From a virus: a stretch of DNA of 63,275 nt. The stretch is from the IMG/VR virus record IMGVR_UViG_3300045988_139407; one strand, given 5' to 3'. The notes under the pieces were generated by a model. That model was not told the origin of the DNA. It ran no database searches and saw only the letters and a list, made by a program, of their open reading frames with translations. Both the position numbers and the translations under genes were made by a program. Within the stretch, counting starts at the first letter, position 1. Every line of letters starts with the position of its first letter. Positions 1 to 63,275 of the stretch are shown in pieces.

Positions 1-119
1 TGCTGCACGTAATGATGAGAAGAAACTGGAGTATGAGAAGACTCTTGGTTTGGCTTCTGTGCTGGAAGGTGAGTTCCACAATGAGTTTACGCAGGAGCAT
101 CTTGAAGGCTTATACAACA
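1..119. repeat. Terminal direct repeat, identical to nt 63157-63275
   Basis: tgctgcacgtaatgatgag...cttgaaggcttatacaaca was read at both ends. The reading frame of the flanking ORF is preserved across the junction. Confidence 0.95.
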
Positions 120-3100
120 AGGCAGCCCAGAAATATAATATGGGTGAGAAATTGACAGATGAGGATAAGGCAGCGGTTTATCTTCATCAGAATGCTGGTG
201 CCATCAAGGAAATCATGGATAAGCAGCAGAAGGGTATTATCCTTACTGATGAGGAGCAGAAGCAGATTAATGCCTATCGTCATTATTATGACAGTGCTTT
301 GGAGAACAGTTCTGTGATGAGGGAGTTTGTCAACACGTTTGAGGATTCCAATGGCGTGGCGCGCGGTACACTTCGTAAGGCTTTGGAGTCGAAAGATAAG
401 AAATATGCACCTTTGGTGGAATCTTATCTTAAGGAGCTTTACAACTCCATCGAACTGAAACGTGAAATGAAGCAGACGATGGATGATCTCTATAATACTT
501 CACATGGTAATGAGCAGAAGAGGATTGAAGGCGAAAACCCGGTATCTCCTGTTGAGGGTTCTGCTGGTGGCCAGGAGCCTCCAGTTTCAGAGGGACCTGC
601 TTCGTACCAAGACCGTACCAAATCCGTACCAACTCCGAGTGATGCAGAAGTTGCTGCAAACCCTGCAAACGTTTCAAACTCTTCTGCTGAGGGTGCAAGT
701 CCTGAGACAAAGGTTGCAGGCTCTGATGCTTTTGTTATGGGACAGAATGCCTATAAGAATGGGGATTCTGAGGCTTTGCAGGCTATCGATTATAATAGTG
801 ATTTAGCTACAGGACGTTTGAAGCGTGCTTTTGCTGACAATGAGAAGATGCCTGATATTGTAGCCAATGCCTATAATGAAGGTCGAGATATGGAGCAGTT
901 TGTGGCTCAGCGTGCAAGTAGTTTGACTCCAGCACAAAAAGAGGCTATCAGTAAGTATGTAGAGGCAATGGATGCCAAGAAGGGCGCTATTGATGCTCTG
1001 CAGCATGCCGATGATGGCTATGGTGAGGCTTTGAAGGAACAGCTCTGGCCATACCAGACGGAAGACGGAAACATCATGCCAGCTACTCTGGATAGCGGAA
1101 AACAGGTATTCCTGAAGAAGGCTAACGAATATGGTGGAGCCTTTGTTGTCGTTCCAGATGAGCAGGGACAGCCTACAATTAAGCAGGTATCTAATGCCGA
1201 GATTAGAGAGGTGGGCACTCCTGTTCCTCTTGATGAATACATTGAGAGTTCTTTGGCTCAGCAGAAGGATGCAAGAAATAAGCAGTTTATCAGCCAGTTT
1301 GATGGCAGCGGTTTGAAGCCGAATGACCAGGTTACAGTTGCCATGGAGGAGGGTGATGCTAATATCAACATGACCTTTGCCGGATATAGCGAGGACGGAA
1401 AGATTGTGCTTACTGATGGTAAAGATTATCTTCCCCTGTCTAAAGAAGAGTTTGCTGCATGGCGCAAGAATGCGCTTGACAACACAATCAATGAACATTT
1501 GGATCGCGAGGACGATGAACGTGAACAGAAAGCAGTTTCTCAGGCTGAGGCTGACAAGAAGGAACGATTTGCCAAAGGCATCGTGGGATTGAGCGAGGGA
1601 CATCCTGATTATTCTTCAAAAGATACAGACGCAAAGGTGGCTGCTGAATATTTGCAGGAGCAGTATGGTGAAGACCATGGCAAACTTTTGAATCTGGTTA
1701 ATGGCAGCCGTGATGACATCAAGACTCAACTTGCCAACAAGAGGAAGGCTGCTGCTGAATATCAGAACTGGCTTGATACAAATGCCGATCTTGACCCGGA
1801 AAAGGCTAAGAAGGTGGAGGATGAGTTGAGTCTGGTTAATGAGCAGATTGCTGATCTTGATGCTCGTTTCAAGAACTGGAATACTATCCGCAACAGCGTG
1901 ATGACTCCTGATGAGGTGAAAGCAATGACGGAGGAGCGCAAGGCTGAGGTGGAGAAGGCTGGTGTTGATGAAACTGCCATCGTGCCATCTGATGATTTCC
2001 ATGTGCTCGTACTTGATGATAAGGAATTGAAGAAGCAATATCCTACTATGGATGAGGCTACCGACTATATTACCTCTCAGCGCAAGGACATCTATCATAC
2101 CCAGGAGGATGTGGAACGCAAGATAAATGGTGTGAATGACATGCTGGATCAGTATATCAATGGCGAAACAGAGCTGGACCCTAACCAACTTATGGAATTG
2201 AATACAACAAAGGCTCAGCTGGAGGCTCAGCAGTCTAATTTGTCGGTTGCAGCAAAGGGTTTGAAGGCTCAGGCTAATAAACTCAGCAAACTTTATAAAA
2301 CAGAAGTTAGCCAGCAGGAAATGGAGGAACTGGGTATGACTCCTTCTGAGCAGCGTAAGGTTCTTGCGTCTGATGCCATCAAGAAGAATGACCTTGGAGC
2401 AATAATAAAGATATACAAGGATGCCTCTGTTGATATTACGGACTTGACTCCTCAGACTCTTGAAGAGGCAGTATCAGAATATTTGAGTCCTCATAGCTTG
2501 AATCCGGAATCTCTTCAATATGAGTTGGGCAAGAGTAATTTTAAGTTTGGTATTGGCAAGGGGTATGATTCTAATAAGTTCAATTATCTTATAGCCAAGA
2601 AAGGAACCGGTATGTCGGTTAACGAATTTGCTGTGAAGGTATATAATGACCTTCCTGTAAACTTGCTGGATATGGGATATACCGACCAGGATGTTCGTAA
2701 TGCCCTTCTTGATATGTTCAAGTCTTATGACAGTGTGAAGGACATGAAAAATGTGGCTCCGATGAACCGCATAGCTGCTGCAGAAGATGAACTTTCAAGC
2801 GAGGAAGAGTTTTATGAGGCACAGAAAGAGCGAGAAATTATCGAAAGACAGGCAGAAATTGAGAAATATAAATCGTATATTCACGAAAAAGCGTTATCTT
2901 TGCCGTCTGAAAGCGAACTTGATTACATCAAAGGACTTGAATTTGACCGTATGATGGAGATTGAGGATCGTGAACGAGAGTACAAACAATATGTCAAATC
3001 AATTTTACCAGAATTAGCTGATTATGATGACAGAAGCAATGAAGAAGGATATGGAGGAGGCAGTAGCCTGGGTAGCGACTCTTCACGGAGAGGAGTTGAT

Positions 3101-6100
3101 GAAGGAAATAGCCAAGGCGAAGAAGTTGGTAACGGAGAAGCATCTTCTGAGTCCGAGATTGGAGAAGGCTCTGATAGCGGACGCAAAGGGCGACAAGAGG
3201 TTAGCAGCATGGAACCTGGCGAAGGCTCAGTTGTTCGAGGCTCACATCTACCGCAAGAAGCATCCTTCGGAGAACGTTTAAAGAGTGCCATTGCCGAGAC
3301 TGAGACCGAACCTACAGAGGCTCAGAAGAAGGCAGGAAACTATAAGAAGGGGCATTTGACTTTTGGGGGATATGACTTTACTGTTGAGACTCCAAAGGGC
3401 GTGACTCGCAGCGGTAAGGATGAGCAGGGCAAGCCTTGGAGCGTGACCATGCACGATACTTACGGCTATATTCTGGGCAAGATAGGCGTGGATGGTGACC
3501 ATATTGATATGTTCATCAATGATGCCGCAGACCTTGATACTTTTGATGGTAACGTTTATGTTGTTGACCAGGTGAACCCAGAGACTGGTGAGTTTGACGA
3601 GCATAAGGTGATGTATGGCTATCCTTCTGAGGAGGCTGCTACAGAGGCTTATCTTGCCAACTACTCCAATGGCAGGAAGGGACTTGGTAAGGTTACTTCT
3701 GTGCCTAAGGCTACCTTTGACAAGTGGCTGGAGTCTTCTGACCGCAAGACTAAGCCTTTTGCGGAGTATGCTATGGTGCAGAAGGAACAGGCAAAATTTG
3801 ATCGTGATGTGAAGGAGGTGGAGCCATCTGAAATGACGGAGGCACAGAAGGTGGCTTATGATGCCGTATCTACTATGCTTAAGAAGGCTGGCATTCCGGT
3901 GAAGGTGGTTAGCAATGAGGATATGGAGAAGGTGGCTGAGGCGCAGGATAACCTGAATCTTGCCATGCTGCTGAATCAGCCTGAAATGAGATTTAAGATC
4001 AAGACACCGGAGGAGAAGCAGGCTGCCGAGAATGCTTATAACTTTGCCAAGGAGTTGCGCCCGGATAAGTGGAAGCAGTATGCCGTGGTGGATATGAGCA
4101 ATCCTAACAAGATGCCAGAGTACTTTGAGAAGCAGGAGCTGGCTAGAAAGGAGCGTTCTTACTATAATAAGCTGATGTGGGGTAACTACAAGGTCTTCAA
4201 TCTTGACAAGAGTTTTGAGGACAATGTGGCTGGGCTTACTGGCTCTTTCCCTTCGGAGTTTGACCCATATAAGATTGACGAGCAGACCAATAAGAGGAAT
4301 GAGTTGAAGAAGCAGATGAAGGAGACTGAGGAGGCTTATAAGTCAACCGGGCAGGAACGTAAGGAGTATCAAAATCAGCTGATGAAGGAGTACATGGATG
4401 AGCATGGACTGGATTCTGAAAACGATATTCCTGATGATGTTTGGAATGATTGCAGGAATAAATCCTTTGAAAAATATCAAGATAAGCTTGATTCCTTGTT
4501 TGCGAAATATAAGGATTTGGATAGACAGTTGAAGGCTGTTGCTGAGCCGGGAGTGCAGTATTTGAAGGGTAAGGGTGTAGTTTATGGCTACACTGATGGC
4601 AAGGAGATTGTGCTGAACCAGGAACATCTGAATCCTAATACTCCTATCCATGAGTATCAACATCTTTGGCGTACTGCTGCTAAGAAAATGAATCCGGAAC
4701 TTATAGAGTATGGTGATAAACTCATCATGCAGACCCAGCTATTTGCCGATTTGAAGCAGGATCCTAACTATAATCATCTGACAGATGAGCAGATTTGCGA
4801 TGAGGCTTTTGCTCGTTTGACTGGTGAGGACGGAGCTGCCATCCTGGAACAGATGGCTAAGGATGCTATCAAGGAGAATCCGCTTGATACAGCCAAGGAA
4901 CTGAGTGTTATCAATAAGTTGAAGGAGTGGCTGAAGAAGTTCTGGTATTGGACTCTTGATACATTTACGAAGTGGAAGCCTGAGGACATTAAGAAAATGA
5001 CCTTGGAGGATATTCGCAATCTTGTGTTGAGAGACTTGGCGAATGGGGTAGACCCACGTAACGTGAAATCTCGTATGACCAAGGAAGATGCTGTTTCGCT
5101 GCGTAAACAGATGGCAGATAATGCTGAGCAAGAGCGGATTCTAGAGCATACGGAAGAGAACTGGCAGAAAGAATTTGGCAAGGATAGCCGTGTTACTACT
5201 CCTATTGGCAGTATCAAACTTGGTGAAAACCAATACAAAAAGGCAGGAAGAAACGACCGAATCAAAAGATTTGGTTTGTTGAAGCCTACCTTGGAGCGTC
5301 CTGACGTTATCTTGGAGAAGTCTGCACCAAAAGAAGGTGCGGAACGACAGACTAAATATCTATTTATCAAATCTTTTAAAAAGGCAGATGGAAATAAGAT
5401 TCTGAACTATGAATCCATAACAGTAAAGCAGGGTGAAGAGGAAGTGGCGATTAGCGCACATCAAATAGATCCTTCGAAAGTTGTGAAAGAATTGACGGAA
5501 TCAAAAGTGCTATGGAATCGTTTCAGAGGCGATTCTAATTCCTTGGGCGAGAATCAAGGTTCGGCATTAACTCCATCCGCAAATAACCCAAGCGGAAAGG
5601 ATAGCGTCCTGAATCCTCATAGCGGTGCAAAGATAAGAAATAATATCGAAACTGCCAAGGGAAATGGTGGAAATTTATCTGTGGAGGATAAAATAAAGGC
5701 TGTATCTCGGCAATTTGGTGTAGATGAGGCAGATGTGGCGATGTATGCCAATGCTATTAAGAAGGGTTCTACTGCTGAGGCTGCACGTGCCAGAGCCAAT
5801 ATCAAACGCCATCTGTTGCAGGCAAATGAAGATAAAATTTCCTCTTTAAAGGAACTTCTTAAGTACACTAAGCCTGTAAATGAAGCCTTGAAGGAGAATT
5901 TTGGCGACCTTGATGCTATGATCGAGGAGCGCGTGAAGCAGGTGGAAGCGCAGCGTAACGCCATGGAAGCCGCTAGAAAGAGAGCAGAGGAAGAGGAAGC
6001 CAAGCGCCAAAAGCACCTGGAGGAACTTTCTCTGATTCCTGATGATCAACTTGACAAGCAGTATATGGATGCTCTCGCCAAAGGTGATGATGATACTGCC

Positions 6101-9100
6101 AGGGAAATGCTTGATGAGGCTGCCAGACGCAAGGGCTATGATGATACAGAAAGTTCATATCAGGGTGTAGGCGCATGGAAAGCACCGGGAAACCCTGGAT
6201 ATGAAAGCGACAAGGCGAGACGTGATGATTGGGAATCCAGTGGCTCGGATGTGAACCTGGAGGATATGGCTTTGGGCTATACTCCTCAGCCGGATGATTA
6301 CTTCTCTCATCCGGAGCGTTATTCTCAGAACACTCCTCATGGATTGGAATCTGTGAAAGCCATCAATACGGCTATTGATGCCATTAAGAATGGCGAGAAG
6401 GATGTTAAGGTAAAGGTTTATCGTGCTGTTCCAACTTCTGTGAAAGAAGGAAAGTTGCGTAATGGTGACTGGGTTACTCCTTCTAAGAAATATGCCGATA
6501 TTCATGGAAATAATCGACTGGAAGGCAAATATCGTATCATCGAGGATGAAGTGCCTGCTACTCAACTGTGGTGGGATGGTAATGACGCAAACGAGTTTGG
6601 CTTTGATGATGGCAAGGAGTATAAATACAAGAATGCCAAGAACAACAGAAAGTTGAACGACCTTGTTACCTATGATGATAAGGGTGATGTTATTCCTCCT
6701 TCTAAGCGCTTCAATTCTCGCAAGAGCGATATTCGATTCCATCGAGTGACTGAGCCGGAGGAACTGGAGAGGCTGAATAAGGAGAAGACTTTCCGGATGT
6801 ATAGCGGAATGCAGGAGGTGGATGGTAAGCTCTACTCGCCTATGGCTGCCATTATTGACGGAAAGCGTACTGATGCTACCGAGATTGGTGCCTGGATGGG
6901 GGCTGATGAGAGACCTGATCTTGTGAAGGGTGGAAAGTTCCAACTTGTGAAGACCGACAAGAACCCTGGGGCAGGAGAAGGGCCAGTGCGTGCTGCCTAC
7001 AATCCTTATATGCATACTTCCACTTCGATGATGAACGACCAGTTTACCGGGGCTTATGCCAGAGGTAATATCAAGGTTGTGGAATGGGAGATTCCGGAAA
7101 GCGAGAAGACAAGCGGCTACCGTGCTGAGGGTGCAAAGGATGCCGTGGGACTTGTGCCTTGGCATTCGGGTTCCGTAAATGGTTTGTTGCCGAAGGACAG
7201 ACAGAGGTCGGTGATGTTGTCTCGTTGGAGAAAGGCGGTGAGAGTAGTTCCTGATTCTGAGGTGGCTGAGAGTATTGCTGAGCAGCTGGAGGGTACTGGA
7301 CTGGCTATTCCTTGGAACGTGGTTACTCCTAACCAGGTGAGGGAGTTGGTTAAACTGGGTGTGCCTATTACTACCGTTGAGTCGGGACTGCAGGCTCCTG
7401 AGACTAAGGAGAAGTTTATGGCTCAGATGGAGGAGTTGAAGAAGGAGTTTCCGCAGGCTCAGTTCGTTGACGTGAAAATGACCAAGGACGCTTATAAGGA
7501 GTGGGGAATTTTGAAATTCTCTCTTGGTGAGAAGAATGGCACAGATGTTGCTGATGAAAATGGTGATAGTATGAACAAAAATCCAAATAAAAATGTTATC
7601 ACCAGAAGAATTGGAAGCCGAGCACAGGCGCAAGCAAGAGTTAATGAAACGTTGGGAGCAGCAGCCGCTGACTTTCGAAGAGATCAAACAGCAGCAGCTA
7701 AGAATCAACAAGGCACTTGGGATAGAGGATCCGTACTTGGGCATGTCATTCGAGCAGCTAAGGCAAATGCATCTTTCATCCCTCAAGAAGAACTCAAAAA
7801 AATAGTCGGTGAAACTATTGGCCATGGAGAAGAGAACTATGTTTATCATGCAAAATATGATAATCAGAAGGTTATCAAACTCAATGATTTCACCATGACG
7901 GACAATCTTTTCCGCATCAATGAGTTTATTGACCGCATCAATGCTCATAATGAGTTCATGCCAGAGGATAAATATACGCCTTTGGGGTTTGCCTATAATC
8001 ATAAAGGAGACCCATGTATAGTGATGGAGCAGCCTTATTTGAAGGGTACTCAACCAACAAGAGAAGAAATCTGTCAGTACTTGATGGATCATGGCTTTAA
8101 GTTGGATATGATTCAGATTAGTGCAGATGAATCTGATATAGGCTGGTCAAATGGCAAGTTTGATTTATGGGATGCTGAGCCTAGAAATGTAATCAAGGAT
8201 GAGAACGGAGATTTGCACTTCTTTGACACTATGATTCAGCATACTTATATCCCTAATCATAAAAATCAACTCCGGTTGTCGAAACCTTCTATCCGTACTT
8301 TTGAATCACAAGGAATGATGGATTCAGCAGCAAGGGTACAGAGAGTGGCAAACGTATTGGGCGGTGCTGAGGCTGTGACCTATGCTTCAAGCGCTGATGT
8401 GCCAGAAGAGTATCGCATTGCTATAGAGCAGGGCGCTAGGGGATGGTATGACCCTACAACGCACACTGTGCATGTTTATCTGCCTAACTGTGCTGATGCC
8501 AACGAGGCGGAGAGAACGGTGCTGCATGAGAAGATAGGCCATGAGGGCATGGAGGTGCTGCTGGGTGGCGAAGATGAGGTGAGAAAATTCGCTAACTTCG
8601 TTTATCGTTCCGTAGGTAAGGATATTCGAGGCAAGATTATAGACTTTGCCAATAAATATGATCCGGACTGGAAGAACCCTGACCGCATGAATGTGGGAAC
8701 GCAGGAGTATATCGCCCGACTGGCTGAGGAGGGTCCTAAGACTGCTGAGGACTTTTCTCTTTGGACCAAGATTAAGCATTATCTTATCAAGGTGCTTAAG
8801 AAGCTGGGTGTTCGTGTGCCGGGACTTCTCAATGACAAGGATTTGAGATACTACCTGATGAAGGCTGGAAAGGCTCTACATGTATGGGACAATATGCCTA
8901 AGGAGAAGCAGGAAGCCATGATGAAGCAGGCTAGCAATGCTGAAATCAAGGATGCGCTATCTGATGGCGCTGGTAAGGGTAAACCACGCCAGAAGAAGGG
9001 CGAAAGCACAATTCAATACATGAAACGTGTACAGGAGTGGCGCAAGTGGAAGAATGCACGTGAGGATGAGAATGACCCAGAGCCTCCTATGTTCTACGAC

Positions 9101-12100
9101 ATCGACAAGGATGAGGAAGGCAAGAAGGAATGGGCACAGCTCAATAAGGACTGGCGTGAGCGACACCATCTTGCAAGCGAGGAGCCTATGGGGATGCCTA
9201 TCCGTATGGAGGGCGAAGAGGATGGCGCCTACATGACTCGTATTCACGAATATGAGAAATGGAAGGATGCCATGAAGGACCAGGAAGACCCTATGCCTGA
9301 TATGTTTGCCTTCGAAAAGAAGAAGCAGGAGGAGGTGAAACGCAAGTATGAGGACTGGTTGGCCAGACATGAGCTTCTGGAGCAGCAGCAAGCAGATTTG
9401 GACTTGTATGAGGGTAAGATTTATCCGACAGAGACCAATCCGAAGGCTGATGCACTGGAGCAGCAGGTGATGCAGGACTTGGCCGAGGTGACCAGTACGG
9501 ACGTGAGCAAGGAAGGTGCAGCAAAGACCGTGAAGCATGCGGTTATCCATCGTAGAAAGAATATGGAGGAGGCCAGTGCAGACGATGCCATCTATATCAA
9601 TGATGTGAAGAACAGAATCGAGAAGATGGCAGATAGCGGTGCTTTCGACAAGTTGCTTTCTGACTACAAGGGCAAGCCGAACCGGGCAGAAAAGCTGGCT
9701 GAGGCTATACCTTATATAATAGAGGCTCCTAGACGTTTGCGTGACCTGGCGAATGATTTGAATGCCACTGGTGCTTTTGACAAGGGACATATCCATATCC
9801 AGCCAACTGATGTAGAGGCTATCCAGCCTTTCGTGGCAGACTTGATTGCTCAGACTGGAAAGAGGCATACCGAACTGAAAGATGGCAAGGAGGTGGAGGT
9901 TTATGATGATCCGCAGGCTGTGAGTGAGGTGGCCAGCAAGATGGCACAGACCATCAATGCCAATCATCAGGGTGAGGAAGGTTTTGTACCTATTGATGGT
10001 TCAGATATTCTGAGCGAGCATGTATTGCCACTGGTGAAGCAGCAGATTGTGCCTGAGGGTATCGATTACAAGAATCTCTCGCCTGAAATGAAGGCTTCCA
10101 TTGATTCTATCAGATACTGGTATAACTATACCTACGACTGGTTGAAGGATAATCACACCTTAAGAGAGGACACCGGATATAATGCCGACTATGTAAACCA
10201 TATCTGGGATAAGGAGAAGAGTGACAAGCAGGCTTATGCGATGTATGTGGAGAACAGACAGCGCACAAAAAGCCCTAACGAGAAGCCGAGAACCATCAGT
10301 ACCCTGATGGAGGGTATCAGCGTGGGACTTGTACCTAAGACTACCGACATCACGAAGATGATGGCTTACTACAGCAGAAGCAATATCGAGGCTTGGGTTA
10401 ACAAAACCATGCTGCAGGAGTTGAGCGGATTGAACGTGATAGAGCGGAATGAGGACGGAGAAATCATTTCTTCTGACCCACTGCTTTCTTCTACGCCTCC
10501 TTTTAACCTGGAGCAATATAAGTACTTTGAGATTCCGGGTTTGGGTCCTGTATGGGTCTATAAAGGAAATGCAAAGGATTATACTATACCAAATATCATC
10601 ACAGGTAAAAAAATCCTTCTTTATCGCCAGAAAAGTGCTGCTAAACGATTTGGTGTTGTATTTGAACAATATGAAAGTTCACCATTTTGGGAAACCGTTG
10701 ACACTTTGGCTTCAAGTGCCAAGAAACTGGAGTTGGGTTTTAGTGGTTTCCATGCTGGCGCATTGACGGAGGTTTATATGGTACAGAATATGGTGGAGTT
10801 TGGTCCTAAGAAGGCCATGGCCAACTTTATGAAGTATATCTTTGTAGATACAGCCAAAAACCATGAACTACCTTGCTTTGCCAATCCTGAGGATTTTCAA
10901 GAGGCTGCTAGCCATCTGGTGAAGTTCGGAGCGACCAACGACTATGCAGCAGCGGATGTACAGAACATGTTTGACAACATGCGCGATGCGATGATAAAGG
11001 TGCAGAAGAAGTTGAAGGACGGAAATAAAATTTCCGGAACGGTGGCTTTGGCTACTATGCCATTGAAGGTGGCAACGCAGATGCTTTCGCTCATCAACAA
11101 GGGCATGGATAGAGCCTTGTGGGATTTCCTTCATGACGGACTGAAACTTGCTACCTATCGTATGAGGGCAGACAAGACCAAGGAGCGTGCCAAGGAGAAG
11201 GGATGGACTGAGGAGGAACTGAGCCGGGCTTTGGACGAGGACGGACAGTTTGTGAACGATATGTTTGGCGGTCAGCACTGGGATGTATTGGGAGCCAGCC
11301 ATCGAACTTTGCGTTATGCCGGAAGAGTTCTTCTTTCACCAGACTGGAATGCTTCTACCACACGTCACTTCCTGGCATTAACCGGATATGGTTCTATATG
11401 GAATGAGGCCACCTTTGAAAACTTCAAACAGTATTACAAGAGGCTCAAACATAAGGAACTTATACCGGAGGATGAAGGCAGAAGAAGCAGACAGATTTCG
11501 GCTTTGCTCTGTTATGGTATCGGATTCATGGTATTTTATGAGGGTATTGCCAATGGCATCAATGCTGCTTTCCGTGCCTTGGACGAGGAGAAGGAGCGCA
11601 AAAAGGCTGAGGAGATCAGGAAGACCAACCCAAGCTATAAGAGTATGTATGAACTTGCTTATCCTGATGGTATGAAGTGGTATGACTATCTGATGCGTGG
11701 AAATAGCCTTGGTCAACAGAGCAAGATCTTTATGGGCAGATATGCGGACGGAACGGAAATGTATATCAGACATGGTAAGCAGTTCCGTGAGGTTCCTGAA
11801 TACCTCTTCAACCATAAGGGTGAACTGGAGTTCCCTGGACCTATGGTACAGCGAATGATAGGTAAGGCTAACCCTATGGTGAGAATGACCTTGGATGACA
11901 TAAACTATCTGAGCGATTTCCAAGCCAGCCATGCGGATCAGGAGATTCAGCGCAAGTATGGCAAGACCATCGGACTGCTTTATAAGGATGCTTTGTACTG
12001 GGCGCCTTTCCTGATTCCTAGTCAGGAGAATAAGGAGTTCAAGGCTGTGGATTTCTTCTTCCCATCATCGAAGGGATTCTCTCCATGGAAGGCTCAGAGC

Positions 12101-12757
12101 TACTTCAAGGACTTTATCCTTAGCGGTGACATGGAGGGCGTGGTGATGACTTATCAGAGCTGCCAACGCAACGGTATTGATGCTGAGGCTCAGATTAAGG
12201 CTGCCATCGGCAGTGTGAAGGCACTGGAGAGTGCAGAAATGAATGATGGCGTGACTTCGCTGCAGGTGGCTTGCAAGCGCTTTGATGCTGCCAAGAGTAT
12301 CACGGAAAAGAAGAAGATGCGCCAGAAGATGAAGAAATTCCTCTCGCAGAGTGATTACAAGGCTTTCACCCAGAAGGAGGCTCTGGACATGGTGCAGGGT
12401 TATCTGAACGGTGATGAAGACTTGAAGGAAATGGAGAAGGCTGAAAGCAAGTACCTGATGAAGGCTAAGGCAGAGGACGTGACGGAGGACTGGAGAATAC
12501 AGAACGTCTGGAACGGAACCATGGAGACTTATCAGGAGTATCAGCGCTTGAAGGATGTTGATAAGGCGAAGGCAAATGCCTTTAAGAACAGCAAGACCAA
12601 CAAACGGCTGTTTGCGGCTAGAAAGGCTATCTCTGCTGCAAGAAGAAAGATGAATAAGGCTAAGAAGCAAATGGATGGTACAAACGATGCTGCCAAACTG
12701 GTAGAGATTCGGAATACCAGAAAGGAGCTGCTTGAAAAGCTGAACGGAATGGAGTAG
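1..12757 (+). CDS. 3' part of the giant ORF; the whole gene (60617..63156 + 1..12757) is 15,297 nt / 5,098 aa; polyvalent virion/ejection protein candidate
   Basis: The frame is open from nt 2 (codons GCT GCA CGT = ..AAR, the same residues read at 63158 onward) to TAG 12755-12757. The track ORF 50..12757 only starts at an internal TTG. Multiple enzyme-like motifs are listed separately. Confidence 0.85.
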   Translation, partial: AARNDEKKLEYEKTLGLASVLEGEFHNEFTQEHLEGLYNKAAQKYNMGEKLTDEDKAAVYLHQNAGAIKEIMDKQQKGIILTDEEQKQINAYRHYYDSALENSSVMREFVNTFEDSNGVARGTLRKALESKDKKYAPLVESYLKELYNSIELKREMKQTMDDLYNTSHGNEQKRIEGENPVSPVEGSAGGQEPPVSEGPASYQDRTKSVPTPSDAEVAANPANVSNSSAEGASPETKVAGSDAFVMGQNAYKNGDSEALQAIDYNSDLATGRLKRAFADNEKMPDIVANAYNEGRDMEQFVAQRASSLTPAQKEAISKYVEAMDAKKGAIDALQHADDGYGEALKEQLWPYQTEDGNIMPATLDSGKQVFLKKANEYGGAFVVVPDEQGQPTIKQVSNAEIREVGTPVPLDEYIESSLAQQKDARNKQFISQFDGSGLKPNDQVTVAMEEGDANINMTFAGYSEDGKIVLTDGKDYLPLSKEEFAAWRKNALDNTINEHLDREDDEREQKAVSQAEADKKERFAKGIVGLSEGHPDYSSKDTDAKVAAEYLQEQYGEDHGKLLNLVNGSRDDIKTQLANKRKAAAEYQNWLDTNADLDPEKAKKVEDELSLVNEQIADLDARFKNWNTIRNSVMTPDEVKAMTEERKAEVEKAGVDETAIVPSDDFHVLVLDDKELKKQYPTMDEATDYITSQRKDIYHTQEDVERKINGVNDMLDQYINGETELDPNQLMELNTTKAQLEAQQSNLSVAAKGLKAQANKLSKLYKTEVSQQEMEELGMTPSEQRKVLASDAIKKNDLGAIIKIYKDASVDITDLTPQTLEEAVSEYLSPHSLNPESLQYELGKSNFKFGIGKGYDSNKFNYLIAKKGTGMSVNEFAVKVYNDLPVNLLDMGYTDQDVRNALLDMFKSYDSVKDMKNVAPMNRIAAAEDELSSEEEFYEAQKEREIIERQAEIEKYKSYIHEKALSLPSESELDYIKGLEFDRMMEIEDREREYKQYVKSILPELADYDDRSNEEGYGGGSSLGSDSSRRGVDEGNSQGEEVGNGEASSESEIGEGSDSGRKGRQEVSSMEPGEGSVVRGSHLPQEASFGERLKSAIAETETEPTEAQKKAGNYKKGHLTFGGYDFTVETPKGVTRSGKDEQGKPWSVTMHDTYGYILGKIGVDGDHIDMFINDAADLDTFDGNVYVVDQVNPETGEFDEHKVMYGYPSEEAATEAYLANYSNGRKGLGKVTSVPKATFDKWLESSDRKTKPFAEYAMVQKEQAKFDRDVKEVEPSEMTEAQKVAYDAVSTMLKKAGIPVKVVSNEDMEKVAEAQDNLNLAMLLNQPEMRFKIKTPEEKQAAENAYNFAKELRPDKWKQYAVVDMSNPNKMPEYFEKQELARKERSYYNKLMWGNYKVFNLDKSFEDNVAGLTGSFPSEFDPYKIDEQTNKRNELKKQMKETEEAYKSTGQERKEYQNQLMKEYMDEHGLDSENDIPDDVWNDCRNKSFEKYQDKLDSLFAKYKDLDRQLKAVAEPGVQYLKGKGVVYGYTDGKEIVLNQEHLNPNTPIHEYQHLWRTAAKKMNPELIEYGDKLIMQTQLFADLKQDPNYNHLTDEQICDEAFARLTGEDGAAILEQMAKDAIKENPLDTAKELSVINKLKEWLKKFWYWTLDTFTKWKPEDIKKMTLEDIRNLVLRDLANGVDPRNVKSRMTKEDAVSLRKQMADNAEQERILEHTEENWQKEFGKDSRVTTPIGSIKLGENQYKKAGRNDRIKRFGLLKPTLERPDVILEKSAPKEGAERQTKYLFIKSFKKADGNKILNYESITVKQGEEEVAISAHQIDPSKVVKELTESKVLWNRFRGDSNSLGENQGSALTPSANNPSGKDSVLNPHSGAKIRNNIETAKGNGGNLSVEDKIKAVSRQFGVDEADVAMYANAIKKGSTAEAARARANIKRHLLQANEDKISSLKELLKYTKPVNEALKENFGDLDAMIEERVKQVEAQRNAMEAARKRAEEEEAKRQKHLEELSLIPDDQLDKQYMDALAKGDDDTAREMLDEAARRKGYDDTESSYQGVGAWKAPGNPGYESDKARRDDWESSGSDVNLEDMALGYTPQPDDYFSHPERYSQNTPHGLESVKAINTAIDAIKNGEKDVKVKVYRAVPTSVKEGKLRNGDWVTPSKKYADIHGNNRLEGKYRIIEDEVPATQLWWDGNDANEFGFDDGKEYKYKNAKNNRKLNDLVTYDDKGDVIPPSKRFNSRKSDIRFHRVTEPEELERLNKEKTFRMYSGMQEVDGKLYSPMAAIIDGKRTDATEIGAWMGADERPDLVKGGKFQLVKTDKNPGAGEGPVRAAYNPYMHTSTSMMNDQFTGAYARGNIKVVEWEIPESEKTSGYRAEGAKDAVGLVPWHSGSVNGLLPKDRQRSVMLSRWRKAVRVVPDSEVAESIAEQLEGTGLAIPWNVVTPNQVRELVKLGVPITTVESGLQAPETKEKFMAQMEELKKEFPQAQFVDVKMTKDAYKEWGILKFSLGEKNGTDVADENGDSMNKNPNKNVITRRIGSRAQAQARVNETLGAAAADFRRDQTAAAKNQQGTWDRGSVLGHVIRAAKANASFIPQEELKKIVGETIGHGEENYVYHAKYDNQKVIKLNDFTMTDNLFRINEFIDRINAHNEFMPEDKYTPLGFAYNHKGDPCIVMEQPYLKGTQPTREEICQYLMDHGFKLDMIQISADESDIGWSNGKFDLWDAEPRNVIKDENGDLHFFDTMIQHTYIPNHKNQLRLSKPSIRTFESQGMMDSAARVQRVANVLGGAEAVTYASSADVPEEYRIAIEQGARGWYDPTTHTVHVYLPNCADANEAERTVLHEKIGHEGMEVLLGGEDEVRKFANFVYRSVGKDIRGKIIDFANKYDPDWKNPDRMNVGTQEYIARLAEEGPKTAEDFSLWTKIKHYLIKVLKKLGVRVPGLLNDKDLRYYLMKAGKALHVWDNMPKEKQEAMMKQASNAEIKDALSDGAGKGKPRQKKGESTIQYMKRVQEWRKWKNAREDENDPEPPMFYDIDKDEEGKKEWAQLNKDWRERHHLASEEPMGMPIRMEGEEDGAYMTRIHEYEKWKDAMKDQEDPMPDMFAFEKKKQEEVKRKYEDWLARHELLEQQQADLDLYEGKIYPTETNPKADALEQQVMQDLAEVTSTDVSKEGAAKTVKHAVIHRRKNMEEASADDAIYINDVKNRIEKMADSGAFDKLLSDYKGKPNRAEKLAEAIPYIIEAPRRLRDLANDLNATGAFDKGHIHIQPTDVEAIQPFVADLIAQTGKRHTELKDGKEVEVYDDPQAVSEVASKMAQTINANHQGEEGFVPIDGSDILSEHVLPLVKQQIVPEGIDYKNLSPEMKASIDSIRYWYNYTYDWLKDNHTLREDTGYNADYVNHIWDKEKSDKQAYAMYVENRQRTKSPNEKPRTISTLMEGISVGLVPKTTDITKMMAYYSRSNIEAWVNKTMLQELSGLNVIERNEDGEIISSDPLLSSTPPFNLEQYKYFEIPGLGPVWVYKGNAKDYTIPNIITGKKILLYRQKSAAKRFGVVFEQYESSPFWETVDTLASSAKKLELGFSGFHAGALTEVYMVQNMVEFGPKKAMANFMKYIFVDTAKNHELPCFANPEDFQEAASHLVKFGATNDYAAADVQNMFDNMRDAMIKVQKKLKDGNKISGTVALATMPLKVATQMLSLINKGMDRALWDFLHDGLKLATYRMRADKTKERAKEKGWTEEELSRALDEDGQFVNDMFGGQHWDVLGASHRTLRYAGRVLLSPDWNASTTRHFLALTGYGSIWNEATFENFKQYYKRLKHKELIPEDEGRRSRQISALLCYGIGFMVFYEGIANGINAAFRALDEEKERKKAEEIRKTNPSYKSMYELAYPDGMKWYDYLMRGNSLGQQSKIFMGRYADGTEMYIRHGKQFREVPEYLFNHKGELEFPGPMVQRMIGKANPMVRMTLDDINYLSDFQASHADQEIQRKYGKTIGLLYKDALYWAPFLIPSQENKEFKAVDFFFPSSKGFSPWKAQSYFKDFILSGDMEGVVMTYQSCQRNGIDAEAQIKAAIGSVKALESAEMNDGVTSLQVACKRFDAAKSITEKKKMRQKMKKFLSQSDYKAFTQKEALDMVQGYLNGDEDLKEMEKAESKYLMKAKAEDVTEDWRIQNVWNGTMETYQEYQRLKDVDKAKANAFKNSKTNKRLFAARKAISAARRKMNKAKKQMDGTNDAAKLVEIRNTRKELLEKLNGME
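3335..3670 (+). other. Inorganic-pyrophosphatase-like domain inside the giant ORF
   Basis: GNYKKGHLTFGGYDFTVETPKGVTRSGKDEQGKPWSVTMHDTYGYILGKIGVDGDHIDMFI...DEHKVMYGY parallels the family I PPase core (EIPKG..NKYE ... YGFIP.T...DGDP.DVLV ... D.K.I). Confidence 0.45.
4550..4690 (+). other. Zincin-like metallopeptidase motif region (HEYQH) inside the giant ORF
   Basis: GVVYGYTDGKEIVLNQEHLNPNTPIHEYQHLWRTAAKK. The HExxH motif is at nt 4649-4663. Confidence 0.45.
6419..6550 (+). other. Possible ADP-ribosyltransferase-like R-S-ExE triad inside the giant ORF
   Basis: VYRAV (Arg codon 6422-6424), WVTPS (Ser codon 6482-6484) and IIEDEV (E-D-E 6542-6550). The Arg-to-Ser spacing is shorter than in classical ARTs. 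Confidence 0.3.
7790..8260 (+). other. Protein-kinase-like domain inside the giant ORF
   Basis: Gly-rich loop plus Lys (IGHGEENYVYHAKYDNQKVIKL). Catalytic-loop-like DAEPRNVIKDENGDLHFFDT (D..P.N at 8171 onward; the D of the DFG-equivalent FFD at 8225-8227). Confidence 0.55.
8441..8600 (+). other. Second metal-binding-like motif region (HEKIGH, HExxxH) inside the giant ORF
   Basis: GWYDPTTHTVHVYLPNCADANEAERTVLHEKIGHEGMEVLLGG. HEKIGHE is at nt 8525-8545. Confidence 0.35.
9035..9376 (+). repeat. Two protein-level repeats of about 45 aa inside the giant ORF
   Basis: EWRKWKNAREDENDPEPPMFYDID...KDWRERHHL (9035-9172) versus EYEKWKDAMKDQEDPMPDMFAFEK...EDWLARHEL (9245-9376). Confidence 0.7.
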
Positions 12758-12769
12758 CCTTCGGGCTAC
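12754..12769 (+). other. Perfect 6-bp hairpin with TTCG loop overlapping the giant-ORF stop codon
   Basis: GTAGCC TTCG GGCTAC; the TAG stop is at 12755-12757. Confidence 0.6.
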
Positions 12770-12805
12770 TTCACTTTAGGAAATGTTCTATATTTCTACA
12801 AACAG

Positions 12806-12839
12806 AAAAAGGGACTTGCTTCACAGCGAGTCCCTTTTT
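12806..12839. terminator. Bidirectional rho-independent terminator between convergent genes
   Basis: AAAAAGGGACT-(12 nt)-AGTCCCTTTTT: A-run, 6-bp GC-rich stem and T-run, so it can serve both strands. Confidence 0.75.
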
Positions 12840-12930
12840 GATAGTCGTAAAATTCTAAATTCCAAATAAATTTTATTTTTAAAAAAAAGATTAAGATCGT
12901 ATTTTGAAAATTGAAGATGTTGGAGCGATG

Positions 12931-13404
12931 TTATCCGAGAGAAGTACCAGATGCTTTATCTGGTTCATTTTTTGGTGTTGCCCAGCGTATGTAATCAGCC
13001 ATGCTGTCATCCATGCGCTGCTGCTCACTCTTCGGATTCTCCTTCTTTTCCTTTCCCCAAAGGCGTCTGGCAATATCATCCAAACACCACTGCCAATCGT
13101 CTCGAAGAGTGATGACCTTGGAACTTGGCATGATGGTGACATCTGCCTTTGGTGGGTCAACATGCTTGGTGTTGCCATCCTTATCGGTCTCCTCCTTGGT
13201 ACTGAGAGAGGCGAAAGGCACGTTATTGTCGTTAAGGAACTTCTCCACATCCTCCTTCTTGTTGTCGCAGAGAAGAATGCAGACGGAAACCTTATTTTTC
13301 TTCAAGGTGGTGAGGGCTTCTTTCGCCTTGCCTACCATGGAGAGGTTGCCTTTATCATCTTTAGTAATGACGCAAGCTTCATGTACATTGATTGATTTAC
13401 CCAT
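12931..13404 (-). CDS. Hypothetical protein, 157 aa, single reverse-oriented gene
   Basis: ATG at 13404. Balanced composition (MGKSINVHEACVITKDDKGNLSMVGKAKEALTTLKK...). The three other ORFs overlapping it look like frame shadows. Confidence 0.6.
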   Translation of the reverse strand: MGKSINVHEACVITKDDKGNLSMVGKAKEALTTLKKNKVSVCILLCDNKKEDVEKFLNDNNVPFASLSTKEETDKDGNTKHVDPPKADVTIMPSSKVITLRDDWQWCLDDIARRLWGKEKKENPKSEQQRMDDSMADYIRWATPKNEPDKASGTSLG

Positions 13405-13469
13405 GATTTAAAACGTTTTAAATTGAAATGCGGAACAAAAATAAGGAGAAAATATGAGAAAGTAATGTT

Positions 13470-13517
13470 AAGTTGCGCAACTTATCACTAATAAGCGAGA
13501 AAAATGCGGTATTTTTG
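13470..13517 (+). promoter_or_regulatory. Late-type promoter: AAGTTGCGCAACTTATCAC + 21 nt + TATTTTTG
   Basis: 19-mer at 13470-13488 and -7 box (TAnnTTTG) at 13510-13517, 17 nt before the portal ATG. Confidence 0.65.
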
Positions 13518-13534
13518 GCGAAAAATTAAGAATT

Positions 13535-15586
13535 ATGGTTGACAATCATGTAATAAATGACATATCGAACTATGCAGAGCCGGGACCAGACTCACTTGAA
13601 GGAGTGAGCCGGGAGCGGTTTACGCAGAGCGAAAGCAATCTTCGGTTGCTGCAATGGGCTTGCCAATACTTCTATGATGGTGCAGAACTGAGAAAGAAGT
13701 GGAAGCGAGCGCAAGACTTCGTGATGGGAAGACAGTTGGAAGAGCTGATAGAATGGAACGGAAGAAAGATTACCATCCGGCAGTATATGGAACTGAAAGG
13801 TATGCCAATACTGGAATACGATGTAATCGGAGACAAACTTCTTTCGCTCGTTGGTCTTGTGCGCCAGCAGCGAAGTACTGCGACATGTAGTGCCGTGGAT
13901 CCAAACGAGGAAGACTATATCAGTTTCTTCAATGAGTATCTTCGTCAGAACGACAACTTGAACGACAGGCAAGAGTTAGATGCAAGAATGTTTTACGCCT
14001 TCTGCTGCTTTGCCTTTATAGGCATGAAAACCTATTATGGCAGAAGGGATGGCAAGAATGGTATCTTTGACTATTCTGTAGACATCTTTAAGTTAGCTTT
14101 ACCACCTTTCTTTAAGTATGACCTGAGCGATGTGGAATTTATTGCTGAGGCTCATGATTTGACTTGGCGAGAGATTATTGCTACCTTTACAAATGGAAGC
14201 AAGGAAGAGGCTAATAAACTCAGTGAGATCTATCTACAGACGCAGCACCATTTTGCGCCCGAACAGACTTATCACCCGACTGGTGAAGCCCAGTATGCCG
14301 GAATAGATGATTTCACCCATTCTTCAGTAGTAGGCAAGTACCGGGTATTGGAAATCTGGACAAAAGAAACCAGACCAGCCATTTGGGTTCATGACTGGGA
14401 GAGTGGAGATTGCGGCTATGCTTCTCCTGACCAGCGAGCCTTCTATGAGGAAAAGAAGCGCAAGATAGAGGAATCCAACATCATGAAAGATGAAAATGGC
14501 CTACCTGTGCTCGATGAGAATGGTGAGCCTATCTACTATGTGGACCCTTCTGAACTTAAGACCATCGAAATTAAGGATGAGGCTGAAACCTACTGGTTCA
14601 GAAGATATATCACACCGAATGGCTATCTGCTGGATGCCAGGGAATCACCATACTATGTGCTCAGGGACGGATTCAGAACCTCTATCCATCCATACACCTT
14701 CGTTGCCTATCCATGCTTGAATGGCGAGGTAAGAAGTTTTACGATGCGAGCCGAGAACAACCAGCGCACCTTGAACCATTATATGATGATGATCAACTTC
14801 ATTGTAGCGAATGGTGCCAAGGGAACGATGCTTGTGGACGAGAACGCATTGAGCGAGAAACAGAGCATCGATGAAATGCAGGTGAACTATACCAAAACAG
14901 ATAGTATTATCTTGTGGAACTCGAAGAATGGAGGTAAACCACCTCAGACACTGGTCAACAAGAGTATTCCGGCAGGTGTTGACTTCATGGTGAACTTTGC
15001 CAAGACGATGGCAAGCGAGGGAAGTGGTGTGCAGGGTGCTCTTCAAGGACAGCACCGGAATACCAGCGGTAAGCAATATCAGTTGGAAAGAGAATCATCA
15101 TCTACCACCATACAGGACTTTGTTGAGAGTTTCAACAACTTTAAGGTACGTGTGGCCAAGAAGAAACTTTACCTGATACAGGAATTTTGTACCGATGCTG
15201 ACAGCGTGAAACTGACAGGTGATGAATTTGAAATTCACTTCAATTCTGAGACCATGAGGGATATGGATTTAGATGTTTCTATCGATTTGGATGCATACAG
15301 TCCACTTATCAGAGCTGCCAACAACGATATGGCTTGGCAGATGATGGTGAGCGGCAAGATGGATCCATATACGATGCTTACGGTAGCTAACTTCCCTGGT
15401 ACAGGAAGAATGAGGAAATACTTCAAGGAGCAATTGGAAAAATTAGAAGCTCTTCAGGCACAGCAAGCAGCCAATGGGCAGATGCCTTCTGACGGAGGAC
15501 AGCAGACTGCAGCACCAGATACGCACCTGAAGGATTCCAGTGATGGAGCAAATGATTTGGCAGCTCTTCCTTCGGCAGCTATGTAG
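13535..15586 (+). CDS. Portal protein candidate, 683 aa
   Basis: Size and position (first gene behind a late promoter, adjacent to the terminase operon). No specific motif was recognised by eye. Confidence 0.55.
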   Translation: MVDNHVINDISNYAEPGPDSLEGVSRERFTQSESNLRLLQWACQYFYDGAELRKKWKRAQDFVMGRQLEELIEWNGRKITIRQYMELKGMPILEYDVIGDKLLSLVGLVRQQRSTATCSAVDPNEEDYISFFNEYLRQNDNLNDRQELDARMFYAFCCFAFIGMKTYYGRRDGKNGIFDYSVDIFKLALPPFFKYDLSDVEFIAEAHDLTWREIIATFTNGSKEEANKLSEIYLQTQHHFAPEQTYHPTGEAQYAGIDDFTHSSVVGKYRVLEIWTKETRPAIWVHDWESGDCGYASPDQRAFYEEKKRKIEESNIMKDENGLPVLDENGEPIYYVDPSELKTIEIKDEAETYWFRRYITPNGYLLDARESPYYVLRDGFRTSIHPYTFVAYPCLNGEVRSFTMRAENNQRTLNHYMMMINFIVANGAKGTMLVDENALSEKQSIDEMQVNYTKTDSIILWNSKNGGKPPQTLVNKSIPAGVDFMVNFAKTMASEGSGVQGALQGQHRNTSGKQYQLERESSSTTIQDFVESFNNFKVRVAKKKLYLIQEFCTDADSVKLTGDEFEIHFNSETMRDMDLDVSIDLDAYSPLIRAANNDMAWQMMVSGKMDPYTMLTVANFPGTGRMRKYFKEQLEKLEALQAQQAANGQMPSDGGQQTAAPDTHLKDSSDGANDLAALPSAAM

Positions 15587-15693
15587 AAAAGAAGTTCTTA
15601 GGTAATTCATAATATTGAACGAAATGTTGTTCAGTTCTTAGATTAGATTATTTTATTTTTTAGGTTTATTAGTTTTTAAGGTTATTTAATTGT

Positions 15694-15727
15694 GAAGAGG
15701 AAGCCGTGATGGTCTCCTCTTCTTTTT
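15694..15727 (+). terminator. Rho-independent terminator after the portal gene
   Basis: GAAGAGGA-(13 nt)-TCCTCTTC followed by TTTTT. It lies between convergent genes. Confidence 0.7.
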
Positions 15728-15729
15728 GT

Positions 15730-16197
15730 TTAGTCAATACCATGTATCTTCTTGTATATGCGTAACTTAAACATCGGGGTAGAAACTCGGTACATGTAGT
15801 ATTCTTGCCATTGTTTCAACTTCTTGGCTCTTACCTTGTTGTCGGCATCGCAGCCGATGGCTCCCCACTTGGAAGGAGTGTAGTAGTAGGAGGCAGCCTT
15901 GATGTCTTCTACGTTCTTGAAGTAGCGTGTTGCCTTCCACTTGCCCATCTGGACTAATCTTCGATATGCGAGCATATTCTTTCTGTTAGGATCGTAGGTC
16001 ATGATCGCAAAATCTTTATGCGACTGGTCGTAGAGCATGTAGAAGCGAGGCGCACCACATTCTTTATACTTGGCAATGGTTGCCTTGACTCCTTTTTGCC
16101 ACATGCGTGTGGCACGGAAGAGTTCGATACGAGTGACGATAGGCTGGTAGATGGCTATGAGCATCTTACGCAGCAGGTTTGAATAACTTTGTTTCAT
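15730..16197 (-). CDS. Hypothetical protein, 155 aa
   Basis: ATG at 16197, last gene of the minus-strand terminase operon. W/Y/K-rich globular composition. Confidence 0.6.
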   Translation of the reverse strand: MKQSYSNLLRKMLIAIYQPIVTRIELFRATRMWQKGVKATIAKYKECGAPRFYMLYDQSHKDFAIMTYDPNRKNMLAYRRLVQMGKWKATRYFKNVEDIKAASYYYTPSKWGAIGCDADNKVRAKKLKQWQEYYMYRVSTPMFKLRIYKKIHGID

Positions 16198-16232
16198 TTT
16201 TCTTTTTACTTTTAATTATTAACTTATATGGA

Positions 16233-16262
16233 CAGGCGATAGAATCGCCTGAAACGGTGACT
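16233..16262. repeat. Conserved intergenic hairpin element, copy 1 (copy 2 at 45788-45817)
   Basis: CAGGCGAT-AGA-ATCGCCTG followed by AAACGGTGACT. Copy 2 reads CCAGTGAT-AGA-ATCGCTGG followed by GAACGGTGGCT. Confidence 0.6.
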
Positions 16263-16299
16263 ATACAGGGGACGTATCATGCTGCTGGATAGATAGAGG

Positions 16300-18486
16300 T
16301 TAGCTGCCACCACCTATTCCGGCCAAATCAGCTACTACTGGTGGGCGGTTGCGGAGGCGTTCACGTTCTATCTCTGCCTTTGAACGGAATGGAACGATTT
16401 CCGGTGCTGGCATATCCTTTTCTACGTAGAGGGCAATGGCTCGCGCCATGACACGGTCATCATGCTTTCCGGCTATGGCTCCATAGCAATCGTTCTGCTT
16501 GTAATAGAGGAAGTAGGTACATTCGTCTATTGCCGCAAGTTCTCGCTCCATATAGCCAGAATCACGGATGATGCGGGCCATGGTCTTCACTACTGCCACC
16601 TTTGTATTCTTGTTGGTGTTGAATCCCCATTTCATTTCGATATTCTTCACCTTTTTCAGTTTGGACTGGGAGGCACTATACAGGTTGTCGTAGAGTGGGA
16701 GGAGGATAGGGAAGAACAACTCTGACTGATTACCCTCAGTATTGTTCATGCGCGAGTAGGCGGTATTGTTCTCGATGACCAGATAAGCATCATTATAGAA
16801 ATGGGCTATCTGGGCACAGCGCATAGCTAACTGATCGGCATCGCAGTGGCCATGCCATTCAGCTACGATTTCCGGTACACCACCATAGATTTCATCATAG
16901 CGGTCGAGGACTACAATATCTGAGAAGTCGGAGGTTTTATGAGAACCACCAATATCGCAGGCTACGATATACCGATGTCTGACAATCTCAGAGTTGTCTG
17001 GTCCAGCCCACACCTTCAATGGTCCGCCTGAACGCTCGATGAAGCGGATATTGTTCATGCAAGCATCATCGGCAGCATCATAAGAGTCACCTTCAATGTC
17101 ACCCACCATGATAGGCTCGATACCCTTGCAGTCCTCTTCCATTTCCTTCAACTTGTATGGGTCGAAGACTGTAGTACCTGAGAATAGGAAGGCCTCTACA
17201 TCATCAGAAGGGAACTCCTGACGCATATCGTCAAGAGTCTCATACTCCTTGGACTTCTCAATATACCAATGGATGCCCTCTAAAGATGCGCCTTTACATT
17301 CGTAGAGCCACCAATAGTACTTACCATGACCTTGCTCGTCATTGCGATTTTTCCACAGCCAGATGGCGAAATCGGCACGTTCATCCTCGGAAGCAAATGG
17401 CAATATATATTTTTCAATTTCGAACCATGCCACGAAGACAGGAGTAAATGCTGACAGAGGTTTTCCGTCTTTGTCTACTGAGTTTGCGGCTACCCAGGCA
17501 TCGTGGAACTCGTTTTCTCGTCCGTTAGGCGTTGACTCTCTGACGATGAATGTTAAAGGATCTGGCTGAATAGATGATGACGCAGCCTTGATCACCTTTG
17601 CCGGGGTCCACTCTGTAGTATTCGGGAAGAAGGCTTCCTCGGTGATATGTGCGAGGGCTGCATCACCGGAACGACAGGACTCTGGGTTACGAGCCGAACC
17701 TGTCTGAATCTTGCAGGAACGAGGGATGAGGTACTTGATGTTCTGAATTGTGCCAGAAGTCTTCAACTTGCGAGTATCAGGCTTGAATGGTTGACCGATG
17801 TCGTAGAAGAGCCATGTAGGGATAGCGTTGATAAGCTTCTCGTACATATCGAACACCTGGGTAGCAGAAGAAGACTGGTGACCCACGATGTTGCTGTTCC
17901 AGTTGGTCTTCCAGAAGATCTGCAGCCATGCCATATAGATGTCGGTGAGGGTAGAACCACCCCATTGGCGACACTTCAAGAGAATGACACGGATGTAGCG
18001 GTACTGACTGTGAAGGCGCAACTGCTCGAAGACCTTGGCTAGTTTGATCTGGGCATTGCGAAGAAGAAAAGGTATATCCTCACCACCATCCTTATTCTTG
18101 ATTCGGGCGTAAGCGTAGGCGAAGAAATAGAAATCATGCTTACAGCGGAGACGGATGAGATAACGGAAGACAGCATCGCGTGCCTTCTCTTGGTCGAGGT
18201 CGGGCATGTACTTCTCGCAGAAGGCAGAGATAGAACCGCACTTGATGATGGCGCAAAACTTCTTTTCCTTCAACATTTCTACCGGGAGCCAGAGTTTCTT
18301 TCCATTCAGAAAATCAGTGATGACGCATTCGAATCGAAGTCCAGGGGCATTCTCTCCAGTAATGGGACGATAACTAGCGAGGAGACTTTTGAGTCTTCTC
18401 TTATCTTCTTCAAGAATCTCTTTGAGCTTCTTATCAGAAATCTGCTGCTGAGGTCGAACCTTTAAGGAGGATTTTGCTACTGGCAT
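16300..18486 (-). CDS. terL: Terminase large subunit, 728 aa
   Basis: Walker-A-like LLKCRQWGGSTLTDIYMAW, then a C-terminal RNaseH-like nuclease half with YIVACDIGGSHKTSDFSDIVVLDR and HGHCDADQLA. Size is typical. Confidence 0.8.
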   Translation of the reverse strand: MPVAKSSLKVRPQQQISDKKLKEILEEDKRRLKSLLASYRPITGENAPGLRFECVITDFLNGKKLWLPVEMLKEKKFCAIIKCGSISAFCEKYMPDLDQEKARDAVFRYLIRLRCKHDFYFFAYAYARIKNKDGGEDIPFLLRNAQIKLAKVFEQLRLHSQYRYIRVILLKCRQWGGSTLTDIYMAWLQIFWKTNWNSNIVGHQSSSATQVFDMYEKLINAIPTWLFYDIGQPFKPDTRKLKTSGTIQNIKYLIPRSCKIQTGSARNPESCRSGDAALAHITEEAFFPNTTEWTPAKVIKAASSSIQPDPLTFIVRESTPNGRENEFHDAWVAANSVDKDGKPLSAFTPVFVAWFEIEKYILPFASEDERADFAIWLWKNRNDEQGHGKYYWWLYECKGASLEGIHWYIEKSKEYETLDDMRQEFPSDDVEAFLFSGTTVFDPYKLKEMEEDCKGIEPIMVGDIEGDSYDAADDACMNNIRFIERSGGPLKVWAGPDNSEIVRHRYIVACDIGGSHKTSDFSDIVVLDRYDEIYGGVPEIVAEWHGHCDADQLAMRCAQIAHFYNDAYLVIENNTAYSRMNNTEGNQSELFFPILLPLYDNLYSASQSKLKKVKNIEMKWGFNTNKNTKVAVVKTMARIIRDSGYMERELAAIDECTYFLYYKQNDCYGAIAGKHDDRVMARAIALYVEKDMPAPEIVPFRSKAEIERERLRNRPPVVADLAGIGGGS

Positions 18487-18518
18487 TCGTTATATATAAT
18501 AATGTTAAGTGTGGAATG

Positions 18519-18998
18519 TCAAATGTTAAGTGTGTTGGCATGTCGGACAAATCTCTCTGCCTTAGCATAAATGAAACCTAAACAGAATAGGACTATGTGG
18601 AAGATACCAGCTATGTAAGGAAGAAGGAAACCTATAGCCATACCGAGCATCATCTGCCAGAAGTAGATGCGGTGATACCGATAATACCATTGCGCAGAGA
18701 ATCCCATGAAGAAAGAAATCAATACGGATGCACCCAATACAGGTAATGCCGGATAGTATATAAACGACAACAACACGGAGCAGAGCCAGGCAGCCAGTAG
18801 GCGATGGAAGCGGAACTGCTGATGAACCATCAATATGCACCAGCCGTTGATACCCCAGTGTATAAAGTTGGCATGACCGAACATATAGGCGAAATGGGTG
18901 TATAATGGCGATGATGGAGACACAGCCAGCGAGGCATGAAGCGGAATGATGAAAGCCATCAGGAGGATGATGAGAAGTGTAATATATAATGTACGCAT
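18519..18998 (-). CDS. Minimal rhomboid-family intramembrane serine protease-like protein, 159 aa, about 6 TM
   Basis: Exact HxxxxHxxxN motif (GHANFIHWGIN), a GxSx motif in a TM helix (LPVLGASVLISFF) and a C-terminal TM His (YIAGIFHIVLF). Confidence 0.55.
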   Translation of the reverse strand: MRTLYITLLIILLMAFIIPLHASLAVSPSSPLYTHFAYMFGHANFIHWGINGWCILMVHQQFRFHRLLAAWLCSVLLSFIYYPALPVLGASVLISFFMGFSAQWYYRYHRIYFWQMMLGMAIGFLLPYIAGIFHIVLFCLGFIYAKAERFVRHANTLNI

Positions 18999-19010
18999 AA
19001 TGGAAGTGAT

Positions 19011-19445
19011 TTATCGAGTTATGAATGATGTTTTCTTATTGCGGAAATAATTGTTTATTTTCATCTGTATGTAGCGTGGAGCCATACCCAAATTGGGCGC
19101 AGGAAGATTCAGGCATTCATACACAAGATTTTTGGTATTGTATTCCTTGTATTGATCCATTTGCCGGAGACGCAAGAAATCCTGATAGAAATCTTCAAAG
19201 AGTTTTTCTTTCATGGCTTGGTATTTGCCGAATTTAGGTTTATCCCCCTTGATGCGTTTACATACATACCGATAGGCTGTGCTATCGGCAAGATAATAGC
19301 AAGATGCAGGCATCTTTGCGATGTAATCGCATATCTTAGCCATGGTGGTAGGATATTCTACCATCCTCTTGGCCTTACGAAAGAGCAGATACATTTCTTG
19401 GTCTCTTTTAAGGTAAATTTCGGATATGGAATTTAGATGTTTCAT
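19011..19445 (-). CDS. Hypothetical protein, 144 aa; positional candidate for the small terminase/DNA-binding subunit
   Basis: First gene of the operon that contains terL. Basic, with a possible HTH (TTMAKICDYIAKMPASCYYLADSTAYRYV). Confidence 0.3.
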   Translation of the reverse strand: MKHLNSISEIYLKRDQEMYLLFRKAKRMVEYPTTMAKICDYIAKMPASCYYLADSTAYRYVCKRIKGDKPKFGKYQAMKEKLFEDFYQDFLRLRQMDQYKEYNTKNLVYECLNLPAPNLGMAPRYIQMKINNYFRNKKTSFITR

Positions 19446-19465
19446 ACCAGCAAAATTAATTCATC

Positions 19466-19513
19466 AAGATGCAGAACTTATCACAAAGTAATGCGAAATT
19501 TTCCTTAATTTAG
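19466..19513 (+). promoter_or_regulatory. Late-type promoter (degenerate copy): AAGATGCAGAACTTATCAC + 21 nt + TAATTTAG
   Basis: Same geometry as the other four copies, 26 nt before the ATG at 19540. Confidence 0.5.
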
Positions 19514-19539
19514 CACACAAATATTAAAAATGAATATTT

Positions 19540-20352
19540 ATGGCAAAAGAAACTATTGATAATCAGAAAGTTAAGTCAAAGCGAGATTCTTTCAGAGAGC
19601 GTCTTGCTCAGCGTTATCCGGACTTGAATATGGACGATGATGAGGCTGTTTATGGTCAACTTTCGACCGATTACGACCAGTATGACCAGAATAAGCAGAA
19701 AATGGATGACTTCAACAAAATGTTGCAGGACAACCCGCATGCTCCAAGTCTGGTGACAGGTCTTGTGACCAAGAAAAATGCCGATGGCAGCGACTTCAAT
19801 TTTATCGATTTCATGATTGATGAAATGGGGCAGGACTATATTGATGCCATCAATGGTGACGAGAAGGCTAAGGCACGCTTGAAATCTAGCGAGAAAGAGA
19901 AACTTGAAGCCAGCGAGAAACTTGCAAAGGGCAATGAGCAACTTGCTGCCAATATGAAGCTGGAAGATGCCGAACTTGACGCTGCTATTAAAGAAGCGAA
20001 ATTGAAGCCTGAGGCGATTACCGATTTGATAGAATGGATTTACAAGCGTAGCGATGATGGCGAGGATCACGATGATGATGGTTTTGTATGGCGTGCAGCT
20101 CGTTATGATCTGAAGAAAGAAGACTTCTTGCGCCTCTTCCAGATAAAGGACTTCGACAAAGCTGTGGCTGATGCCGAGGAGCGAGGCTACAAGCGTGGTA
20201 AGAACGAGAAGATTGACCAGCAGAAACAACTGCATGATGGCAAGCAGGGCGGCAAGAAGAACATCAACATCGATGGAGGCGGTGGCGCACCATCACTTCC
20301 AAAGGAAAAGAGCCGTACAGAACAGGTGTACAGCAAGATGATTGGGATGTAG
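19540..20352 (+). CDS. Scaffolding protein candidate, 270 aa
   Basis: Highly charged and helical (D/E/K rich), immediately upstream of the capsid gene. Confidence 0.55.
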   Translation: MAKETIDNQKVKSKRDSFRERLAQRYPDLNMDDDEAVYGQLSTDYDQYDQNKQKMDDFNKMLQDNPHAPSLVTGLVTKKNADGSDFNFIDFMIDEMGQDYIDAINGDEKAKARLKSSEKEKLEASEKLAKGNEQLAANMKLEDAELDAAIKEAKLKPEAITDLIEWIYKRSDDGEDHDDDGFVWRAARYDLKKEDFLRLFQIKDFDKAVADAEERGYKRGKNEKIDQQKQLHDGKQGGKKNINIDGGGGAPSLPKEKSRTEQVYSKMIGM

Positions 20353-20392
20353 AATTAGAAATTTATAATTAATAATTTTAAATGTATCGATT

Positions 20393-21958
20393 ATGAAACA
20401 GTTTAAGAAATGGTTTGGTTTCATGATGGCGATGCTCGTCATGATCCTTAGTGGTGGAAGCTCTTATGCGATGGCAGAAAATCCTCCTGCTGTTCCAACT
20501 GGTGAAGGTGGTGGTGGCCCGACTGGTCCTTTGAATGGTCCCGGTGTAGGTGGCTCTGGTCCTCAGTGGCAGGGTGGTAGTCAGGAGGCACAGGAAAATT
20601 TGGGCAACTGGGACTACTATGTTGCTCATGTTAACCCAACAGTCGTAGAGATGAAGTTGGAGAGCTGTCCTATTGATCAGATTTTACGTGCATCCAAGAA
20701 GATGACTCCTATCGACTCTGTTCGGGTAGAATACTATTCTATCGGTCAGAAGCCTATCATGTCAAAACTTACTACTCAGGTTAATAAGCAGACCAATGGT
20801 AACTCTGTAACCTTCGTGGTAGAAAATCCGTCAGCTTTCGATAATGGTGATGTTATTATGGTAGATGGCATCTATGGCTATGATGAGACAGGTACGAATA
20901 AGAGTACTTTGATTCCTCTTCAGTTCCGTGTAATCAGCCATGATAATGACAATAACCCTATTGCCTACGCTCTGAATGGAAAGAAAAACCCTTCGCGCGG
21001 CAACCGTGATTTTGAAGACAATATTCCGGTAGGTACAACTCTGATGCGCCTCGGAAGAGCCGCAGGCGAGAAAGAGGTTGAAACTGGTAGTTATTACTCT
21101 ATGCCAGATAAGAGCTTCCAGTATTGCCAGCGATTTATCATGCAGGTTGAGGAGTCTCTTATTAACCGCATGAGTAAGACTCAGGTAAAATGGGACTTCA
21201 CACGACAGGAAAAAATGGCTATGGACGATATGCGTTATGGCCAGGAGCGAAGTGGTCTGTTCGGTGTAAAGAGCATGTCGAATGGTGGCGAGAAAGTTGG
21301 TTTGACCTATACCATGGGCGGTATTTACTGGGAAGCAGGCAAGGACTTGCAGATTGGCCATTGGGCTGTCAAGAAAGATGAGAATGGTGAAATTGTAAAG
21401 GCAAAGGTAAAAGTACCTAAGCCAGGTGGTTCCGATGGCGAAACTGTGGAGCAGCAAAAAACAGTATATGAGTATGTGATCAGCGAGAAGGAACTTTCTG
21501 CATTTATCGCGGCTGTATTGAAGGGTGCTGGTAACTCCAGCCGTACGAAACTTCTCTTCGTTGACAACTTGATCTATCAGGCATTTGCTAACCTTCGCTC
21601 TAACAAGCGTATCATTACCCAGACAGAAAAGGACTATCAGGGTTGGAAACTTGACTTCGAGAAGTTTGAGAGTATGGGTACTAAGATTCTGATTTATCGC
21701 CACGATGCTTTTAACTCCTGGGGTATGGATGGTAGAGCGTTCTTGCTGGATGCTCGTTATCTTGACAAATACGTATTTGGTGTGTGGAGTAGAAATGAGT
21801 TTAACGCTAAGGATCTCTTGATTCGTAACACTGCAGGTGTTGTGATGGAGGAGTATAGCTGCTGGGTACTGACCTTCCCTGATGCTCATGCGCGTGTAGC
21901 CCGACCAGTCTTCACTGGTGATGGCGTGACCGATGAGCAGATTTTGGAGGCAGCGTAA
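20393..21958 (+). CDS. Major capsid protein candidate, 521 aa, with an unusual signal-peptide-like N-terminus and a Gly/Pro-rich linker
   Basis: Follows the scaffold gene; size and beta-rich composition fit. The N-terminus is MKQFKKWFGFMMAMLVMILSGGSSYAMA followed by ENPPAVPTGEGGGGPTGPLNGPGVGGSGPQWQGG. An alternative start is M27 at 20471. Confidence 0.6.
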   Translation: MKQFKKWFGFMMAMLVMILSGGSSYAMAENPPAVPTGEGGGGPTGPLNGPGVGGSGPQWQGGSQEAQENLGNWDYYVAHVNPTVVEMKLESCPIDQILRASKKMTPIDSVRVEYYSIGQKPIMSKLTTQVNKQTNGNSVTFVVENPSAFDNGDVIMVDGIYGYDETGTNKSTLIPLQFRVISHDNDNNPIAYALNGKKNPSRGNRDFEDNIPVGTTLMRLGRAAGEKEVETGSYYSMPDKSFQYCQRFIMQVEESLINRMSKTQVKWDFTRQEKMAMDDMRYGQERSGLFGVKSMSNGGEKVGLTYTMGGIYWEAGKDLQIGHWAVKKDENGEIVKAKVKVPKPGGSDGETVEQQKTVYEYVISEKELSAFIAAVLKGAGNSSRTKLLFVDNLIYQAFANLRSNKRIITQTEKDYQGWKLDFEKFESMGTKILIYRHDAFNSWGMDGRAFLLDARYLDKYVFGVWSRNEFNAKDLLIRNTAGVVMEEYSCWVLTFPDAHARVARPVFTGDGVTDEQILEAA

Positions 21959-22060
21959 TCATCGTATAGGAAACTGATAGTTTTCTACATATATCAATCT
22001 AGGGGATAGTTGAGGCTAATGCAGTCTCACTATCCCTTCTCACCATAAACACAAATAGAT

Positions 22061-22432
22061 ATGTATAGATTTGTAGCTAAGAGCATGCTCATTTTTGTGG
22101 TGACACTTCCGAGCGGACTGATCAAGAACATTGAGTTTGAGCGGTGTGGCAACGATGCCTATTCGTACATTACGGATAACAAGCAGGTGGCAGAATGCAT
22201 CAGGAGACATCCTCTTACGAAGGCAGGCCGTATCATTGATGAGAGCCAGCCGGAAGAGATTCAGCAACAAAAAGAAGAGCAGGTGAAGGACGAGAATGCC
22301 CTTCATTTCGAGAACATCACCAAGGCCAAGAACTATCTCCAGAAGACGTATAAGGTAGATGTAAGGAAACTGAAATCACCTGAGAGTGTGAAGGAGAAGG
22401 CTAAAGAGTTGGGTGTGGTGATTGAGTTTTAG
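22061..22432 (+). CDS. Hypothetical virion-module protein, 123 aa
   Basis: ATG at 22061, located in the structural block. Confidence 0.55.
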   Translation: MYRFVAKSMLIFVVTLPSGLIKNIEFERCGNDAYSYITDNKQVAECIRRHPLTKAGRIIDESQPEEIQQQKEEQVKDENALHFENITKAKNYLQKTYKVDVRKLKSPESVKEKAKELGVVIEF

Positions 22433-22464
22433 TTTATAATTTTTAGTTAATAGGTTTCTTGCTT

Positions 22465-23190
22465 ATGGAAGTTCTTATGAGTGACCTTGTGAAGGATATG
22501 CGCATAGCTATGGACGAAGTGATCCATGATGAGGTGAATGACATCATTACGGATGATTCGGACACGGAAATGAAGCAAGCCATTGAAACGGCAGCACAAC
22601 AGATTCTGCTGCAAGCACCAGCGCAAATGATTCTCCCCAAAAGGGTGGAAGTTTCGCTGAATGAAAGTGGCAATCAAGATTATGATGCCATCCAAACACA
22701 GTTTACAGATGGTCATGGATGCCTGACAATTCCTGACGATTGGCTGAGACTTGTAGAGTTGAGGCTACGAAGTTGGCAAAGCACGCTGACGATGCTGATG
22801 GAACCAGGCAGCAAGGAGGCTCAGATGCAAGCCTCCCGGTGGACCAGGGGAACACCGCAAAAACCAAAGGGCATGATTACCACATCGCCAACTACAGGCA
22901 AGCGAGTGCTGATGTACTGGACTGCCGGAAGGTATGATGCCAACCATGCACCTGTTGGAGCTGTATATGATCATGAGGTTGAACTGTTCACGTATATCCC
23001 TTATCAAAAGTTAGAGGATGTGTTTTCTACTGATACTGGGCATGAAAACGAAGTGACCGACCAGAAGATCATCCTTTCCCTGACAGATGAATGCAAGAAA
23101 TATCTTATCTATCGTGCCGTTTCAATCTTCCTTGTAAGTAAGAAGGAAAACGAACTGGCCGAAAAGTATAACCAATTATCTCAAATATAA
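22465..23190 (+). CDS. Hypothetical structural protein (head-tail connector candidate), 241 aa
   Basis: The track ORF starts at TTG 22459; the first ATG is at 22465. The call rests on position between the capsid and fibre genes. Confidence 0.5.
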   Translation: MEVLMSDLVKDMRIAMDEVIHDEVNDIITDDSDTEMKQAIETAAQQILLQAPAQMILPKRVEVSLNESGNQDYDAIQTQFTDGHGCLTIPDDWLRLVELRLRSWQSTLTMLMEPGSKEAQMQASRWTRGTPQKPKGMITTSPTTGKRVLMYWTAGRYDANHAPVGAVYDHEVELFTYIPYQKLEDVFSTDTGHENEVTDQKIILSLTDECKKYLIYRAVSIFLVSKKENELAEKYNQLSQI

Positions 23191-23196
23191 AATCTT

Positions 23197-24045
23197 ATGG
23201 CTAACGATATAGACAAAACAAGTCCTCACTACAAGGGTGATTTTGGCAGCATCTATGAGGTGAACCGAAAGTTCCCTACTGGTGGTGTTTCCGGTGACTT
23301 TGTGGTGATAGACGGTTGGGCTCATTACTGGAATGCAGACAGAGGAACTTGGTGTGTAAATGCCAAGAGGGATAGCTATTGGGACGAGTTGATAACAAAT
23401 ATCATAGAAAAGTTTAAACTCGTAAGATGTGCTACGTATATGGGCGTGGCTAGTCTTGACACTGTGCCTACAAAAGTTATTGATGCCAAAATGTATTATT
23501 TTGCGACCGCCGCTGGTACGTATAAAAACTTTGATAATCTCGTAGTTCCTCAGGGCATCAATGTACTCTATTCTGAGAATGGCAGCAGCTGGGTAAACAC
23601 AACCTTGCTGGAAGTGGCTCAGGAGTTGGGCGTGAGCACCAATAAGGTTGTAAGCCAGAAGACCTTGAATGATGCATTGGCTAAGAAGTTCGACAAGGAG
23701 AGTGTTGTTCAGGAATCAGGAGAAGCTGAGGATAAGGTGATGAGTCAGAAGGCTGTTAGTGACAAACTCCGCGACTTATCATCCACTATCAACGAAATCA
23801 AGGAGAAAGCTAACACCGCCTCTACTGGTGCAAGCAATGCGTTAAAAAAGGCAGAGGCGGCAAACAAAACGGCAGAGGCAAACAAACAGGCTTTGACTAC
23901 CGCTACGTCCGATATTTCTACATTGAAGAAAAAAGTAGATGACATCCCTGCTACTATCACGAAGTTCGTGAATATGACGGAAGCAGCTTACGAGGCCTTG
24001 GAAACAAAGGACCCCGACACCTACTATATGCTTACGGAGGAATAG
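23197..24045 (+). CDS. Fibre/whisker-like structural protein, 282 aa
   Basis: Two K-V-[VM]-SQK-[TA]-[LV] motifs (NKVVSQKTLNDAL, DKVMSQKAVSDKL) followed by an Ala/Lys-rich coiled coil. Confidence 0.45.
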   Translation: MANDIDKTSPHYKGDFGSIYEVNRKFPTGGVSGDFVVIDGWAHYWNADRGTWCVNAKRDSYWDELITNIIEKFKLVRCATYMGVASLDTVPTKVIDAKMYYFATAAGTYKNFDNLVVPQGINVLYSENGSSWVNTTLLEVAQELGVSTNKVVSQKTLNDALAKKFDKESVVQESGEAEDKVMSQKAVSDKLRDLSSTINEIKEKANTASTGASNALKKAEAANKTAEANKQALTTATSDISTLKKKVDDIPATITKFVNMTEAAYEALETKDPDTYYMLTEE

Positions 24046-24048
24046 TCT

Positions 24049-24219
24049 ATGATCAAGTTAGGAAATAAAGAAATCTCTGCTATCAGGTTAGGAAGTAATG
24101 TGATTTCGGCAGTGTATAAGGGAAGTGTCCTTATTTGGCAAGCTATCAGAAGTTGTTTCGGCAGCGGATGGTGGGTAAATGAGAAACCTTGGATTGATGA
24201 TGAAACTTGGAAAAATTAA
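24049..24219 (+). CDS. Small ORF, 56 aa (below the track cutoff)
   Basis: Hand translation gives MIKLGNKEISAIRLGSNVISAVYKGSVLIWQAIRSCFGSGWWVNEKPWIDDETWKN, stop at 24217-24219. It fills the gap between two structural genes exactly. Confidence 0.4.
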   Translation: MIKLGNKEISAIRLGSNVISAVYKGSVLIWQAIRSCFGSGWWVNEKPWIDDETWKN

Positions 24220-24225
24220 TAAAAT

Positions 24226-27200
24226 ATGGCAACAGAAAAAATAGATAAGGAAATACCTGACATCAATACCGATTGGGGAGGTTACTTGGGTAAATGGGTA
24301 CAGAAGCTCATCAAGGACAACTTGATTTCCCTAAAAGATGGGAAGTTCGGTTATATTGACCAAGAGGTAGTGCCGGAGGGAAATAATTCGCACATCTATT
24401 GGAGGTTCTTTTCCGACGAGAATAGTTATCGTGAGTGGTATAATGACAAGGATAAGTATGCCGATAACGTCAAACAGTCGTATGACTTTGTTACCGCAAA
24501 GGCTGAACTCCAGTATATCCTGCGAACATCTATGGTAAAGAGACCTAATGATGTCATCGTAAAGGGAACAGAGTGTGTCGCAACCATCAATTACAATAGT
24601 TACTACGGAGAGCCTTCCGAAAAGGATGAGACAAGCGGAACTCTTGTGGTATCAGTAAATGGCGTTGATATTCCGGAACTGAAACAGACACTTGAAGCTT
24701 CTGGTACGGCAACTGGTAACAATTATAATGTTGATCTGACCAACTATCTTGTGTCAGAGACGAATACGGTAAAGATTACTGTGGCGAATACGCATGGCCA
24801 AAGCAGAACTTTCTCTTTCAGTATCAGAACGGTATCTATCAACCTCTCTTTTGATGCGAGTTATGTAGAAACTGCCGTAAGGGATGGAAAGTGGTCTTTG
24901 CGTGTGAATTGTCAGGGTGCGAATGCCACCGTCTATTGTAAGGTAAGCAATGGTAATGGCAGTGAAACCATGACTAAGACCATCAACAACTCGTCGGGTG
25001 AGTTTGTTATTGATTCAAAAGGTACTTATCTTGCGGGTAAGCATGAAATTGAAGTATGGGCAGTCAATTCAGAGTATGGCATCACAACAGACAAGATACG
25101 AACTTCCTATATCAAGAAGGGCAATACTCCTGCCATCGCTATAGGAAAAGACGCTCCTGTATCTGCTACCCAGTATTCCACTATTCAAGTACCTTATTAT
25201 TTCTACCTTCCTGACAATGAGATTGGCTCACAGGTTGCAATCGAAATCAAGGTATTGTATAATAACAATACAGAGGAACTTGTTCTGACGGACCAGTTAT
25301 GTACCGTAGATGATAACCATACATCAGGTGAGACACCTTTAAAGGCTACTGTACCGCTGGATTTAAATGATTATGCTCCAAAGATTAGCGTAGTCATATC
25401 CGTCGGTGAGGTAACTGCAACCCATGATGTAACAATCAAGGGTGCAGGAGTTACCTTGCAGCCGGTCAGCGAATGCAAGGTATATTACTCGATGAAGGGT
25501 AAGACTAACTCCGATAAGGGTATTGAGAACTTGGAGAGTTATTATGAAGGAGTAAGAACTTCCTATCTGGAGCGTTCTGCCAACTTTAAGTTGAATGCCT
25601 ATAACGGATTCCTTGATGGAAAAGGTATGACCATCGGCGCTGGAAAGCATGTCACACTGAAAGACTGGCAACCATTTGCAGAGAACTTCGGTGTAAGTGG
25701 AAACAGGAAGGGAAGAGCCATTGAGATTGAGTTCGAGACAGGTATCTGTTCTGATGAGAATGCAGTTATCGTAGATTGCATGGATGAGACAACTGGTTTC
25801 CGCATATACGCTAACAGAATCGAGGTAAAATGTTCTACGGATAGTGTAATGACTTACTATCCTGAGACCAAGCGAATGAAATTCTCTTTGTCTATTGATG
25901 GAACTACTACTCATACGGTCAACAATCTTGGTGGTGGTGATGCAACAGAGAAGGACGTGAACTTGGCTTATCTGTGTCTGAATGGTGTATGCGTAAGAAT
26001 GTTCGATTATTCTAACGCTAACTGGAAGCAGGGAACTCCAAAGGATATAGTCATAGGTTCGGATATGGCACAGGTCATCCTCTATTCTATAAGAGGATAT
26101 GAGAAATCCATCAACCCTTATCAAGCCTTGGATAATTTTGCTTACGACACACCAGATGTTAATGATGTGTATGATAGCAACGGAATCTTTGATCATTACG
26201 GAAAGATTAACCTCGCCAAGCGCAACGATATTCTCAACAGCAGTGGCAATATTCATAACCCTGATGAGATTATATCCTATGAGAAGGTGAAAAAGGCGTT
26301 ACCTCAATCCCCTATCATCGTATGGAATATCGACAACTTGCCTTACAACAAGAACAATGATGATGTTCCTATCAATGGTACGACCTTTGAAAATCCACTC
26401 TGGAATAAGGCTACTGATGGATGGGCGCAAGCTCCTTTCACCGTAGGCGCACACATGTTCAATGCCGATGGTACATCGTCTAATGGTTACCCTCTGCCAT
26501 ACAAGAATTTTGCCGAGATTTTTGAAACTGGCAATGGCGATTCTGTAAATATTGTTGTAGGATTGGTTGGTGAGACAGAGAACCATACTCTTTACTCCAT
26601 TACTATTGGTGTAGAGACTGGTGAGAAGGAAATGGTTCACAAGGTAAACTTTGCTTCATCTGAAGGTATCTTCAATATTCATGCCATGAATATGTACCAG
26701 CAGATACTTCTTGCTTGTGCTAAAGGTAATGAATCGCTCTATACTGCCTATCAGAAAGAACAGGCAGATTTAGGTAAGGCTGTAACATACAGGAAGTCAC
26801 TTAGTGGATTCCCTGAGATAGGATTCCGAAGAACCTCAACAAGTGGAACTGCTGCGCCTACCTTCCTCAGCATATATAATTTCATCAATAACAAATATTC
26901 TGCGTCTTTCCTTGGCTTCCCTGCAAAGGACTACATGAAGGCTCAGATATGGGAGATAGATGAGAATGTCAATATGTTCAATCAGGAGGCTGGAGACTAT
27001 AGCGTTGATGGTGATTCATTGCAGAGTAGTGTGCTGACTGGTATTCCACTTTACTATGCGAGAGTACCAAAGAAGTCACCTGTCAATAAATCAAATAAAC
27101 TGGGTGTAGCAAAGAAAACTACGGACAACATAGATGCTGCCAACCAGGAGCTTGCGGTAATCAAGCGTTTCCATAACTGGGTAGTTTCCACGAATGTACT

Positions 27201-27453
27201 CCTTGCTGAGAGATACAAGCGTGAGAATGGTGATTATGCAACACTTGAAACTCCAGTAGTCTATAATGGAACTACCTATAAGAAGGATAATCCTGCATAC
27301 AGACGTGCAAAGTTTACAATGGAGACAAGTACATACCTGAGACTTGATAGTGCGATATTCTATTTCAACTTCTGTCAGTGGATTATCGGTATGGATTCCA
27401 TGGACAAAAACATGAGTTTAGCATTTGATTCAATAACTTGGAATGAAGAATAA
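24226..27453 (+). CDS. Large tail/host-interaction protein, 1,075 aa
   Basis: Size, beta-rich N/T/S/G composition, and position upstream of the fibre gene. Confidence 0.5.
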   Translation: MATEKIDKEIPDINTDWGGYLGKWVQKLIKDNLISLKDGKFGYIDQEVVPEGNNSHIYWRFFSDENSYREWYNDKDKYADNVKQSYDFVTAKAELQYILRTSMVKRPNDVIVKGTECVATINYNSYYGEPSEKDETSGTLVVSVNGVDIPELKQTLEASGTATGNNYNVDLTNYLVSETNTVKITVANTHGQSRTFSFSIRTVSINLSFDASYVETAVRDGKWSLRVNCQGANATVYCKVSNGNGSETMTKTINNSSGEFVIDSKGTYLAGKHEIEVWAVNSEYGITTDKIRTSYIKKGNTPAIAIGKDAPVSATQYSTIQVPYYFYLPDNEIGSQVAIEIKVLYNNNTEELVLTDQLCTVDDNHTSGETPLKATVPLDLNDYAPKISVVISVGEVTATHDVTIKGAGVTLQPVSECKVYYSMKGKTNSDKGIENLESYYEGVRTSYLERSANFKLNAYNGFLDGKGMTIGAGKHVTLKDWQPFAENFGVSGNRKGRAIEIEFETGICSDENAVIVDCMDETTGFRIYANRIEVKCSTDSVMTYYPETKRMKFSLSIDGTTTHTVNNLGGGDATEKDVNLAYLCLNGVCVRMFDYSNANWKQGTPKDIVIGSDMAQVILYSIRGYEKSINPYQALDNFAYDTPDVNDVYDSNGIFDHYGKINLAKRNDILNSSGNIHNPDEIISYEKVKKALPQSPIIVWNIDNLPYNKNNDDVPINGTTFENPLWNKATDGWAQAPFTVGAHMFNADGTSSNGYPLPYKNFAEIFETGNGDSVNIVVGLVGETENHTLYSITIGVETGEKEMVHKVNFASSEGIFNIHAMNMYQQILLACAKGNESLYTAYQKEQADLGKAVTYRKSLSGFPEIGFRRTSTSGTAAPTFLSIYNFINNKYSASFLGFPAKDYMKAQIWEIDENVNMFNQEAGDYSVDGDSLQSSVLTGIPLYYARVPKKSPVNKSNKLGVAKKTTDNIDAANQELAVIKRFHNWVVSTNVLLAERYKRENGDYATLETPVVYNGTTYKKDNPAYRRAKFTMETSTYLRLDSAIFYFNFCQWIIGMDSMDKNMSLAFDSITWNEE

Positions 27454-27455
27454 TT

Positions 27456-30116
27456 ATGGCAAAGACGGTAAAAGAAGCTAAGGCTGATATATTTCTGAGG
27501 GACACGGACAGCCAGTCCCTTTTCAATAACTCTGGTGTGTTATCGTTCAAATACTACCATGAGTGGAATGACTGTTACAATCAGGTAACAGGTGAGACTG
27601 CACAGATTGCTGGCGAGGTCTATGATGAAACAACGAACTCATACAAGCCTAATTGTCCGGAAGGTTTCTCTCCTGTATTTAATGGTAGACTGTCTGCCTT
27701 GTGGGATAATATTGTAAATTGTTTCCCTAACGAGGTGGAAGCGATGTATGCCAAGATGAGAGGAAATGGTCTTACTTATCAAGACATGCTCACAAAGTAT
27801 AAGGATTTTTGGAAGTATTGGTGTGAGAATCTGTATAACGCAGATGCCTTCGGTTATGCTAACACCAACAACTTTACAAAGGCTTATGGCGATAAGGTGC
27901 AAGTGATGGACTACTTCTACGGCAAGCGTCAGAGATACCTTGACAGTAAGTATCATTGTGGCTCGTCTGTTGGCAATAACCTACGCTTGCGTTTATATGA
28001 AGTTGGTAGGGGCTTTGCCATCAAGCACTACCAAGCCATATATTGTACCCTACAGTGGGGTGTAGGCAACTTTGATGATCATCGTAATATCAAACCAGGC
28101 TCTTATTCTTATATGCCATTCAAGTTCTCTAACCCACAGGATGCAACCTTCGATATTGATGATGCAGACCTTATCACAGAGTTATCAACCTATGCCAAGG
28201 GGAGCAATGGAAATTACACCATCTATGGCTTAGAAGGTCTTGGTGACTTTAAGTTCGACCTCAATATGGGCTTATTAAAAAGGCTCACAAAGTTTGTCAT
28301 GAACTATACCGCATCCAAGCCAAACACAAGGGAGACAGGAACGAGTTTTGACCTCAGTAACATGGGTATGCTGAGACAGGTGATTGTCAGGAACGTGAAG
28401 AACCTGAAAAAGAGTATCGTCTTATCCTCTGACCTCTTGGAGGAGATTGACTTTACCAATACTCCTATTACAGGTGTAACGACACCTCCTACCGATATGC
28501 TTACAAAGTTAGTTCTTCCTGATACTATCAAGGAACTCAACCTTGTTGGATATACAAACCTGCAAGTCAGTGGGCTTCAAGTGGCGGGTTATTCAAACAT
28601 TGAGACTTTGCACATTGAGGATTGTCCAAACTTGGATAGTTATGAGATTGCCAAGGCTTGCTATGAGGCTGGTGCAAAACTTAGCAATACAACATTTAAA
28701 GGAATAAATTGGGAAAATGCTAACGTTGACCTTTTGTTAGTATTAGCAAAAAATGACGCTATCATTCGCGGAAAAATAACACTTGATGCAGTTTCCGCAA
28801 AATCTGTATTAGCTTTGAAAGATGCTTTTGGTGACATAGATTCTGAAAATAACTCCTTGTATATATCCTATACTAAGTTTCCTATCCAAAAAGTTACAAT
28901 TTTAGGAGAAACTGACTATATCACAGAAATAGGCAAATATGTATATGATTTTAATGTCATTCCTATTACAGGAAACAATATTAGTAGTATTTCATGGTCT
29001 ATAAATGAGAATGAGTTTGCTACCATAGGAGAGAAATCTGGTATCTTGTCAGTCAAGAAACTTGGTACAGAGGACAACAATGATAAGGTTACAATAACTA
29101 TATCTGTAAGTTTGATAGATGGAAAAGTATTGACGGCAAGTAAAGAAATACCTCTTTACGAACCAGCAGCCCAACTTGGTGATATTGTTTTTTCAGATGG
29201 TACTTATAGAACAAAACTAAAAGACAATGTAACCCCTATAGGAGTATGTATTTATATAGACCCAACCAATAAAAAACGTCGCTTAATGATGGCACTTAAT
29301 AATATTGGTCAGAACTGTTGGGGACTATATCAACCAGACTTTACAGGATTAAGTTTGAAAGATTCCACTATCCCTATATTTAATATAAAAGATATAATCG
29401 AGGTGGGCATTTTAAAAAATGCAACTTTCAGTGATATGTATGATGATACCACAGGTACATTTTATACATATAATAGTAATTTTAATTTAGGAAACCTTGG
29501 TTTCAGACTTATTTCTGCAACTGCCTATAATTCTCTGAAAGATTATCTGGAAGATATTGGCATCAAGAGTAATTCGTATATTGACATAGGACAACAGGAG
29601 ACCTTGTATATTATACAACACCGAGATACAATACTTAGTGACAGTAATATTGCTAAGGAGATACCAACCAAGAGTAGCACATGGTCAGAAAAAGAGAGGT
29701 TGGAATATCTGATAAATAACATTATCTTAACTGAAGGTGATGCTAAATATGCACAATATTATTATCCTATTGCCTCGTATGCCTATGCTTATGAACCAAA
29801 TGTGCAAAATTTAAATGACAAATTCAAGGCACATCATTGGTTCTTGCCTTCATCAGGTTTACTTGCTCGTATTAGCTACTATCATCAAAGAGGCTATGAA
29901 AATGGTTTTGATGCCATATTTTCAAATGCCGTAAGATTAGGAGTATTGAAAAATACAAATCTCAATTTCTTCTATGCGTCTTCATCAGAACGTATCGATG
30001 ATAAATATTACTGTGGCTATAATTTGTCTTCTGGATATTCTGGTATTGGTTATGAACAAAGATACGTCAGAAAGGATTTTAGTAACGTATATATATTACC
30101 AGTTTGTGCATTCTAA
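27456..30116 (+). CDS. Tail fibre / receptor-binding protein, 886 aa
   Basis: LRR-like stretch (LEEIDFTNTPITGV...LNLVGYTNLQVSGLQVAGYSNIETLHIEDCPNL). Big_2-like Ig segment (ISSISWSINENEFATIGEKSGILSVKKLG). The C-terminal domain has HHWFLPSSGLLARI and ends in YILPVCAF, reminiscent of DUF1566-type lectin-like domains. Confidence 0.55.
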   Translation: MAKTVKEAKADIFLRDTDSQSLFNNSGVLSFKYYHEWNDCYNQVTGETAQIAGEVYDETTNSYKPNCPEGFSPVFNGRLSALWDNIVNCFPNEVEAMYAKMRGNGLTYQDMLTKYKDFWKYWCENLYNADAFGYANTNNFTKAYGDKVQVMDYFYGKRQRYLDSKYHCGSSVGNNLRLRLYEVGRGFAIKHYQAIYCTLQWGVGNFDDHRNIKPGSYSYMPFKFSNPQDATFDIDDADLITELSTYAKGSNGNYTIYGLEGLGDFKFDLNMGLLKRLTKFVMNYTASKPNTRETGTSFDLSNMGMLRQVIVRNVKNLKKSIVLSSDLLEEIDFTNTPITGVTTPPTDMLTKLVLPDTIKELNLVGYTNLQVSGLQVAGYSNIETLHIEDCPNLDSYEIAKACYEAGAKLSNTTFKGINWENANVDLLLVLAKNDAIIRGKITLDAVSAKSVLALKDAFGDIDSENNSLYISYTKFPIQKVTILGETDYITEIGKYVYDFNVIPITGNNISSISWSINENEFATIGEKSGILSVKKLGTEDNNDKVTITISVSLIDGKVLTASKEIPLYEPAAQLGDIVFSDGTYRTKLKDNVTPIGVCIYIDPTNKKRRLMMALNNIGQNCWGLYQPDFTGLSLKDSTIPIFNIKDIIEVGILKNATFSDMYDDTTGTFYTYNSNFNLGNLGFRLISATAYNSLKDYLEDIGIKSNSYIDIGQQETLYIIQHRDTILSDSNIAKEIPTKSSTWSEKERLEYLINNIILTEGDAKYAQYYYPIASYAYAYEPNVQNLNDKFKAHHWFLPSSGLLARISYYHQRGYENGFDAIFSNAVRLGVLKNTNLNFFYASSSERIDDKYYCGYNLSSGYSGIGYEQRYVRKDFSNVYILPVCAF

Positions 30117-30128
30117 AATTTATGAAAT

Positions 30129-30479
30129 ATGAAAAATGAAACTGATATAATTGTAAAGAATCATCTTGGGAGACCAGAGATGACAATCAAGGTAGGTATG
30201 GGTAGTGAGGACTTCATTGCCCTTCCTACCGCAGTGTGGAACTATGGTGCAATAGTCTCAGCCCTCATCAGATATAAGTACTCAGAAAGTGAGGTAGAGG
30301 CAATAGTCAGCAACTCTCTTATGCTTATGCTTATGCAGAATCCTTCAAGCGTAAGTGAGGAGGAATCCAATGAGAAGATGAATGAGTTCAATGAATTTCA
30401 AGAGTACAGAGAGAAGTGCAAGGCAAGAGCCAAAGAACTTCTCGCCATTGGAGAAGAGATGGGGATAAAGGAAATATAG
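30129..30479 (+). CDS. Hypothetical protein, 116 aa
   Basis: ATG at 30129; acidic C-terminus. Confidence 0.55.
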   Translation: MKNETDIIVKNHLGRPEMTIKVGMGSEDFIALPTAVWNYGAIVSALIRYKYSESEVEAIVSNSLMLMLMQNPSSVSEEESNEKMNEFNEFQEYREKCKARAKELLAIGEEMGIKEI

Positions 30480-30492
30480 TTCTGTGTATTGT

Positions 30493-30657
30493 ATGATGAG
30501 AAATATATTAAAAGTAAACAAGCGAGACTGGATAGGTCTTGCTTGTTGGCTGCTTATCAGCATATTGATAGGTCTGCTTGCTTTGCCAGTAATGGTAGGT
30601 AGAGAGATCAGTACAAGCACTATCACTTGGCAAAGTTTGAGTGGGAAGATATTGTGA
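30493..30657 (+). CDS. Small single-TM protein, 54 aa (below the track cutoff), holin/antiholin candidate
   Basis: Hand translation gives MMRNILKVNKRDWIGLACWLLISILIGLLALPVMVGREISTSTITWQSLSGKIL. It lies directly upstream of the amidase. Confidence 0.35.
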   Translation: MMRNILKVNKRDWIGLACWLLISILIGLLALPVMVGREISTSTITWQSLSGKIL

Positions 30658-30718
30658 GGTATTCCGTAGTGATTGTACTCGGTAGTATTATTAATTACTT
30701 AATTTTAGATTCATTATT

Positions 30719-31144
30719 ATGAGACAGATAAAAAGAATTTTCGTTCATTGTACCGCTTCTTCTCAGAAGTGGGGAGTTAAGGAACTTCTTGCTGAATTTA
30801 AGGCAAAGGGTTGGAGAAATCCAGGCTATCACAAGGTGGTAACGGAAGATGGTGTTATACATCAGTTGTTAGACATCAGCAAGGTCAGTAACGGCGTGCA
30901 GGGCTACAACTCTACTGCTATCAATATTGCATACGTAGGTGGCATTGATAGCAAAGGTAAGCATATCGACAACAGAACTGAGGCTCAGAAGGTAGCCCTG
31001 AGAAACCTCTTGAAAGAGTTGCGCACGCAATTCCCGCAGGCGATAATAATGGGACATCGTGATATTTGGGGGAGTGATACAAGAAAATGGAAGAAATGGT
31101 GTCCTTGTTTCGATGCAAAATCGGAATATAAGGATATAGAATAA
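30719..31144 (+). CDS. N-acetylmuramoyl-L-alanine amidase (Amidase_2/PGRP, T7-lysozyme-like) endolysin, 141 aa
   Basis: IFVHCTAS..., NPGYHKVV, GVQGYNSTAINIAYVGG, IIMGHRD and WCPCFD match the zinc-amidase signature order. Confidence 0.85.
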   Translation: MRQIKRIFVHCTASSQKWGVKELLAEFKAKGWRNPGYHKVVTEDGVIHQLLDISKVSNGVQGYNSTAINIAYVGGIDSKGKHIDNRTEAQKVALRNLLKELRTQFPQAIIMGHRDIWGSDTRKWKKWCPCFDAKSEYKDIE

Positions 31145-31237
31145 TGATATACGAATAATTTGCTTACAGATTGTTACTTTTAGCAATGTTTAACTTTGAA
31201 ATTTTACTCAAAATGAATTGATTTGAGCAAAAAATTG

Positions 31238-31245
31238 TAATTTTG
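31238..31245 (+). promoter_or_regulatory. -7 box TAATTTTG upstream of 31287
   Basis: Perfect TAnnTTTG match 41 nt before the ATG. Confidence 0.4.
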
Positions 31246-31286
31246 TCAAGAACGTCAATTAACTATAGACAAAAGGAGGTATTTCA

Positions 31287-31838
31287 ATGACAGAAGAACA
31301 AAAAGACGAAGTCCATCGGTTAGTTCAATCAGTCGGTGTTGTACAGTTGTCAAGAGTAATGTTTAAGGACATGGACGTTAGCGAAATTATAAACGTCATT
31401 ATCCTTGCAGGTAGAGGCTACAGCATAAAGCTACTCACTTGGTTTAAGTATTATTGTGAAGTGATGCCTCTGTTTATCATGCTTTTTCATATTGCATGCA
31501 TGGTAACATTTGCGTCTCATGAAAAAGAAATGTGCGTATGGTTTAAGGAGAATTGGGTATCGGCAGCATTTATCTATTTTTCCGTTTACATCCATCCGCT
31601 TGTACTTATAATTGCGAGCAGATTCTTTTGGCTCTGCTACAGATGGCGTATTCCGATGATAATCTACCTATTTGGGATAAATGCTATTCATATCGTATAC
31701 TGGAATGTTTTTACCACCAACGAAATGGTGGAAGCTAATGTTGTAATACTTGTAATGACCATTATATTTTATGTATATGGTTTTGCCGATAAGTATTTCT
31801 CAGGCAAGGGCTGTCAAAGTTTAATCTCTAGATTATAA
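31287..31838 (+). CDS. Multi-pass membrane protein, 183 aa
   Basis: About 5 hydrophobic helices (e.g. VMPLFIMLFHIACMVTF, AAFIYFSVYIHPLVLIIASRFFWL). Confidence 0.6.
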   Translation: MTEEQKDEVHRLVQSVGVVQLSRVMFKDMDVSEIINVIILAGRGYSIKLLTWFKYYCEVMPLFIMLFHIACMVTFASHEKEMCVWFKENWVSAAFIYFSVYIHPLVLIIASRFFWLCYRWRIPMIIYLFGINAIHIVYWNVFTTNEMVEANVVILVMTIIFYVYGFADKYFSGKGCQSLISRL

Positions 31839-31842
31839 TGAT

Positions 31843-32190
31843 ATGGGAAAGTTATTTGGTTATCACACCTTGGGAGTGTTATTAAAATCGTTATCGGATT
31901 CTTGTTTTCGAGCAGACGAGCAAGAGAAGAGAGGGGAGAAGGTAACTGCTTGCGGAATGAGTAGCGATGAGATAGATGACCTTTGTGAGAACTATCTGCC
32001 GTATGCTCTCAACCCAATGATGACTGCTGGGCAGGTAAAGAAGGAGGCTCATATCAGCGAATCTACTCTAAGAAGGGCCATTGCAGATGGGGAGCTGGAG
32101 AGTGTAGGGAACGCTGGGGACCATTCTCATTTCTTTAAGAAATGGGATGTTAGGGAGTTTATCAAGAAAAGACTGAAACGAAACAAGTAG
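31843..32190 (+). CDS. HTH DNA-binding protein (excisionase/MerR-like HTH), 115 aa
   Basis: MTAGQVKKEAHISESTLRRAIADGELESVG resembles the HTH_17/Xis-type motif. Confidence 0.45.
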   Translation: MGKLFGYHTLGVLLKSLSDSCFRADEQEKRGEKVTACGMSSDEIDDLCENYLPYALNPMMTAGQVKKEAHISESTLRRAIADGELESVGNAGDHSHFFKKWDVREFIKKRLKRNK

Positions 32191-32194
32191 AAAA

Positions 32195-32227
32195 GGAGAG
32201 AGGCGAGAGATTGCTTCTCTCTTTTTT
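32195..32227 (+). terminator. Rho-independent terminator candidate
   Basis: GAGAGA/TCTCTC stem followed by TTTTTT, just after the stop at 32190. Confidence 0.5.
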
Positions 32228-32258
32228 ATGCTCTAAAACATACAATTTTTTCCTTAAA

Positions 32259-32286
32259 TTATATACAATTATATACAATATTTTTG
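32259..32286 (+). promoter_or_regulatory. Tandem TTATATACAA x2 abutting the -7 box TATTTTTG
   Basis: Repeats at 32259-32268 and 32269-32278; box at 32279-32286. A second box, TATCTTTG, lies at 32399-32406. Confidence 0.4.
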
Positions 32287-32468
32287 CGAAAATATATATA
32301 CGATGGTTTTGATATGGGTCTATGTCATGTTAAAGCGTTGATAATCAGTTGATAAAAGAAAGTGTGATAGAGTTATTAAAGAATTTGCCAGTTCCTCGTA
32401 TCTTTGCACACGTAATCGGTTACATGTGTGAATAAACAAAATGTACAACTTTTATTTCTTTAGGAATT

Positions 32469-33332
32469 ATGGCAGAAGAAGTAATTAAGACTACCTCTTG
32501 TTGCAACGATGCAATGATGGGCGGTCTGCTTGGAGCGATGGCAAATCGTGACAGCAATCCTTTGGCAATGGCGGCTATGATGCGAGACCGTGACGATGCC
32601 GACATGTGGAACAATCCATTTGCCTACATGATGATGATGGGCGTGATGAAGTGGATGTATGGCGACAACTGGAACAACCGTGACAATGGCGCAGATGTGC
32701 AGCGTGCGGAGATTCAGAGTCAAATCGAGAGCTTGCGCAACCAGATGGCAGACAACCAGAATAGTAACTTGCTGATGGGTGCCATTCAGGGTAACGGCAA
32801 CGACCTTAAGATGTTGGCAAGCAATCTGAACTGTGACTTCAACGCCTTGCAGAACTCTATCTGTGGCATCCAGGCTGGCATCCAGCAGCTTGGCGGTCAG
32901 GTAGGATTCTCGGCAGAGCGAGTAATCAATGCGATTTCACAAGGTGACTTGCAGATGACAATAGCGTTGAAGGATTGCTGCTGCCAGACGCAGCAGAACA
33001 TTATCCGTATGGGTTATGAGAACCAGATGGGCCAGAAGGACATCATTAACCAGATGCAGCAGGGCTTTAGCTATACCAACACTGGTATAGAAAGAACTGC
33101 TTCGAACCTTGGTTTCCAGATGCAGCAAGACAAGTGTGACATCATCCGTGCAGGTGAGAACAACACTCAGCGTATCATTGATACGTTGAATGGCCATTGG
33201 AGCCAGGAGCAAGCTAACGAGATTCAGGACTTGAAGTTTAAGAACTCTCAGTTGCAGCAGAACATCTACTTAGCCAATCTGATGAATGGCGGTTGCGGAT
33301 GTGGCGCAGGTGTAGCAGGTGGCTATCAGTAA
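32469..33332 (+). CDS. Met/Asn/Gln-rich protein with Cys clusters, 287 aa, unknown function
   Basis: The N-terminus is Met-rich (AMMGGLLGAMA...AYMMMMGVMKWMYGDNWNN), the core is Q/N-rich and helical, and Cys clusters occur at SCCN, DCCCQ and the C-terminal GGCGCGAG. Confidence 0.6.
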   Translation: MAEEVIKTTSCCNDAMMGGLLGAMANRDSNPLAMAAMMRDRDDADMWNNPFAYMMMMGVMKWMYGDNWNNRDNGADVQRAEIQSQIESLRNQMADNQNSNLLMGAIQGNGNDLKMLASNLNCDFNALQNSICGIQAGIQQLGGQVGFSAERVINAISQGDLQMTIALKDCCCQTQQNIIRMGYENQMGQKDIINQMQQGFSYTNTGIERTASNLGFQMQQDKCDIIRAGENNTQRIIDTLNGHWSQEQANEIQDLKFKNSQLQQNIYLANLMNGGCGCGAGVAGGYQ

Positions 33333-33343
33333 AAAAGTAAAGA

Positions 33344-33787
33344 ATGAAACAGAAGCGTAGTGGTATGAACAAGATTTCTCCAGTGGGTTTGGCTACTACA
33401 GCATTGGTAGCCAACCAAGTTTCAGTCTTAGCTACTTACAATGAGAAGCTTTGCAGACCTTATTGCGTGAATGGCAGCGTGCAGCCACAGACAAGCATAA
33501 CCTACAGTTATGAGCAGCCTATCCTGAATGGCACAACTGTGTTTGTACCTATCGTGGCGACCATCTCCATCATTTCGCCTGTAATAGGCAACAGAAACGT
33601 GATGAGAGCGCAGCCTTTGATTTACACGGAAAGATGGGTAGCATCATTCCAAGGGCAGACAGCATTGCCAACGGCTGTAACTATCGCCAGTGTTGGCAGA
33701 ACGCAAAAGGCTAACGATGTGGTATGCGGAAAGGCTAGAGGCCTGAGCATATTTGACAGTCTAACCGTAGCATTGACTACTGCTTAG
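33344..33787 (+). CDS. Hypothetical beta-rich protein, 147 aa
   Basis: ATG at 33344; V/T/S/A-rich. Confidence 0.55.
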   Translation: MKQKRSGMNKISPVGLATTALVANQVSVLATYNEKLCRPYCVNGSVQPQTSITYSYEQPILNGTTVFVPIVATISIISPVIGNRNVMRAQPLIYTERWVASFQGQTALPTAVTIASVGRTQKANDVVCGKARGLSIFDSLTVALTTA

Positions 33788-33864
33788 TATCATTATAGGG
33801 GGAAATGGTGGATGGTGTGTAAGCCATCGTTTCCCTCGCATTATCCATTTAAAAAGATACGATT

Positions 33865-34356
33865 ATGATATTTAAAGATTTAAAGGCAGGTTTCCCAGTC
33901 TTTTTGTTTGACCGGGCGACTAGAAAATTCAAGCAGGGTAAAGTGATGAATGCTCCAAGCCCTGATATTAGTGGCAGCAAACCCAATATGATGCCACAGA
34001 TGCCTGGCATGCCAAACTTTGGCACCATGAACGTGAAGGTGAATGTTCAGACGGAAGACGGAAAGCAGTCAACCTATTCGGTAGTTGATACTGAGCAAAC
34101 AGCATACAGCGACACCCTTGTAATCTCTTGTAGTAAGGAGAGTATCATCAATGAGGTAAACGCATTGAAGAACCAAGCCAATGACATCATCAATAAGATG
34201 CCGGACTTCGAGCAGACCGTAAAGGACTGTGATCAACTTCTCTCAGAGTTGGACACAACGTTTCGTGACCAGCAGAAAACCAATGAAAGACTCGACCAGA
34301 TGGAAAACAAGCTGGACGAGATTTTCAAATTTGTCAAATCACAAAAACAAGAATGA
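33865..34356 (+). CDS. Hypothetical protein with a C-terminal coiled coil, 163 aa
   Basis: ATG at 33865; PQMPGMP motif followed by a helical tail. Confidence 0.55.
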   Translation: MIFKDLKAGFPVFLFDRATRKFKQGKVMNAPSPDISGSKPNMMPQMPGMPNFGTMNVKVNVQTEDGKQSTYSVVDTEQTAYSDTLVISCSKESIINEVNALKNQANDIINKMPDFEQTVKDCDQLLSELDTTFRDQQKTNERLDQMENKLDEIFKFVKSQKQE

Positions 34357-34357
34357 T

Positions 34358-34849
34358 ATGAACTTAGTAGAACTTATCACAAAATATCAGGCAGATGCCA
34401 CACCGGAACAGATGGTGCAGGTAACCAAGATCATCGGCAAGTTTGTGGCGATGCATGCCGAGGAAGATGATCTCCTGAAACTGTATAAGGAGATTTATGG
34501 GGTTGTGGGTAACGGCCACTTCAACGACTTCTTTGCTGAGGCTCAGATCAAGAAGATGGTATTTGAGGATAACAAGGAGGTAGAGCATCGTGCTCCTTAC
34601 TATACTATGGCCAAGACGCAGGAAATCTATGAGACGGTGAAGGATGAGATCAGACCTTACAACCAATGGGATTTTGCCGTGGTTCTGAACATGATCTACT
34701 CTGACAACTATAATCTGATGAAGAAATGGTTCCCGGAGGACAGCGAAGAGCAGTTGATGGATAAAATGGTGGATCTTGCCGTAAATTGGCTGAGGGATGA
34801 TGATAACCCTTATGGCCATTGTAAGGCATGGGGGTACTTCAATTACTAA
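34358..34849 (+). CDS. Hypothetical protein, 163 aa
   Basis: The track ORF 34229.. overlaps the previous gene. The ATG at 34358 (MNLVELITKYQ...) follows its stop by 1 nt. Confidence 0.55.
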   Translation: MNLVELITKYQADATPEQMVQVTKIIGKFVAMHAEEDDLLKLYKEIYGVVGNGHFNDFFAEAQIKKMVFEDNKEVEHRAPYYTMAKTQEIYETVKDEIRPYNQWDFAVVLNMIYSDNYNLMKKWFPEDSEEQLMDKMVDLAVNWLRDDDNPYGHCKAWGYFNY

Positions 34850-34936
34850 ATAAGAGTGAAGAATCCAATTGCTTTTCAGACGAGTGTTTAATTTCCATAA
34901 TGACCTAAGATATATAAAAGAAAACTATCAGAAGAA

Positions 34937-34975
34937 GAGAATGCAGGCGGAAAATGGGCTTGTGTTCTCTTTTTT
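34937..34975 (+). terminator. Strand-specific rho-independent terminator
   Basis: GAGAATGCAGGC-(9 nt)-GCTTGTGTTCTC forms a 12-bp stem that needs three G-U pairs, so it folds only in the + transcript. It is followed by TTTTTT. Confidence 0.65.
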
Positions 34976-34981
34976 CGTATG

Positions 34982-35029
34982 AAGTTGCGCAACTTATCAC
35001 AGAAAACTGGGAATGATGGCTTATATTTG
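34982..35029 (+). promoter_or_regulatory. Late-type promoter: AAGTTGCGCAACTTATCAC + 21 nt + TATATTTG
   Basis: 19-mer at 34982-35000 and -7 box at 35022-35029, 32 nt before the ATG at 35062. Confidence 0.65.
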
Positions 35030-35061
35030 CATCGTTTCCATAACGGAGTGGGGACAGATAA

Positions 35062-35559
35062 ATGAAAAAGAAAATGAATGATATTCGAGGTTACTTAATT
35101 GGGACGATATGGACTTTTCTGAGTCTGATGGTTCCCATCAGGGATTTTATGATTGCTATGATGGTATTATTTGGGCTGAACCTGGTGTTTGGCATCGTTG
35201 CTGCAGTTTTTAATGGCGAAGAATGGAACTGGAAGAAATTCGGTATGTTCTTTGTCTGTTGTGCAGTGTTCTTCGTGACGGTGGCTGCATTGTTTATTAT
35301 CGGTCATTTCTTGCATTCTGATACAGAGGCTCTGTTTTGCGTGAAGTGGGTGTGTATAGCTGCAACCTATCTGTTCACGACCAACATATTGAAGAACCTG
35401 AGACGGATGTTAGTGTCAGATACGCCCTTTTATAAACTTGTGGACTATGCTTATTATGCGCTGACACTTGGATTCGTAGAGAAATTCCCGATGTTTAAGA
35501 GATACCAAGAACATAAAAACAATAAAGAAAAAGGAAATGAAGGAAATAATATCTCATAG
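35062..35559 (+). CDS. Multi-TM membrane protein, holin candidate, 165 aa
   Basis: About 4 TM helices and a charged C-terminal tail. First gene behind a late promoter and directly upstream of the spanin-like gene. Confidence 0.4.
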   Translation: MKKKMNDIRGYLIGTIWTFLSLMVPIRDFMIAMMVLFGLNLVFGIVAAVFNGEEWNWKKFGMFFVCCAVFFVTVAALFIIGHFLHSDTEALFCVKWVCIAATYLFTTNILKNLRRMLVSDTPFYKLVDYAYYALTLGFVEKFPMFKRYQEHKNNKEKGNEGNNIS

Positions 35560-35562
35560 CTT

Positions 35563-36165
35563 ATGAAATCGAAACATTTAATTATCTATCTGTTCGTTTG
35601 GATAGCGTATTTCTCAATGTTGTTTCTGACGAGTTGTAAGACGAAGACTGTGACGCAGGAACATTATATTACGGACCAAACAAAGAACAAAAGTTTGGAT
35701 GCCTCCTGGCAGGAGCGATTTATCTCTGCTTTTGAGCAGATGGCAAATAGCAGGATCCAGGAGCACGAAACATCTGTCAAGGAAAGTACACATACAAAGG
35801 ATAGTACTTCAACCACTGTAGATCAGAATGGAAAGCCTATCAAGACAGAGTCATGGCACTCTGTTGTGACCAACAGGAACACAAAAGAGGTGCTGAGGCT
35901 AAAGGATTCCATTAACATCATATCTAAGAAGGTAGATAAATATCAACTTCTTATGGTTCAAAAAGATTCGATGATTCGGTTAAAGCAAGACTCTATTAAC
36001 ATTATGAGGCGAGAACTAACCAAGAATGAGCAGCGACTTGTGACTATAGGGAAGGTAAGTCTTTGTGCGTTAGTAGGTATCATCATAGCCATCATAACAG
36101 GTATTCTTGTTTGGTTATGGCATCGTAAAAAAAATGTGATCAAGTATGAAGACAATAACAATTAA
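35563..36165 (+). CDS. Unimolecular spanin (u-spanin) candidate, 200 aa
   Basis: N-terminal lipoprotein signal with lipobox LTSC (MKSKHLIIYLFVWIAYFSMLFLTSC) plus a C-terminal TM (VSLCALVGIIIAIITGILVWLW) and a basic tail. This is the T1 gp11-type architecture. Confidence 0.5.
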   Translation: MKSKHLIIYLFVWIAYFSMLFLTSCKTKTVTQEHYITDQTKNKSLDASWQERFISAFEQMANSRIQEHETSVKESTHTKDSTSTTVDQNGKPIKTESWHSVVTNRNTKEVLRLKDSINIISKKVDKYQLLMVQKDSMIRLKQDSINIMRRELTKNEQRLVTIGKVSLCALVGIIIAIITGILVWLWHRKKNVIKYEDNNN

Positions 36166-36895
36166 AATCATCAAGAAAAGCGTGATGGGAGTGGTAGAAG
36201 GACTATCTGCCACCATTGCGCAGCATAACCCAGAGGTGGACTTTCAGACCGTCTGGGCGAGCGATGGCGAGGAAGCGAAACTGGATATATACTATCGGGA
36301 GGCGATAACCGACCTAGAGAATTTTCTTGCGAGGTTTTCTTCTTCGACTACCCAGAAATTTGATCTGCAGGCTCTGGCTGATGATTTCTCTATCAATATA
36401 GTGACCCTTGCTTCTTGGCCGCCAAGGTTAAGTGGTGTGCTGAGCAATCATATTCAGAACTATCTTGTGCATGCAATCATTGCCGGGTGGTTGAGTGATT
36501 TTCCGGATATGGCTCATACGGACTATGCCAGTATGGGAGCGAGTGACCTTGATGCCATTAAGGAGATTTTGTTAAAGAAAGACTTTAGCTTTGCTGAGGC
36601 TGAAAGAAAAGCCGATGATACAACGAAAGAAGGCTCTTCTCCTATTGCTTCGGCAAGAAGTGGTGATGAAATAGGTAAGCAGAAGAATGCGCAGGCAACT
36701 GCCGGGCGGTCTGTAGATGCTGAGGCTAAAAGTCAGAATGAACTGGATGCTGAGGCTCGAAATGTGGACGAAGTAGATAAGGATGGCCAGAGTGGGCCGA
36801 AAGGATCTGAGCGCAATCAGGACTTCGTTTCGCAGCATTTTCATCATGATCGTGTAGACTGGAGCGGAGGCAGGCCACCTTATGAACTGAGGTAG
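36146..36895 (+). CDS. Hypothetical protein, 249 aa
   Basis: ATG at 36146 (20-nt overlap with the previous gene); acidic, low-complexity C-terminal half. Confidence 0.55.
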   Translation: MKTITIKIIKKSVMGVVEGLSATIAQHNPEVDFQTVWASDGEEAKLDIYYREAITDLENFLARFSSSTTQKFDLQALADDFSINIVTLASWPPRLSGVLSNHIQNYLVHAIIAGWLSDFPDMAHTDYASMGASDLDAIKEILLKKDFSFAEAERKADDTTKEGSSPIASARSGDEIGKQKNAQATAGRSVDAEAKSQNELDAEARNVDEVDKDGQSGPKGSERNQDFVSQHFHHDRVDWSGGRPPYELR

Positions 36896-36924
36896 ATTTA
36901 TTAATCATCTAAATATTTCGAAAT

Positions 36925-37566
36925 ATGGATAGTAAACTAATTACTTTGAACTTTAGCATGGAGCAGGTATGTAATGACATATTGGCCCGATGCTATGTGT
37001 TGAGCCAGGTACTGGTGGATGATGCCCAGAAGGACATCAGAGCCACTATCGAAAGCCCTGACAGTAAAGAGACTCGCAGTATTATTAATCGTGCAGTAAC
37101 GGAAGCTATCGGTAATATCAAGGTTGCAGCTCAGCGTTATCTGACCTCAGGTAGAGTGGAGGATAACAACAATCTTGAGCGACTTGTGAAGGGTACGAAG
37201 AAGTATGTGTACACCGATAACAACAACGGCACATGGACTGAGGTTGTGACCACAAGCATCATCGGCCAGGAAGATGAGGAAGTGACTTCTACCGTAACCA
37301 AGGCTGGTAATGATCGGGAGGAAAGTATCTATGAGACTGTTACCCTGAAACTGGAGATTCCGAACTGGAACGTGGCTGTGACGGATGCGCTTAAGAGCAA
37401 TATGCATCGGTATATGGTTGACTATACGATGAGTCAATTTTTGCAGGATCAGTATGCAGACAAGGCAGGACAGTATGGGGAGAGTGCTACAGCAGACTTC
37501 AATAATATGAAGAGCAATCTGTTAAGCCGGGATAACTATACTTTGAGACGGCCGAGTTTTACTTAA
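36925..37566 (+). CDS. Hypothetical protein, 213 aa
   Basis: ATG at 36925, last gene of this plus-strand operon. Confidence 0.55.
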   Translation: MDSKLITLNFSMEQVCNDILARCYVLSQVLVDDAQKDIRATIESPDSKETRSIINRAVTEAIGNIKVAAQRYLTSGRVEDNNNLERLVKGTKKYVYTDNNNGTWTEVVTTSIIGQEDEEVTSTVTKAGNDREESIYETVTLKLEIPNWNVAVTDALKSNMHRYMVDYTMSQFLQDQYADKAGQYGESATADFNNMKSNLLSRDNYTLRRPSFT

Positions 37567-37608
37567 TGAAACTTTTTTTTCTTATTTCGTTTTAGGTGTG
37601 TTTATGGA

Positions 37609-37659
37609 AAGAGCCTTCGCTTCGGGATAACTCCTGATTTGCGAAGGCTCTTGTTTTTT
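37609..37659 (+). terminator. Rho-independent terminator between convergent operons
   Basis: AAGAGCCTTCGC-(20 nt)-GCGAAGGCTCTT followed by GTTTTTT. Confidence 0.7.
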
Positions 37660-37696
37660 GACATGGTCAGAAAGCCATGGAGCGGTGGTTTTTCTG

Positions 37697-40630
37697 CTAG
37701 AACTTGCTGAAACGCCTGATGATTTCGAGGCGCGTATCAAAGTATTGATTCATGGATTTCATCTTCAAGTATAGGGCGATGCGGAAGAAACGATAGCTGT
37801 GAGTAGCCATGTAGCTGGACTTCATGCCGCCCATGCGACCGATGTAATGCCAATTCTGATTATCATTGCTACCATATAACCACATGATTGGTATGCTGCC
37901 AGACGTGAGGGAATGGATATAGCCTGTAATGGAATCAGGTACGTTATCTTCATCGAACTTCAAGGTACGAGTAACTATGATACCATGATACTCTGTTGGA
38001 TCTTCGTAATCGTAACCCTTATCGAGCACCATCACGCTGCCATCCCTATATTGTATGTAGGGGTGAGGATAGGAATTGATAGCCGTAAGCACATTTTGTA
38101 TAAGAAAAGTACTCCAGGCATTATCCTTGATAGAATAGCAGAGGGCCACCGTATCAGCCGTAGAGGCCCTACTCGTCTGCGTAACATCTAGACAAAAGAT
38201 GCGAGAGTTTTTGTAATCGTAGATAACCTGACAATGCTGGAAGAACTCTATTGGCGATGAAGTAAAATCTATGAGTTGACGCATCTGAGCCTTGATAGTC
38301 TTGACAGATTCGCTATCCCCTTCTGCATCAACGAAGAAGTTGAGGAACTTGCCTAGGCTACCGGAAATGTTGAAGCCGGGACCATCTAAGACATCGGACA
38401 TGGAAACCACTTGTGACTCTGCTATGCGACTGATTGAGCGGTTTGTGGCGAAGATAACAGACTGGTCTAACTGAGTGATAGACTTCGGATTGCTACAAAC
38501 CTCACGACTAATTGGGTGGATGCTGCTATAGGTGCCTTGGGAAGAGACTTCCATCGCCCAGATGCCATCGGTGGAGAACGCCATCAATGGGTACTGACCA
38601 AACTGACCTTGAGAGAGAGCCCTTGTGGTCGAGGCTATTCCCTGGATGGTTCCGATGCCCACGGTGTTGATGCCGTTAAGAGGGAAATAGAAGGCATTAT
38701 CGGACTCGGAGGTGTAAATCTTGTTACTCATATCGACTACATCATCTACGGAGTAATCGTAGGATGTGACGATATAGGGTGTTATCTCTTCTGTGAAGTT
38801 GCCCATGTGCATAGCTCCATTCAACTCTTCGCATTCTTTGAGCGGAAAGGCATAGATAACATAGGCACTATCGACTGTAGTACAGAAGAATACCATCTTC
38901 TTTGCTCTGGAATCGGGATAGTACTTAACCAAATTGGCGAGCATGAATGGTTCTATGCGGTCGGTAAAATCTTCCTCTAAAACATTCTCGACATATTTAG
39001 TGCCAGATGTGGTATGAAGCTCTGTGACTATCTTCTTGATGATAAGCTGTGAATTGAAATAGCCAACTTTGCGCAAATAATTACCTTTGGGGAACATGAC
39101 TTTTCGACAGAAACCAGACATCAGATGTTCTTGTACTCCAAACAGGTTGAGCCGATGGTTATAGACATAGCTACCCTTGGCAGTGAGGAAATTGTGGGTC
39201 TTGTAATCGTCCTGCATCTGCTCTTGGAGGGAAACTTGGTATACAGCTGCCTTATCTACAGGCAATTCCTTGTTATCGACCTTGGTAAGATTGTCAATTG
39301 GCAAGGAACATATCTTATAAAAGGCTGAAATGTTTTGGTCGTTCGCCTCGGAAGTATCGCCATTGCCAGCAGAGCTGAGTTGGTTATTATAATCATCGTC
39401 AGACTTCTTCGGGAAGCGAACACTGACCATTCCATAGCTTTTGCCTTTGTTGCTAGTCCAATGGTAATCTTTTACGTTTGCTCCATTTAACACATAATTA
39501 GGCTGACACATCTCCAATACGCTAATCTTGGCACTCGTATCGACATTGGTGACAGGAGGCGTGATGAAAATATCAATAGACTTGATAATATCTTTCCATC
39601 GCTTCAACTCGTCAATATCTCCTTGGAGCGCATAGGACAATGCTACATTGTGAGGGAGATACATGAAGGTACATTTGGAAATGCTAGCTTCGATAACGTT
39701 GCCCTTGGCATCTTTTCTATTGACGGTTAAAGAATCTTCCCAACCTACTTCCGCACCAGTAACGATAAGGTTATTGTAGTTTTCGCTAGGGAAGCTAATG
39801 TTAGCAGAATAAACGGAATAGCTGTTTGGCACCTGAATGGGGATAAAAACAGGCGAGGAGTGCATAATCATGCTGCCATCGAACATGCGATAGCAATAGC
39901 GGATGAAGAAGGATGCGTAAAAACGCCCTTGCTTGGCGATAAGATTATTTGTGCGGTTGACTAGGGCGTAGATGCTCTGGGTAATATCGGACTGCTTATC
40001 ATCCTTGATATTGGCTACTTGGTCGCCCGAGGTGAAGGAATTGCCATTAACCTTGTTGAACACATCGCCACAGCTATAGGTGGTCTGCTGGAAAGCATCA
40101 TAGAAGCCTTCTTTGCTACCCTTGGTATTAATTCCACCAAGTTCGTAATCTTCTGGCTTATTACTTGGGTCGAAGAAAAAGCTAAGTTCTAGGAATGGTG
40201 GCTTCTGACCCTTATAGCTGTAATCGGACGAGGACTGTCCGTTGCTCTCCCACATGGCATAGTGGATGCCATCGGTAGCCACGATGATGAGGGTGTTGCC
40301 GATGGAGTTGATAGAGATCACGGTGGATTCGTAGTCGAAGGACTTGATAGGGGTGGACGAGCCTAGCGTGCCATCCTGCATGAACCAATAAATGGAGGAT
40401 GAGGCTATGGCTATGAGGTGGTGATAATTACCTGTTTCGTGAACATACAATATCTTAGCCACCTCACCATTAACGGTGAGGGGCTGAGAGAGAGGTGTGC
40501 CCGAGACGATGGCAGGGCGCAATGCGCCATCATGCAGCTCTATATTGCCGCAGAGGGATAGCGCACCGTTTTCTACTGCCATTTCATCAGGAGTTAGGCT
40601 GAGACCTTTGTATCTAATTGATTGTTGCAT
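37697..40630 (-). CDS. Large virion structural protein candidate, 977 aa (tail nozzle/tubular-type by size)
   Basis: Long beta-rich ORF, last gene of a minus-strand operon driven by the late-type promoter at 42234. Confidence 0.45.
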   Translation of the reverse strand: MQQSIRYKGLSLTPDEMAVENGALSLCGNIELHDGALRPAIVSGTPLSQPLTVNGEVAKILYVHETGNYHHLIAIASSSIYWFMQDGTLGSSTPIKSFDYESTVISINSIGNTLIIVATDGIHYAMWESNGQSSSDYSYKGQKPPFLELSFFFDPSNKPEDYELGGINTKGSKEGFYDAFQQTTYSCGDVFNKVNGNSFTSGDQVANIKDDKQSDITQSIYALVNRTNNLIAKQGRFYASFFIRYCYRMFDGSMIMHSSPVFIPIQVPNSYSVYSANISFPSENYNNLIVTGAEVGWEDSLTVNRKDAKGNVIEASISKCTFMYLPHNVALSYALQGDIDELKRWKDIIKSIDIFITPPVTNVDTSAKISVLEMCQPNYVLNGANVKDYHWTSNKGKSYGMVSVRFPKKSDDDYNNQLSSAGNGDTSEANDQNISAFYKICSLPIDNLTKVDNKELPVDKAAVYQVSLQEQMQDDYKTHNFLTAKGSYVYNHRLNLFGVQEHLMSGFCRKVMFPKGNYLRKVGYFNSQLIIKKIVTELHTTSGTKYVENVLEEDFTDRIEPFMLANLVKYYPDSRAKKMVFFCTTVDSAYVIYAFPLKECEELNGAMHMGNFTEEITPYIVTSYDYSVDDVVDMSNKIYTSESDNAFYFPLNGINTVGIGTIQGIASTTRALSQGQFGQYPLMAFSTDGIWAMEVSSQGTYSSIHPISREVCSNPKSITQLDQSVIFATNRSISRIAESQVVSMSDVLDGPGFNISGSLGKFLNFFVDAEGDSESVKTIKAQMRQLIDFTSSPIEFFQHCQVIYDYKNSRIFCLDVTQTSRASTADTVALCYSIKDNAWSTFLIQNVLTAINSYPHPYIQYRDGSVMVLDKGYDYEDPTEYHGIIVTRTLKFDEDNVPDSITGYIHSLTSGSIPIMWLYGSNDNQNWHYIGRMGGMKSSYMATHSYRFFRIALYLKMKSMNQYFDTRLEIIRRFSKF

Positions 40631-40653
40631 ATTTCTTAATGTTTATTATTTTA

Positions 40654-41079
40654 TTAACGACAATGCTCGCTGTCGGCCCTATTGACGATTGCTAAGGCTG
40701 GACAACTGACGCCATTTACATTGAGATTGATGGTTTCATTAGCCGTAACCAGTTCTATCTGCTTAGTACCAGTCGGGATATTCGGTATATAGCTAAGCAA
40801 GAAACTGACGGTAGAAACATTACTGGCATGGAGCTGCCCCTTACGGCCAGACAGTTTGATGCATACTACTTCTTTAGCTTCTATATCCGGTGTAGTCTTA
40901 ATGACATACATCTGCTTACTTTCTGTATGGAAGCAGAAACAAATCTTATCACCCGGATGGAGATCCAGCAGTTTGCAAGGACTAGACCTTAGAGTGATAC
41001 GCCCATTCAGATTAAGGGCAAGTCCTCGCTTCTGAACGCGAGGACGATTGAGAATAATGACATCATTTGTTTGCTTCAT
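40654..41079 (-). CDS. Hypothetical protein, 141 aa
   Basis: The ATG at 41079 (MKQTNDVIILNRPRV...) is chosen because the upstream part of the track ORF overlaps 41063..41812. Confidence 0.5.
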   Translation of the reverse strand: MKQTNDVIILNRPRVQKRGLALNLNGRITLRSSPCKLLDLHPGDKICFCFHTESKQMYVIKTTPDIEAKEVVCIKLSGRKGQLHASNVSTVSFLLSYIPNIPTGTKQIELVTANETINLNVNGVSCPALAIVNRADSEHCR

Positions 41080-41812
41080 AATCTGTAGGTTTGTGGAGCC
41101 AGAAACGGAAATAATCGTTTTCGGCATCCTGGTTGCGTACTTTGACGTATTCTCTGGTAACATAGAAATGCTTCTTGCTAAGAGTAGGGTTGAGGCCGTA
41201 ATCATTTAACATCATTGCTGGCTCTACTCTGCCATCGAAGGATATTTCATACCAGTAGCGATGGAGAAAGAACCATGGACGAAGACGAACCTCCTGAATG
41301 GTGGTGTAATTACTCTTGTCTGCCCGGCACGGTACGATGCTCCAGCTACCATCCTGCCAATGCTCTGTGGTCACTTCTCCACCTGGTGCCATTTCATGTT
41401 TCTTGATGATGGACTTCTGAATCTTAACGATCAGGCAAACATCAGCCGTGAAAACTTTAGCCATTTTTCCATGGCAGAGCATGACGAAGCGGCCTTTCTT
41501 ATCAGGAAGTAGGCTACGCTGTTTGCCCGGCTTATTGATGACACAGACGGTGGAGAGGAACTTATGTCGAGCCATTGAGAGAAAATCGGGCAGTTTCGCC
41601 TTGGCATGCATGCGGTCGATGACCTTCTGAACCTTTTTGAAGTTTTTCTCTGCCTGAGTCTCATGAATAGTGACCGGAGATTGAGGTAACTGATCTTTTC
41701 CCTTTTGCTCACGAATCTTCTTAACGTTTTCACGAACCTGCTTCTTAGAAGGTATTTCCAGAAGATGACCCGTTTTCTTATCAAGTCTGTATCTTGTTTT
41801 TTGCTTTTCCAT
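41063..41812 (-). CDS. Hypothetical protein, 249 aa
   Basis: ATG at 41812; balanced composition. The overlapping ORF 41431..41991 looks like a shadow. Confidence 0.55.
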   Translation of the reverse strand: MEKQKTRYRLDKKTGHLLEIPSKKQVRENVKKIREQKGKDQLPQSPVTIHETQAEKNFKKVQKVIDRMHAKAKLPDFLSMARHKFLSTVCVINKPGKQRSLLPDKKGRFVMLCHGKMAKVFTADVCLIVKIQKSIIKKHEMAPGGEVTTEHWQDGSWSIVPCRADKSNYTTIQEVRLRPWFFLHRYWYEISFDGRVEPAMMLNDYGLNPTLSKKHFYVTREYVKVRNQDAENDYFRFWLHKPTDYEANK

Positions 41813-41824
41813 AATGAGTTGTCT

Positions 41825-42154
41825 TTAAATGTTGCCCTCGTTGAGGCAAATGATTTCGAAATGATGATTCTCGCAGATGTCGTTGCCGTTGGCCATACGA
41901 TGATTGAAGGAGCAAGGGATATGCTTGTTGTACAGATCGCACTGAAGACAATGATCAGGAACATCTTTCTGTTCTTTGCTACCAACTTCATTATCTATTG
42001 GCTTACTGGGTACAGCCCTGACAACACGGCCGAAATGATCATAGAGTTGACCGGGAACGATACAGGTTGCCTCACGGAGGGATGGGAGATTGTAACCCAT
42101 CTTACGGATAAACCAGAGGCGTAGGTAAATGATTAAACGTTTCAACTTTTTCAT
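41825..42154 (-). CDS. Hypothetical Cys/His-containing protein, 109 aa
   Basis: ATG at 42154, first gene behind the minus-strand late-type promoter. Confidence 0.5.
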   Translation of the reverse strand: MKKLKRLIIYLRLWFIRKMGYNLPSLREATCIVPGQLYDHFGRVVRAVPSKPIDNEVGSKEQKDVPDHCLQCDLYNKHIPCSFNHRMANGNDICENHHFEIICLNEGNI

Positions 42155-42186
42155 ATATGATTGATGTTATATATTAATAATGTGGG

Positions 42187-42234
42187 TAAAGATACGAGAA
42201 AAATGAGGATAAAAAGTGATAACTTGCGCAACTT
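42187..42234 (-). promoter_or_regulatory. Late-type promoter on the minus strand: AAGTTGCGCAAGTTATCAC + 21 nt + TATCTTTA
   Basis: Reverse complement of 42216-42234 gives the 19-mer with 1 mismatch. The box is at 42187-42194. A second TTGCGCAA core lies at 42253-42260. Confidence 0.55.
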
Positions 42235-42273
42235 AGCTTGTTGAGAACCAAATTGCGCAAGAATTGTCAGTGA

Positions 42274-42861
42274 TTACTCGGTTTTATCGTCCTTCTCTTT
42301 CTGCTTGTCAGTGGAAGGCTCATGCTCGAAGACATCAAAAATCTTTGTCTCGCTGAGGCTCTTCAACTCATAGTCTATCATGGTCTTGCACATAACCTCG
42401 TCTACATAACGCTTGGCACGTTCGATGCTCTTGGCTTGGATGAGGTAGTTGACATAGGTACGCTTCTCCTTATCCTTCTTATCATCAATGGTGATGAAAG
42501 CCAAACGAGCCTTGAACCAAAGATCATCGTCATCAATGTCAGAGAAGAAAATCTCGTTGTAGTTGGCAGGGTTGATGTTGGCAACCTTAAACTCGCCTGA
42601 GACATAGACGGACATGTTATCAATGATGCTAGCTTCTGCCTCGGTGAAGGAGAGGGCATCAACAACATACAGCTCGTTTACCAATTTATCGCTTCCATCC
42701 TCCTGGGTCTTCTCATAGCGTACCTTGCACTCGAACCATGTGCTTGTACGAGAGCGGAGGGAAGAACCATTACCTGTGCCAATGAAGGACTCCTTTGGCT
42801 GGTTCTGAGACTTGTCTTGTGTCTTAACCTCTTGCTGAGGCTTGTTTTCTTTCTTGTTCAT
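42274..42861 (-). CDS. DUF4494-like protein, 195 aa
   Basis: WFECKVRYEKTQEDGSDKLVNELYVVDALSFTEAEA...GEFKV...LWFKARLAFITIDDKKDKEKR resembles the Bacteroidota/phage DUF4494 pattern as I recall it. Confidence 0.45.
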   Translation of the reverse strand: MNKKENKPQQEVKTQDKSQNQPKESFIGTGNGSSLRSRTSTWFECKVRYEKTQEDGSDKLVNELYVVDALSFTEAEASIIDNMSVYVSGEFKVANINPANYNEIFFSDIDDDDLWFKARLAFITIDDKKDKEKRTYVNYLIQAKSIERAKRYVDEVMCKTMIDYELKSLSETKIFDVFEHEPSTDKQKEKDDKTE

Positions 42862-42865
42862 AATT

Positions 42866-43456
42866 TTAAGAATTTAAATTGTTATTAATAATTTTGTCTA
42901 TCTCTTCCTGAGGTAGCGGTTTTCCGTCTTTGCCAAGATATTCCTTGCAGATGAAATACATGGTGCCAGGAGGGTCGGGATGGCGGTAGTGGAAATTCAA
43001 CTCTATATTGGCAAGCTGCTCATCCGAGGAATTAAAGATAGAACGAGCCTGATGTGCTCTTGGCATACGTTCCATGACGTGGTACTGGATGATGTAGCCA
43101 TCTTTCTTTATCTGCTCGTCTTTGAGAATAATGAGCATCTTATCTATCTTGGCTTCTTTCTCCTTGATGTTCTTGAAGAGGGAGTTGACCAGCTCCTTGT
43201 CGGGCTGTGGCTTCTTCTTCTCTTGGAAATATTGGATGGTTGAGGCTCTAAGTTCTGCCACCAGAAGGAAAAATTTTCCGTTGTCGTTCTGAGGGACATC
43301 ATTTCCGTCTGCCTTCATGATGATGCCATCAACACGCTTTTCAAGTTCGATGGACTGGCGCAGTATCTTCTTATCGCGGTGTGCCCAATATTCCTTTTCC
43401 GTGGTTCGCATAGCTGAAACCAGCTTGCGAAAGGATAATACTGATTCTTCACTCAT
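42866..43456 (-). CDS. Hypothetical protein, 196 aa
   Basis: ATG at 43456, in the early operon. Confidence 0.55.
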   Translation of the reverse strand: MSEESVLSFRKLVSAMRTTEKEYWAHRDKKILRQSIELEKRVDGIIMKADGNDVPQNDNGKFFLLVAELRASTIQYFQEKKKPQPDKELVNSLFKNIKEKEAKIDKMLIILKDEQIKKDGYIIQYHVMERMPRAHQARSIFNSSDEQLANIELNFHYRHPDPPGTMYFICKEYLGKDGKPLPQEEIDKIINNNLNS

Positions 43457-43459
43457 ATC

Positions 43460-43690
43460 TTATTTGATACCTAAAGTTTGTTTGACTTTTCTGATGCGCT
43501 CCTGTTCCTTGGGGAGGAGGTTACCTTTTTTGTCTATTCGGCAGAGGAGGCGGAGATTTGGCTTAATGGTTATCCACTTGTGAAGACCATCGTGCTCACG
43601 CTTTATCTGTCGAAGTTGGGCTTCTTGCAGTCTTTCGTGCAAATGCTGCTCATGACGAAGTTTACTGATTTCGTTCTGTATTCTGTCCAT
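43460..43690 (-). CDS. Hypothetical protein, 76 aa
   Basis: The track start 43696 is TTG; the first ATG is at 43690 (MDRIQNEISKL...). Confidence 0.45.
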   Translation of the reverse strand: MDRIQNEISKLRHEQHLHERLQEAQLRQIKREHDGLHKWITIKPNLRLLCRIDKKGNLLPKEQERIRKVKQTLGIK

Positions 43691-44327
43691 TGGCAAATTC
43701 TTCTTCTGATGGGATAATATCGTATAATTGTCCCCAATTGTTAGTGCCTACACATTCAAGGGCTGTTTTTACGTCTTCAAGAGTAACAAAAATTTCGTCT
43801 TTGTTAATATAAGCATAGCCTTTAGAACATGCTTGCATATATTCCATGAAATTCTTCTTCTCTTCAGGGGAGAGGTGGGAAGGTCGTTGCACAAGACGCT
43901 CATCTAACCACTTGAATCCTACCTCATTCTTACGCTGAATTCTTTCTACGCTTGCAGAGAAAGCACGAATAGCTTCATCCATTTTCTTTGAAGACTTATC
44001 TTCATTCAAATTTAAATCTGCAAGTTCTACCTTGATCATTGATAGAGCTTCTTCTGTATCTTTCAAACGAGATATTTTGGTGTCGATGGCTTTAGAAGCA
44101 GAAGATAACACCTCTAGAGATCTTTCTAGATTGGCATCATTTTTCTTGAAAGCCTCTCTGTATGAGATAAGTTCATCACGCTGCTCTTGAATAATTCGAC
44201 TTAAACGCTTGTTTCTGTCATCGAAGCGAACTTTGAAGTTCTTGTCTCTTAACGTGGAAGAGACGATGCCTAGCGTGATAACAAAGACCACGCTGAGGCA
44301 AATAATTAATGTTATTGTTACATACAT
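43662..44327 (-). CDS. N-terminal TM + coiled-coil protein, 221 aa
   Basis: MYVTITLIICLSVVFVITLGIVS followed by a long helical region. Confidence 0.55.
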   Translation of the reverse strand: MYVTITLIICLSVVFVITLGIVSSTLRDKNFKVRFDDRNKRLSRIIQEQRDELISYREAFKKNDANLERSLEVLSSASKAIDTKISRLKDTEEALSMIKVELADLNLNEDKSSKKMDEAIRAFSASVERIQRKNEVGFKWLDERLVQRPSHLSPEEKKNFMEYMQACSKGYAYINKDEIFVTLEDVKTALECVGTNNWGQLYDIIPSEEEFANGQNTERNQ

Positions 44328-44351
44328 AATTGTATTTCTTATTGTTCACAC

Positions 44352-44789
44352 TTATTTCTTGTCTGGAAATACCTCCAATAATTTAATACGAGTTTTTAAA
44401 ATATCGTAGTAATGTTTCATTGCATGATATTGAGAAAGCATTAATGCTGTCTGAACAGTTCCGCATTTTTCAACGATCTTGTCGTAATGCTTACCATCCA
44501 AGAATGCATCGAGTTTATTAAAACGTTCTTTCAACTCGTTGAACTCAATAATGAGGCGGTCCTTGAAGTCTTCTGCTATCTGGTATGATTTTTCGAATAC
44601 TTCTTTAGGGGACCATGAATCGTAGGTGCTGCCATCTGGGTTGACGTACTGGACGTGATAGCCAGATCTCCACTCATGATTATCCTCGTTTTTACGAGCA
44701 AAACCTTTAGCCACTGCGGTTGCTTCATCCATAGGTGCAGCCATAACCTCTTTTGTACCGATGTACTTTTTCAATTTTGTTGTTTCCAT
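44352..44789 (-). CDS. Hypothetical protein, 145 aa; its N-terminal domain is paralogous to that of 51421..51918
   Basis: KKYIGTKEVMAAPM...GYHVQYVNPDGSTYDSWSPKEVFEKSY aligns with KKYIGTKVVKAEPM...GYLVEYKDGYKSWSPKSVFDEAY. Confidence 0.6.
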   Translation of the reverse strand: METTKLKKYIGTKEVMAAPMDEATAVAKGFARKNEDNHEWRSGYHVQYVNPDGSTYDSWSPKEVFEKSYQIAEDFKDRLIIEFNELKERFNKLDAFLDGKHYDKIVEKCGTVQTALMLSQYHAMKHYYDILKTRIKLLEVFPDKK

Positions 44790-44800
44790 AATTGTATTTT

Positions 44801-45481
44801 TTATTGTTCACACTTTTGAATTATCTGTGCTAGAATGCTTTCAACACCTTTTGGCTTGAAGAAGCGATTGCCATTGAGGAGAGACAGGGCTTCTTTGGCA
44901 TTGTTGTTGATCAATGGCAAACGACCAGCTTGATTCTTGTAACTTTTATAATCCGCTTCTAATTGTCGCTTGTACGCCTTGCCCTTGTCTAGATAGTCTG
45001 CTTCAAGTGCTTTTTCCTTCTCCTTATATTCAGAAATGAGAGCTGCTTCTTTTTTGGCATACTCATCATTGAGAGACTTTTCCTTGTCATCCAACTTTTT
45101 CTCTTTTTCTTTATATTTCTGAACAGAGGATTCGTAACTTTCACGTGAAGCGTCTCGCTGCTTGATGCTACGCTTTACCTCGTCCTTCATTTGCTCTTCA
45201 ACCTTCAAGCGCACATCTTCAAAGCCAAGGTAAGACTCAGATGTCTCAACTGTTCTTCTTGGCTTATCGTCTCGTGAATAAAGATGATCTGTTTGACTAC
45301 CATCAATTCTGTCAAACACGGATCTCTCATACTCTACTTGCACTTCCTTGCGGATGATGACTCTGGAACCGTCTTTGAGGGACGCAATGGTCTTATCCTT
45401 CTCTTTGACGGTCTCTTCTAATTCCTTTACTCGATTCTTCAAGGTTTCGAACTCTGAATAATCTACATTTACTACAGCCAT
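44801..45481 (-). CDS. Coiled-coil protein, 226 aa
   Basis: K/E-rich heptad-like sequence throughout. Confidence 0.55.
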   Translation of the reverse strand: MAVVNVDYSEFETLKNRVKELEETVKEKDKTIASLKDGSRVIIRKEVQVEYERSVFDRIDGSQTDHLYSRDDKPRRTVETSESYLGFEDVRLKVEEQMKDEVKRSIKQRDASRESYESSVQKYKEKEKKLDDKEKSLNDEYAKKEAALISEYKEKEKALEADYLDKGKAYKRQLEADYKSYKNQAGRLPLINNNAKEALSLLNGNRFFKPKGVESILAQIIQKCEQ

Positions 45482-45499
45482 AATTGTTATGATTTGAAT

Positions 45500-45748
45500 T
45501 TAACTTTTATATATTTCAGCATTCTCTATTGGGATGTCGTACCACGGAAGGGAATAGCCTTTATCTTTCATTTCTTCTGGCAATTGACAGCGATAATGGC
45601 TGTCAAAGAAATTTTGCCAGACTTTATCCACCTCCAAAATCGTACCTGCTGGAAGCTCTGGCTTCGGCTTAAACCATGGGCGTGGATATTTTGTCGTTTC
45701 GTGAACATCCTGAGCGCACTTCGTTGGTTTGATTATTTTTATCTTCAT
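45500..45748 (-). CDS. Hypothetical protein, 82 aa
   Basis: ATG at 45748. Confidence 0.5.
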   Translation of the reverse strand: MKIKIIKPTKCAQDVHETTKYPRPWFKPKPELPAGTILEVDKVWQNFFDSHYRCQLPEEMKDKGYSLPWYDIPIENAEIYKS

Positions 45749-45787
45749 TGTTCTAATTCATTTTATATTACATATTCTTTTATAAGA

Positions 45788-45817
45788 CCAGTGATAGAAT
45801 CGCTGGGAACGGTGGCT
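45788..45817. repeat. Conserved intergenic hairpin element, copy 2
   Basis: CCAGTGAT-AGA-ATCGCTGG followed by GAACGGTGGCT; see copy 1 at 16233-16262. Confidence 0.6.
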
Positions 45818-45932
45818 TTTACCACATTCTTGTTTTCAAAATAATCAAACGTTTATTGCGTTTAACTAGATTTTCTAACTTTTTCATATCAGATAAATAC
45901 TTATCCACAGTCTTCATTGTCTTTTTCATAAG

Positions 45933-46193
45933 CTACTTATTCACTTTGACTAAATTTTTGAGATTGTTGAAAGCCTCATAGTCTTCCTTGCTGATTTCTA
46001 TGCAGTTGTCGAACTGGATAGTTGCAGGATCAGCTATCTCTGAATATCCTTCATTAATCACCTTGATAGCCTCCATTAGAGGGAACAATGCTGAGCCATC
46101 ATCCTTCATGAAGGTAAAGTCAACCTTACACCATGTGTTGGCTATGTCTTTGCGCATGAATGATGCGGCTACATAAAAATATCTTTTCTTCAT
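45933..46193 (-). CDS. Hypothetical protein, 86 aa
   Basis: ATG at 46193. Confidence 0.5.
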   Translation of the reverse strand: MKKRYFYVAASFMRKDIANTWCKVDFTFMKDDGSALFPLMEAIKVINEGYSEIADPATIQFDNCIEISKEDYEAFNNLKNLVKVNK

Positions 46194-46753
46194 ATTGCTT
46201 CTTGTTTTAATTGTTTGTTTATTGCTCCCTGAGCAAGGATTTGCTGCCAGTTGGCTTCATGATAATTTCTTGCCTCTTGCTTCTCTGTTAGTTGTGGGTC
46301 GTAGCCACCGAAGCATAAGGCGTCAAATTTCTCATACTCCTTCATCGTATGTGGAGGCTTGGAGCCAGGAGTGGCTGGAATGTAATCCTTGGCAAACTCC
46401 TTAGGTAGAAGGTTTATTATAGTTGAGGCTACTGGGTCGAGGACTTCGTATTTGAAAATACGGCTCTTTCCTTTTGTAGAAGTGTTATATACTGGTTGTG
46501 CCCAACAGATGTTACCCCTGTAGTGTGATATGAGACCAGAGAAATAATAGGGCTTCCATATCCTCTTATCCTTGTATGCACAGCAGATACCTGTAGGAGA
46601 ATCTTCATTATAAGCACTATCTGACTTCCAGCAATGGTTGTAGCCGAGGTCGCTGATGTGGCTATGTACACAGAACTTGCACATCCTCATTTTCTCCTGA
46701 TCAGCAACTGATGGCGTTGGCTTCATCAGGTTTTGTTTGATGTAATTGCCCAT
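46190..46753 (-). CDS. Hypothetical Cys-containing protein, 187 aa
   Basis: ATG at 46753; CKFCVHSH...CCAYKD segment. Confidence 0.55.
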   Translation of the reverse strand: MGNYIKQNLMKPTPSVADQEKMRMCKFCVHSHISDLGYNHCWKSDSAYNEDSPTGICCAYKDKRIWKPYYFSGLISHYRGNICWAQPVYNTSTKGKSRIFKYEVLDPVASTIINLLPKEFAKDYIPATPGSKPPHTMKEYEKFDALCFGGYDPQLTEKQEARNYHEANWQQILAQGAINKQLKQEAI

Positions 46754-46764
46754 AGATATATACT

Positions 46765-47427
46765 TTAAAGTTCAACCGTTGCATCAACATATTCCTCTTT
46801 GCAATTACAACACGGAGAGATTACGATAGTGATGTTCTCGTCAATACGGAAGTATGCATAATAAACCTTGCTATCTTTTTTAGCTTTAGAAAGAAGTGTA
46901 ATATGATCCTTACCCAGAAGCAATAAAGCATCAATTATTGCTTTTATATGATTATTGTTAATAAAGAACCCATCAAGTTTTATGACAGCATACCATTCTG
47001 GTTCATAACACTTTCTGATATTTCGCTTGAAAAAACCAAAACCATTACAGATAGGGCAGTCAAAGTCATTACAATGGGTATGTCCTTTCTCATCTAGGTA
47101 CTCCCATACTACAGAACCTGTACCATTACATTCGTCGCAATCTTCCTTATCATATTCCTCAACTCCTATTTTCGGCAGAGATTCGTATGCTTTCTGTAGG
47201 CTTAAAAGAGGAATATTCAGTTCTTGCTCTACTGGAGGAAATTCCATATTGAACAATTCTGTTCTCTCATACTTGCCTTGGCAGACTTCTGCATTGATGT
47301 AGATAGACTTGTAGCAATCTGTAGCAAAGACCTTGGTGTCTTTGAGAAGAGGCATTGCAGAGAGGCTTCCTTTGCTATAGAACAGTCCGAGCAGTTTCTG
47401 TTCGTCTACATTTTCATATCCTATCAT
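46765..47427 (-). CDS. Protein with a DnaJ-type CxxCxGxG zinc-finger pair, 220 aa
   Basis: CDECNGTGSVVWEY...CPICNGFGFF. Confidence 0.55.
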   Translation of the reverse strand: MIGYENVDEQKLLGLFYSKGSLSAMPLLKDTKVFATDCYKSIYINAEVCQGKYERTELFNMEFPPVEQELNIPLLSLQKAYESLPKIGVEEYDKEDCDECNGTGSVVWEYLDEKGHTHCNDFDCPICNGFGFFKRNIRKCYEPEWYAVIKLDGFFINNNHIKAIIDALLLLGKDHITLLSKAKKDSKVYYAYFRIDENITIVISPCCNCKEEYVDATVEL

Positions 47428-47651
47428 AGTTCATCCTCCTTGGTATTTTTACGTTTCCGTTCCCCACAACATTCCCAGTGGAAGCGATGATGGCCGAAGT
47501 CGTTGCATGTTCTGCAGTACTTACTGTTTGCTGTAGGCCGGAAAAACTTGCAACTCTTACAAGAGCGATTGCGGTGAGTGTAAACTAGATAGATGAATGT
47601 GCTGGCCATAACTACAAGGCACAGCATGATGATGATGAATCCGATTTCCAT
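47424..47651 (-). CDS. Small TM + Cys-rich protein, 75 aa
   Basis: MEIGFIIIMLCLVVMASTFIYLV followed by CKSCKF...CRTCNDFGHHRFHWECCG. Confidence 0.5.
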   Translation of the reverse strand: MEIGFIIIMLCLVVMASTFIYLVYTHRNRSCKSCKFFRPTANSKYCRTCNDFGHHRFHWECCGERKRKNTKEDEL

Positions 47652-47652
47652 A

Positions 47653-48225
47653 TTACTTTTTGTTTTTAATGATTTTGTTTAATACCTGCTTGTTGTGCTC
47701 AGTATCATCATTGATGAGGTGATAAGAGCGAACTTTCTCGAAGGCGTTGACTTCGGCTGCTTGCATGTAAGCCTTGACCACTTCGATGAAATCTTCTAGG
47801 GAACGACAGAGGGCGTACTTGTAGCCAGCGCACTGCCAATAGCCCTGGAAGCGTTTCTGATTGGCAGACTGATTGTTTGTCTTACCATACTTAAGTTCGA
47901 TGCCCAAGCCGAAGTAAACTTCTGGGTTCTCGTAGATGATGCCTGTCTTGCCATCCTTCATGGAAGGGATAGCAAGGATGAGGTCGGGAACGCCTGGGAC
48001 CACGCCCGATGCTGCATTGATGGCTAGCTTCTTGCCACTGGTAGCACCGTCTGCCTCGTTCTTGGGATGGAAGAGGAGTGTGGAGAAAGCTGGGTACTGT
48101 AGTCGAAACCATCGTACACAGGCTATCTGCAACTGACCTTCTCGCTGAATCTTCTTCTGCTGAGGCTTCTGCGTGTATTCAGGATAATTGCCGTTGAGGC
48201 GGTCGATTAATTCTTGTCTGTCCAT
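47653..48225 (-). CDS. VRR-NUC family nuclease, 190 aa
   Basis: GVVPGVPDLILAIP...GLGIELKYGKTNNQSANQKRF matches the PD-(D/E)xK VRR-NUC pattern (G.PD ... E.K ... Q). ATG 48225 is chosen downstream of the stop of the previous gene. Confidence 0.6.
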   Translation of the reverse strand: MDRQELIDRLNGNYPEYTQKPQQKKIQREGQLQIACVRWFRLQYPAFSTLLFHPKNEADGATSGKKLAINAASGVVPGVPDLILAIPSMKDGKTGIIYENPEVYFGLGIELKYGKTNNQSANQKRFQGYWQCAGYKYALCRSLEDFIEVVKAYMQAAEVNAFEKVRSYHLINDDTEHNKQVLNKIIKNKK

Positions 48226-48259
48226 AATCGTATGAATTAAATTGTTTGTTACTTGTATT

Positions 48260-49645
48260 TTAGTCGCTGAGGAGAGACTGGAGATAATTCTGAGTCTGAT
48301 CATCCAAGTCGGCCAGTGACTGTTCTTCTTCTGCCACCGATGGATTCCAGACGATGCCCAGTTTGGCTAGAGTGCCATTCTTGTAGGCATCTTTCACCAT
48401 CTGTGCCATGGAACCATCCGGGTTCTTCTTGGCGGCTTCAATCCAGCCTAAATACTTCTGCCGTAAGGCTTCGGTCTGTTCTTTCTCCAGTTCCTTCTTG
48501 CGTTCTTCCTTCATTCTGAGGCGAGCTTCAATTTCCTCGTTACTTTCCTCGCGTTGAGGCTGAGGAGGAGCAGGTGGTGGAGAACTTGAATGCTGAGGCT
48601 TCTTCCCAGCTGAGGCTACAACTGTAGGGTTGTCGAAGGTTCCTTCCATCAGAGCCTCGTAGTTCTTCGGATTGAATATCCAGTTGAAGGAGATATAGCA
48701 TCCACCATCCTTGCGCCCTGAGAGAAGATCGGAGTTGAGAGCCTTTCGAAGCATCGGTTCTATATCCTCGAAGGAATAGTCTGAGATAAACTTTGCCACC
48801 ATCTTCTTGCGGTCGGGAGTCATCTTTGAGATTGGCTTGACCTGCGTTCCAAGAAAGAGGCGATTGAAGAGTCTTAGCACTTCCGAGAACTGAACTTCCG
48901 GATCCAACGACTTTTTTTCTTTTTCTTTTTTTTGTGTGTGGGTGTGGGCTTTCTCCTTTCTTTGTTTGTTTTCTTTTATAGGGGGTTCGGGGGAAATGTT
49001 TTCTTTTATTTGTTTCTTTCCTCTTACTTCTGTGCCCTTACCCTTGCCCTTGGCTGTGCCCTCAACTTCGGCAGAATCTTCGGAATCACATTTATTTAAA
49101 GGGGTTTCGGAGTGTGAAATCTGTGCCCCAGATTGTGCCCTTGGCTGTGCCCCTTGTTTTGTCTGTGCCCTAGATTGTGCCCTATTCGTGCCCTTAACTG
49201 TGCCCTTAACTGTGCCCTTGCTAGTTTCAGAATCTTCGGAATCGCCTTTATTTAAAGGAACTTCGGAAGATTGAATCTGTGCCCTAGATTGTGCCCCAAT
49301 CTGTGCCCCGAAGTGTGCCGTAACCTGTGCCCCTTGGTCTCTTTGCCACGGTATGATGCAGTGGGATAGGGGGTGAGAACTGTTAACGTAGAGTTTGGTT
49401 GAGGCTCTTGGAGCAGAGCACTTGGTGATGATTTTCTCGGCTATGAGCACATCGATGGCGACACGGATGGTCTTGACCGTGGTATGGAGCTGTAGAGCCA
49501 AATCACGATAGGAGAGGGTGGCAGCGGAAGCCTCGTTGTGAGCGGAGGAGAGGAGCACATGGATGAGCACCTGAACGACCACAGGACGATGGAAGTAACG
49601 CCACTGCAACAGCTCTGGAGTAAATATGTAGCCATCTGTTTTCAT
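48260..49645 (-). CDS. Replication initiator / replisome organiser, 461 aa
   Basis: N-terminal winged-helix-like segment (LSYRDLALQLHTTVKTIRVAIDVLIAEKIITK). Repeat-rich linker (GAQ/RAQ units). The C-terminal part (VLRLFNRLF...MTPDRKKMVAKFISDYSFEDIEPMLRKAL...FNWIFNPKNYEALMEG) resembles the DnaD/'conserved phage C-terminus' organiser domain. Confidence 0.55.
   Translation of the reverse strand: MKTDGYIFTPELLQWRYFHRPVVVQVLIHVLLSSAHNEASAATLSYRDLALQLHTTVKTIRVAIDVLIAEKIITKCSAPRASTKLYVNSSHPLSHCIIPWQRDQGAQVTAHFGAQIGAQSRAQIQSSEVPLNKGDSEDSETSKGTVKGTVKGTNRAQSRAQTKQGAQPRAQSGAQISHSETPLNKCDSEDSAEVEGTAKGKGKGTEVRGKKQIKENISPEPPIKENKQRKEKAHTHTQKKEKEKKSLDPEVQFSEVLRLFNRLFLGTQVKPISKMTPDRKKMVAKFISDYSFEDIEPMLRKALNSDLLSGRKDGGCYISFNWIFNPKNYEALMEGTFDNPTVVASAGKKPQHSSSPPPAPPQPQREESNEEIEARLRMKEERKKELEKEQTEALRQKYLGWIEAAKKNPDGSMAQMVKDAYKNGTLAKLGIVWNPSVAEEEQSLADLDDQTQNYLQSLLSD
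49031..49332. repeat. Iteron-like array: 14 exact TGTGCCC plus 2 one-mismatch copies, mostly at 12-bp spacing; candidate origin of replication
   Basis: Exact copies start at 49031, 49055, 49122, 49134, 49146, 49164, 49176, 49199, 49211, 49278, 49290, 49302 and 49326. Variants start at 49187 and 49314, and one further exact copy is counted within the array. Two blocks of about 75 bp (49071-49140 and 49228-49296) are also near-duplicates. The array is flanked by a T-rich tract at 48905-49030. Confidence 0.6.
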
Positions 49646-49693
49646 TTTTATTCTTCTTCTTTATTTGGAATGTAGAATTTACGAATCTATCAT

Positions 49694-51007
49694 TTATTTG
49701 TTTTCTTCAGCCTCGATGGCACGGAATATCTCGTAAGCCACTTGTGGGACCCAGGCATTGCCGTAAGCCTTTATGGATTCTTGTCGCCACTTGGGGAAAG
49801 AAATGGTAAGGCTGTCCACATCAAAGGGAATCCCATCATTTCCTCTACAAACAGGGGATTGAGTTGGGAAGTTCCGCCACCTACTTTGTGGGCTATCTGC
49901 TCCGCTAGATTGGCTTTCTCCTTGTTGTGGCTCTTCAAAGAATCCATTGTCATTGTACTTCTGAGACCATCTGTTGCACTTGGAGTGAGGAGATAATGGA
50001 AATCCAGAAAGTCGGTCAGTCCTTTCACTCGGTTGGAGTGTTTTATCTCCATTGCAGTAGGCGTGGGAAGCAAGCCTTTTCGAGCGGCGAGTGCCAAGGT
50101 TGGACGATCTGCTGCATTCGGTGATGGACTTCTGTTTATTCGCCCTCCTCCTTTGTCTATGGCTGTTGGAGTAGGAAGAAGTTTTGCTACTGCCATGTCT
50201 TCTAACTCCAGGTTGTGGTCGGTCTTGCCCTTCTTTGGATTTCTTCTCCCTCGCTCGTTGATTTCCATGTCCTTGAGAGGAATATCCATCGCATTGGGTG
50301 TGGGCAATATGTCCGAGAACATCACTTGTGAAGCCAGGCTTCCGTATGTCGTTCCGTTCCGATAACCGTTCTTTTTGGCTCTTTCCTTGAATTTCTTCGG
50401 ATCTTCGGTTATCATTACTGCTGTTGGGGTTAGAAGGAGTTGCTGATATTCTTCTTGCAACAATCCATACTCTATCCCTTCTGTGGGGCGCTCCGACACT
50501 GCAAGCTGGAATAACAATCGGTTGGACGGAATATCCTTCGGCTTCGAGATCTGCACAGATTTTGTCGAGTGTGAATCGGCTTTCTTCTCTATATATGTAA
50601 TTCTCTTCGAAAAGATCGTCTGTGCGTCCCATCTGAGTGACTTGGCAGGACTCCACCATCGTCTTGATTCCAGCAACGTTTTCACCAACGACCCAAGTGG
50701 GGTGTATCTGCCGTATCGCTCGAAGCATCTGAGGCCAGAGGTAGCGGTTATCGTCCGCTCCCTTTCTTCGACCAGCGAGGGAGAAGGGTTGGCATGGGAA
50801 TCCTCCGGTGAGAACATCGACTTTTCCCTGCCACTGATGGAAGTCTGTTTTGGTAATGTCTTCATAACTTTCTGAATTTGGGAACCAGTATTGGAGCACC
50901 TTGCGAGGGAACTCTTGTATCTCGCAATGGAAGAGGTTCTGCCATCCCATCATGGATGCCGCGACCTCAGCACCACCGATTCCGCTGAATAAACTAGCGT
51001 GATTCAT
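49694..51007 (-). CDS. C5 cytosine DNA methyltransferase, frame A, 437 aa from ATG 51007
   Basis: Motif I LFSGIGG, IV GGFPCQPFS, VI VVGENV, VIII APHRRDRVWIVA and C-terminal motif X AYGNAWVPQV are all in this frame. The roughly 200-aa region between VIII and X is S/R/N/K-rich low complexity. Confidence 0.75.
   Translation of the reverse strand: MNHASLFSGIGGAEVAASMMGWQNLFHCEIQEFPRKVLQYWFPNSESYEDITKTDFHQWQGKVDVLTGGFPCQPFSLAGRRKGADDNRYLWPQMLRAIRQIHPTWVVGENVAGIKTMVESCQVTQMGRTDDLFEENYIYREESRFTLDKICADLEAEGYSVQPIVIPACSVGAPHRRDRVWIVARRISATPSNPNSSNDNRRSEEIQGKSQKERLSERNDIRKPGFTSDVLGHIAHTQCDGYSSQGHGNQRAREKKSKEGQDRPQPGVRRHGSSKTSSYSNSHRQRRRANKQKSITECSRSSNLGTRRSKRLASHAYCNGDKTLQPSERTDRLSGFPLSPHSKCNRWSQKYNDNGFFEEPQQGESQSSGADSPQSRWRNFPTQSPVCRGNDGIPFDVDSLTISFPKWRQESIKAYGNAWVPQVAYEIFRAIEAEENK
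49771..50865 (-). CDS. Second long ORF (frame B, +1 relative to frame A) nested inside the methyltransferase gene, 364 codons
   Basis: Five [LI]L[PT]TP[TSN]A repeats (LLTPTAVM, ILPTPNAMD, LLPTPTAID, LLPTPTAME, LLTPSATD) and a motif-IX-like LNPLFVEEMMGFPLMWT. Its stop (49771-49773) lies 6 nt upstream of the Tyr codon of motif X in frame A. Confidence 0.4.
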   Translation of the reverse strand: MKTLPKQTSISGREKSMFSPEDSHANPSPSLVEERERTITATSGLRCFERYGRYTPLGSLVKTLLESRRWWSPAKSLRWDAQTIFSKRITYIEKKADSHSTKSVQISKPKDIPSNRLLFQLAVSERPTEGIEYGLLQEEYQQLLLTPTAVMITEDPKKFKERAKKNGYRNGTTYGSLASQVMFSDILPTPNAMDIPLKDMEINERGRRNPKKGKTDHNLELEDMAVAKLLPTPTAIDKGGGRINRSPSPNAADRPTLALAARKGLLPTPTAMEIKHSNRVKGLTDFLDFHYLLTPSATDGLRSTMTMDSLKSHNKEKANLAEQIAHKVGGGTSQLNPLFVEEMMGFPLMWTALPFLSPSGDKNP

Positions 51008-51428
51008 ATTGCTTACTTTTGTTTCTGTTGTGTTCCAGGAGCCACTGTAGGTGAGCAGCCTTAGAAGGATCACGGAACAGGGATTTTGCTTTATCTATAT
51101 CTGGATTCAGCATTATCTTCTTTTCTTTCTTTGCTGCTGCTCTTTTCTTCTGATAGTATCTACGCTGGTACTCCTTCACCTTTTCGGGGTGATTCTGTCT
51201 CCAGCTCTTAGATTTTTCCAGCAATTTTTCTTTGTTGCGCTGATAGTATCTCTGATAATATCCAGTGCCGTTGGCTCGTTCCTTGGCTGCATTTTCCCGA
51301 TATAGCTTCTTCTTTTCGGGATGATCCTTGATATATTTGCGAGAATAGGCGAGCATTTTATCACGATGCTTAAGATAGTATTCTCGCTGCCGTGCTATGC
51401 TGTCTGACTTTGCTTTTTCTTTACTCAT
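50994..51428 (-). CDS. Basic repeat protein, 144 aa
   Basis: Repeated Y-Y-x-+-x-+-E-K / NPEK units (YYLKHRDKM, DHPEKKKLY, YYQRNKEKL, NHPEKVKEY). Overlaps the methylase start by 14 nt. Confidence 0.55.
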   Translation of the reverse strand: MSKEKAKSDSIARQREYYLKHRDKMLAYSRKYIKDHPEKKKLYRENAAKERANGTGYYQRYYQRNKEKLLEKSKSWRQNHPEKVKEYQRRYYQKKRAAAKKEKKIMLNPDIDKAKSLFRDPSKAAHLQWLLEHNRNKSKQYESR

Positions 51429-51918
51429 TTACGACCTCCCAATCTTTCGCAAATATATCAGATGAAGAAGGAACCCAAGAATCTGCTTTTCCATCTGTAT
51501 TGATGATAAGCATCTGATTGGTGTAGTCAATGTGAGGATTCTCACGACTCATCAAGATGTCCTTGGCAGACTGAGGAAGTGACTGCATCTTAGGAATGAT
51601 GTCACCACCAATGTGAGAAGGAACCTGCTTAACGATAAACAAACCCTTGCCATTCCAACTCTTACGTCTTACCGCAAAACCATCCTTCAGTAAGATAATA
51701 GCACCACCAAAGGTAAGTGAGCCTACTTCATGATAGGCTTCGTCAAACACACTCTTAGGAGACCAAGACTTATATCCGTCCTTGTACTCTACCAGGTAGC
51801 CATCTTCCTCAATGGTTACTGGCTTAAGAGTGGCAATTTTTCTACCAAGCACTTTCTGTGCTTCTTTCATAGTCATAGGTTCTGCCTTTACGACCTTTGT
51901 ACCAATATACTTTTTCAT
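51421..51918 (-). CDS. DUF2829 (Tad2-like) domain protein with an extra N-terminal domain, 165 aa
   Basis: The C-terminal half LTFGGAIILLKDGFAVRRKSWNGKGLFIV...DSWVPSSSDIFAKDWEVV follows the DUF2829 pattern (..G..+RR..WNGKG ... W.PS..D+.A.DWEVV). Confidence 0.65.
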   Translation of the reverse strand: MKKYIGTKVVKAEPMTMKEAQKVLGRKIATLKPVTIEEDGYLVEYKDGYKSWSPKSVFDEAYHEVGSLTFGGAIILLKDGFAVRRKSWNGKGLFIVKQVPSHIGGDIIPKMQSLPQSAKDILMSRENPHIDYTNQMLIINTDGKADSWVPSSSDIFAKDWEVVNE

Positions 51919-51955
51919 ATTACTTATATTAATGTCCTATAAGGACGGTTAGTTA

Positions 51956-52177
51956 CTAAAGTTCATCAAACTCTTTCTGAATGCTATTTAAAGCCTTTTT
52001 TATAGCATTCTTTATGTCGGCAGATTCTTTTGGCGCATACTTGTTTATATCTATTAGAGCACGCCCCAGTATATTTTCATTAACACTCATGCCATTACAA
52101 TATCTATCTATAACTCCGTTATAATCACCAATTAAGCTGCTTAATTGGTTAGCTCTATCTAATTTTTGTTTATCCAT
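51956..52177 (-). CDS. Hypothetical protein, 73 aa
   Basis: ATG at 52177; helical. Confidence 0.5.
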   Translation of the reverse strand: MDKQKLDRANQLSSLIGDYNGVIDRYCNGMSVNENILGRALIDINKYAPKESADIKNAIKKALNSIQKEFDEL

Positions 52178-52208
52178 ATTGTTAACTGTTTATTAGTTAA
52201 TCTATTTT

Positions 52209-52349
52209 TCATTCACATGGCAGTTTCTCCTGATGCTGCACGTATCTTTTGTGCTTAAGGCAATACTTGCCATTGATACAGTTACGCCCATCATGGCAGA
52301 GGAGGCACTTGCGAGCTGCATAGGTGCTCTTACTTCTGGAATCGCTCAT
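52209..52349 (-). CDS. Small Cys-rich ORF, 46 aa (below the track cutoff)
   Basis: Hand translation gives MSDSRSKSTYAARKCLLCHDGRNCINGKYCLKHKRYVQHQEKLPCE. It fills the gap between two genes. Confidence 0.3.
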   Translation of the reverse strand: MSDSRSKSTYAARKCLLCHDGRNCINGKYCLKHKRYVQHQEKLPCE

Positions 52350-52548
52350 AATAGTAAGTTACTATCTGATGCTCGGTAGGCTGAAAGCCATTACGAGTGT
52401 TAAGAGTATCTACTATCTCATCATAGGTACTCTGAGGCATCTGTAAAATGAGATTCTCATCATGATAGCCCTGAGAGAGTTTACTGAGGCAGAGCCATCC
52501 AAGGACTAGCCAGATGGCAATGCAGAAGATGGTCTTAATTGTTTTCAT
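52330..52548 (-). CDS. Small membrane protein, 72 aa
   Basis: N-terminal TM IKTIFCIAIWLVLGWLCL. Confidence 0.5.
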   Translation of the reverse strand: MKTIKTIFCIAIWLVLGWLCLSKLSQGYHDENLILQMPQSTYDEIVDTLNTRNGFQPTEHQIVTYYYERFQK

Positions 52549-52557
52549 AACTTTATC

Positions 52558-52857
52558 TTATTTGGGACACAGATAGTCTTGAACTTGGCAGGCACAGGCT
52601 TCCAGCTCTGATACTTTGTATTCGTGGCGAGTAATTTTGCCATTTCTGCCTCTTGCGAAGTCTTTCACCTTTCCTTCACGTTTCCATCGCTCTACGTTTT
52701 TTCTTCCGTAGATGTCGTATGCCTTGGCTTGTGTGAGGAACGGACGTTTACCCACTGCCTTGCAGACTTCTTCTTTCACAACGTTGCGTATGGCTGACAG
52801 AAATGTATCAAAGGATAGCATCTTATCTGCAAACTGGATTTGTACTACTTCGTTCAT
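52558..52857 (-). CDS. Possible HTH (Xis-like) DNA-binding protein, 99 aa
   Basis: FLTQAKAYDIYGRKNVERWKREGKV resembles an excisionase-type HTH. Confidence 0.35.
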   Translation of the reverse strand: MNEVVQIQFADKMLSFDTFLSAIRNVVKEEVCKAVGKRPFLTQAKAYDIYGRKNVERWKREGKVKDFARGRNGKITRHEYKVSELEACACQVQDYLCPK

Positions 52858-52868
52858 GACTATTGTTT

Positions 52869-53060
52869 TTATTTGGTTCTTGTAACTGTGATGATCTCTT
52901 TCTCCCGGTTGATTTTGGTTCTAAACTTACGACAGTAAATTACACCTAATTCCGAGCAGGTTGTCTTGATCGTTCTCATTCTCTGGATAGGGAAACTGAT
53001 TGATTTACCCAACTCCAGCTCTCTGATCTGAGGTCTGAGTGGTACTTTTTCTTCTGACAT
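52869..53060 (-). CDS. Hypothetical protein, 63 aa
   Basis: ATG at 53060. Confidence 0.45.
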   Translation of the reverse strand: MSEEKVPLRPQIRELELGKSISFPIQRMRTIKTTCSELGVIYCRKFRTKINREKEIITVTRTK

Positions 53061-53078
53061 ATTGCTTGATTTTAATTA

Positions 53079-53660
53079 TTATTTTACTAGTTTGAAATCG
53101 TAAACGAAAACGAGAGGATCGGCATCCCAATGGAGGTGAAGTTTACAGCTAAGCATCTTGTATGCTTCGATTGGAGTTCTGTACCACCTTTTCGGCTTAA
53201 ATCTATCATTTGTGGCATCGTATGAATAGGCATCGTCAATGCCTTCAATGTGGCTACAGTAGATTCCTTCCTTCAGGCAGTCATCGGTGCTGATGTCCTG
53301 TAGCCTTTCACACCGAATGTTGGTAATTATGATTTGATGAGGCATCAAATCAGACTTCACAAACATCTTGTTTGACCATCCTATGGGAACTTCCCTTATG
53401 AATATATCATTGGCAAACGGAATGTCGCAGTATCTTTGTGCGACTGCTACGACTTCACCTATTTTATAAGTGGACTTTGCTACAATCTCATTTCCATCAT
53501 TGATGATGAGCTTGCCTTTGTCTTTTCCTTCCGTACAGAAGCCGCAGCTACGGATATGCTTGAAAGGCTTTTCATAAGCGATTCTTCTGGTCTGAGTCTT
53601 GCGGCCATCTAGAACTGCTTCGGTGAGACCATACTGGTCATTGAACATTATCTTTTTCAT
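53079..53660 (-). CDS. ASCH-domain-like protein, 193 aa
   Basis: The N-terminus MKKIMFNDQYGLTEAVLDGRKTQTRRI matches the ASCH beta-barrel start (...G.KT.T.R). Confidence 0.5.
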   Translation of the reverse strand: MKKIMFNDQYGLTEAVLDGRKTQTRRIAYEKPFKHIRSCGFCTEGKDKGKLIINDGNEIVAKSTYKIGEVVAVAQRYCDIPFANDIFIREVPIGWSNKMFVKSDLMPHQIIITNIRCERLQDISTDDCLKEGIYCSHIEGIDDAYSYDATNDRFKPKRWYRTPIEAYKMLSCKLHLHWDADPLVFVYDFKLVK

Positions 53661-53768
53661 ACGCCTTTGCTTTAAAGCAATCGGGACGATGGGTTATATG
53701 GTACACAATGGAAAGCGACTAATTTTAAATTTTCCTCACTCATCGTTGCCCGATTGAATATTTATGTT

Positions 53769-53776
53769 TATCTTTG
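53769..53776 (+). promoter_or_regulatory. -7 box TATCTTTG on the plus strand inside the early (minus-strand) region
   Basis: Perfect TAnnTTTG match. It is flanked by direct repeats CGACTAATTTTAAA at 53716-53729 and 53780-53793. Confidence 0.4.
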
Positions 53777-53803
53777 CACCGACTAATTTTAAAATTTATA
53801 GAT

Positions 53804-53995
53804 ATGGTACAAAACATTTTTACAATTTGCAAGAAAGTAGCTACAGTTGGCTCATCAATGACCTTTGACTTTAGTGAAGAAGTTTCCAACATCACTAACC
53901 AAGGTTGGGTTATTAAGCAAGTATTTCAAAATACCCTTACATTGAATGGTCACTCTTATATCTCCGTGACCTTGCTAGCAGAGAAGTCTGAATAA
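53804..53995 (+). CDS. Possible 63-aa ORF on the plus strand, convergent with the first early gene
   Basis: ATG at 53804 (MVQNIFTICKKVATVGSS...), 28 nt after the -7 box. Coding status is uncertain. Confidence 0.25.
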   Translation: MVQNIFTICKKVATVGSSMTFDFSEEVSNITNQGWVIKQVFQNTLTLNGHSYISVTLLAEKSE

Positions 53996-54265
53996 CTCCT
54001 TAGCATCCTCTAATGGTTTTGGGAAGGTCCTGTTGTCAGGATGTGTTATACATAGCAGCATCCCTTCCCAATCTATCAGTGGCGCATTGTATATCCATTG
54101 ATAGGCTTCTTCCATTTCCTTGATGTGCGATTTGCCAAAATAGGAGTACAATTCAAACCGTAGCCAGAAACGCTTTACCTGCTTTGCCTTTTCCTCGTCA
54201 ACACCCTTGCTGTTAAGAAGTGTTTCAAGGGCAGCGAAATCGAAAGCTTCATTATATTTTTTCAT
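53975..54265 (-). CDS. First gene of the early leftward operon, 96 aa, unknown function
   Basis: ATG at 54265; divergent from the repressor gene. Confidence 0.55.
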   Translation of the reverse strand: MKKYNEAFDFAALETLLNSKGVDEEKAKQVKRFWLRFELYSYFGKSHIKEMEEAYQWIYNAPLIDWEGMLLCITHPDNRTFPKPLEDAKELFRLLC

Positions 54266-54320
54266 TTTTCTTCAAATTTATTTGGTACTTATCTGTTTAT
54301 TTGCTAATTTTGCACCTGCA
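54261..54320. repeat. Copy A of a roughly 60-bp direct repeat (start codon plus upstream region of the early operon)
   Basis: TTCATTTTTCTTCAAATTTATTTGGTACTTAT is identical in both copies, followed by a diverged tail. On the minus strand it carries TAAATTTG 7 nt before the ATG. Confidence 0.7.
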
Positions 54321-54379
54321 AATCAGATTCATGGAGTCTCCATACTTTTGAAACTTTGTCCATAACAATGGACTATGTT

Positions 54380-54411
54380 AGCCCCCTCACTGCAACGGAG
54401 GGGGCTTTTTT
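54380..54411 (+). terminator. Plus-strand rho-independent terminator in the switch region
   Basis: AGCCCCCTC-(9 nt)-GAGGGGGCT followed by TTTTTT. No T-run follows on the minus strand. Confidence 0.7.
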
Positions 54412-54535
54412 GTTTGCTAATGACCGTTAGCAAACCGCGGAAGGGAGGTGTTGCCAAATCACAGAAGGACAAACATCTTTTATCTTTTATCCATCCTCTG
54501 CTTTTGCTGATTCCGGAAATATTTTATCTTCATTC

Positions 54536-54596
54536 TTCATTTTTCTTCAAATTTATTTGGTACTTATGTATTTATTTACTAACTTTATGCTGCAAA
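54536..54596. repeat. Copy B of the roughly 60-bp direct repeat, 275 bp upstream of copy A
   Basis: Same 32-nt core; here the ATG opens only a 16-codon ORF. Confidence 0.7.
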
Positions 54597-54685
54597 AGTA
54601 ATAAAAATAAATTGAACTGCAATAAGAATGTATTGTATTTTAAGAAATATACAATGTATTTATATTGCCTTAACACTATTTGGAT

Positions 54686-55240
54686 ATGAAAGTGCAATAT
54701 TTTAAGATTAATATCGGACTCGCGATAGAGCAGCGTATTAATGAATTGGGTATTTCAAAGTCTGAATTTGGTCGAAGGATAGGCTTAGCTAGTCAAAACG
54801 TTAAGAAATTCCTCGAAAGAGAGTCTATTGACTCAAGTAAACTTGTAGAGGTCTGTCAAGCTCTAGACTACGATTTCTTTTCTTTGTATGTCGGCAAAAC
54901 ATGTGAGGGCAATACTTCTTTATTGAATGTGAATAGATTAAAGACAATTATTTTGGATAAAGGTTTATCTAATATAAGTTTTGCTTCTTCTATAGGCTTG
55001 TCAAGAAATGAACTTGATGCAGTTTTGACCGGAAGTGATTTGTCTTTAGGACTTGTAGAAAAAATGGCAGAGGTATTGGGAGTCAAACCTGCTGAATTGA
55101 TAAATGGCGCATCTGCTACAGTTGAGGCTGCAGCAAAGGTTGATCAAGCTATGTATGAAGAGTTGATTGCTTTAAGAGCAGAGAATAAGGTGCTGAGGGA
55201 GATCCAGGGCCTTTCGGCAAAAAATCAGGTACATGTATGA
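54686..55240 (+). CDS. CI-like repressor with two XRE-type HTH domains and a C-terminal coiled coil, 184 aa
   Basis: IGLAIEQRINELGISKSEFGRRIGLASQNVKKFLE and LKTIILDKGLSNISFASSIGLSRNELDAVLTG. The first ATG is at 54686 (the track starts at TTG 54680). The gene is divergent from the early operon. Confidence 0.6.
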   Translation: MKVQYFKINIGLAIEQRINELGISKSEFGRRIGLASQNVKKFLERESIDSSKLVEVCQALDYDFFSLYVGKTCEGNTSLLNVNRLKTIILDKGLSNISFASSIGLSRNELDAVLTGSDLSLGLVEKMAEVLGVKPAELINGASATVEAAAKVDQAMYEELIALRAENKVLREIQGLSAKNQVHV

Positions 55241-55252
55241 TAATAAAAATGG

Positions 55253-56047
55253 ATGATTATGAATAACTGGATAAAAAAAATATTAACTCCGTTTGCTTCT
55301 TTTGTAGCCATCTATTCTGTGGTGGCTATATGTACAACGTCTGCCATTTTTTTCTCAGTTAATTACATCGAATACACTTTGTTGTGTTGTGCAGGATATT
55401 TTCTTGGTGCATGTTTTGGCACGAATGTGGCAATAAGTATCTTGAAACCTACTAATGCAAAAGATGCTTATCTTATTTCTGCCCTAAATGTGACAATTCT
55501 AATAATGCTACAATTATTGTGCATGCAAGTATTCTATGATAATTCATCAGAATCATGCTCTTTATATGAGAAGTTGTTTGGTTCTTCCTTACTGGGAACT
55601 ATTTTAGTTTTATACAATTATCGTGTGCCAGGAAACTTGAAAGATGCCCTAATAAAAAATGTGCGTATTGTAGCTGGTTATTTTTACTCATTAGTGATGT
55701 GGGCTTTAGTTTCTTATGCTATCATGCATAATGCTACATTTGTTATACAAAGTGAATGGTGGGTGTTGATCGTCTTTCTGGTGTTGGCATTCGTCTTCTT
55801 TATCTTAGTTGGGTTGTTTCAGTTTCCTTTTCAGCTAATAGTAAAAAATGTAGAGAACGCTAGGGTATTACCTATAATCGTTATTATATATTTTGGTTTC
55901 AACTGTTTAGGTTATACATGGGATATATATTCTAGATCTGGTATATGGGAAACGATAGCAACGTTTGTCTATGATGTTTTTATATGTGTATTGTATGGAA
56001 TAAACATAAAATCAATATATTTATCACATTCTTATAACAAAATATGA
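55253..56047 (+). CDS. Polytopic membrane protein, 264 aa, low-GC moron
   Basis: About 7-8 hydrophobic helices. Hand-counted lines in the gene give about 30-32% GC, versus about 45-47% in structural genes. Confidence 0.6.
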   Translation: MIMNNWIKKILTPFASFVAIYSVVAICTTSAIFFSVNYIEYTLLCCAGYFLGACFGTNVAISILKPTNAKDAYLISALNVTILIMLQLLCMQVFYDNSSESCSLYEKLFGSSLLGTILVLYNYRVPGNLKDALIKNVRIVAGYFYSLVMWALVSYAIMHNATFVIQSEWWVLIVFLVLAFVFFILVGLFQFPFQLIVKNVENARVLPIIVIIYFGFNCLGYTWDIYSRSGIWETIATFVYDVFICVLYGINIKSIYLSHSYNKI

Positions 56048-56059
56048 GATAATAATTAG

Positions 56060-56398
56060 ATGTGTATGAAAGAAAATCAAAATGATATAGACAGAAAGCT
56101 GAGGCTATCAAAGAAGTTCTTTTGTTTTGGTCTAGTGACCTTCTGCATAGGTTTCTTGATGATTGGCTTTGCAATAGGCAGGTTGTCTTCCTCTTCTAGT
56201 AATGCTGAGGCTGATGCCTTCCAAACTGCGGAAACAGCAGGAGGCAACGTGTATGTATCAGACAGTCCAGGTTCTAAGCGGTACCACAAGGACAGAAATT
56301 GCCCAGCTCTTAAGAGAAGTACAGGCAAGATAACTTTTACAGATGAGGCTAGTGCCATTGATCAAGGCAAAACCTTGTGTGGCTGGTGTGGAAAATAG
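56060..56398 (+). CDS. Membrane-anchored protein with a C-terminal Cys/His metal-binding motif, 112 aa
   Basis: N-terminal TM (FFCFGLVTFCIGFLMIGFAIG) followed by VYVSDSPGSKRYHKDRNCPALKRS...ASAIDQGKTLCGWCGK (YH..C...C..C pattern). Confidence 0.55.
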   Translation: MCMKENQNDIDRKLRLSKKFFCFGLVTFCIGFLMIGFAIGRLSSSSSNAEADAFQTAETAGGNVYVSDSPGSKRYHKDRNCPALKRSTGKITFTDEASAIDQGKTLCGWCGK

Positions 56399-56424
56399 AA
56401 AAATAATTAAGTAAATAATAAATC

Positions 56425-56450
56425 GCAACGTGTTGCAAGATAGTTGCGCA
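56425..56450. repeat. GTTGC-type repeats upstream of int (set 1), possible arm-type/attP sites
   Basis: GCAAC-GT-GTTGC inverted pair, then GTTGCAAGATAGTTGCGCA (two GTTGC units 11 bp apart). Confidence 0.35.
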
Positions 56451-56629
56451 TTACATTATAGAGTATTAGTAAATAAAGGGTAATATGATTAAAACGGTGA
56501 TTTTACATCATGGTTTTTGATAAATATCTGAATATCAGCTATATATATCTAATGTGTTGATGTATAAGCACTTATCTTCGTGCTAAAATTTTACGTTTGA
56601 CACGTTAAATAGGACATGTGTAATGTAAT

Positions 56630-56650
56630 GTTGCAAAACAGTTGCAAAAA
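56630..56650. repeat. GTTGC-type repeats upstream of int (set 2)
   Basis: GTTGCAAAACAGTTGCAAAAA (two GTTGC units 11 bp apart), 12 nt before the int ATG. Confidence 0.35.
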
Positions 56651-56661
56651 AATATGGTAAT

Positions 56662-58125
56662 ATGGCAACATTTAAAGTGGTAGTTTCAAAGAAACGTTCT
56701 GATGGTTATTATCCAGTTTACATTAGAATACTGCATAACCGTCAAAAGTTGGTAGTTAAGACCGATAAGTTTGTAACAGACAAAGGATTGGTTAAGGGCA
56801 CGAAAGAGGTGAAGGACTCATTCGTGCTCGCAGCCTGTATGAGCCAAATAAATGGCTGGGTTGACAAATTGAACAGACTTGATATAACTGACTGGTCTGT
56901 TTATAAGGTTAGAGATTACCTTTTGACTTCTGCACAGGATATTTGTTTTTCTGAATTTGCTCGTTCTTATCTTCAATCACTTTCTTTGCAGCCTTCATCA
57001 CGCCAAATTTATGAAAGTGCTTTGAAACATTTGGAAAACTTTGCTGGTACTGATAAGGTAATGTTTTCGCACTTAACTGTACGTTTTCTGACAGCATGGA
57101 TGAAAACCATGGAGAATAAGCCTAGTAGCAGAAATTATTATCCATCTTTGGTTAAGCGTATTTATTTGGAAGGTATCAAGAAATTTAATGATGAGGAGGC
57201 AGGTCTTATGCCAATAAAATTCAATCCTTGGAATAAGATAAAGATAGAGAAGAAAGCAGGCCCACACAAGCGTGCCATCACACTGGAGGAGTGTAGAAAG
57301 TTTTTTGCTGTTACTCCTGAATATCCACGGCAGCAGTTGGCTCTGGATGTTTGCAAGATGATATTGTGCTTGGCTGGCATCAATGTAGCTGACCTCATGA
57401 AAATGAAAAAGGTGGACTATTATGATGGAATCTTGCACTATGAGAGAAAGAAAACAAGTACGCGTCGTTATGATAAAGCGTATATAGAAATGAGAGTGCC
57501 GGATATGCTTTTACCAACCTTGGAGAAATATTTTTCTGAGGAAAGTGACCCTTATCTATTTATTTTTCATAAAATGTATTCCACTAATCGTTCTATGGAT
57601 ACGAATTTGATACATTTTATTAAAGCTATCTGTAAGAACTATTTAAGTATGCCTGATGATAATTTTTATACTCCTTATACATTCCGGCACACTTGGGCCA
57701 CAGTAGCCCAGAATGATATTGGTGCCAACTATGCAGAGATTGGCTTTGCTCTGAATCATGCAACAGCTCATAGGATAACAAGCGGATATGTGAAGCCAGA
57801 TTTCTCTAGGGCTTGGGAACTGAATGAGAAGGTGGTGGAGAAGGTCTTCTTTACCAATGATCCAAGCAGGCGAATGCAGGAGTATCATGTGCCTGAATTT
57901 GAAAACGTAGAGGAAATTTTTGAACTCTGTGCTGATGCATACTTCATGGGCGAGGTTGTGGCTCATGTGGATGGCAAGGGCTATCGGAACACAGATGAGA
58001 TAATAGAGCAGCTCATGGCCAGCATAAATGATACTGTTCCTAAGAACTGCACGATACAGATTAAGGTGAAGAATATCACCAAGGACCAAACGAAGTACTT
58101 TGAACGAGTCAGGGACATAAAATAG
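56662..58125 (+). CDS. int: Tyrosine recombinase / phage integrase, 487 aa
   Basis: Bacteroidales-style N-terminal arm-binding segment (MATFKVVVSKKRSDGYYPVYIRILHNRQK). Catalytic region with YTFRHTWATVA (HxxR) and ALNHATAHRITSGYV (His ... Tyr). Confidence 0.85.
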   Translation: MATFKVVVSKKRSDGYYPVYIRILHNRQKLVVKTDKFVTDKGLVKGTKEVKDSFVLAACMSQINGWVDKLNRLDITDWSVYKVRDYLLTSAQDICFSEFARSYLQSLSLQPSSRQIYESALKHLENFAGTDKVMFSHLTVRFLTAWMKTMENKPSSRNYYPSLVKRIYLEGIKKFNDEEAGLMPIKFNPWNKIKIEKKAGPHKRAITLEECRKFFAVTPEYPRQQLALDVCKMILCLAGINVADLMKMKKVDYYDGILHYERKKTSTRRYDKAYIEMRVPDMLLPTLEKYFSEESDPYLFIFHKMYSTNRSMDTNLIHFIKAICKNYLSMPDDNFYTPYTFRHTWATVAQNDIGANYAEIGFALNHATAHRITSGYVKPDFSRAWELNEKVVEKVFFTNDPSRRMQEYHVPEFENVEEIFELCADAYFMGEVVAHVDGKGYRNTDEIIEQLMASINDTVPKNCTIQIKVKNITKDQTKYFERVRDIK

Positions 58126-58202
58126 CTATTTTGTGTTAATACAGATTAAAATTGACCCAATATAAGTTAAAATAGAGCGTTTTTGCTCGATAACCAAGTC
58201 AA

Positions 58203-58254
58203 GGGTAGACTTCTCTAAAGTTGAAGAAAATTTAGAGAGGGCTACCCATTTTTT
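58203..58254 (+). terminator. Terminator hairpin between int and the convergent gene
   Basis: GGGTAGACTTCTCTAAA-(11 nt)-TTTAGAGAGGGCTACCC followed by ATTTTTT. Confidence 0.55.
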
Positions 58255-58258
58255 ATAA

Positions 58259-58642
58259 TTAGCTATTATTAACAATTTTGAGATTTTTGATGTTGATAGT
58301 GGTTTCTTGTTTCTCAAATTTCTCTTCCAACTGCATGAAAGATTCCTCCACAGATAAGTTTCTGGATTCATCATTATTGAACGATACAGACTGGAGTTTG
58401 GGAGCCACGTATGGAAGGAACTTTGCCACCATCGACAGACGTCCGGCAGGCTCGTCAATCTGCATGAGATCCGTGAAAAGTGAATAGTTCTTCTCATTGA
58501 TACCATTGATGTAGCCAGTAAGGGCATCACGTAGGCTTTCACGCACACTTTTGGTAACCTTATTAGGTGTGCCAGCCTTACGTCCGCCAGTCTTCTTCCT
58601 CTTTGGCTTCGGCTCATTATTATTGTCTTGTTTTACTGCCAT
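58259..58642 (-). CDS. Basic DNA-binding-like protein, 127 aa (function open: small terminase or recombination directionality factor)
   Basis: N-terminus KPKRKKTGGRKAGTPNKVTKSVRE. The alternative overlapping ORF 58126..58617 looks like a shadow. Confidence 0.5.
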   Translation of the reverse strand: MAVKQDNNNEPKPKRKKTGGRKAGTPNKVTKSVRESLRDALTGYINGINEKNYSLFTDLMQIDEPAGRLSMVAKFLPYVAPKLQSVSFNNDESRNLSVEESFMQLEEKFEKQETTINIKNLKIVNNS

Positions 58643-58716
58643 ATTCTATTGATTTTTAATGTTTACTGATAGTTTTCGGGTGCAAATATAGGAAGAAATT
58701 ACGAAACTTGGTGTTC

Positions 58717-58764
58717 AAGTTGCGGAACTTATCACAGATAGGTAAGAAAAACGCATTACTTTTG
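58717..58764 (+). promoter_or_regulatory. Late-type promoter: AAGTTGCGGAACTTATCAC + 21 nt + TACTTTTG
   Basis: 19-mer at 58717-58735 and box at 58757-58764, 27 nt before the ATG at 58792. Confidence 0.6.
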
Positions 58765-58791
58765 AACATTAAACATTAAAATTCGAATTTT

Positions 58792-59295
58792 ATGGGATTA
58801 ATTGGAAGTATTGCTGGTGGACTGACCTCTGCTGTAGGTGGTGCTCTAGCAGCTAAAGCAAGAAACAAGGGATATAATGATTATATCAACATGTTTCAAG
58901 ACCGTATGCAACAGGTGAAGGATCATCGTGACAACTTGTATTATCAGGATCCTACTCAGTCAGCGGAGAATCAGGTAGCCGTGACCAATGCCCAGAAGGT
59001 ATTGGATAATGCAACAGCAACCGCAAAGAACACCAATATTGTTAGTGGCGGTTCTGATGAAGCGGTTGCGCTGAGTAAGCAGGCTGCCCAGGAGCAGGTG
59101 GGTAATATCATGCAGCAGGCGGCCGTACAAGGTGCTCAGACCAAAGAAAATGTGTGGAATACTGCAGATTCGCAGATAGACCAGATGACTAACTACATCG
59201 CCACTGCCAAGAAGGAGAAGGCTCTTTCTACTGCTAAGGGTATCACGGATGCAGCTGGTGGCTTGGCTGGAGCTGCAAGTAAATTGCCAATTTAA
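58792..59295 (+). CDS. Gly-zipper internal virion/ejection protein candidate, 167 aa
   Basis: MGLIGSIAGGLTSAVGGALAA... and C-terminal DAAGGLAGAASKLPI. First gene of the operon that ends with the giant ORF. Confidence 0.45.
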   Translation: MGLIGSIAGGLTSAVGGALAAKARNKGYNDYINMFQDRMQQVKDHRDNLYYQDPTQSAENQVAVTNAQKVLDNATATAKNTNIVSGGSDEAVALSKQAAQEQVGNIMQQAAVQGAQTKENVWNTADSQIDQMTNYIATAKKEKALSTAKGITDAAGGLAGAASKLPI

Positions 59296-59309
59296 GGAAG
59301 GAGGTAATT

Positions 59310-60584
59310 ATGGGATTTATATTGGATGATTTAACTCCTAAGCGCCCGGCTACTGCCGTTATTCCTTTTACTGATTTCCCTGATGATAATGCGGTGAAGC
59401 CGGAGGTTGCAGTACCAGTTCAGACAACTGATACAGAACCGGGAAAGGGTACAGCCATAGATACGACCGGTATTACTGGGAATGGTGGCAAGGAATCTTT
59501 TGCCCAGAAGCCAACCGAGGAAGTTACCAAGGTGGAGCCTAACCAAGGTATCAAGATAGACTGGAGCAGACCTTATGCCGAGATAGAACAGAATCCTATC
59601 TTGCAGAAGATGAAGCCTTATGACATTATGAGGGATTACCAGAAGAATGGTGATGGAAACTGGTCTGCCTTCATGCCTTGGCTTTCTTCACTTGGTGATG
59701 CCGATAAAACTGTGGCTGCAAATGCAGCTCGGCAAAAGAAGGCAGAGAATCAAGCCAAATGGGAACAATGGGGAAATCTTTTTATGCACTTGGGTAACTT
59801 TTTTGGTACAGTTCAAGGTGCTCCATCGCAAAAAATAGAATCTGCACAAGAACTTACTGATCGCCAACGCAAGATAAGAGAGGCTACTGAGGCTCTTCGT
59901 GCCAAGGGATATAACCAAATGATGGTGAATATCTGGAAGGACCGTCAAGACAAGCAAGCACAGATGCAGGCAGAGGCTGCTGCAAAGGCAAATGAGAAAC
60001 TAGCTGAATATCGTGCATCACAGAAGAACCAAACGGATGCTCTCACTCCTGTAAAGGTCGATGAAGTGACTCAATCTGCAAGACAACATTCTACAGCTGC
60101 AGACTTGAATGTTTCAAAGAAGGAGACAGAGAATGCTTTGAGAGGCAAGAAGGGAAAATTACTTGATGCTAAAACTAATAATGCCAATGCCGGAGCTGCT
60201 GATCATAAAGCTAGCGTTAACGTTAAGGGAGCGCAAGTTAGGCATATCAATTCGCAAACAGAGGGACAGAATCAGAGGAATGCCAACCAGAAGGAGGCTG
60301 ATGATTTCAACACCAGGTATGTGAACGACCCTGTTTTTAAGAAACATGTGAATGAATGGGCTACACACAATGGTATGGCTATCGGTGGTAATGCTACAGG
60401 AGAAAGCGCTGGCAGAGGTGGAACTTGGGCTAACGAGAAAAACCGCCAGCAGGCATCCGCTTACGCTAGGGCTAAGATGAAGTTAGACCGGACTCCTCCT
60501 TCTCGTAGAGGTAGGGGTGGCAGTAAAGTACCTCCTTCACGTAGAGGTGGCAGTAAGGTTCCACCTTCAAGGAGAAGAAAGTAA
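59310..60584 (+). CDS. Internal virion/ejection protein candidate with a basic tandem-repeat tail, 424 aa
   Basis: Q/K/A-rich helical core. The C-terminus reads PPSRRGRGGSKV PPSRRGGSKV PPSRRRK (nt 60495-60581). Confidence 0.45.
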   Translation: MGFILDDLTPKRPATAVIPFTDFPDDNAVKPEVAVPVQTTDTEPGKGTAIDTTGITGNGGKESFAQKPTEEVTKVEPNQGIKIDWSRPYAEIEQNPILQKMKPYDIMRDYQKNGDGNWSAFMPWLSSLGDADKTVAANAARQKKAENQAKWEQWGNLFMHLGNFFGTVQGAPSQKIESAQELTDRQRKIREATEALRAKGYNQMMVNIWKDRQDKQAQMQAEAAAKANEKLAEYRASQKNQTDALTPVKVDEVTQSARQHSTAADLNVSKKETENALRGKKGKLLDAKTNNANAGAADHKASVNVKGAQVRHINSQTEGQNQRNANQKEADDFNTRYVNDPVFKKHVNEWATHNGMAIGGNATGESAGRGGTWANEKNRQQASAYARAKMKLDRTPPSRRGRGGSKVPPSRRGGSKVPPSRRRK

Positions 60585-60616
60585 CTTATTATTAATCAAA
60601 AAAATTAAGATAAGGT

Positions 60617-63275
60617 ATGTTTGACGAGCAAGACAGACAATATTTTTATAATGAGTTCAAGAACAATGGCTATGAAGTTGGTAGCTATGATGACTTCAAA
60701 AAGGACTTGAACAACAAGGAAGATCGTGACTGGTACTACAATGAGGCCAAGAACATGGGGTATGATGTGGGAACACAGGCAGACTTTGACAAGATGGTGC
60801 TGGAGCCAGCTCCATCTACTTCTGGTGGTGGTAAGCAGGTAGATACTTCTGCTACGACTCAGAGTGTAGGGAAGAAGGCTTCTACTGAGACTAAGCCGCA
60901 GGTGGCTCAACCAACAAAGAAGCAGGAAACAACAGACAAGGAGCCTGGTCTTATAGCAAAAGCCTTGGGTATGATTCCTACTGGTGTTCAGACGAGCAAC
61001 GGAACATATCAGCCATCACCAGAGATTCCTCAGCCTGTTGTAAAAGGTGAGGAAATGCCTGTGAAGGAAGAAGCTTCTTCTTCATCATCAGCTAATGCGT
61101 CTCCTGTTACAACACCAACTGGTGTGGTGAATAATGAGGGGTTGATGGATGCCAAACTTGCCAACTATATTGAGAACTGGAAGCAGAGACCGGATAAGGA
61201 GGGCGATTACTTTGCGAATATGGTTGCCGACTTGTTGGCTGATGGTACTGCCAATAGCAATGAGGAGGCAGTGAATATGGTGATGCCTGCTTTGTACAGA
61301 TATGCCAACCGTTCTGCCATGGACGTTACCAACCAGGTAGTATCTTCTTTGCCTGATGATACGGTGCAGGATGCTGAGCAGAGTATCGATGCGCAATGGT
61401 ATAGCCATGGCGTGCAGGATAAGTTGAAGCAGGAGGCAGACAGCATGGGTATCAGTTATGATGACTATGTGGCTAAGTTCCTGAAACCAGCAATGGTGCA
61501 GAGTCTGGTGAACAAATATGGTCCGAACTACCGCAATATAGCCGAGGGCATCGCTACACGCCTCTATGCTCACGATGAGAATGTACAGGACAGACTGATG
61601 AACCAGGACATCAATGATGCTCTTTCTAGTGTTATCAATAAGTATGTGAATCCATCTGTAGTGGATGAGTACAACAAGGCTCAGGAGGCAGGCAGTAAGG
61701 CCTTTTCGGAGGGAATGGAAGGAAGCCAGTTTATTCCGGCTAATCTTCGTCTGGGTACAGCACTTGGTGCTCAGTATGAGGCAAACGAGGCCAAGGATCC
61801 TGCAAAGGTGCTTTCTAGTTTGCAGATGAAGTTTGGCAAGCTCTACCGGAATCCGGAGTTCCTGAATGATATGAGCAATGCGGCATTTAAGGTGATGCAG
61901 CGATATGGATTGAATGGCACTCTGAATGGTGATCCTAAGCAGTTCAAGCCGATGATCAATTCTGTTCTTAAAAATGAACTCGATCAGTTGGAGATTAAGG
62001 GTATGATGCCTAAGGGTAGTGCTGAGTACATCATGAAGACTGGTTTGGGTAACACTATTGTGGGTAAGATTACTCGTAAGGCTGTTCAGACGGACTATCA
62101 GAACTGGCTGGAGGATATTGCCAATCAGCAGTATCAACCTGGCTTTTGGGAGAACGTGGCTAGTGGTGCTCTGACCTTTGCAGGTGATGCCTGGAGTTAT
62201 TGGTTGCCGGGAGCAGCAGGTGGCAAGTTGACCAAGAGCATGATTGCCAAGGCTGAGGGCAGACTGGCTGGTGACCTCATGGCTAAGGGCATGGAGCGCA
62301 GGGTGGCTGAGCGAGCTGCCAAGGTGCTTATCGGTAAGAGTAAGGCCGAGACTTTGAAGAGTGGAGCCGTGCATGGTGCTGTTACCTTTGGTGGTCAGTC
62401 GGCTATTTCAAAGCCTATTGATGAGGTTTATCGTACTGGTCAATTTGATGAAAATGGCAAGATTTACAATCCTTCCGTGGGTAAGGTTATCGCTAATACT
62501 TTGGGCGAGGTGGCTAAACAGACAGCCGTAGGTGCTATCATGCAGGGTGGAACCATCGCTAACATGGTAGGTAAGGGCAGAGGCTTGGCTACCAATATTC
62601 TTGCTGATGTTGGTGGAAAGGTAGTGGATTCCGGTATCATGACCGGGCAGCAGATACTGGAGCGCATGGCGCATGACCCTAACTTTAAGCCTACAGGCAA
62701 GGATGCGGCTGAAACTTTCTTGGAGAGTGGTGCTAATCTTTTGTCTATTGGTTTCCCTGGTTTTGTGGGCAAGTATGCCCGATTCAAGGATGCGAGGGAG
62801 TTTAATAAGAAGTTTGACTTCACAGATCAGGATATTGCCGAGTTGAAACGATTCGGCTATGATGGTCTTCGTGATGCCTTCGAGAAGGTGGGCATCGGGG
62901 AGTATACCGTGGTTGGCGAAAATGCCCAGCGACTTGATGGACAACTTACCCAGAAGTATATGGACCTGATGAACGACAAGAGCGTGCCGGAGGTGTTGAA
63001 GGCTAAGATGATGGCAGTTGTAGAAGGCAAACGACCTTCTTCTTTCTCGCCTGTTATTGATAGCGAGGTATATAGAGGTGACGATGGTAAGTACTATTTG
63101 GAAACCTATAATAAGGATGGAGGCGTAATCGACCGCAAGGAGTATTCTTCTCATGATGCTGCACGTAATGATGAGAAGAAACTGGAGTATGAGAAGACTC
63201 TTGGTTTGGCTTCTGTGCTGGAAGGTGAGTTCCACAATGAGTTTACGCAGGAGCATCTTGAAGGCTTATACAACA
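60617..63275 (+). CDS. 5' part of the giant ORF (runs off the window end and continues at nt 1)
   Basis: ATG at 60617 is preceded by an in-frame TAA at 60611-60613. Hand translation (MFDEQDRQYFYNEFKNNGYEVGSYDDF...) meets no stop up to nt 63275. The absence of any reported + ORF here fits an ORF lacking a stop inside the window. Two N-terminal GY[ED]VG..DF repeats and Gly-rich hydrophobic stretches are present. Confidence 0.85.
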   Translation, partial: MFDEQDRQYFYNEFKNNGYEVGSYDDFKKDLNNKEDRDWYYNEAKNMGYDVGTQADFDKMVLEPAPSTSGGGKQVDTSATTQSVGKKASTETKPQVAQPTKKQETTDKEPGLIAKALGMIPTGVQTSNGTYQPSPEIPQPVVKGEEMPVKEEASSSSSANASPVTTPTGVVNNEGLMDAKLANYIENWKQRPDKEGDYFANMVADLLADGTANSNEEAVNMVMPALYRYANRSAMDVTNQVVSSLPDDTVQDAEQSIDAQWYSHGVQDKLKQEADSMGISYDDYVAKFLKPAMVQSLVNKYGPNYRNIAEGIATRLYAHDENVQDRLMNQDINDALSSVINKYVNPSVVDEYNKAQEAGSKAFSEGMEGSQFIPANLRLGTALGAQYEANEAKDPAKVLSSLQMKFGKLYRNPEFLNDMSNAAFKVMQRYGLNGTLNGDPKQFKPMINSVLKNELDQLEIKGMMPKGSAEYIMKTGLGNTIVGKITRKAVQTDYQNWLEDIANQQYQPGFWENVASGALTFAGDAWSYWLPGAAGGKLTKSMIAKAEGRLAGDLMAKGMERRVAERAAKVLIGKSKAETLKSGAVHGAVTFGGQSAISKPIDEVYRTGQFDENGKIYNPSVGKVIANTLGEVAKQTAVGAIMQGGTIANMVGKGRGLATNILADVGGKVVDSGIMTGQQILERMAHDPNFKPTGKDAAETFLESGANLLSIGFPGFVGKYARFKDAREFNKKFDFTDQDIAELKRFGYDGLRDAFEKVGIGEYTVVGENAQRLDGQLTQKYMDLMNDKSVPEVLKAKMMAVVEGKRPSSFSPVIDSEVYRGDDGKYYLETYNKDGGVIDRKEYSSHDAARNDEKKLEYEKTLGLASVLEGEFHNEFTQEHLEGLYN
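63157..63275. repeat. Terminal direct repeat, identical to nt 1-119
   Basis: Same 119-nt string as the window start. Confidence 0.95.

Follow-up and report, generated by a model that had tools for sequence, protein, structure and literature searches.

A giant polyvalent-type protein with exchangeable central modules in a temperate podovirus-like phage of Segatella copri

Phage polyvalent proteins, as described by Iyer, Burroughs, Anand, de Souza and Aravind in 2017 (J Bacteriol, PMC5512222), combine many unrelated enzyme domains in one giant polypeptide and have been predicted to be packaged and injected. HEXXXH peptidase variants occur in them, and InPase domains are known as fusions to portals (PMC5512222). 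Large proteins are also delivered by phages with described ejection or head-packaged systems. The N4 products gp52 (150 aa), gp51 (644 aa), and gp50 (3,500 aa) are encoded by a conserved ejection operon, in which gp50 is a beads-on-a-string protein and the last to be ejected (PMC13434306; this source and PMC11445570 were used for the N4/Schitoviridae cassette). The gp14, gp15, and gp16 products of T7 are ejected to bridge the envelope (as cited in PMC13434306). Phage P1 packages the large proteins DarB and DdrB in its head and injects them together with its DNA, which they protect; DdrB, which has a C-terminal peptidase module, is processed. The Bacteroides temperate phages BS-TP4 and BF1-TP2 (GenBank PQ571277 / PQ571263, PMC12694917) encode giants of 5,391 aa (gp3) and 3,633 aa (gp68), respectively; their genes are labelled 'hypothetical protein', and PMC12694917 does not discuss them.

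The window analysed here is the whole 63,275-nt stretch of IMGVR_UViG_3300045988_139407. It represents a temperate, podovirus-like phage whose host is the gut bacterium Segatella (Prevotella) copri, and Pfam and PHROG searches identified genes for a P22-type portal, TerL, an SU10-type capsid protein, and an integrase. Nucleotides 1–119 are identical to nucleotides 63157–63275; this exact 119-nt overlap of the ends implies a circle of 63,156 bp. A giant open reading frame starts on the + strand at ATG 60617, just downstream of an in-frame TAA (60611–60613), and has no stop up to the end of the window (60617–63275, aa 1–886). Nucleotide 1 of the window is a third codon position; therefore, frame 2 carries on across the junction to its first stop, TAG 12755–12757 (1–12757, + strand, aa 847–5098 and the stop). 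The joined frame has 15,297 nt including the stop, encodes 5,098 aa without internal stops, and occupies 24.2% of the genome. The coordinates and size given in the preliminary description were thus correct to the base.

This frame is one genuine gene. A misassembly at the 119-nt junction, or sequencing errors that fused adjacent genes, could be suspected because the contig junction falls inside the frame, a 1-nt indel splits the gene in the close relative L001, and the distant relative L002 has two overlapping ORFs in its place. However, P0084 and L001 are collinear with the protein through the junction region (aa 763–960), and 12 other, independent assemblies, among them the complete chromosome of Segatella copri G8, keep the frame open for at least 12.5 kb. 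No stop interrupts it anywhere in the 10-kb upstream flank (at least 4,100–4,600 aa) of 10 genome loci, or in the sequence present in two truncated loci, L010 and L013. The identity of these open-frame relatives ranges from 90% down to 30%, with those from Bacteroidales at 30–43%. A collinear homologue of 5,569 aa was found in a separate assembly, another collinear homologue has 7,483 aa, 38 representatives have sizes of about 4,000–7,483 aa, and the cultured phage BS-TP4 has a counterpart of 5,391 aa. An artefact is therefore close to refuted already. The division of the gene in L001 and L002 indicates that the protein need not be made as one chain.

A Pfam search for enzymatic domains found InPase, PBECR2, and Kinase-PolyVal in the one polypeptide, all above the curated cut-offs. 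The polyvalent-type family I pyrophosphatase InPase (aa ~1953–2091, nt 3317–3733, + strand as are all features below; PF18823, E 2.2e-50, 170 bits) contains the DGDHID and TVETPKG motifs and accounts for the pyrophosphatase-like motifs noted in the preliminary description. It also matched the C-terminus of a portal-InPase protein in the PDB (9b41_L, E 2e-17) and ten PHROGs. The best of these, phrog_10089 ('DarB-like antirestriction'), provides a link to P1 DarB that is limited to the InPase region and its flank; no DNA methylase or helicase domains of the DarB type were found in the giant protein. [quoted passage not shown] The kinase-like motif set was likewise borne out as Kinase-PolyVal (aa ~3430–3593, nt 7748–8239; PF18762, E 1.2e-18).

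The two HEx(3–4)H motifs reported earlier are present and invariant among homologues, although no profile match identifies them as peptidases. The HEXXH module (aa 2365–2535, nt 4553–5065) carries HEYQH at aa 2397–2401; eight homologues, down to 25% identity, all keep its H, E, H and a downstream E, and it occurs in 62% of the family giants. The HEXXXH module (aa 3623–3800, nt 8327–8860), with HEKIGH at aa 3689–3694, marks the start of the conserved C-terminal region, and its H, E, H, G and a downstream E are invariant, BS-TP4 gp3 and BF1-TP2 gp68 included. The former had no Pfam match, and the latter showed no significant similarity to the N4 gp50 C-terminus in hhalign. Because Pfam MPTase-PolyVal matches neither module, and no profile or structure match confirmed a peptidase fold, the assignments rest on the invariant motifs: the HEXXH module is a candidate zincin-like peptidase, and the HEXXXH module a candidate variant of one.

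Two further conserved domains of unknown function lie between PBECR2 and the kinase. The first (aa ~2907–3093, nt 6179–6739; phrog_2579, E 8e-20) is characterized in the family alignment by YR...WVTPS...IIExE...WWDGND...KNNRKL and was modeled by AF2 with a pLDDT of about 75–90; Foldseek matched it in BFVD to uncharacterised phage proteins, one of them named LPD-containing (E 1e-8). The second (aa ~3100–3340, nt 6758–7480) was defined from the family alignment by the invariants PM, DExPxL, YNPYxH, NxQF, RPNxV, SGYxA, and LSRW. It has a pLDDT of 80–97, is carried by 45–48% of the family giants, and had no significant match in the PDB. An R-S-ExE set had been read here, which would suggest an ADP-ribosyltransferase. 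The R, STS, and ExE letters exist but vary within the family alignment, and Foldseek matches to ExoS are no better than E 0.33; this assignment is unsupported.

The C-terminal core (aa 4200–5098, nt 10058–12754) is mostly helical, with a pLDDT of 57, and had no match in Pfam, PHROG, or the PDB. The hydrophobic segments noted there exist, but the membrane insertion proposed for them is weakly indicated, as only aa 4679–4697 attains a Kyte-Doolittle mean of 1.6. This module defines the family. It was found in at least 1,341 protein clusters (E ≤ 1e-3), no more than about 100 aa from the C-terminus in nearly all listed representatives.

The protein can be divided into three parts: a conserved N-terminal backbone (aa ~200–2100) with InPase at its end, a central array (aa ~2100–3620) comprising the HEXXH module, PBECR2, the two domains of unknown function, and the kinase, and a conserved C-terminal region (aa 3623–5098) comprising the HEXXXH module and the helical core of about 900 aa. 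Among the 38 giants, the C-terminal core is carried by 92–100% and the backbone by 46–68%, while coverage of the centre is 7–30%. Cassettes are replaced at fixed borders, at about aa 2162/2365, 3093, 3350, and 3623. The kinase sits in such a slot (aa ~3350–3622, nt 7508–8326), which has a GC content of 39.6% versus 45–48% in the remainder of the gene. Kinase-PolyVal is present in only 7–10% of the family giants; the slot holds a C5-methylase in P0002, P0008, P0011, and P0084 and ART-PolyVal with LPD3 in P0036. Other domains in relatives are LPD13, LPD14, LPD23, PBECR3/5, and MuF_C. The central effector array is hypervariable, with modules that are exchanged between relatives. The preliminary description had missed both PBECR2 and the swappable slots.

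The gene is the third of a putative operon, in agreement with the order described earlier, in which two small Gly-rich or basic proteins precede it and the portal follows. The first gene (nt 58792–59295) encodes 167 aa with Gly-zipper-like hydrophobic ends (MGLIGSIAGGLTSAVGGALAA...), a candidate small ejection or membrane-pore protein. It shares 38% identity with BF1-TP2 gp70, which occupies the equivalent position, and L029 has a 167-aa gene at the matching position. The second (nt 59310–60584) encodes a basic protein of 424 aa with three C-terminal PPSRRG(R)GGSKV repeats, a candidate mid-size ejection protein whose positional counterparts are BS-TP4 gp2 (393 aa), BF1-TP2 gp69 (441 aa), and an L029 product (357 aa). 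Neither protein had a match in Pfam or PHROG, and the small-medium-giant cassette recurs in BS-TP4, BF1-TP2, and L029. A Bacteroidota-type −7 box (TAnnTTTG), TACTTTTG, at nt 58757–58764 precedes the first gene by 28 nt. Because the window as a whole shows no enrichment of this motif (60 observed versus 48 expected), the promoter-like box is consistent with a promoter but is no proof of one. The operon is closed by an intrinsic terminator (nt 12806–12839), a hairpin followed by a U-run, with a dG of −22.6 kcal/mol (z −5.9; none of 200 shuffled sequences folded as stably). The next + strand gene, with its own TATTTTTG box at 13510, encodes the P22-type portal (nt 13535–15586; PF16510, E 1e-31).

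The three Pfam polyvalent domains, and the PolyVal and LPD domains of relatives, support the proposed placement of the protein among the phage polyvalent proteins. It shares with that class the InPase, PBECR2, kinase, and HEXXH/HEXXXH repertoire, the occurrence in a portal-terminase phage, and the shuffling of domains among relatives (PMC5512222). It differs in having an N-terminal backbone (~2,100 aa) and a C-terminal core (~900 aa) for which there is no Pfam model, and its 5,098 aa (family 4,100–7,483 aa) lie at the upper end of size. A fixed chassis-plus-slots layout and a link to a three-gene cassette were not described in the PMC5512222 text searched. The layout had been taken as unusual; it is instead the norm among the clusters, with analogues in cultured Bacteroides phages such as BS-TP4 gp3, and the protein typifies a large family that had not been described before.

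The position does correspond to that of podovirus internal or ejected proteins, as had been suggested. As in the N4 operon, a small membrane protein, a mid-size protein, and a giant multi-domain protein follow one another, and both phages are podovirus-type. Like gp50, the virion RNA polymerase of N4, the giant combines loosely linked domains with a zincin-like HEXXH module and a long C-terminal region; that of gp50 is required for encapsidation. Unlike gp50, it has no RNA polymerase domain, and the Segatella phage is temperate, with a host in Bacteroidota and an exchangeable effector set as cargo. T7 gp14, gp15, and gp16 (196, 747, and 1,318 aa) are also three consecutive genes of increasing size in a structural module, but T7 gp16 has a quarter of the giant's size, with a transglycosylase as its sole enzyme. 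In hhalign, backbone segments showed no profile similarity to N4 gp50/gp51 or T7 gp15/gp16 (probability <1%). In BS-TP4 and BF1-TP2, two small genes are followed by the giant, with the portal adjoining or near. Their giants share InPase (37–49% identity) and the HEXXXH module (30–34%), the portals are only 27–30% identical, and BLAST found no similarity to the C-terminal core. Both phages are cultured; therefore, experiments are possible. Polymorphic toxins offer a functional analogy only: they also pair a conserved delivery chassis with enzymatic cassettes exchanged rapidly at fixed junctions, but their variable part is the C-terminal tip, whereas the giant has it in the interior and would be delivered through the phage tail. 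This contrast was pointed out by Iyer et al. (PMC5512222).

Judged solely from gene context, a virion or ejection role is the most likely one. Points against it include the missing profile similarity to the N4 and T7 proteins, the two upstream proteins without Pfam or PHROG matches, the split gene of two relatives, the presence of just one segment with sufficient hydrophobicity for a membrane helix, and the need to fit a protein of ~565 kDa in the head alongside 63 kb of DNA. The protein could instead be a polyprotein precursor that its own zincin-like modules cut, before or during assembly, into at least eight proteins, only some of which end up in the virion, as is the case for P1 DdrB, while the rest act in the producing cell. 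The invariant HEXXH and HEXXXH modules on either side of the variable array, the two or three HEXXXH modules of some family giants, and the relatives with a split gene, which suggest that pieces can function separately, are all in line with such processing. No profile or structure match backs a peptidase fold, however, no cleavage sites are known, and the N4 virion RNA polymerase carries such a module yet is packaged unprocessed. We consider a precursor unlikely; it overlaps with the ejection reading and does not exclude it.

Still less probable is a protein that is never packaged, that is, a cytoplasmic multi-enzyme factor for anti-defence, host takeover, or superinfection exclusion in the infected or lysogenic cell, with its location beside the head genes a coincidence. 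Such enzyme domains could work from inside the cell, some polyvalent proteins may be directed against incoming elements (Iyer et al., PMC5512222), and homology to known virion or ejection proteins is lacking. Yet the three-gene operon beside portal and terminase is kept in relatives despite their divergent portals, fusions of InPase with portal or head proteins recur, and one family member has a MuF_C domain. Moreover, a conserved non-enzymatic C-terminal module of 900–1,500 aa is hard to fit to a soluble enzyme.

Overall, the gene encodes a phage polyvalent protein, which most likely acts as the large component ejected by a podovirus ejectosome and carries exchangeable effectors. The giant gene would be transcribed late, as the third of the operon, and a few copies of the protein would be packed in the head as a loosely folded chain of 'beads on a string'. 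Once the two smaller proteins had left, it would follow through the tail, either before the DNA or together with it, in the manner of N4 gp50 and T7 gp16. The conserved ends would handle encapsidation and passage, and cleavage by the two zincin-like modules may release the effectors from one another. Within minutes of the start of infection, the central enzymes would target host defence, nucleotide signalling, and RNAs or proteins, and recombination at the module borders would exchange these effectors among related phages.

The first and last 119 nt of the window are identical, and therefore the sequence represents a circle of 63,156 bp. An in-frame TAA (60611–60613) precedes the ATG at 60617, and no stop codon occurs from there to the window end. 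As the third base of a codon falls on nt 1, the reading frame resumes there as frame 2 and stays open until the TAG at 12755–12757. The joined ORF of 15,297 nt encodes 5,098 aa with 0 internal stops and occupies 24.2% of the genome. We recomputed its start, stop, overlap, and length, and all of the coordinates in the preliminary description, which was made from the sequence alone, are right.

The giant ORF is a real gene. When species-representative genomes were scanned for the C-terminal module (aa 4200–5098), 23 loci were obtained, 12 of which were examined for the upstream frame. The frame was open through all available upstream sequence in all 12, amounting to at least 4,100–4,600 aa in ten, while two loci were truncated. 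The identity in the module was 85% in the complete chromosome of Segatella copri strain G8 (L011), approximately 90% in two S. copri MAGs, and 30–43% in MAGs of Prevotellaceae, Bacteroides, Bacteroidaceae, and Paludibacteraceae. P0084, a homolog of 5,569 aa from a separate assembly, follows the window protein collinearly, also across the contig junction. A profile search covering 1.84 billion cluster representatives detected the module in 1,341 clusters, 282 of them at E ≤ 1e-30, and 38 retrieved proteins, mostly those cluster representatives, measure 4,000–7,483 aa. The first matches were all ≤1,833 aa, but they were truncated fragments or cluster representatives, and an upper length limit in the relatives was rejected. 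The largest family member found (P0096; 7,483 aa) contains InPase, PBECR5, and MuF_C domains. Its 22.4-kb gene (L029:6001–28452) fills 34% of a 65.8-kb contig. The synteny there is that of the window, with the giant gene preceded by an integrase gene and by genes of 167 aa and, in this contig, 357 aa.

The giant gene is in two pieces in two relatives. In one (L001; 94% identical), a 1-nt indel approximately 90 nt before the HEKIGHE codons (L001:9900–10010) yields pieces of at least 4,132 aa and 1,403 aa. In the other (L002:78–15337), the pieces are ORFs of 3,288 and 1,798 aa with an overlap of 4 nt. Stop-codon recoding or introns were suspected in the latter locus since few upstream genes had been called there, but both were rejected because a plain 3,288-aa ORF is present. 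The splits may reflect sequencing errors, gene versions that are naturally in two parts, or frameshifting.

The single ORF unites at least two disparate activities, with pyrophosphatase, RNase-like, and protein kinase domains assigned by Pfam, and three domains of the PolyVal/LPD/PBECR set exceed the curated Pfam cut-offs. An InPase domain (PF18823) lies at aa ~1953–2091 (E 2e-50; 170.5 bits, cut-off 26.8) and a Kinase-PolyVal domain (PF18762) at aa ~3430–3593 (E 1e-18; 68 bits, cut-off 27), in agreement with the pyrophosphatase-like and kinase-like motif sets that had been read from the sequence. The third, PBECR2 (PF18810; aa ~2569–2684), is a predicted RNase whose score of 28.9 bits (E 1e-6) is just above the cut-off of 27.1. 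The two HEx(3–4)H motifs noticed earlier proved to be sound as motifs. HEYQH (aa 2397–2401) belongs to a HEXXH module at aa 2365–2535, in which H, E, H, and a later Glu are invariant down to 25% identity, and HEKIGH (aa 3689–3694) belongs to a HEXXXH module at aa 3623–3800, where the motif and a downstream Glu are invariant, cultured Bacteroides phages included. HEXXH and HEXXXH zincin-like peptidases are the commonest hub domain of polyvalent proteins, being frequent but not obligatory (PMC5512222). Pfam gave no match for either module, and hhalign did not link them significantly to each other or to the module of phage N4, though the motif context is similar. An extra Pfam scan of ten sub-segments at E ≤ 10 found no further credible domain, NCBIfam returned nothing, and sequence and profile searches of the PDB with the window protein gave only a portal-InPase match.

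Two further conserved domains lie between the PBECR2 and kinase domains. One (aa ~2907–3093) was delineated by phrog_2579 (E 8e-20), an AF2 model, and BFVD, and the other (aa ~3100–3340) was modeled with a pLDDT of 80–97 and has no PDB match. The AF2 model of the whole region (aa ~2907–3340), built from a 27-sequence alignment, has a mean pLDDT of 73. Its comparison with the PDB gave no significant match; the ART domain of ExoS recurs at E 0.33–2.8 with a probability of ≤0.15. The 18 BFVD matches are nearly all uncharacterized phage proteins, one of which is named 'Large polyvalent protein associated domain-containing protein', and the BFVD entries named 'ADP ribosyltransferase' match weakly (E 0.1–0.5). 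The preliminary description had suggested an ADP-ribosyltransferase here from an R-S-ExE set of motifs. However, the FR, TSTS, and EWE positions of the window protein vary freely among the aligned homologs at aa 3100–3340, and at aa 2960–3090 the conservation of letters of the Arg/STS/ExE type is limited to YR, PS, and the first Glu of IIExE. ART-PolyVal (PF18760) has no Pfam match in the window protein and matches cassettes of its relatives, in which the true ART-PolyVal domains form a different cassette. As the family does not conserve the R, S-T-S, and E-x-E letters, the ADP-ribosyltransferase reading is unsupported.

The C-terminal core (aa 4200–5098) is largely helical and has no match in Pfam, PHROGs, NCBIfam, or the PDB. 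An AF2 model of aa 4100–5098 (pLDDT 57) gave one significant Foldseek match, an unnamed giant viral protein; the other matches were tape-measure-like helical proteins and were not significant. A 981-aa MAFFT alignment, in which fragments were smeared, was left out. Hydrophobic segments near the C-terminus had been taken to suggest membrane insertion. Only aa 4679–4697 reaches a Kyte-Doolittle mean of 1.6, and therefore this idea is weak.

When the homologs were mapped onto the window protein, sharp module borders appeared near aa 2162, 2365, 2535, 2740–2760, 3093, 3350, and 3623. The segment at aa ~3350–3622 (window 7508–8326), which holds the kinase, is exchanged as a cassette. It is occupied by a C5-methylase in four relatives (P0002, P0008, P0011, and P0084), by ART-PolyVal and LPD3 in another (P0036), and by unrecognized content in others. 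Among the 38 family giants (the retrieved proteins of 4,000–7,483 aa), aa 400–2100 is present in 46–68%, aa 2100–3600 mostly in 7–30%, and the kinase slot in 7–10%, whereas aa 4200–5098 is present, by selection, in 92–100%. The GC content of the kinase slot is 39.6%, compared with 45–48% in the rest of the gene; this low value and the presence in 7–10% of the giants fit a recent acquisition. More distant members carry the PolyVal domains PBECR5, LPD3, nucleotidyltransferase, LPD13, LPD14, and MuF_C. Internal repeats were considered as recombination sites and rejected, as there are only two short duplications. One (window 60638–60796, aa 8–60) is a pair of ~23-aa motifs, YFYNEFKNNGYEVGSYDDFKKDL and WYYNEAKNMGYDVGTQADFDKMV, and the other (window 8978–9358, aa 3840–3898 and 3911–3966) is a ~60-aa tandem repeat rich in W, K, E, and D (E 6e-9). 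The motif-pair pattern of aa 8–60 also occurs at the N-terminus of P0084, which is otherwise dissimilar.

The neighboring genes encode a P22-type portal (13535–15586), the large terminase TerL (16300–18486, −), and an SU10-type major capsid protein (20393–21958), and the window also encodes a C5-methylase and a tyrosine integrase. Because of these genes and of prophage copies in S. copri genomes, the window is identified as a temperate podovirus-like phage of Segatella (Prevotella) copri. The C5 cytosine methylase is a stand-alone gene at 49694–51073 (−; Pfam E 2e-41). It was considered as the source of the methylase cassette of the relatives and rejected, as the two are unrelated. Three more large genes (1,075, 886, and 977 aa; window 24226–30116, +, and 37697–40630, −) have no Pfam domain and match only PHROGs of unknown function (phrog_14959 and phrog_32516) or nothing; tail or receptor-binding proteins, together with a replication or accessory protein, are their probable products. 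A partial C-terminal module (aa ~144–814 of the query) with 25–27% identity was also observed in loci (L019–L028) from Gastranaerophilales/Melainabacteria-labelled MAGs and rumen 'Bacterium' bins. Therefore, unless these bins are contaminated, the module extends beyond phages of Bacteroidota.

Megablast with the giant gene and tblastn with the C-terminal module gave no matches in the phage collection, and the portal alone led to cultured relatives. The nearest are the Bacteroides temperate phages BF1-TP2, BKO1-TP3, and BS-TP4, with 27–30% portal identity. BS-TP4 gp3, a 'hypothetical protein' of 5,391 aa, is encoded directly upstream of the portal and follows genes of 80 and 393 aa; BF1-TP2 gp68 (3,633 aa) follows genes of 441 and 182 aa. 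The InPase domain and the HEXXXH module of the window protein are present in both. The giant genes are not mentioned in the publication on these phages (PMC12694917).

Three plus-strand genes (167, 424, and 5,098 aa) form one promoter-to-terminator unit that ends with the giant gene. The two small genes upstream and the portal gene downstream agree with the preliminary description. The 167-aa protein is 38% identical to BF1-TP2 gp70. Three tandem PPSRRG(R)GGSKV repeats make up the strongly basic C-terminal end of the 424-aa protein (window 60500–60584). A Bacteroidota-type TAnnTTTG box lies at 58757; this motif is not enriched in the window, and therefore the box is only consistent with a promoter. 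A strong hairpin-plus-U terminator is found at 12806–12839 (dG −22.6 kcal/mol, z −5.9). Between this terminator and the portal gene, a 157-aa gene lies on the opposite strand (12931–13404, −).

The operon has the same small, medium, and giant order as gp52-gp51-gp50 of N4 (150, 644, and 3,500 aa) and gp14-gp15-gp16 of T7 (196, 747, and 1,318 aa). In N4, the two smaller proteins first form the outer-membrane and periplasmic parts of a channel, and the giant protein, a beads-on-a-string chain, is the last to leave the capsid (PMC13434306). Encapsidation of this protein requires its C-terminal region of ~1,400 aa, which includes a zincin-like module (PMC5512222). The window proteins showed no similarity to the N4 and T7 ejection proteins in sequence and profile comparisons, with an hhalign probability of <1% for four backbone segments. 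This homology test is weak because known ejection proteins, those of N4 and DEV, are themselves <10% identical (PMC13434306). The N4 virion RNA polymerase has an RNAP domain, whereas no T7-like single-subunit RNA polymerase was found in the window protein with Pfam, NCBIfam, PHROG, or the PDB. Fusions of InPase domains to head proteins recur, among them one with a portal of solved structure (PDB 9b41). The present analysis establishes the gene, its domains, its family, its synteny, and the exchange of cassettes. We infer that the window protein is most likely packaged and ejected; its self-processing and the targets of its enzymes are likewise putative.

A relation to the antirestriction proteins of P1 was suggested by a match to phrog_10089 (DarB-like), but this match spans only profile positions 874–1178 of 4647, which correspond to the InPase region. 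The defining modules of P1 DarB-like antirestriction proteins are a DNA methyltransferase and a helicase. No methylase or helicase match was found in the giant ORF with Pfam. The polyvalent class combines disparate domains, the PolyVal/LPD/PBECR set, and a phage context with portal and terminase (Iyer et al. 2017), all of which are seen for the window protein. With several unrelated PolyVal-type domains in one ORF, the initial reading as a giant phage polyvalent protein stands. The protein is not categorically new, because its kind was described in 2017. The family, however, appears to be undescribed in the searchable literature, with its unmodeled conserved ends, internal effector slots, lengths of up to 7,483 aa, and abundance in Bacteroidales phages.

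We tentatively propose, as a possibility rather than the likelier case, that the family is a dedicated effector-delivery chassis of Bacteroidales podophages, with the ends forming the large subunit of a new ejectosome and the slots holding an anti-defense arsenal. The N-terminal backbone and the C-terminal core would then constitute an encapsidation and translocation apparatus of a new kind, unrelated in sequence to T7 gp16 or N4 gp50. The slots at aa ~2100–3620 would carry injected anti-defense enzymes (kinase, C5-methylase, ART, RNases, and nucleotidyltransferase) exchanged by recombination, and this arsenal may be tuned to the defense repertoire of each Segatella or Bacteroides strain. If this is true, a temperate phage devotes between one quarter and one third of its genome to one injected protein.

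S. copri ranks among the human gut bacteria that are most abundant and most intensively studied. To our knowledge, hardly anything is known of how infection by its phages begins. Packaging, processing, and ejection are directly testable because BS-TP4 and BF1-TP2 are in culture and a close prophage is present at about 3.12–3.14 Mb of NZ_CP146523 in the sequenced isolate S. copri G8. The C-terminal module, found in 1,341 clusters with no Pfam, PHROGs, or PDB model, is a large unexplained piece of phage biology. The swappable central slots provide a list of candidate anti-defense or host-takeover enzymes and indicate where new effector domains may be sought. The giant gene and its family, at up to 7,483 aa and 24–34% of the genome, point to a heavy investment of these phages in injected proteins.

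Follow-up and report, generated by a model that had tools for sequence, protein, structure and literature searches.

C5-methyltransferases of the Bacillus phages SPR, phi3T, rho11 and H2 carry several tandem target-recognising domains between motifs VIII and IX, and each of them is a single polypeptide encoded in one frame. Other C5 enzymes are naturally split. M.EcoHK31I (Escherichia coli, YGGCCR) is a heterodimer whose alpha subunit holds motifs I to VIII and X and whose beta subunit holds motif IX, both being needed for activity (PMC2836561, PMC3404938); its beta ORF lies inside the alpha gene in another frame, and its recognition domain is assigned to alpha. M.AquI (CYCGRG) also consists of two subunits, with the split in the variable region; the smaller one comprises motifs IX and X along with a portion of the recognition region, and it is not described as nested (PMC3404938). 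A literature search of limited scope returned no description of a family of nested methylases.

The window analysed here is the whole stretch of 63,275 nucleotides of the viral record IMGVR_UViG_3300045988_139407. A preliminary description, made from the sequence alone, had reported two same-strand frames open over each other inside a C5-methyltransferase gene, frame B being +1 relative to frame A. Both ORFs were confirmed (Table 1). Frame B is nested wholly inside A, amounts to 83% of the alpha gene length (an overlap of about 1.1 kb) and runs without a stop over 392 codons when measured stop-to-stop; in region R1 it has stops at gene codons 0 and 18. The reported split of the motifs between the frames was also verified, A having motifs I, IV, VI, VIII and X, and B having motif IX as well as the modules. 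Some details were corrected. The gap between the B stop and the Tyr of motif X, given as 6 nt, is 5 nt, and the five repeats announced as [LI]L[PT]TP[TSN]A are all present as modules, although the exact pattern is found in three only (ILPTPNA and LLPTPTA twice), LLLTPTA and YLLTPSA being off-pattern. The sequence of the A protein is recorded identically from 36 contigs (P0312), which excludes a one-off assembly error.

Table 1. Features of the nested methyltransferase locus (positions in the window)
Feature	Position	Strand	Remarks
Frame A ORF, proposed alpha subunit	49694-51007	minus	ATG 51007, stop 49694-49696, 437 aa
Frame B ORF, proposed beta subunit	49771-50865	minus	ATG 50865, stop 49771-49773, 364 aa
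B start ATG	50863-50865	minus	A Tyr48 TAT + G of Glu49
R1	50866-51007	minus	A-only coding, holds motif I
R2	50440-50862	minus	dual-coded: A motifs IV, VI, VIII and B N-terminal ~140 aa
R3	49864-50439	minus	B target-recognition-like modules; low-complexity spacer in A
Motif I FSGIGG	50972-50989	minus	frame A, within R1
Motif IV GFPCQPFS	50780-50803	minus	frame A
Motif VI GENV	50675-50686	minus	frame A
Motif VIII PHRRDRVWIVA	50456-50488	minus	frame A
Module LLLTPTA	50419-50439	minus	frame B, R3
Module ILPTPNA	50290-50310	minus	frame B, R3
Module LLPTPTA	50161-50181	minus	frame B, R3
Module LLPTPTA	50053-50073	minus	frame B, R3
Module YLLTPSA	49975-49995	minus	frame B, R3
Conserved A peptide FPTQSPVCRGNDGIP	49826-49870	minus	overlaps B motif IX
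Motif IX LNPLFVEEMMGFPLMWT	49813-49863	minus	frame B; aligns with M.HhaI motif IX
Motif X YGNAWVPQV	49739-49765	minus	frame A; 5 nt past B stop codon

Frame A matches Pfam PF00145 (1.3e-41, 143.6 bits, cut-off 22), TIGR00675 dcm (3.5e-35, 122.2 bits, cut-off 100.65) and PHROGs phrog_363 (4.7e-69). The catalytic motifs I, IV, VI, VIII and X of a C5-methyltransferase are all on the A polypeptide, which has no variable region or motif IX between VIII and X. Its residues 187–376 are instead rich in S, R, Q, G, N and K, as the low-complexity stretch first reported there had indicated, and between motifs VIII and IX it is frame B alone that encodes conserved sequence. The PF00145 match of A alone spans model positions 1–292 of 324; with an A-B-A chimera it covers positions 1–323 of 324, and motifs IX and X are collinear in the alignment with those of M.HhaI. 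The earlier proposal that A, then B, then A reads as a textbook methyltransferase stands as a statement of homology and does not stand as a route of translation.

Over R2, frame B encodes the N-terminal peptide MKTLPKQT...SPEDS...TATSG...LVKTLLES..., its residues 1–140 including MKTLPKQTSISGR and TITATSGLR; much of the conservation of this N-terminal part is a by-product of the conserved motifs of A. The number of modules, five in the window, ranges from one to six in relatives, and B homologues differ from each other by whole LLPTPxA modules, though no device for switching specificity, one of the mechanisms initially envisaged, was seen. Among Pfam, NCBIfam and PHROGs profiles, B matches only phrog_1008 of PHROGs, 'DNA methyltransferase' (1e-16). 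A profile of B compared with PDB sequences returned no solved structure and only noise (T4 lysozyme, E ~0.02). Two database searches found at least 2787 and at least 4024 ORFs matching B, and the representative clusters matched number 7252. AlphaFold2 models had a mean pLDDT of 35.7 for B (53-sequence alignment) and 30.5 for A (40-sequence alignment). Even the known catalytic fold of A was not recovered, so shallow alignments are the likely cause, and models of such low confidence give no structural support to the modules as recognition domains or to a disordered spacer.

Compared by its described layout, M.EcoHK31I resembles the locus both in the position of the beta ORF inside the alpha gene in another frame and in the division of motifs, I to VIII and X on alpha and IX on beta. 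The locus differs in that its beta ORF has 364 codons, starts before motif IV and is dual-coded with the catalytic motifs, in that recognition-like modules lie on beta rather than alpha, and in the long unconstrained spacer of alpha. The best reading of this comparison is that the window would encode a similar two-subunit methylase with a far larger beta subunit bearing the putative recognition modules. A relative with a minimal beta ORF (L076, 50 codons, motif IX only) is nearer to the M.EcoHK31I layout. With M.AquI the locus shares the natural split of a C5 enzyme with motif IX on the smaller subunit; here, in contrast, motif X is on alpha, so that A must be read through the B coding region. 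The five tandem modules of B occupy the VIII–IX position of the target-recognising domains of the SPR-type enzymes, which are, however, not divided between two frames.

Other phages offer relatives by sequence. In tblastn searches R3 matches the in-frame variable region of the methylases of mycobacteriophages Babsiella (gp54) and Filuzino (gp68), whose LLPTPxA modules and motif IX are homologous to those of the window (30% identity, E = 7e-8). In Babsiella gp54, unlike the window gene, motifs I to VIII share their frame with motifs IX and X and with the majority of the modules; a short +1 ORF (gp55) with additional modules lies over a low-complexity stretch of gp54. Paenibacillus larvae phage Rani has the same nesting in the same +1 frame (gp50/gp51); in GenBank the two CDS are each named DNA methyltransferase, and gp51 is annotated as 'g50 Internal gene'. 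The genome-comparison literature on P. larvae phages that we checked does not discuss this internal gene, which is known as an annotation only.

Is the double openness a matter of chance? The probability of about 1e-8 quoted earlier for 364 codons without a stop is arithmetically correct, (61/64)^364 being 2.6e-8. Expected stops were also obtained by permuting synonymous codons. Overall they came to about 6–10 for A across R3 and about 2–4 for B across R2. Across R3 of the window gene, frame A has no stop against 9–11 expected (P < 2e-4), and the same test on single genes gave 9–10 expected, with P < 2e-4 in three Bacteroides-phage genes and 0.003 in Lacticaseibacillus phage R9.1. Across R2 of the window gene, frame B has no stop against 2.3–3.9 expected, with a probability of being open of 0.003–0.02; over the genes tested singly for B across R2, 1.6–3.9 stops were expected and P ranged from 0.003 to 0.08. 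Pooling 83 genes, 571 stops were expected for A in R3 and 206 for B in R2, and none was seen in either. The third frame has 28 stops in the window gene and 23–28 per gene across the genes examined.

Selection was compared by frame and region with NG86 estimates of dN/dS, whose values are confounded for overlapping frames. For A they were 0.24 in R2, 1.32 in R3 and 0.70 in the motif IX region; the corresponding values for B were 0.70, 0.29 and 0.26. The 4-fold diversity of A is neutral-like (0.66) in codons 0–30 of R1, 0.49–0.55 just before the B ATG, 0.25–0.58 in R2 against 0.66–0.68 in A-only regions, and back to 0.67–0.68 in the motif X region; the drop in R2 remains when Val and Leu codons are left out. 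This extra synonymous constraint in R2 is moderate, and other causes are possible. The 4-fold diversity of B is 0.59–0.68 in R3, and in the motif IX region both frames are constrained (0.33 for B, 0.11–0.16 for A). Across the modules, selection tracks B and A is an unconstrained stop-free spacer; across motifs IV to VIII it tracks A, with additional synonymous constraint.

Frame B starts at a conserved ATG of its own, together with a ribosome-binding site in lineages that use Shine-Dalgarno sites. In 108 of 111 nested loci the first B ATG is found upstream of motif IV, the commonest position being exactly -23 codons. Of 80 genes, 77 have TAT as the Tyr codon that creates this ATG, while Tyr codons elsewhere are evenly divided (423 TAT vs 413 TAC, 51% TAT). 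Homologues from Firmicutes, Patescibacteria and Myxococcales have a Shine-Dalgarno site, with AAAGGAG, GGAGG or GAGGAGG 4–10 nt before the B ATG; in the window gene the upstream context is A-rich (AAATTCAGAAAGTT). Over 111 loci, B ends ahead of the GN of motif X, the median distance of its stop being 4 codons.

To see how widely the arrangement is kept, we used 144 evaluable related loci of phages and prophages, retrieved through B alone and coming from Bacteroidota, Firmicutes, Proteobacteria, Actinobacteria, Patescibacteria and others. Both frames are open in 128 of them (A from motif VIII to X, B from VIII to IX), and TAA or TAG occurs in the A spacer of none. The same nesting is found in Bacteroides phages BS-TP4 and BKO1-TP3 (33–36% identity in the B module region, tblastn), in phage R9.1 and in Klebsiella phage KpV2811, in addition to Rani. 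At the nucleotide level, megablast of the locus against a phage collection matched 150 nt only, at 77.6% identity, in BS-TP4. A Bacteroides chromosomal clade has in-frame TGA codons in A and a stop-free B; A is not lost there, since it is under strong purifying selection (dN/dS 0.08). Rare variants have the A N-terminus fused directly to B, either just past motif VIII (L053, L143, in frame) or within R2 (P0014, P0059, P0121, P0136, P0155). Metagenome A::B ORFs join at differing points and form single-member clusters; they were treated as indel variants or errors and rejected as evidence for recoding.

Taken together, these results suggest, with a probability of about 0.72, that the locus consists of two same-strand genes that jointly encode one cytosine-5 DNA methyltransferase with an M.EcoHK31I-like nested two-subunit layout. 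Of the explanations offered by the preliminary description, it is the genuinely overprinted gene pair that the data support, both ORFs being conserved across phyla and stop-avoiding and B having its own start. We propose that A would be translated from its own ATG along the whole 1.3 kb, with about 190 spacer residues between its catalytic parts; the sequence of this spacer would be irrelevant, but stops are excluded from it, since a stop would cost motif X. B would be translated independently from the internal ATG 23 codons before motif IV into a 364-residue protein, its first ~140 residues coming from nucleotides that also encode motifs IV to VIII of A. It would supply the parts that A is missing, namely the tandem LLPTPxA modules at the target-recognition position, followed by motif IX. 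The conserved start codon or Shine-Dalgarno site of B and the avoidance of stops in both frames suggest indirectly that both proteins are produced; by analogy with M.EcoHK31I alpha and beta, they probably bind each other and may assemble into an active enzyme that would methylate the phage DNA. Their position and their homology to single-chain relatives suggest that the modules recognise DNA, and protection from restriction may be the biological role.

The alternative of programmed frameshifting, also put forward in the preliminary description, supposes that ribosomes reading A shift by +1 after motif VIII, decode the modules and motif IX of B and shift by -1 before motif X, yielding a single A-B-A chain, maybe with unshifted A beside it. 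Such a chain would be collinear with the canonical single-chain enzymes, the in-frame arrangement of Babsiella gp54 and the two variants fused directly past motif VIII point the same way, and, where no slippery heptamer had been noticed at the junctions, the window does have one, C_CCT_TTG at 49822–49828 inside motif IX. However, only 33 of 84 homologues have CCCTTTG or CCCTTTA, only 42 of 84 genes have an X_XXY_YYZ heptamer between motif IX and the B stop, and neither a conserved shift signal after motif VIII nor any other conserved slippery site was found. There is an overlap between the first B module and the final residues of motif VIII, so the shift would have to take place within about one codon. 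Frameshifting also leaves unexplained why A keeps some 200 unconstrained codons free of stops, and why B has an ATG and Shine-Dalgarno site about 140 codons before the shift point; A remains open for about 250 codons more and B has an initiation signal of its own. A large review of recoding includes a methyltransferase only as yeast TRM140, and no DNA methylase. We regard this route as very improbable.

It is unlikely, too, that the two proteins are made for separate roles, A being active alone, maybe with relaxed specificity, and B modulating specificity, binding DNA or countering restriction. The stop-free B of the TGA-containing clade, the constraint that the N-terminal 140 residues of B show to some extent on their own and the variation of B by whole modules would fit such a division. 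Yet B carries motif IX and sits where single-chain relatives have their variable region and motif IX, A is without both, and the purifying selection noted above still acts on A in the TGA clade. We know of no solved or characterised C5 enzyme that works without a variable region and motif IX. As for compensating assembly indels or a stop-poor base composition, the single-member fused ORFs within R2 do resemble indel variants or errors, but the identity of the A protein across contigs and the recurrence of the layout in cultured, fully sequenced phages and in most evaluable loci speak against an artefact, and the stops of the third frame and the permutation tests against chance; the comparative data refute this reading.

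Tentatively, and with the odds somewhat against so broad a claim, encoding beta inside alpha may be how a very large class of C5-methylases from phages and prophages is normally built, and not a peculiarity of a single E. coli enzyme. In this class beta would be a detachable specificity subunit of exchangeable recognition modules, which would make the enzyme multispecific; it would be overprinted on the catalytic gene over as much as about 1.1 kb, and about 140 codons would be selected in both frames. B-type ORFs amount to roughly 3,500–7,000 representative clusters, as counted by match to B and not by nesting. If this design holds, nesting would keep the subunits co-inherited and co-transcribed, and annotation that calls frame A only would misstate the make-up of the enzyme in many phage genomes: entries named 'cytosine methyltransferase' would cover the catalytic half, the specificity part being hypothetical or missed, a gap that affects the prediction of phage methylation, restriction escape and host range. 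In bacteria and their viruses, long nested genes on one strand whose two frames are both selected are regarded as rare; within the set of loci examined the family would provide no fewer than 128 natural examples, with functionally complementary products. A naturally split enzyme whose specificity subunit is modular would suit the engineering of targeted methylases, for which M.EcoHK31I has been used before. The alpha and beta sequences share their DNA and are thereby paired automatically, making the family suited to co-evolution analysis and to modelling of the complex.

A point against the two-subunit reading concerns the rare fused ORFs L053, L143, P0014, P0059, P0121, P0136 and P0155, which might indicate tolerance of a fused chain.

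The C5-methyltransferase gene of the window carries two overlapping open frames on one strand, frame A and, nested inside it, frame B, between which the canonical motif set is split. Profile matches clearly identify frame A as a C5 cytosine methyltransferase (PF00145, 1.3e-41; TIGR00675, 3.5e-35; phrog_363, 4.7e-69). Its alignment to PF00145 ends at model position 292 of 324, and its motifs VIII and X are separated by about 190 residues in which S, R, Q, G, N and K are abundant. Frame B contains five LLPTPxA-like modules and motif IX; profile searches gave no match for it in Pfam or NCBIfam, and among the PHROGs it matched phrog_1008 ("DNA methyltransferase", 1e-16). The third frame of the gene contains 28 stops. 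The ORFs, the motif coordinates, the family matches and these third-frame stops therefore confirm the preliminary description of the split gene, with small corrections only.

Features of the nested gene pair in the window
Feature	Position	Strand	Remarks
Frame A	ATG 51007 to TAA 49694-49696	minus	437 aa
Frame B	ATG 50865 to TAA 49771-49773	minus	364 aa; +1 relative to A
Motif I	50972-50989	minus	frame A
R2, dual-coded stretch	50440-50862	minus	A motifs IV-VIII
Motif IV	50780-50803	minus	frame A
Motif VI	50675-50686	minus	frame A
Motif VIII	50456-50488	minus	frame A
R3, B module region	49864-50439	minus	spacer in A
Motif IX, LNPLFVEEMMGFPLMWT	49813-49863	minus	frame B
Heptamer C_CCT_TTG	49822-49828	minus	X_XXY_YYZ form in frame B; inside motif IX (F-P-L)
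Motif X	49739-49765	minus	frame A

The frame A protein is recorded in identical form from 36 contigs, and the layout extends beyond them. Bacteroides phage BS-TP4 possesses the same ORF pair (440 aa and 372 aa) despite its divergence, the DNA match to the window being limited to 150 nt (78%) and the B-frame module region sharing 33% identity (tblastn). The same layout was found in Bacteroides phage BKO1-TP3, Lacticaseibacillus phage R9.1, Klebsiella phage KpV2811 and Paenibacillus phage Rani, whose gp51 is recorded in GenBank as "g50 Internal gene". Using frame B similarity alone, 160 loci were collected from species-representative genomes and viral contigs; motif IX is present in 155 and 144 were complete enough for scoring. 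Frame A is open from motif VIII to X and frame B from VIII to IX in 128 of these 144, while A is interrupted by TGA codons only in 11, motif VIII is out of frame with motif X in four and B is short in one; a TAA or TAG in the spacer of A was found in none of them. The hosts of the retrieved loci include Bacteroidota, Firmicutes, Alpha- and Gammaproteobacteria, Actinobacteria, Patescibacteria, Myxococcales and one archaeal bin. B-type ORFs, counted irrespective of nesting, gave at least 2787 database matches with the B of the window as query and at least 4024 with a profile of five B proteins, which retrieved 7252 representative clusters at E <= 1e-3 and 3549 at 1e-10. The two open frames are neither a sequencing error nor a product of chance.

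Stop avoidance was evaluated with a permutation test that shuffles synonymous codons per region and leaves the clearly coding frame with its protein and its codon composition unchanged. Across R3, 9-10 stops were expected in frame A for each of the window, BS-TP4 and BKO1-TP3 (P of no stop < 2e-4 each) and 3.5 for R9.1 (P = 0.003); across R2, 1.6-3.9 were expected in frame B (P 0.003 to 0.08). Pooling 83 non-identical nested genes, 571 (A, R3) and 206 (B, R2) stops were expected and none was seen, whereas the third frame of the same regions contains 1023 and 728. As these genes were picked as nested, the unbiased figure is that of 128 out of 144 loci. Both frames are held open by selection at synonymous sites.

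The selection acting on each frame was followed along 84 genes, aligned as proteins and back-translated, as the fraction of pairwise differences at 4-fold degenerate sites. For frame A, the A-only ends give 0.66 (N-terminus, codons 0-30) and 0.67-0.68 (C-terminus), R2 gives 0.25-0.58 and the stretch under motif IX gives 0.11-0.16. The decrease across R2 persists without the codons for Val and Leu, the sole 4-fold codons able to create B-frame stops (0.46 versus 0.615 and 0.68 in the A-only regions). In frame B the values are 0.59-0.68 across the modules, as free as single-coded regions, and 0.33 at motif IX. Naive NG86 dN/dS values from 138 pairs, which are confounded by the frame overlap, are 0.24, 0.70 and 2.7 in R2 for frames A, B and the third frame, respectively, 1.32, 0.29 and 1.10 in R3, and 0.70, 0.26 and 1.41 at motif IX. 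They nonetheless show a clear pattern: across the modules B is the frame under selection, with A only kept free of stops; A dominates in the stretch of motifs IV-VIII, where some additional constraint agrees with translation of a B peptide; and both are constrained around motif IX. Several of the conserved B "motifs" in R2 are +1 readings of universal A motifs (PEDS.A from GGFPCQ, TATSG from DDNRYLW, LVKTLL from GENV), and the conserved C-terminal peptide of A, FPTQSPVC..DG in the window and EP.VGRVADG.P.R.DR in other lineages, corresponds to motif IX of B read in the -1 frame.

Frame B has its own start. Of 111 nested loci, 108 have the first B ATG upstream of motif IV, the commonest distance to PCQ being exactly 23 codons; the B stop precedes the GN of motif X by a median of 4 codons. 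The ATG is made of the Tyr codon of the S-Y-E-D of A and the following G; 77 of 80 genes use TAT for this codon, versus 423 TAT and 413 TAC for the other Tyr codons of frame A, and 71 of 84 genes have an ATG at the aligned site. Translation in Bacteroidota does not depend on Shine-Dalgarno pairing, and there the context of the B ATG is A-rich. Lineages using Shine-Dalgarno pairing have a site within frame A closely upstream: AAAGGAG at 7 nt in Pseudoflavonifractor and two viral contigs, GGAGG at 10 nt in a Patescibacteria bin and GAGGAGG at 4 nt in a Myxococcales bin. The locus is a real, conserved nested gene pair, and the genuine overprinting considered in the preliminary description is borne out by the layout in 128 of 144 loci, the stop avoidance and the conserved start of B.

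The same description had considered programmed +1/-1 frameshifting yielding alternative methylases, an explanation that was not borne out and that we regard as very improbable. Natural A::B fusions, which leave it some probability, do occur occasionally: two loci (L053, L143) have the junction directly after motif VIII, and five single-member database ORFs (P0014, P0059, P0121, P0136, P0155) have it at differing places within R2. Indel variation, errors of assembly or fusions that are tolerated could account for all seven. However, no slippery site is conserved among the 84 genes, the CCCTTTG in motif IX of the window being present in 33, and frameshifting accounts neither for the conserved start of B nor for the lack of stops in each frame beyond the segment it would supply. 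A separate function of B, independent of A, is possible but fits poorly with the motif content of B. The data fit two independently translated products, which we call alpha (frame A) and beta (frame B).

A chimera following A through motif VIII, B through the modules and motif IX, and A again for motif X aligns with PF00145 positions 1-323 of 324, and its C-terminal part with M.HhaI residues 264-311 (GGTSQLNPLFVEEMMGFPLMWT with motif IX, KAYGNAWVPQV with motif X). The B modules and motif IX have their homologous counterpart in the in-frame variable region of gp54 from mycobacteriophage Babsiella; this region continues in frame into motif X. By this homology the ancestral enzyme was a single chain, and the nested family now has the variable region and motif IX in the +1 frame. 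Babsiella itself (L003, 858-2705 and 1198-1701) has an intermediate layout: gp54 contains in one frame motifs I-VIII, a low-complexity stretch, six modules, motif IX and motif X, and gp55, an annotated +1 ORF ("DNA methylase domain protein"), has three further TPxA modules over that stretch.

We propose that alpha would have to be translated all the way to motif X, which would explain the stop avoidance in an otherwise unconstrained spacer. Since the first B module already overlaps the end of motif VIII, the variable loop preceding motif IV would offer beta its first tolerable start ahead of the modules. The two products would then assemble, the modules recognizing DNA and the enzyme protecting the phage DNA. 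This two-product architecture matches the one reported for M.EcoHK31I, but the beta of the window is much larger, carries modules and overlaps catalytic motifs, and a spacer in alpha replaces the recognition domain. Most likely the pair is an EcoHK31I-type two-subunit C5-methylase, in a layout far more extreme and far more widespread than that single described case. Nearer to M.EcoHK31I as described is a minimal layout in a Clostridia bin (L076, 2017-2964), with a short A spacer and a +1 ORF of 50 codons having little beyond motif IX. Close relatives of B (313-436 aa) differ by gains and losses of whole modules, one to six being counted by regular expression, which recalls the multispecific Bacillus phage enzymes and their tandem recognition domains. 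AlphaFold2 models, from shallow alignments, have very low confidence (mean pLDDT 35.7 for B and 30.5 for A), and the B profile found no related solved structure among PDB sequences. The internal gene is already annotated in GenBank (Rani gp51, Babsiella gp55); no paper explaining or surveying it was found in the part of the literature covered.

The chromosomal copies of Bacteroides and Parabacteroides (L025, L026, L029-L035, L038, L039, L041, L044-L046, L049, L050), such as that of B. xylanisolvens XB1A (NC_021017.1, near 3.07 Mb), have 2-3 in-frame stops each in frame A, all TGA, and none in frame B. Three recurrent sites (AAE*MGW, DFRQ*RG, SFSQ*R) fall at Trp positions of the homologues; no obvious in-frame TGA was noted in the flanking ORFs. 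Between two subclades sharing the first TGA, the A-only parts have dS of ~1.08, dN of 0.089 and dN/dS of 0.08, which means that frame A has remained under purifying selection since that TGA was gained. This suggests that the codon is translated, probably as Trp, and is not the sign of a pseudogene.

An uncultured gut phage with the same layout (L004, MT835926.1, ~600-1750) has an intein-like insert inside motif IV of frame A (GGFPC|FDGDTLV...VVHN|CQPFS), and its B ORF starts within the 3' end of the insert. In KpV2811 (L169, NC_054653.1, 1189-2538) the nested ORF has no stop before motif X and continues in frame, as a 449-aa ORF, into the downstream gene annotated as endonuclease VII (HNH type). 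Just downstream of the pair in the window (48260-49645, minus strand) lies a gene for a 461-aa replication-initiation or DnaD-like protein (phrog_345, phrog_10469), with an internal duplicated low-complexity segment containing GAQ/RAQ repeats, in which ...PLNKGDSEDSE... recurs as ...PLNKCDSEDSA...
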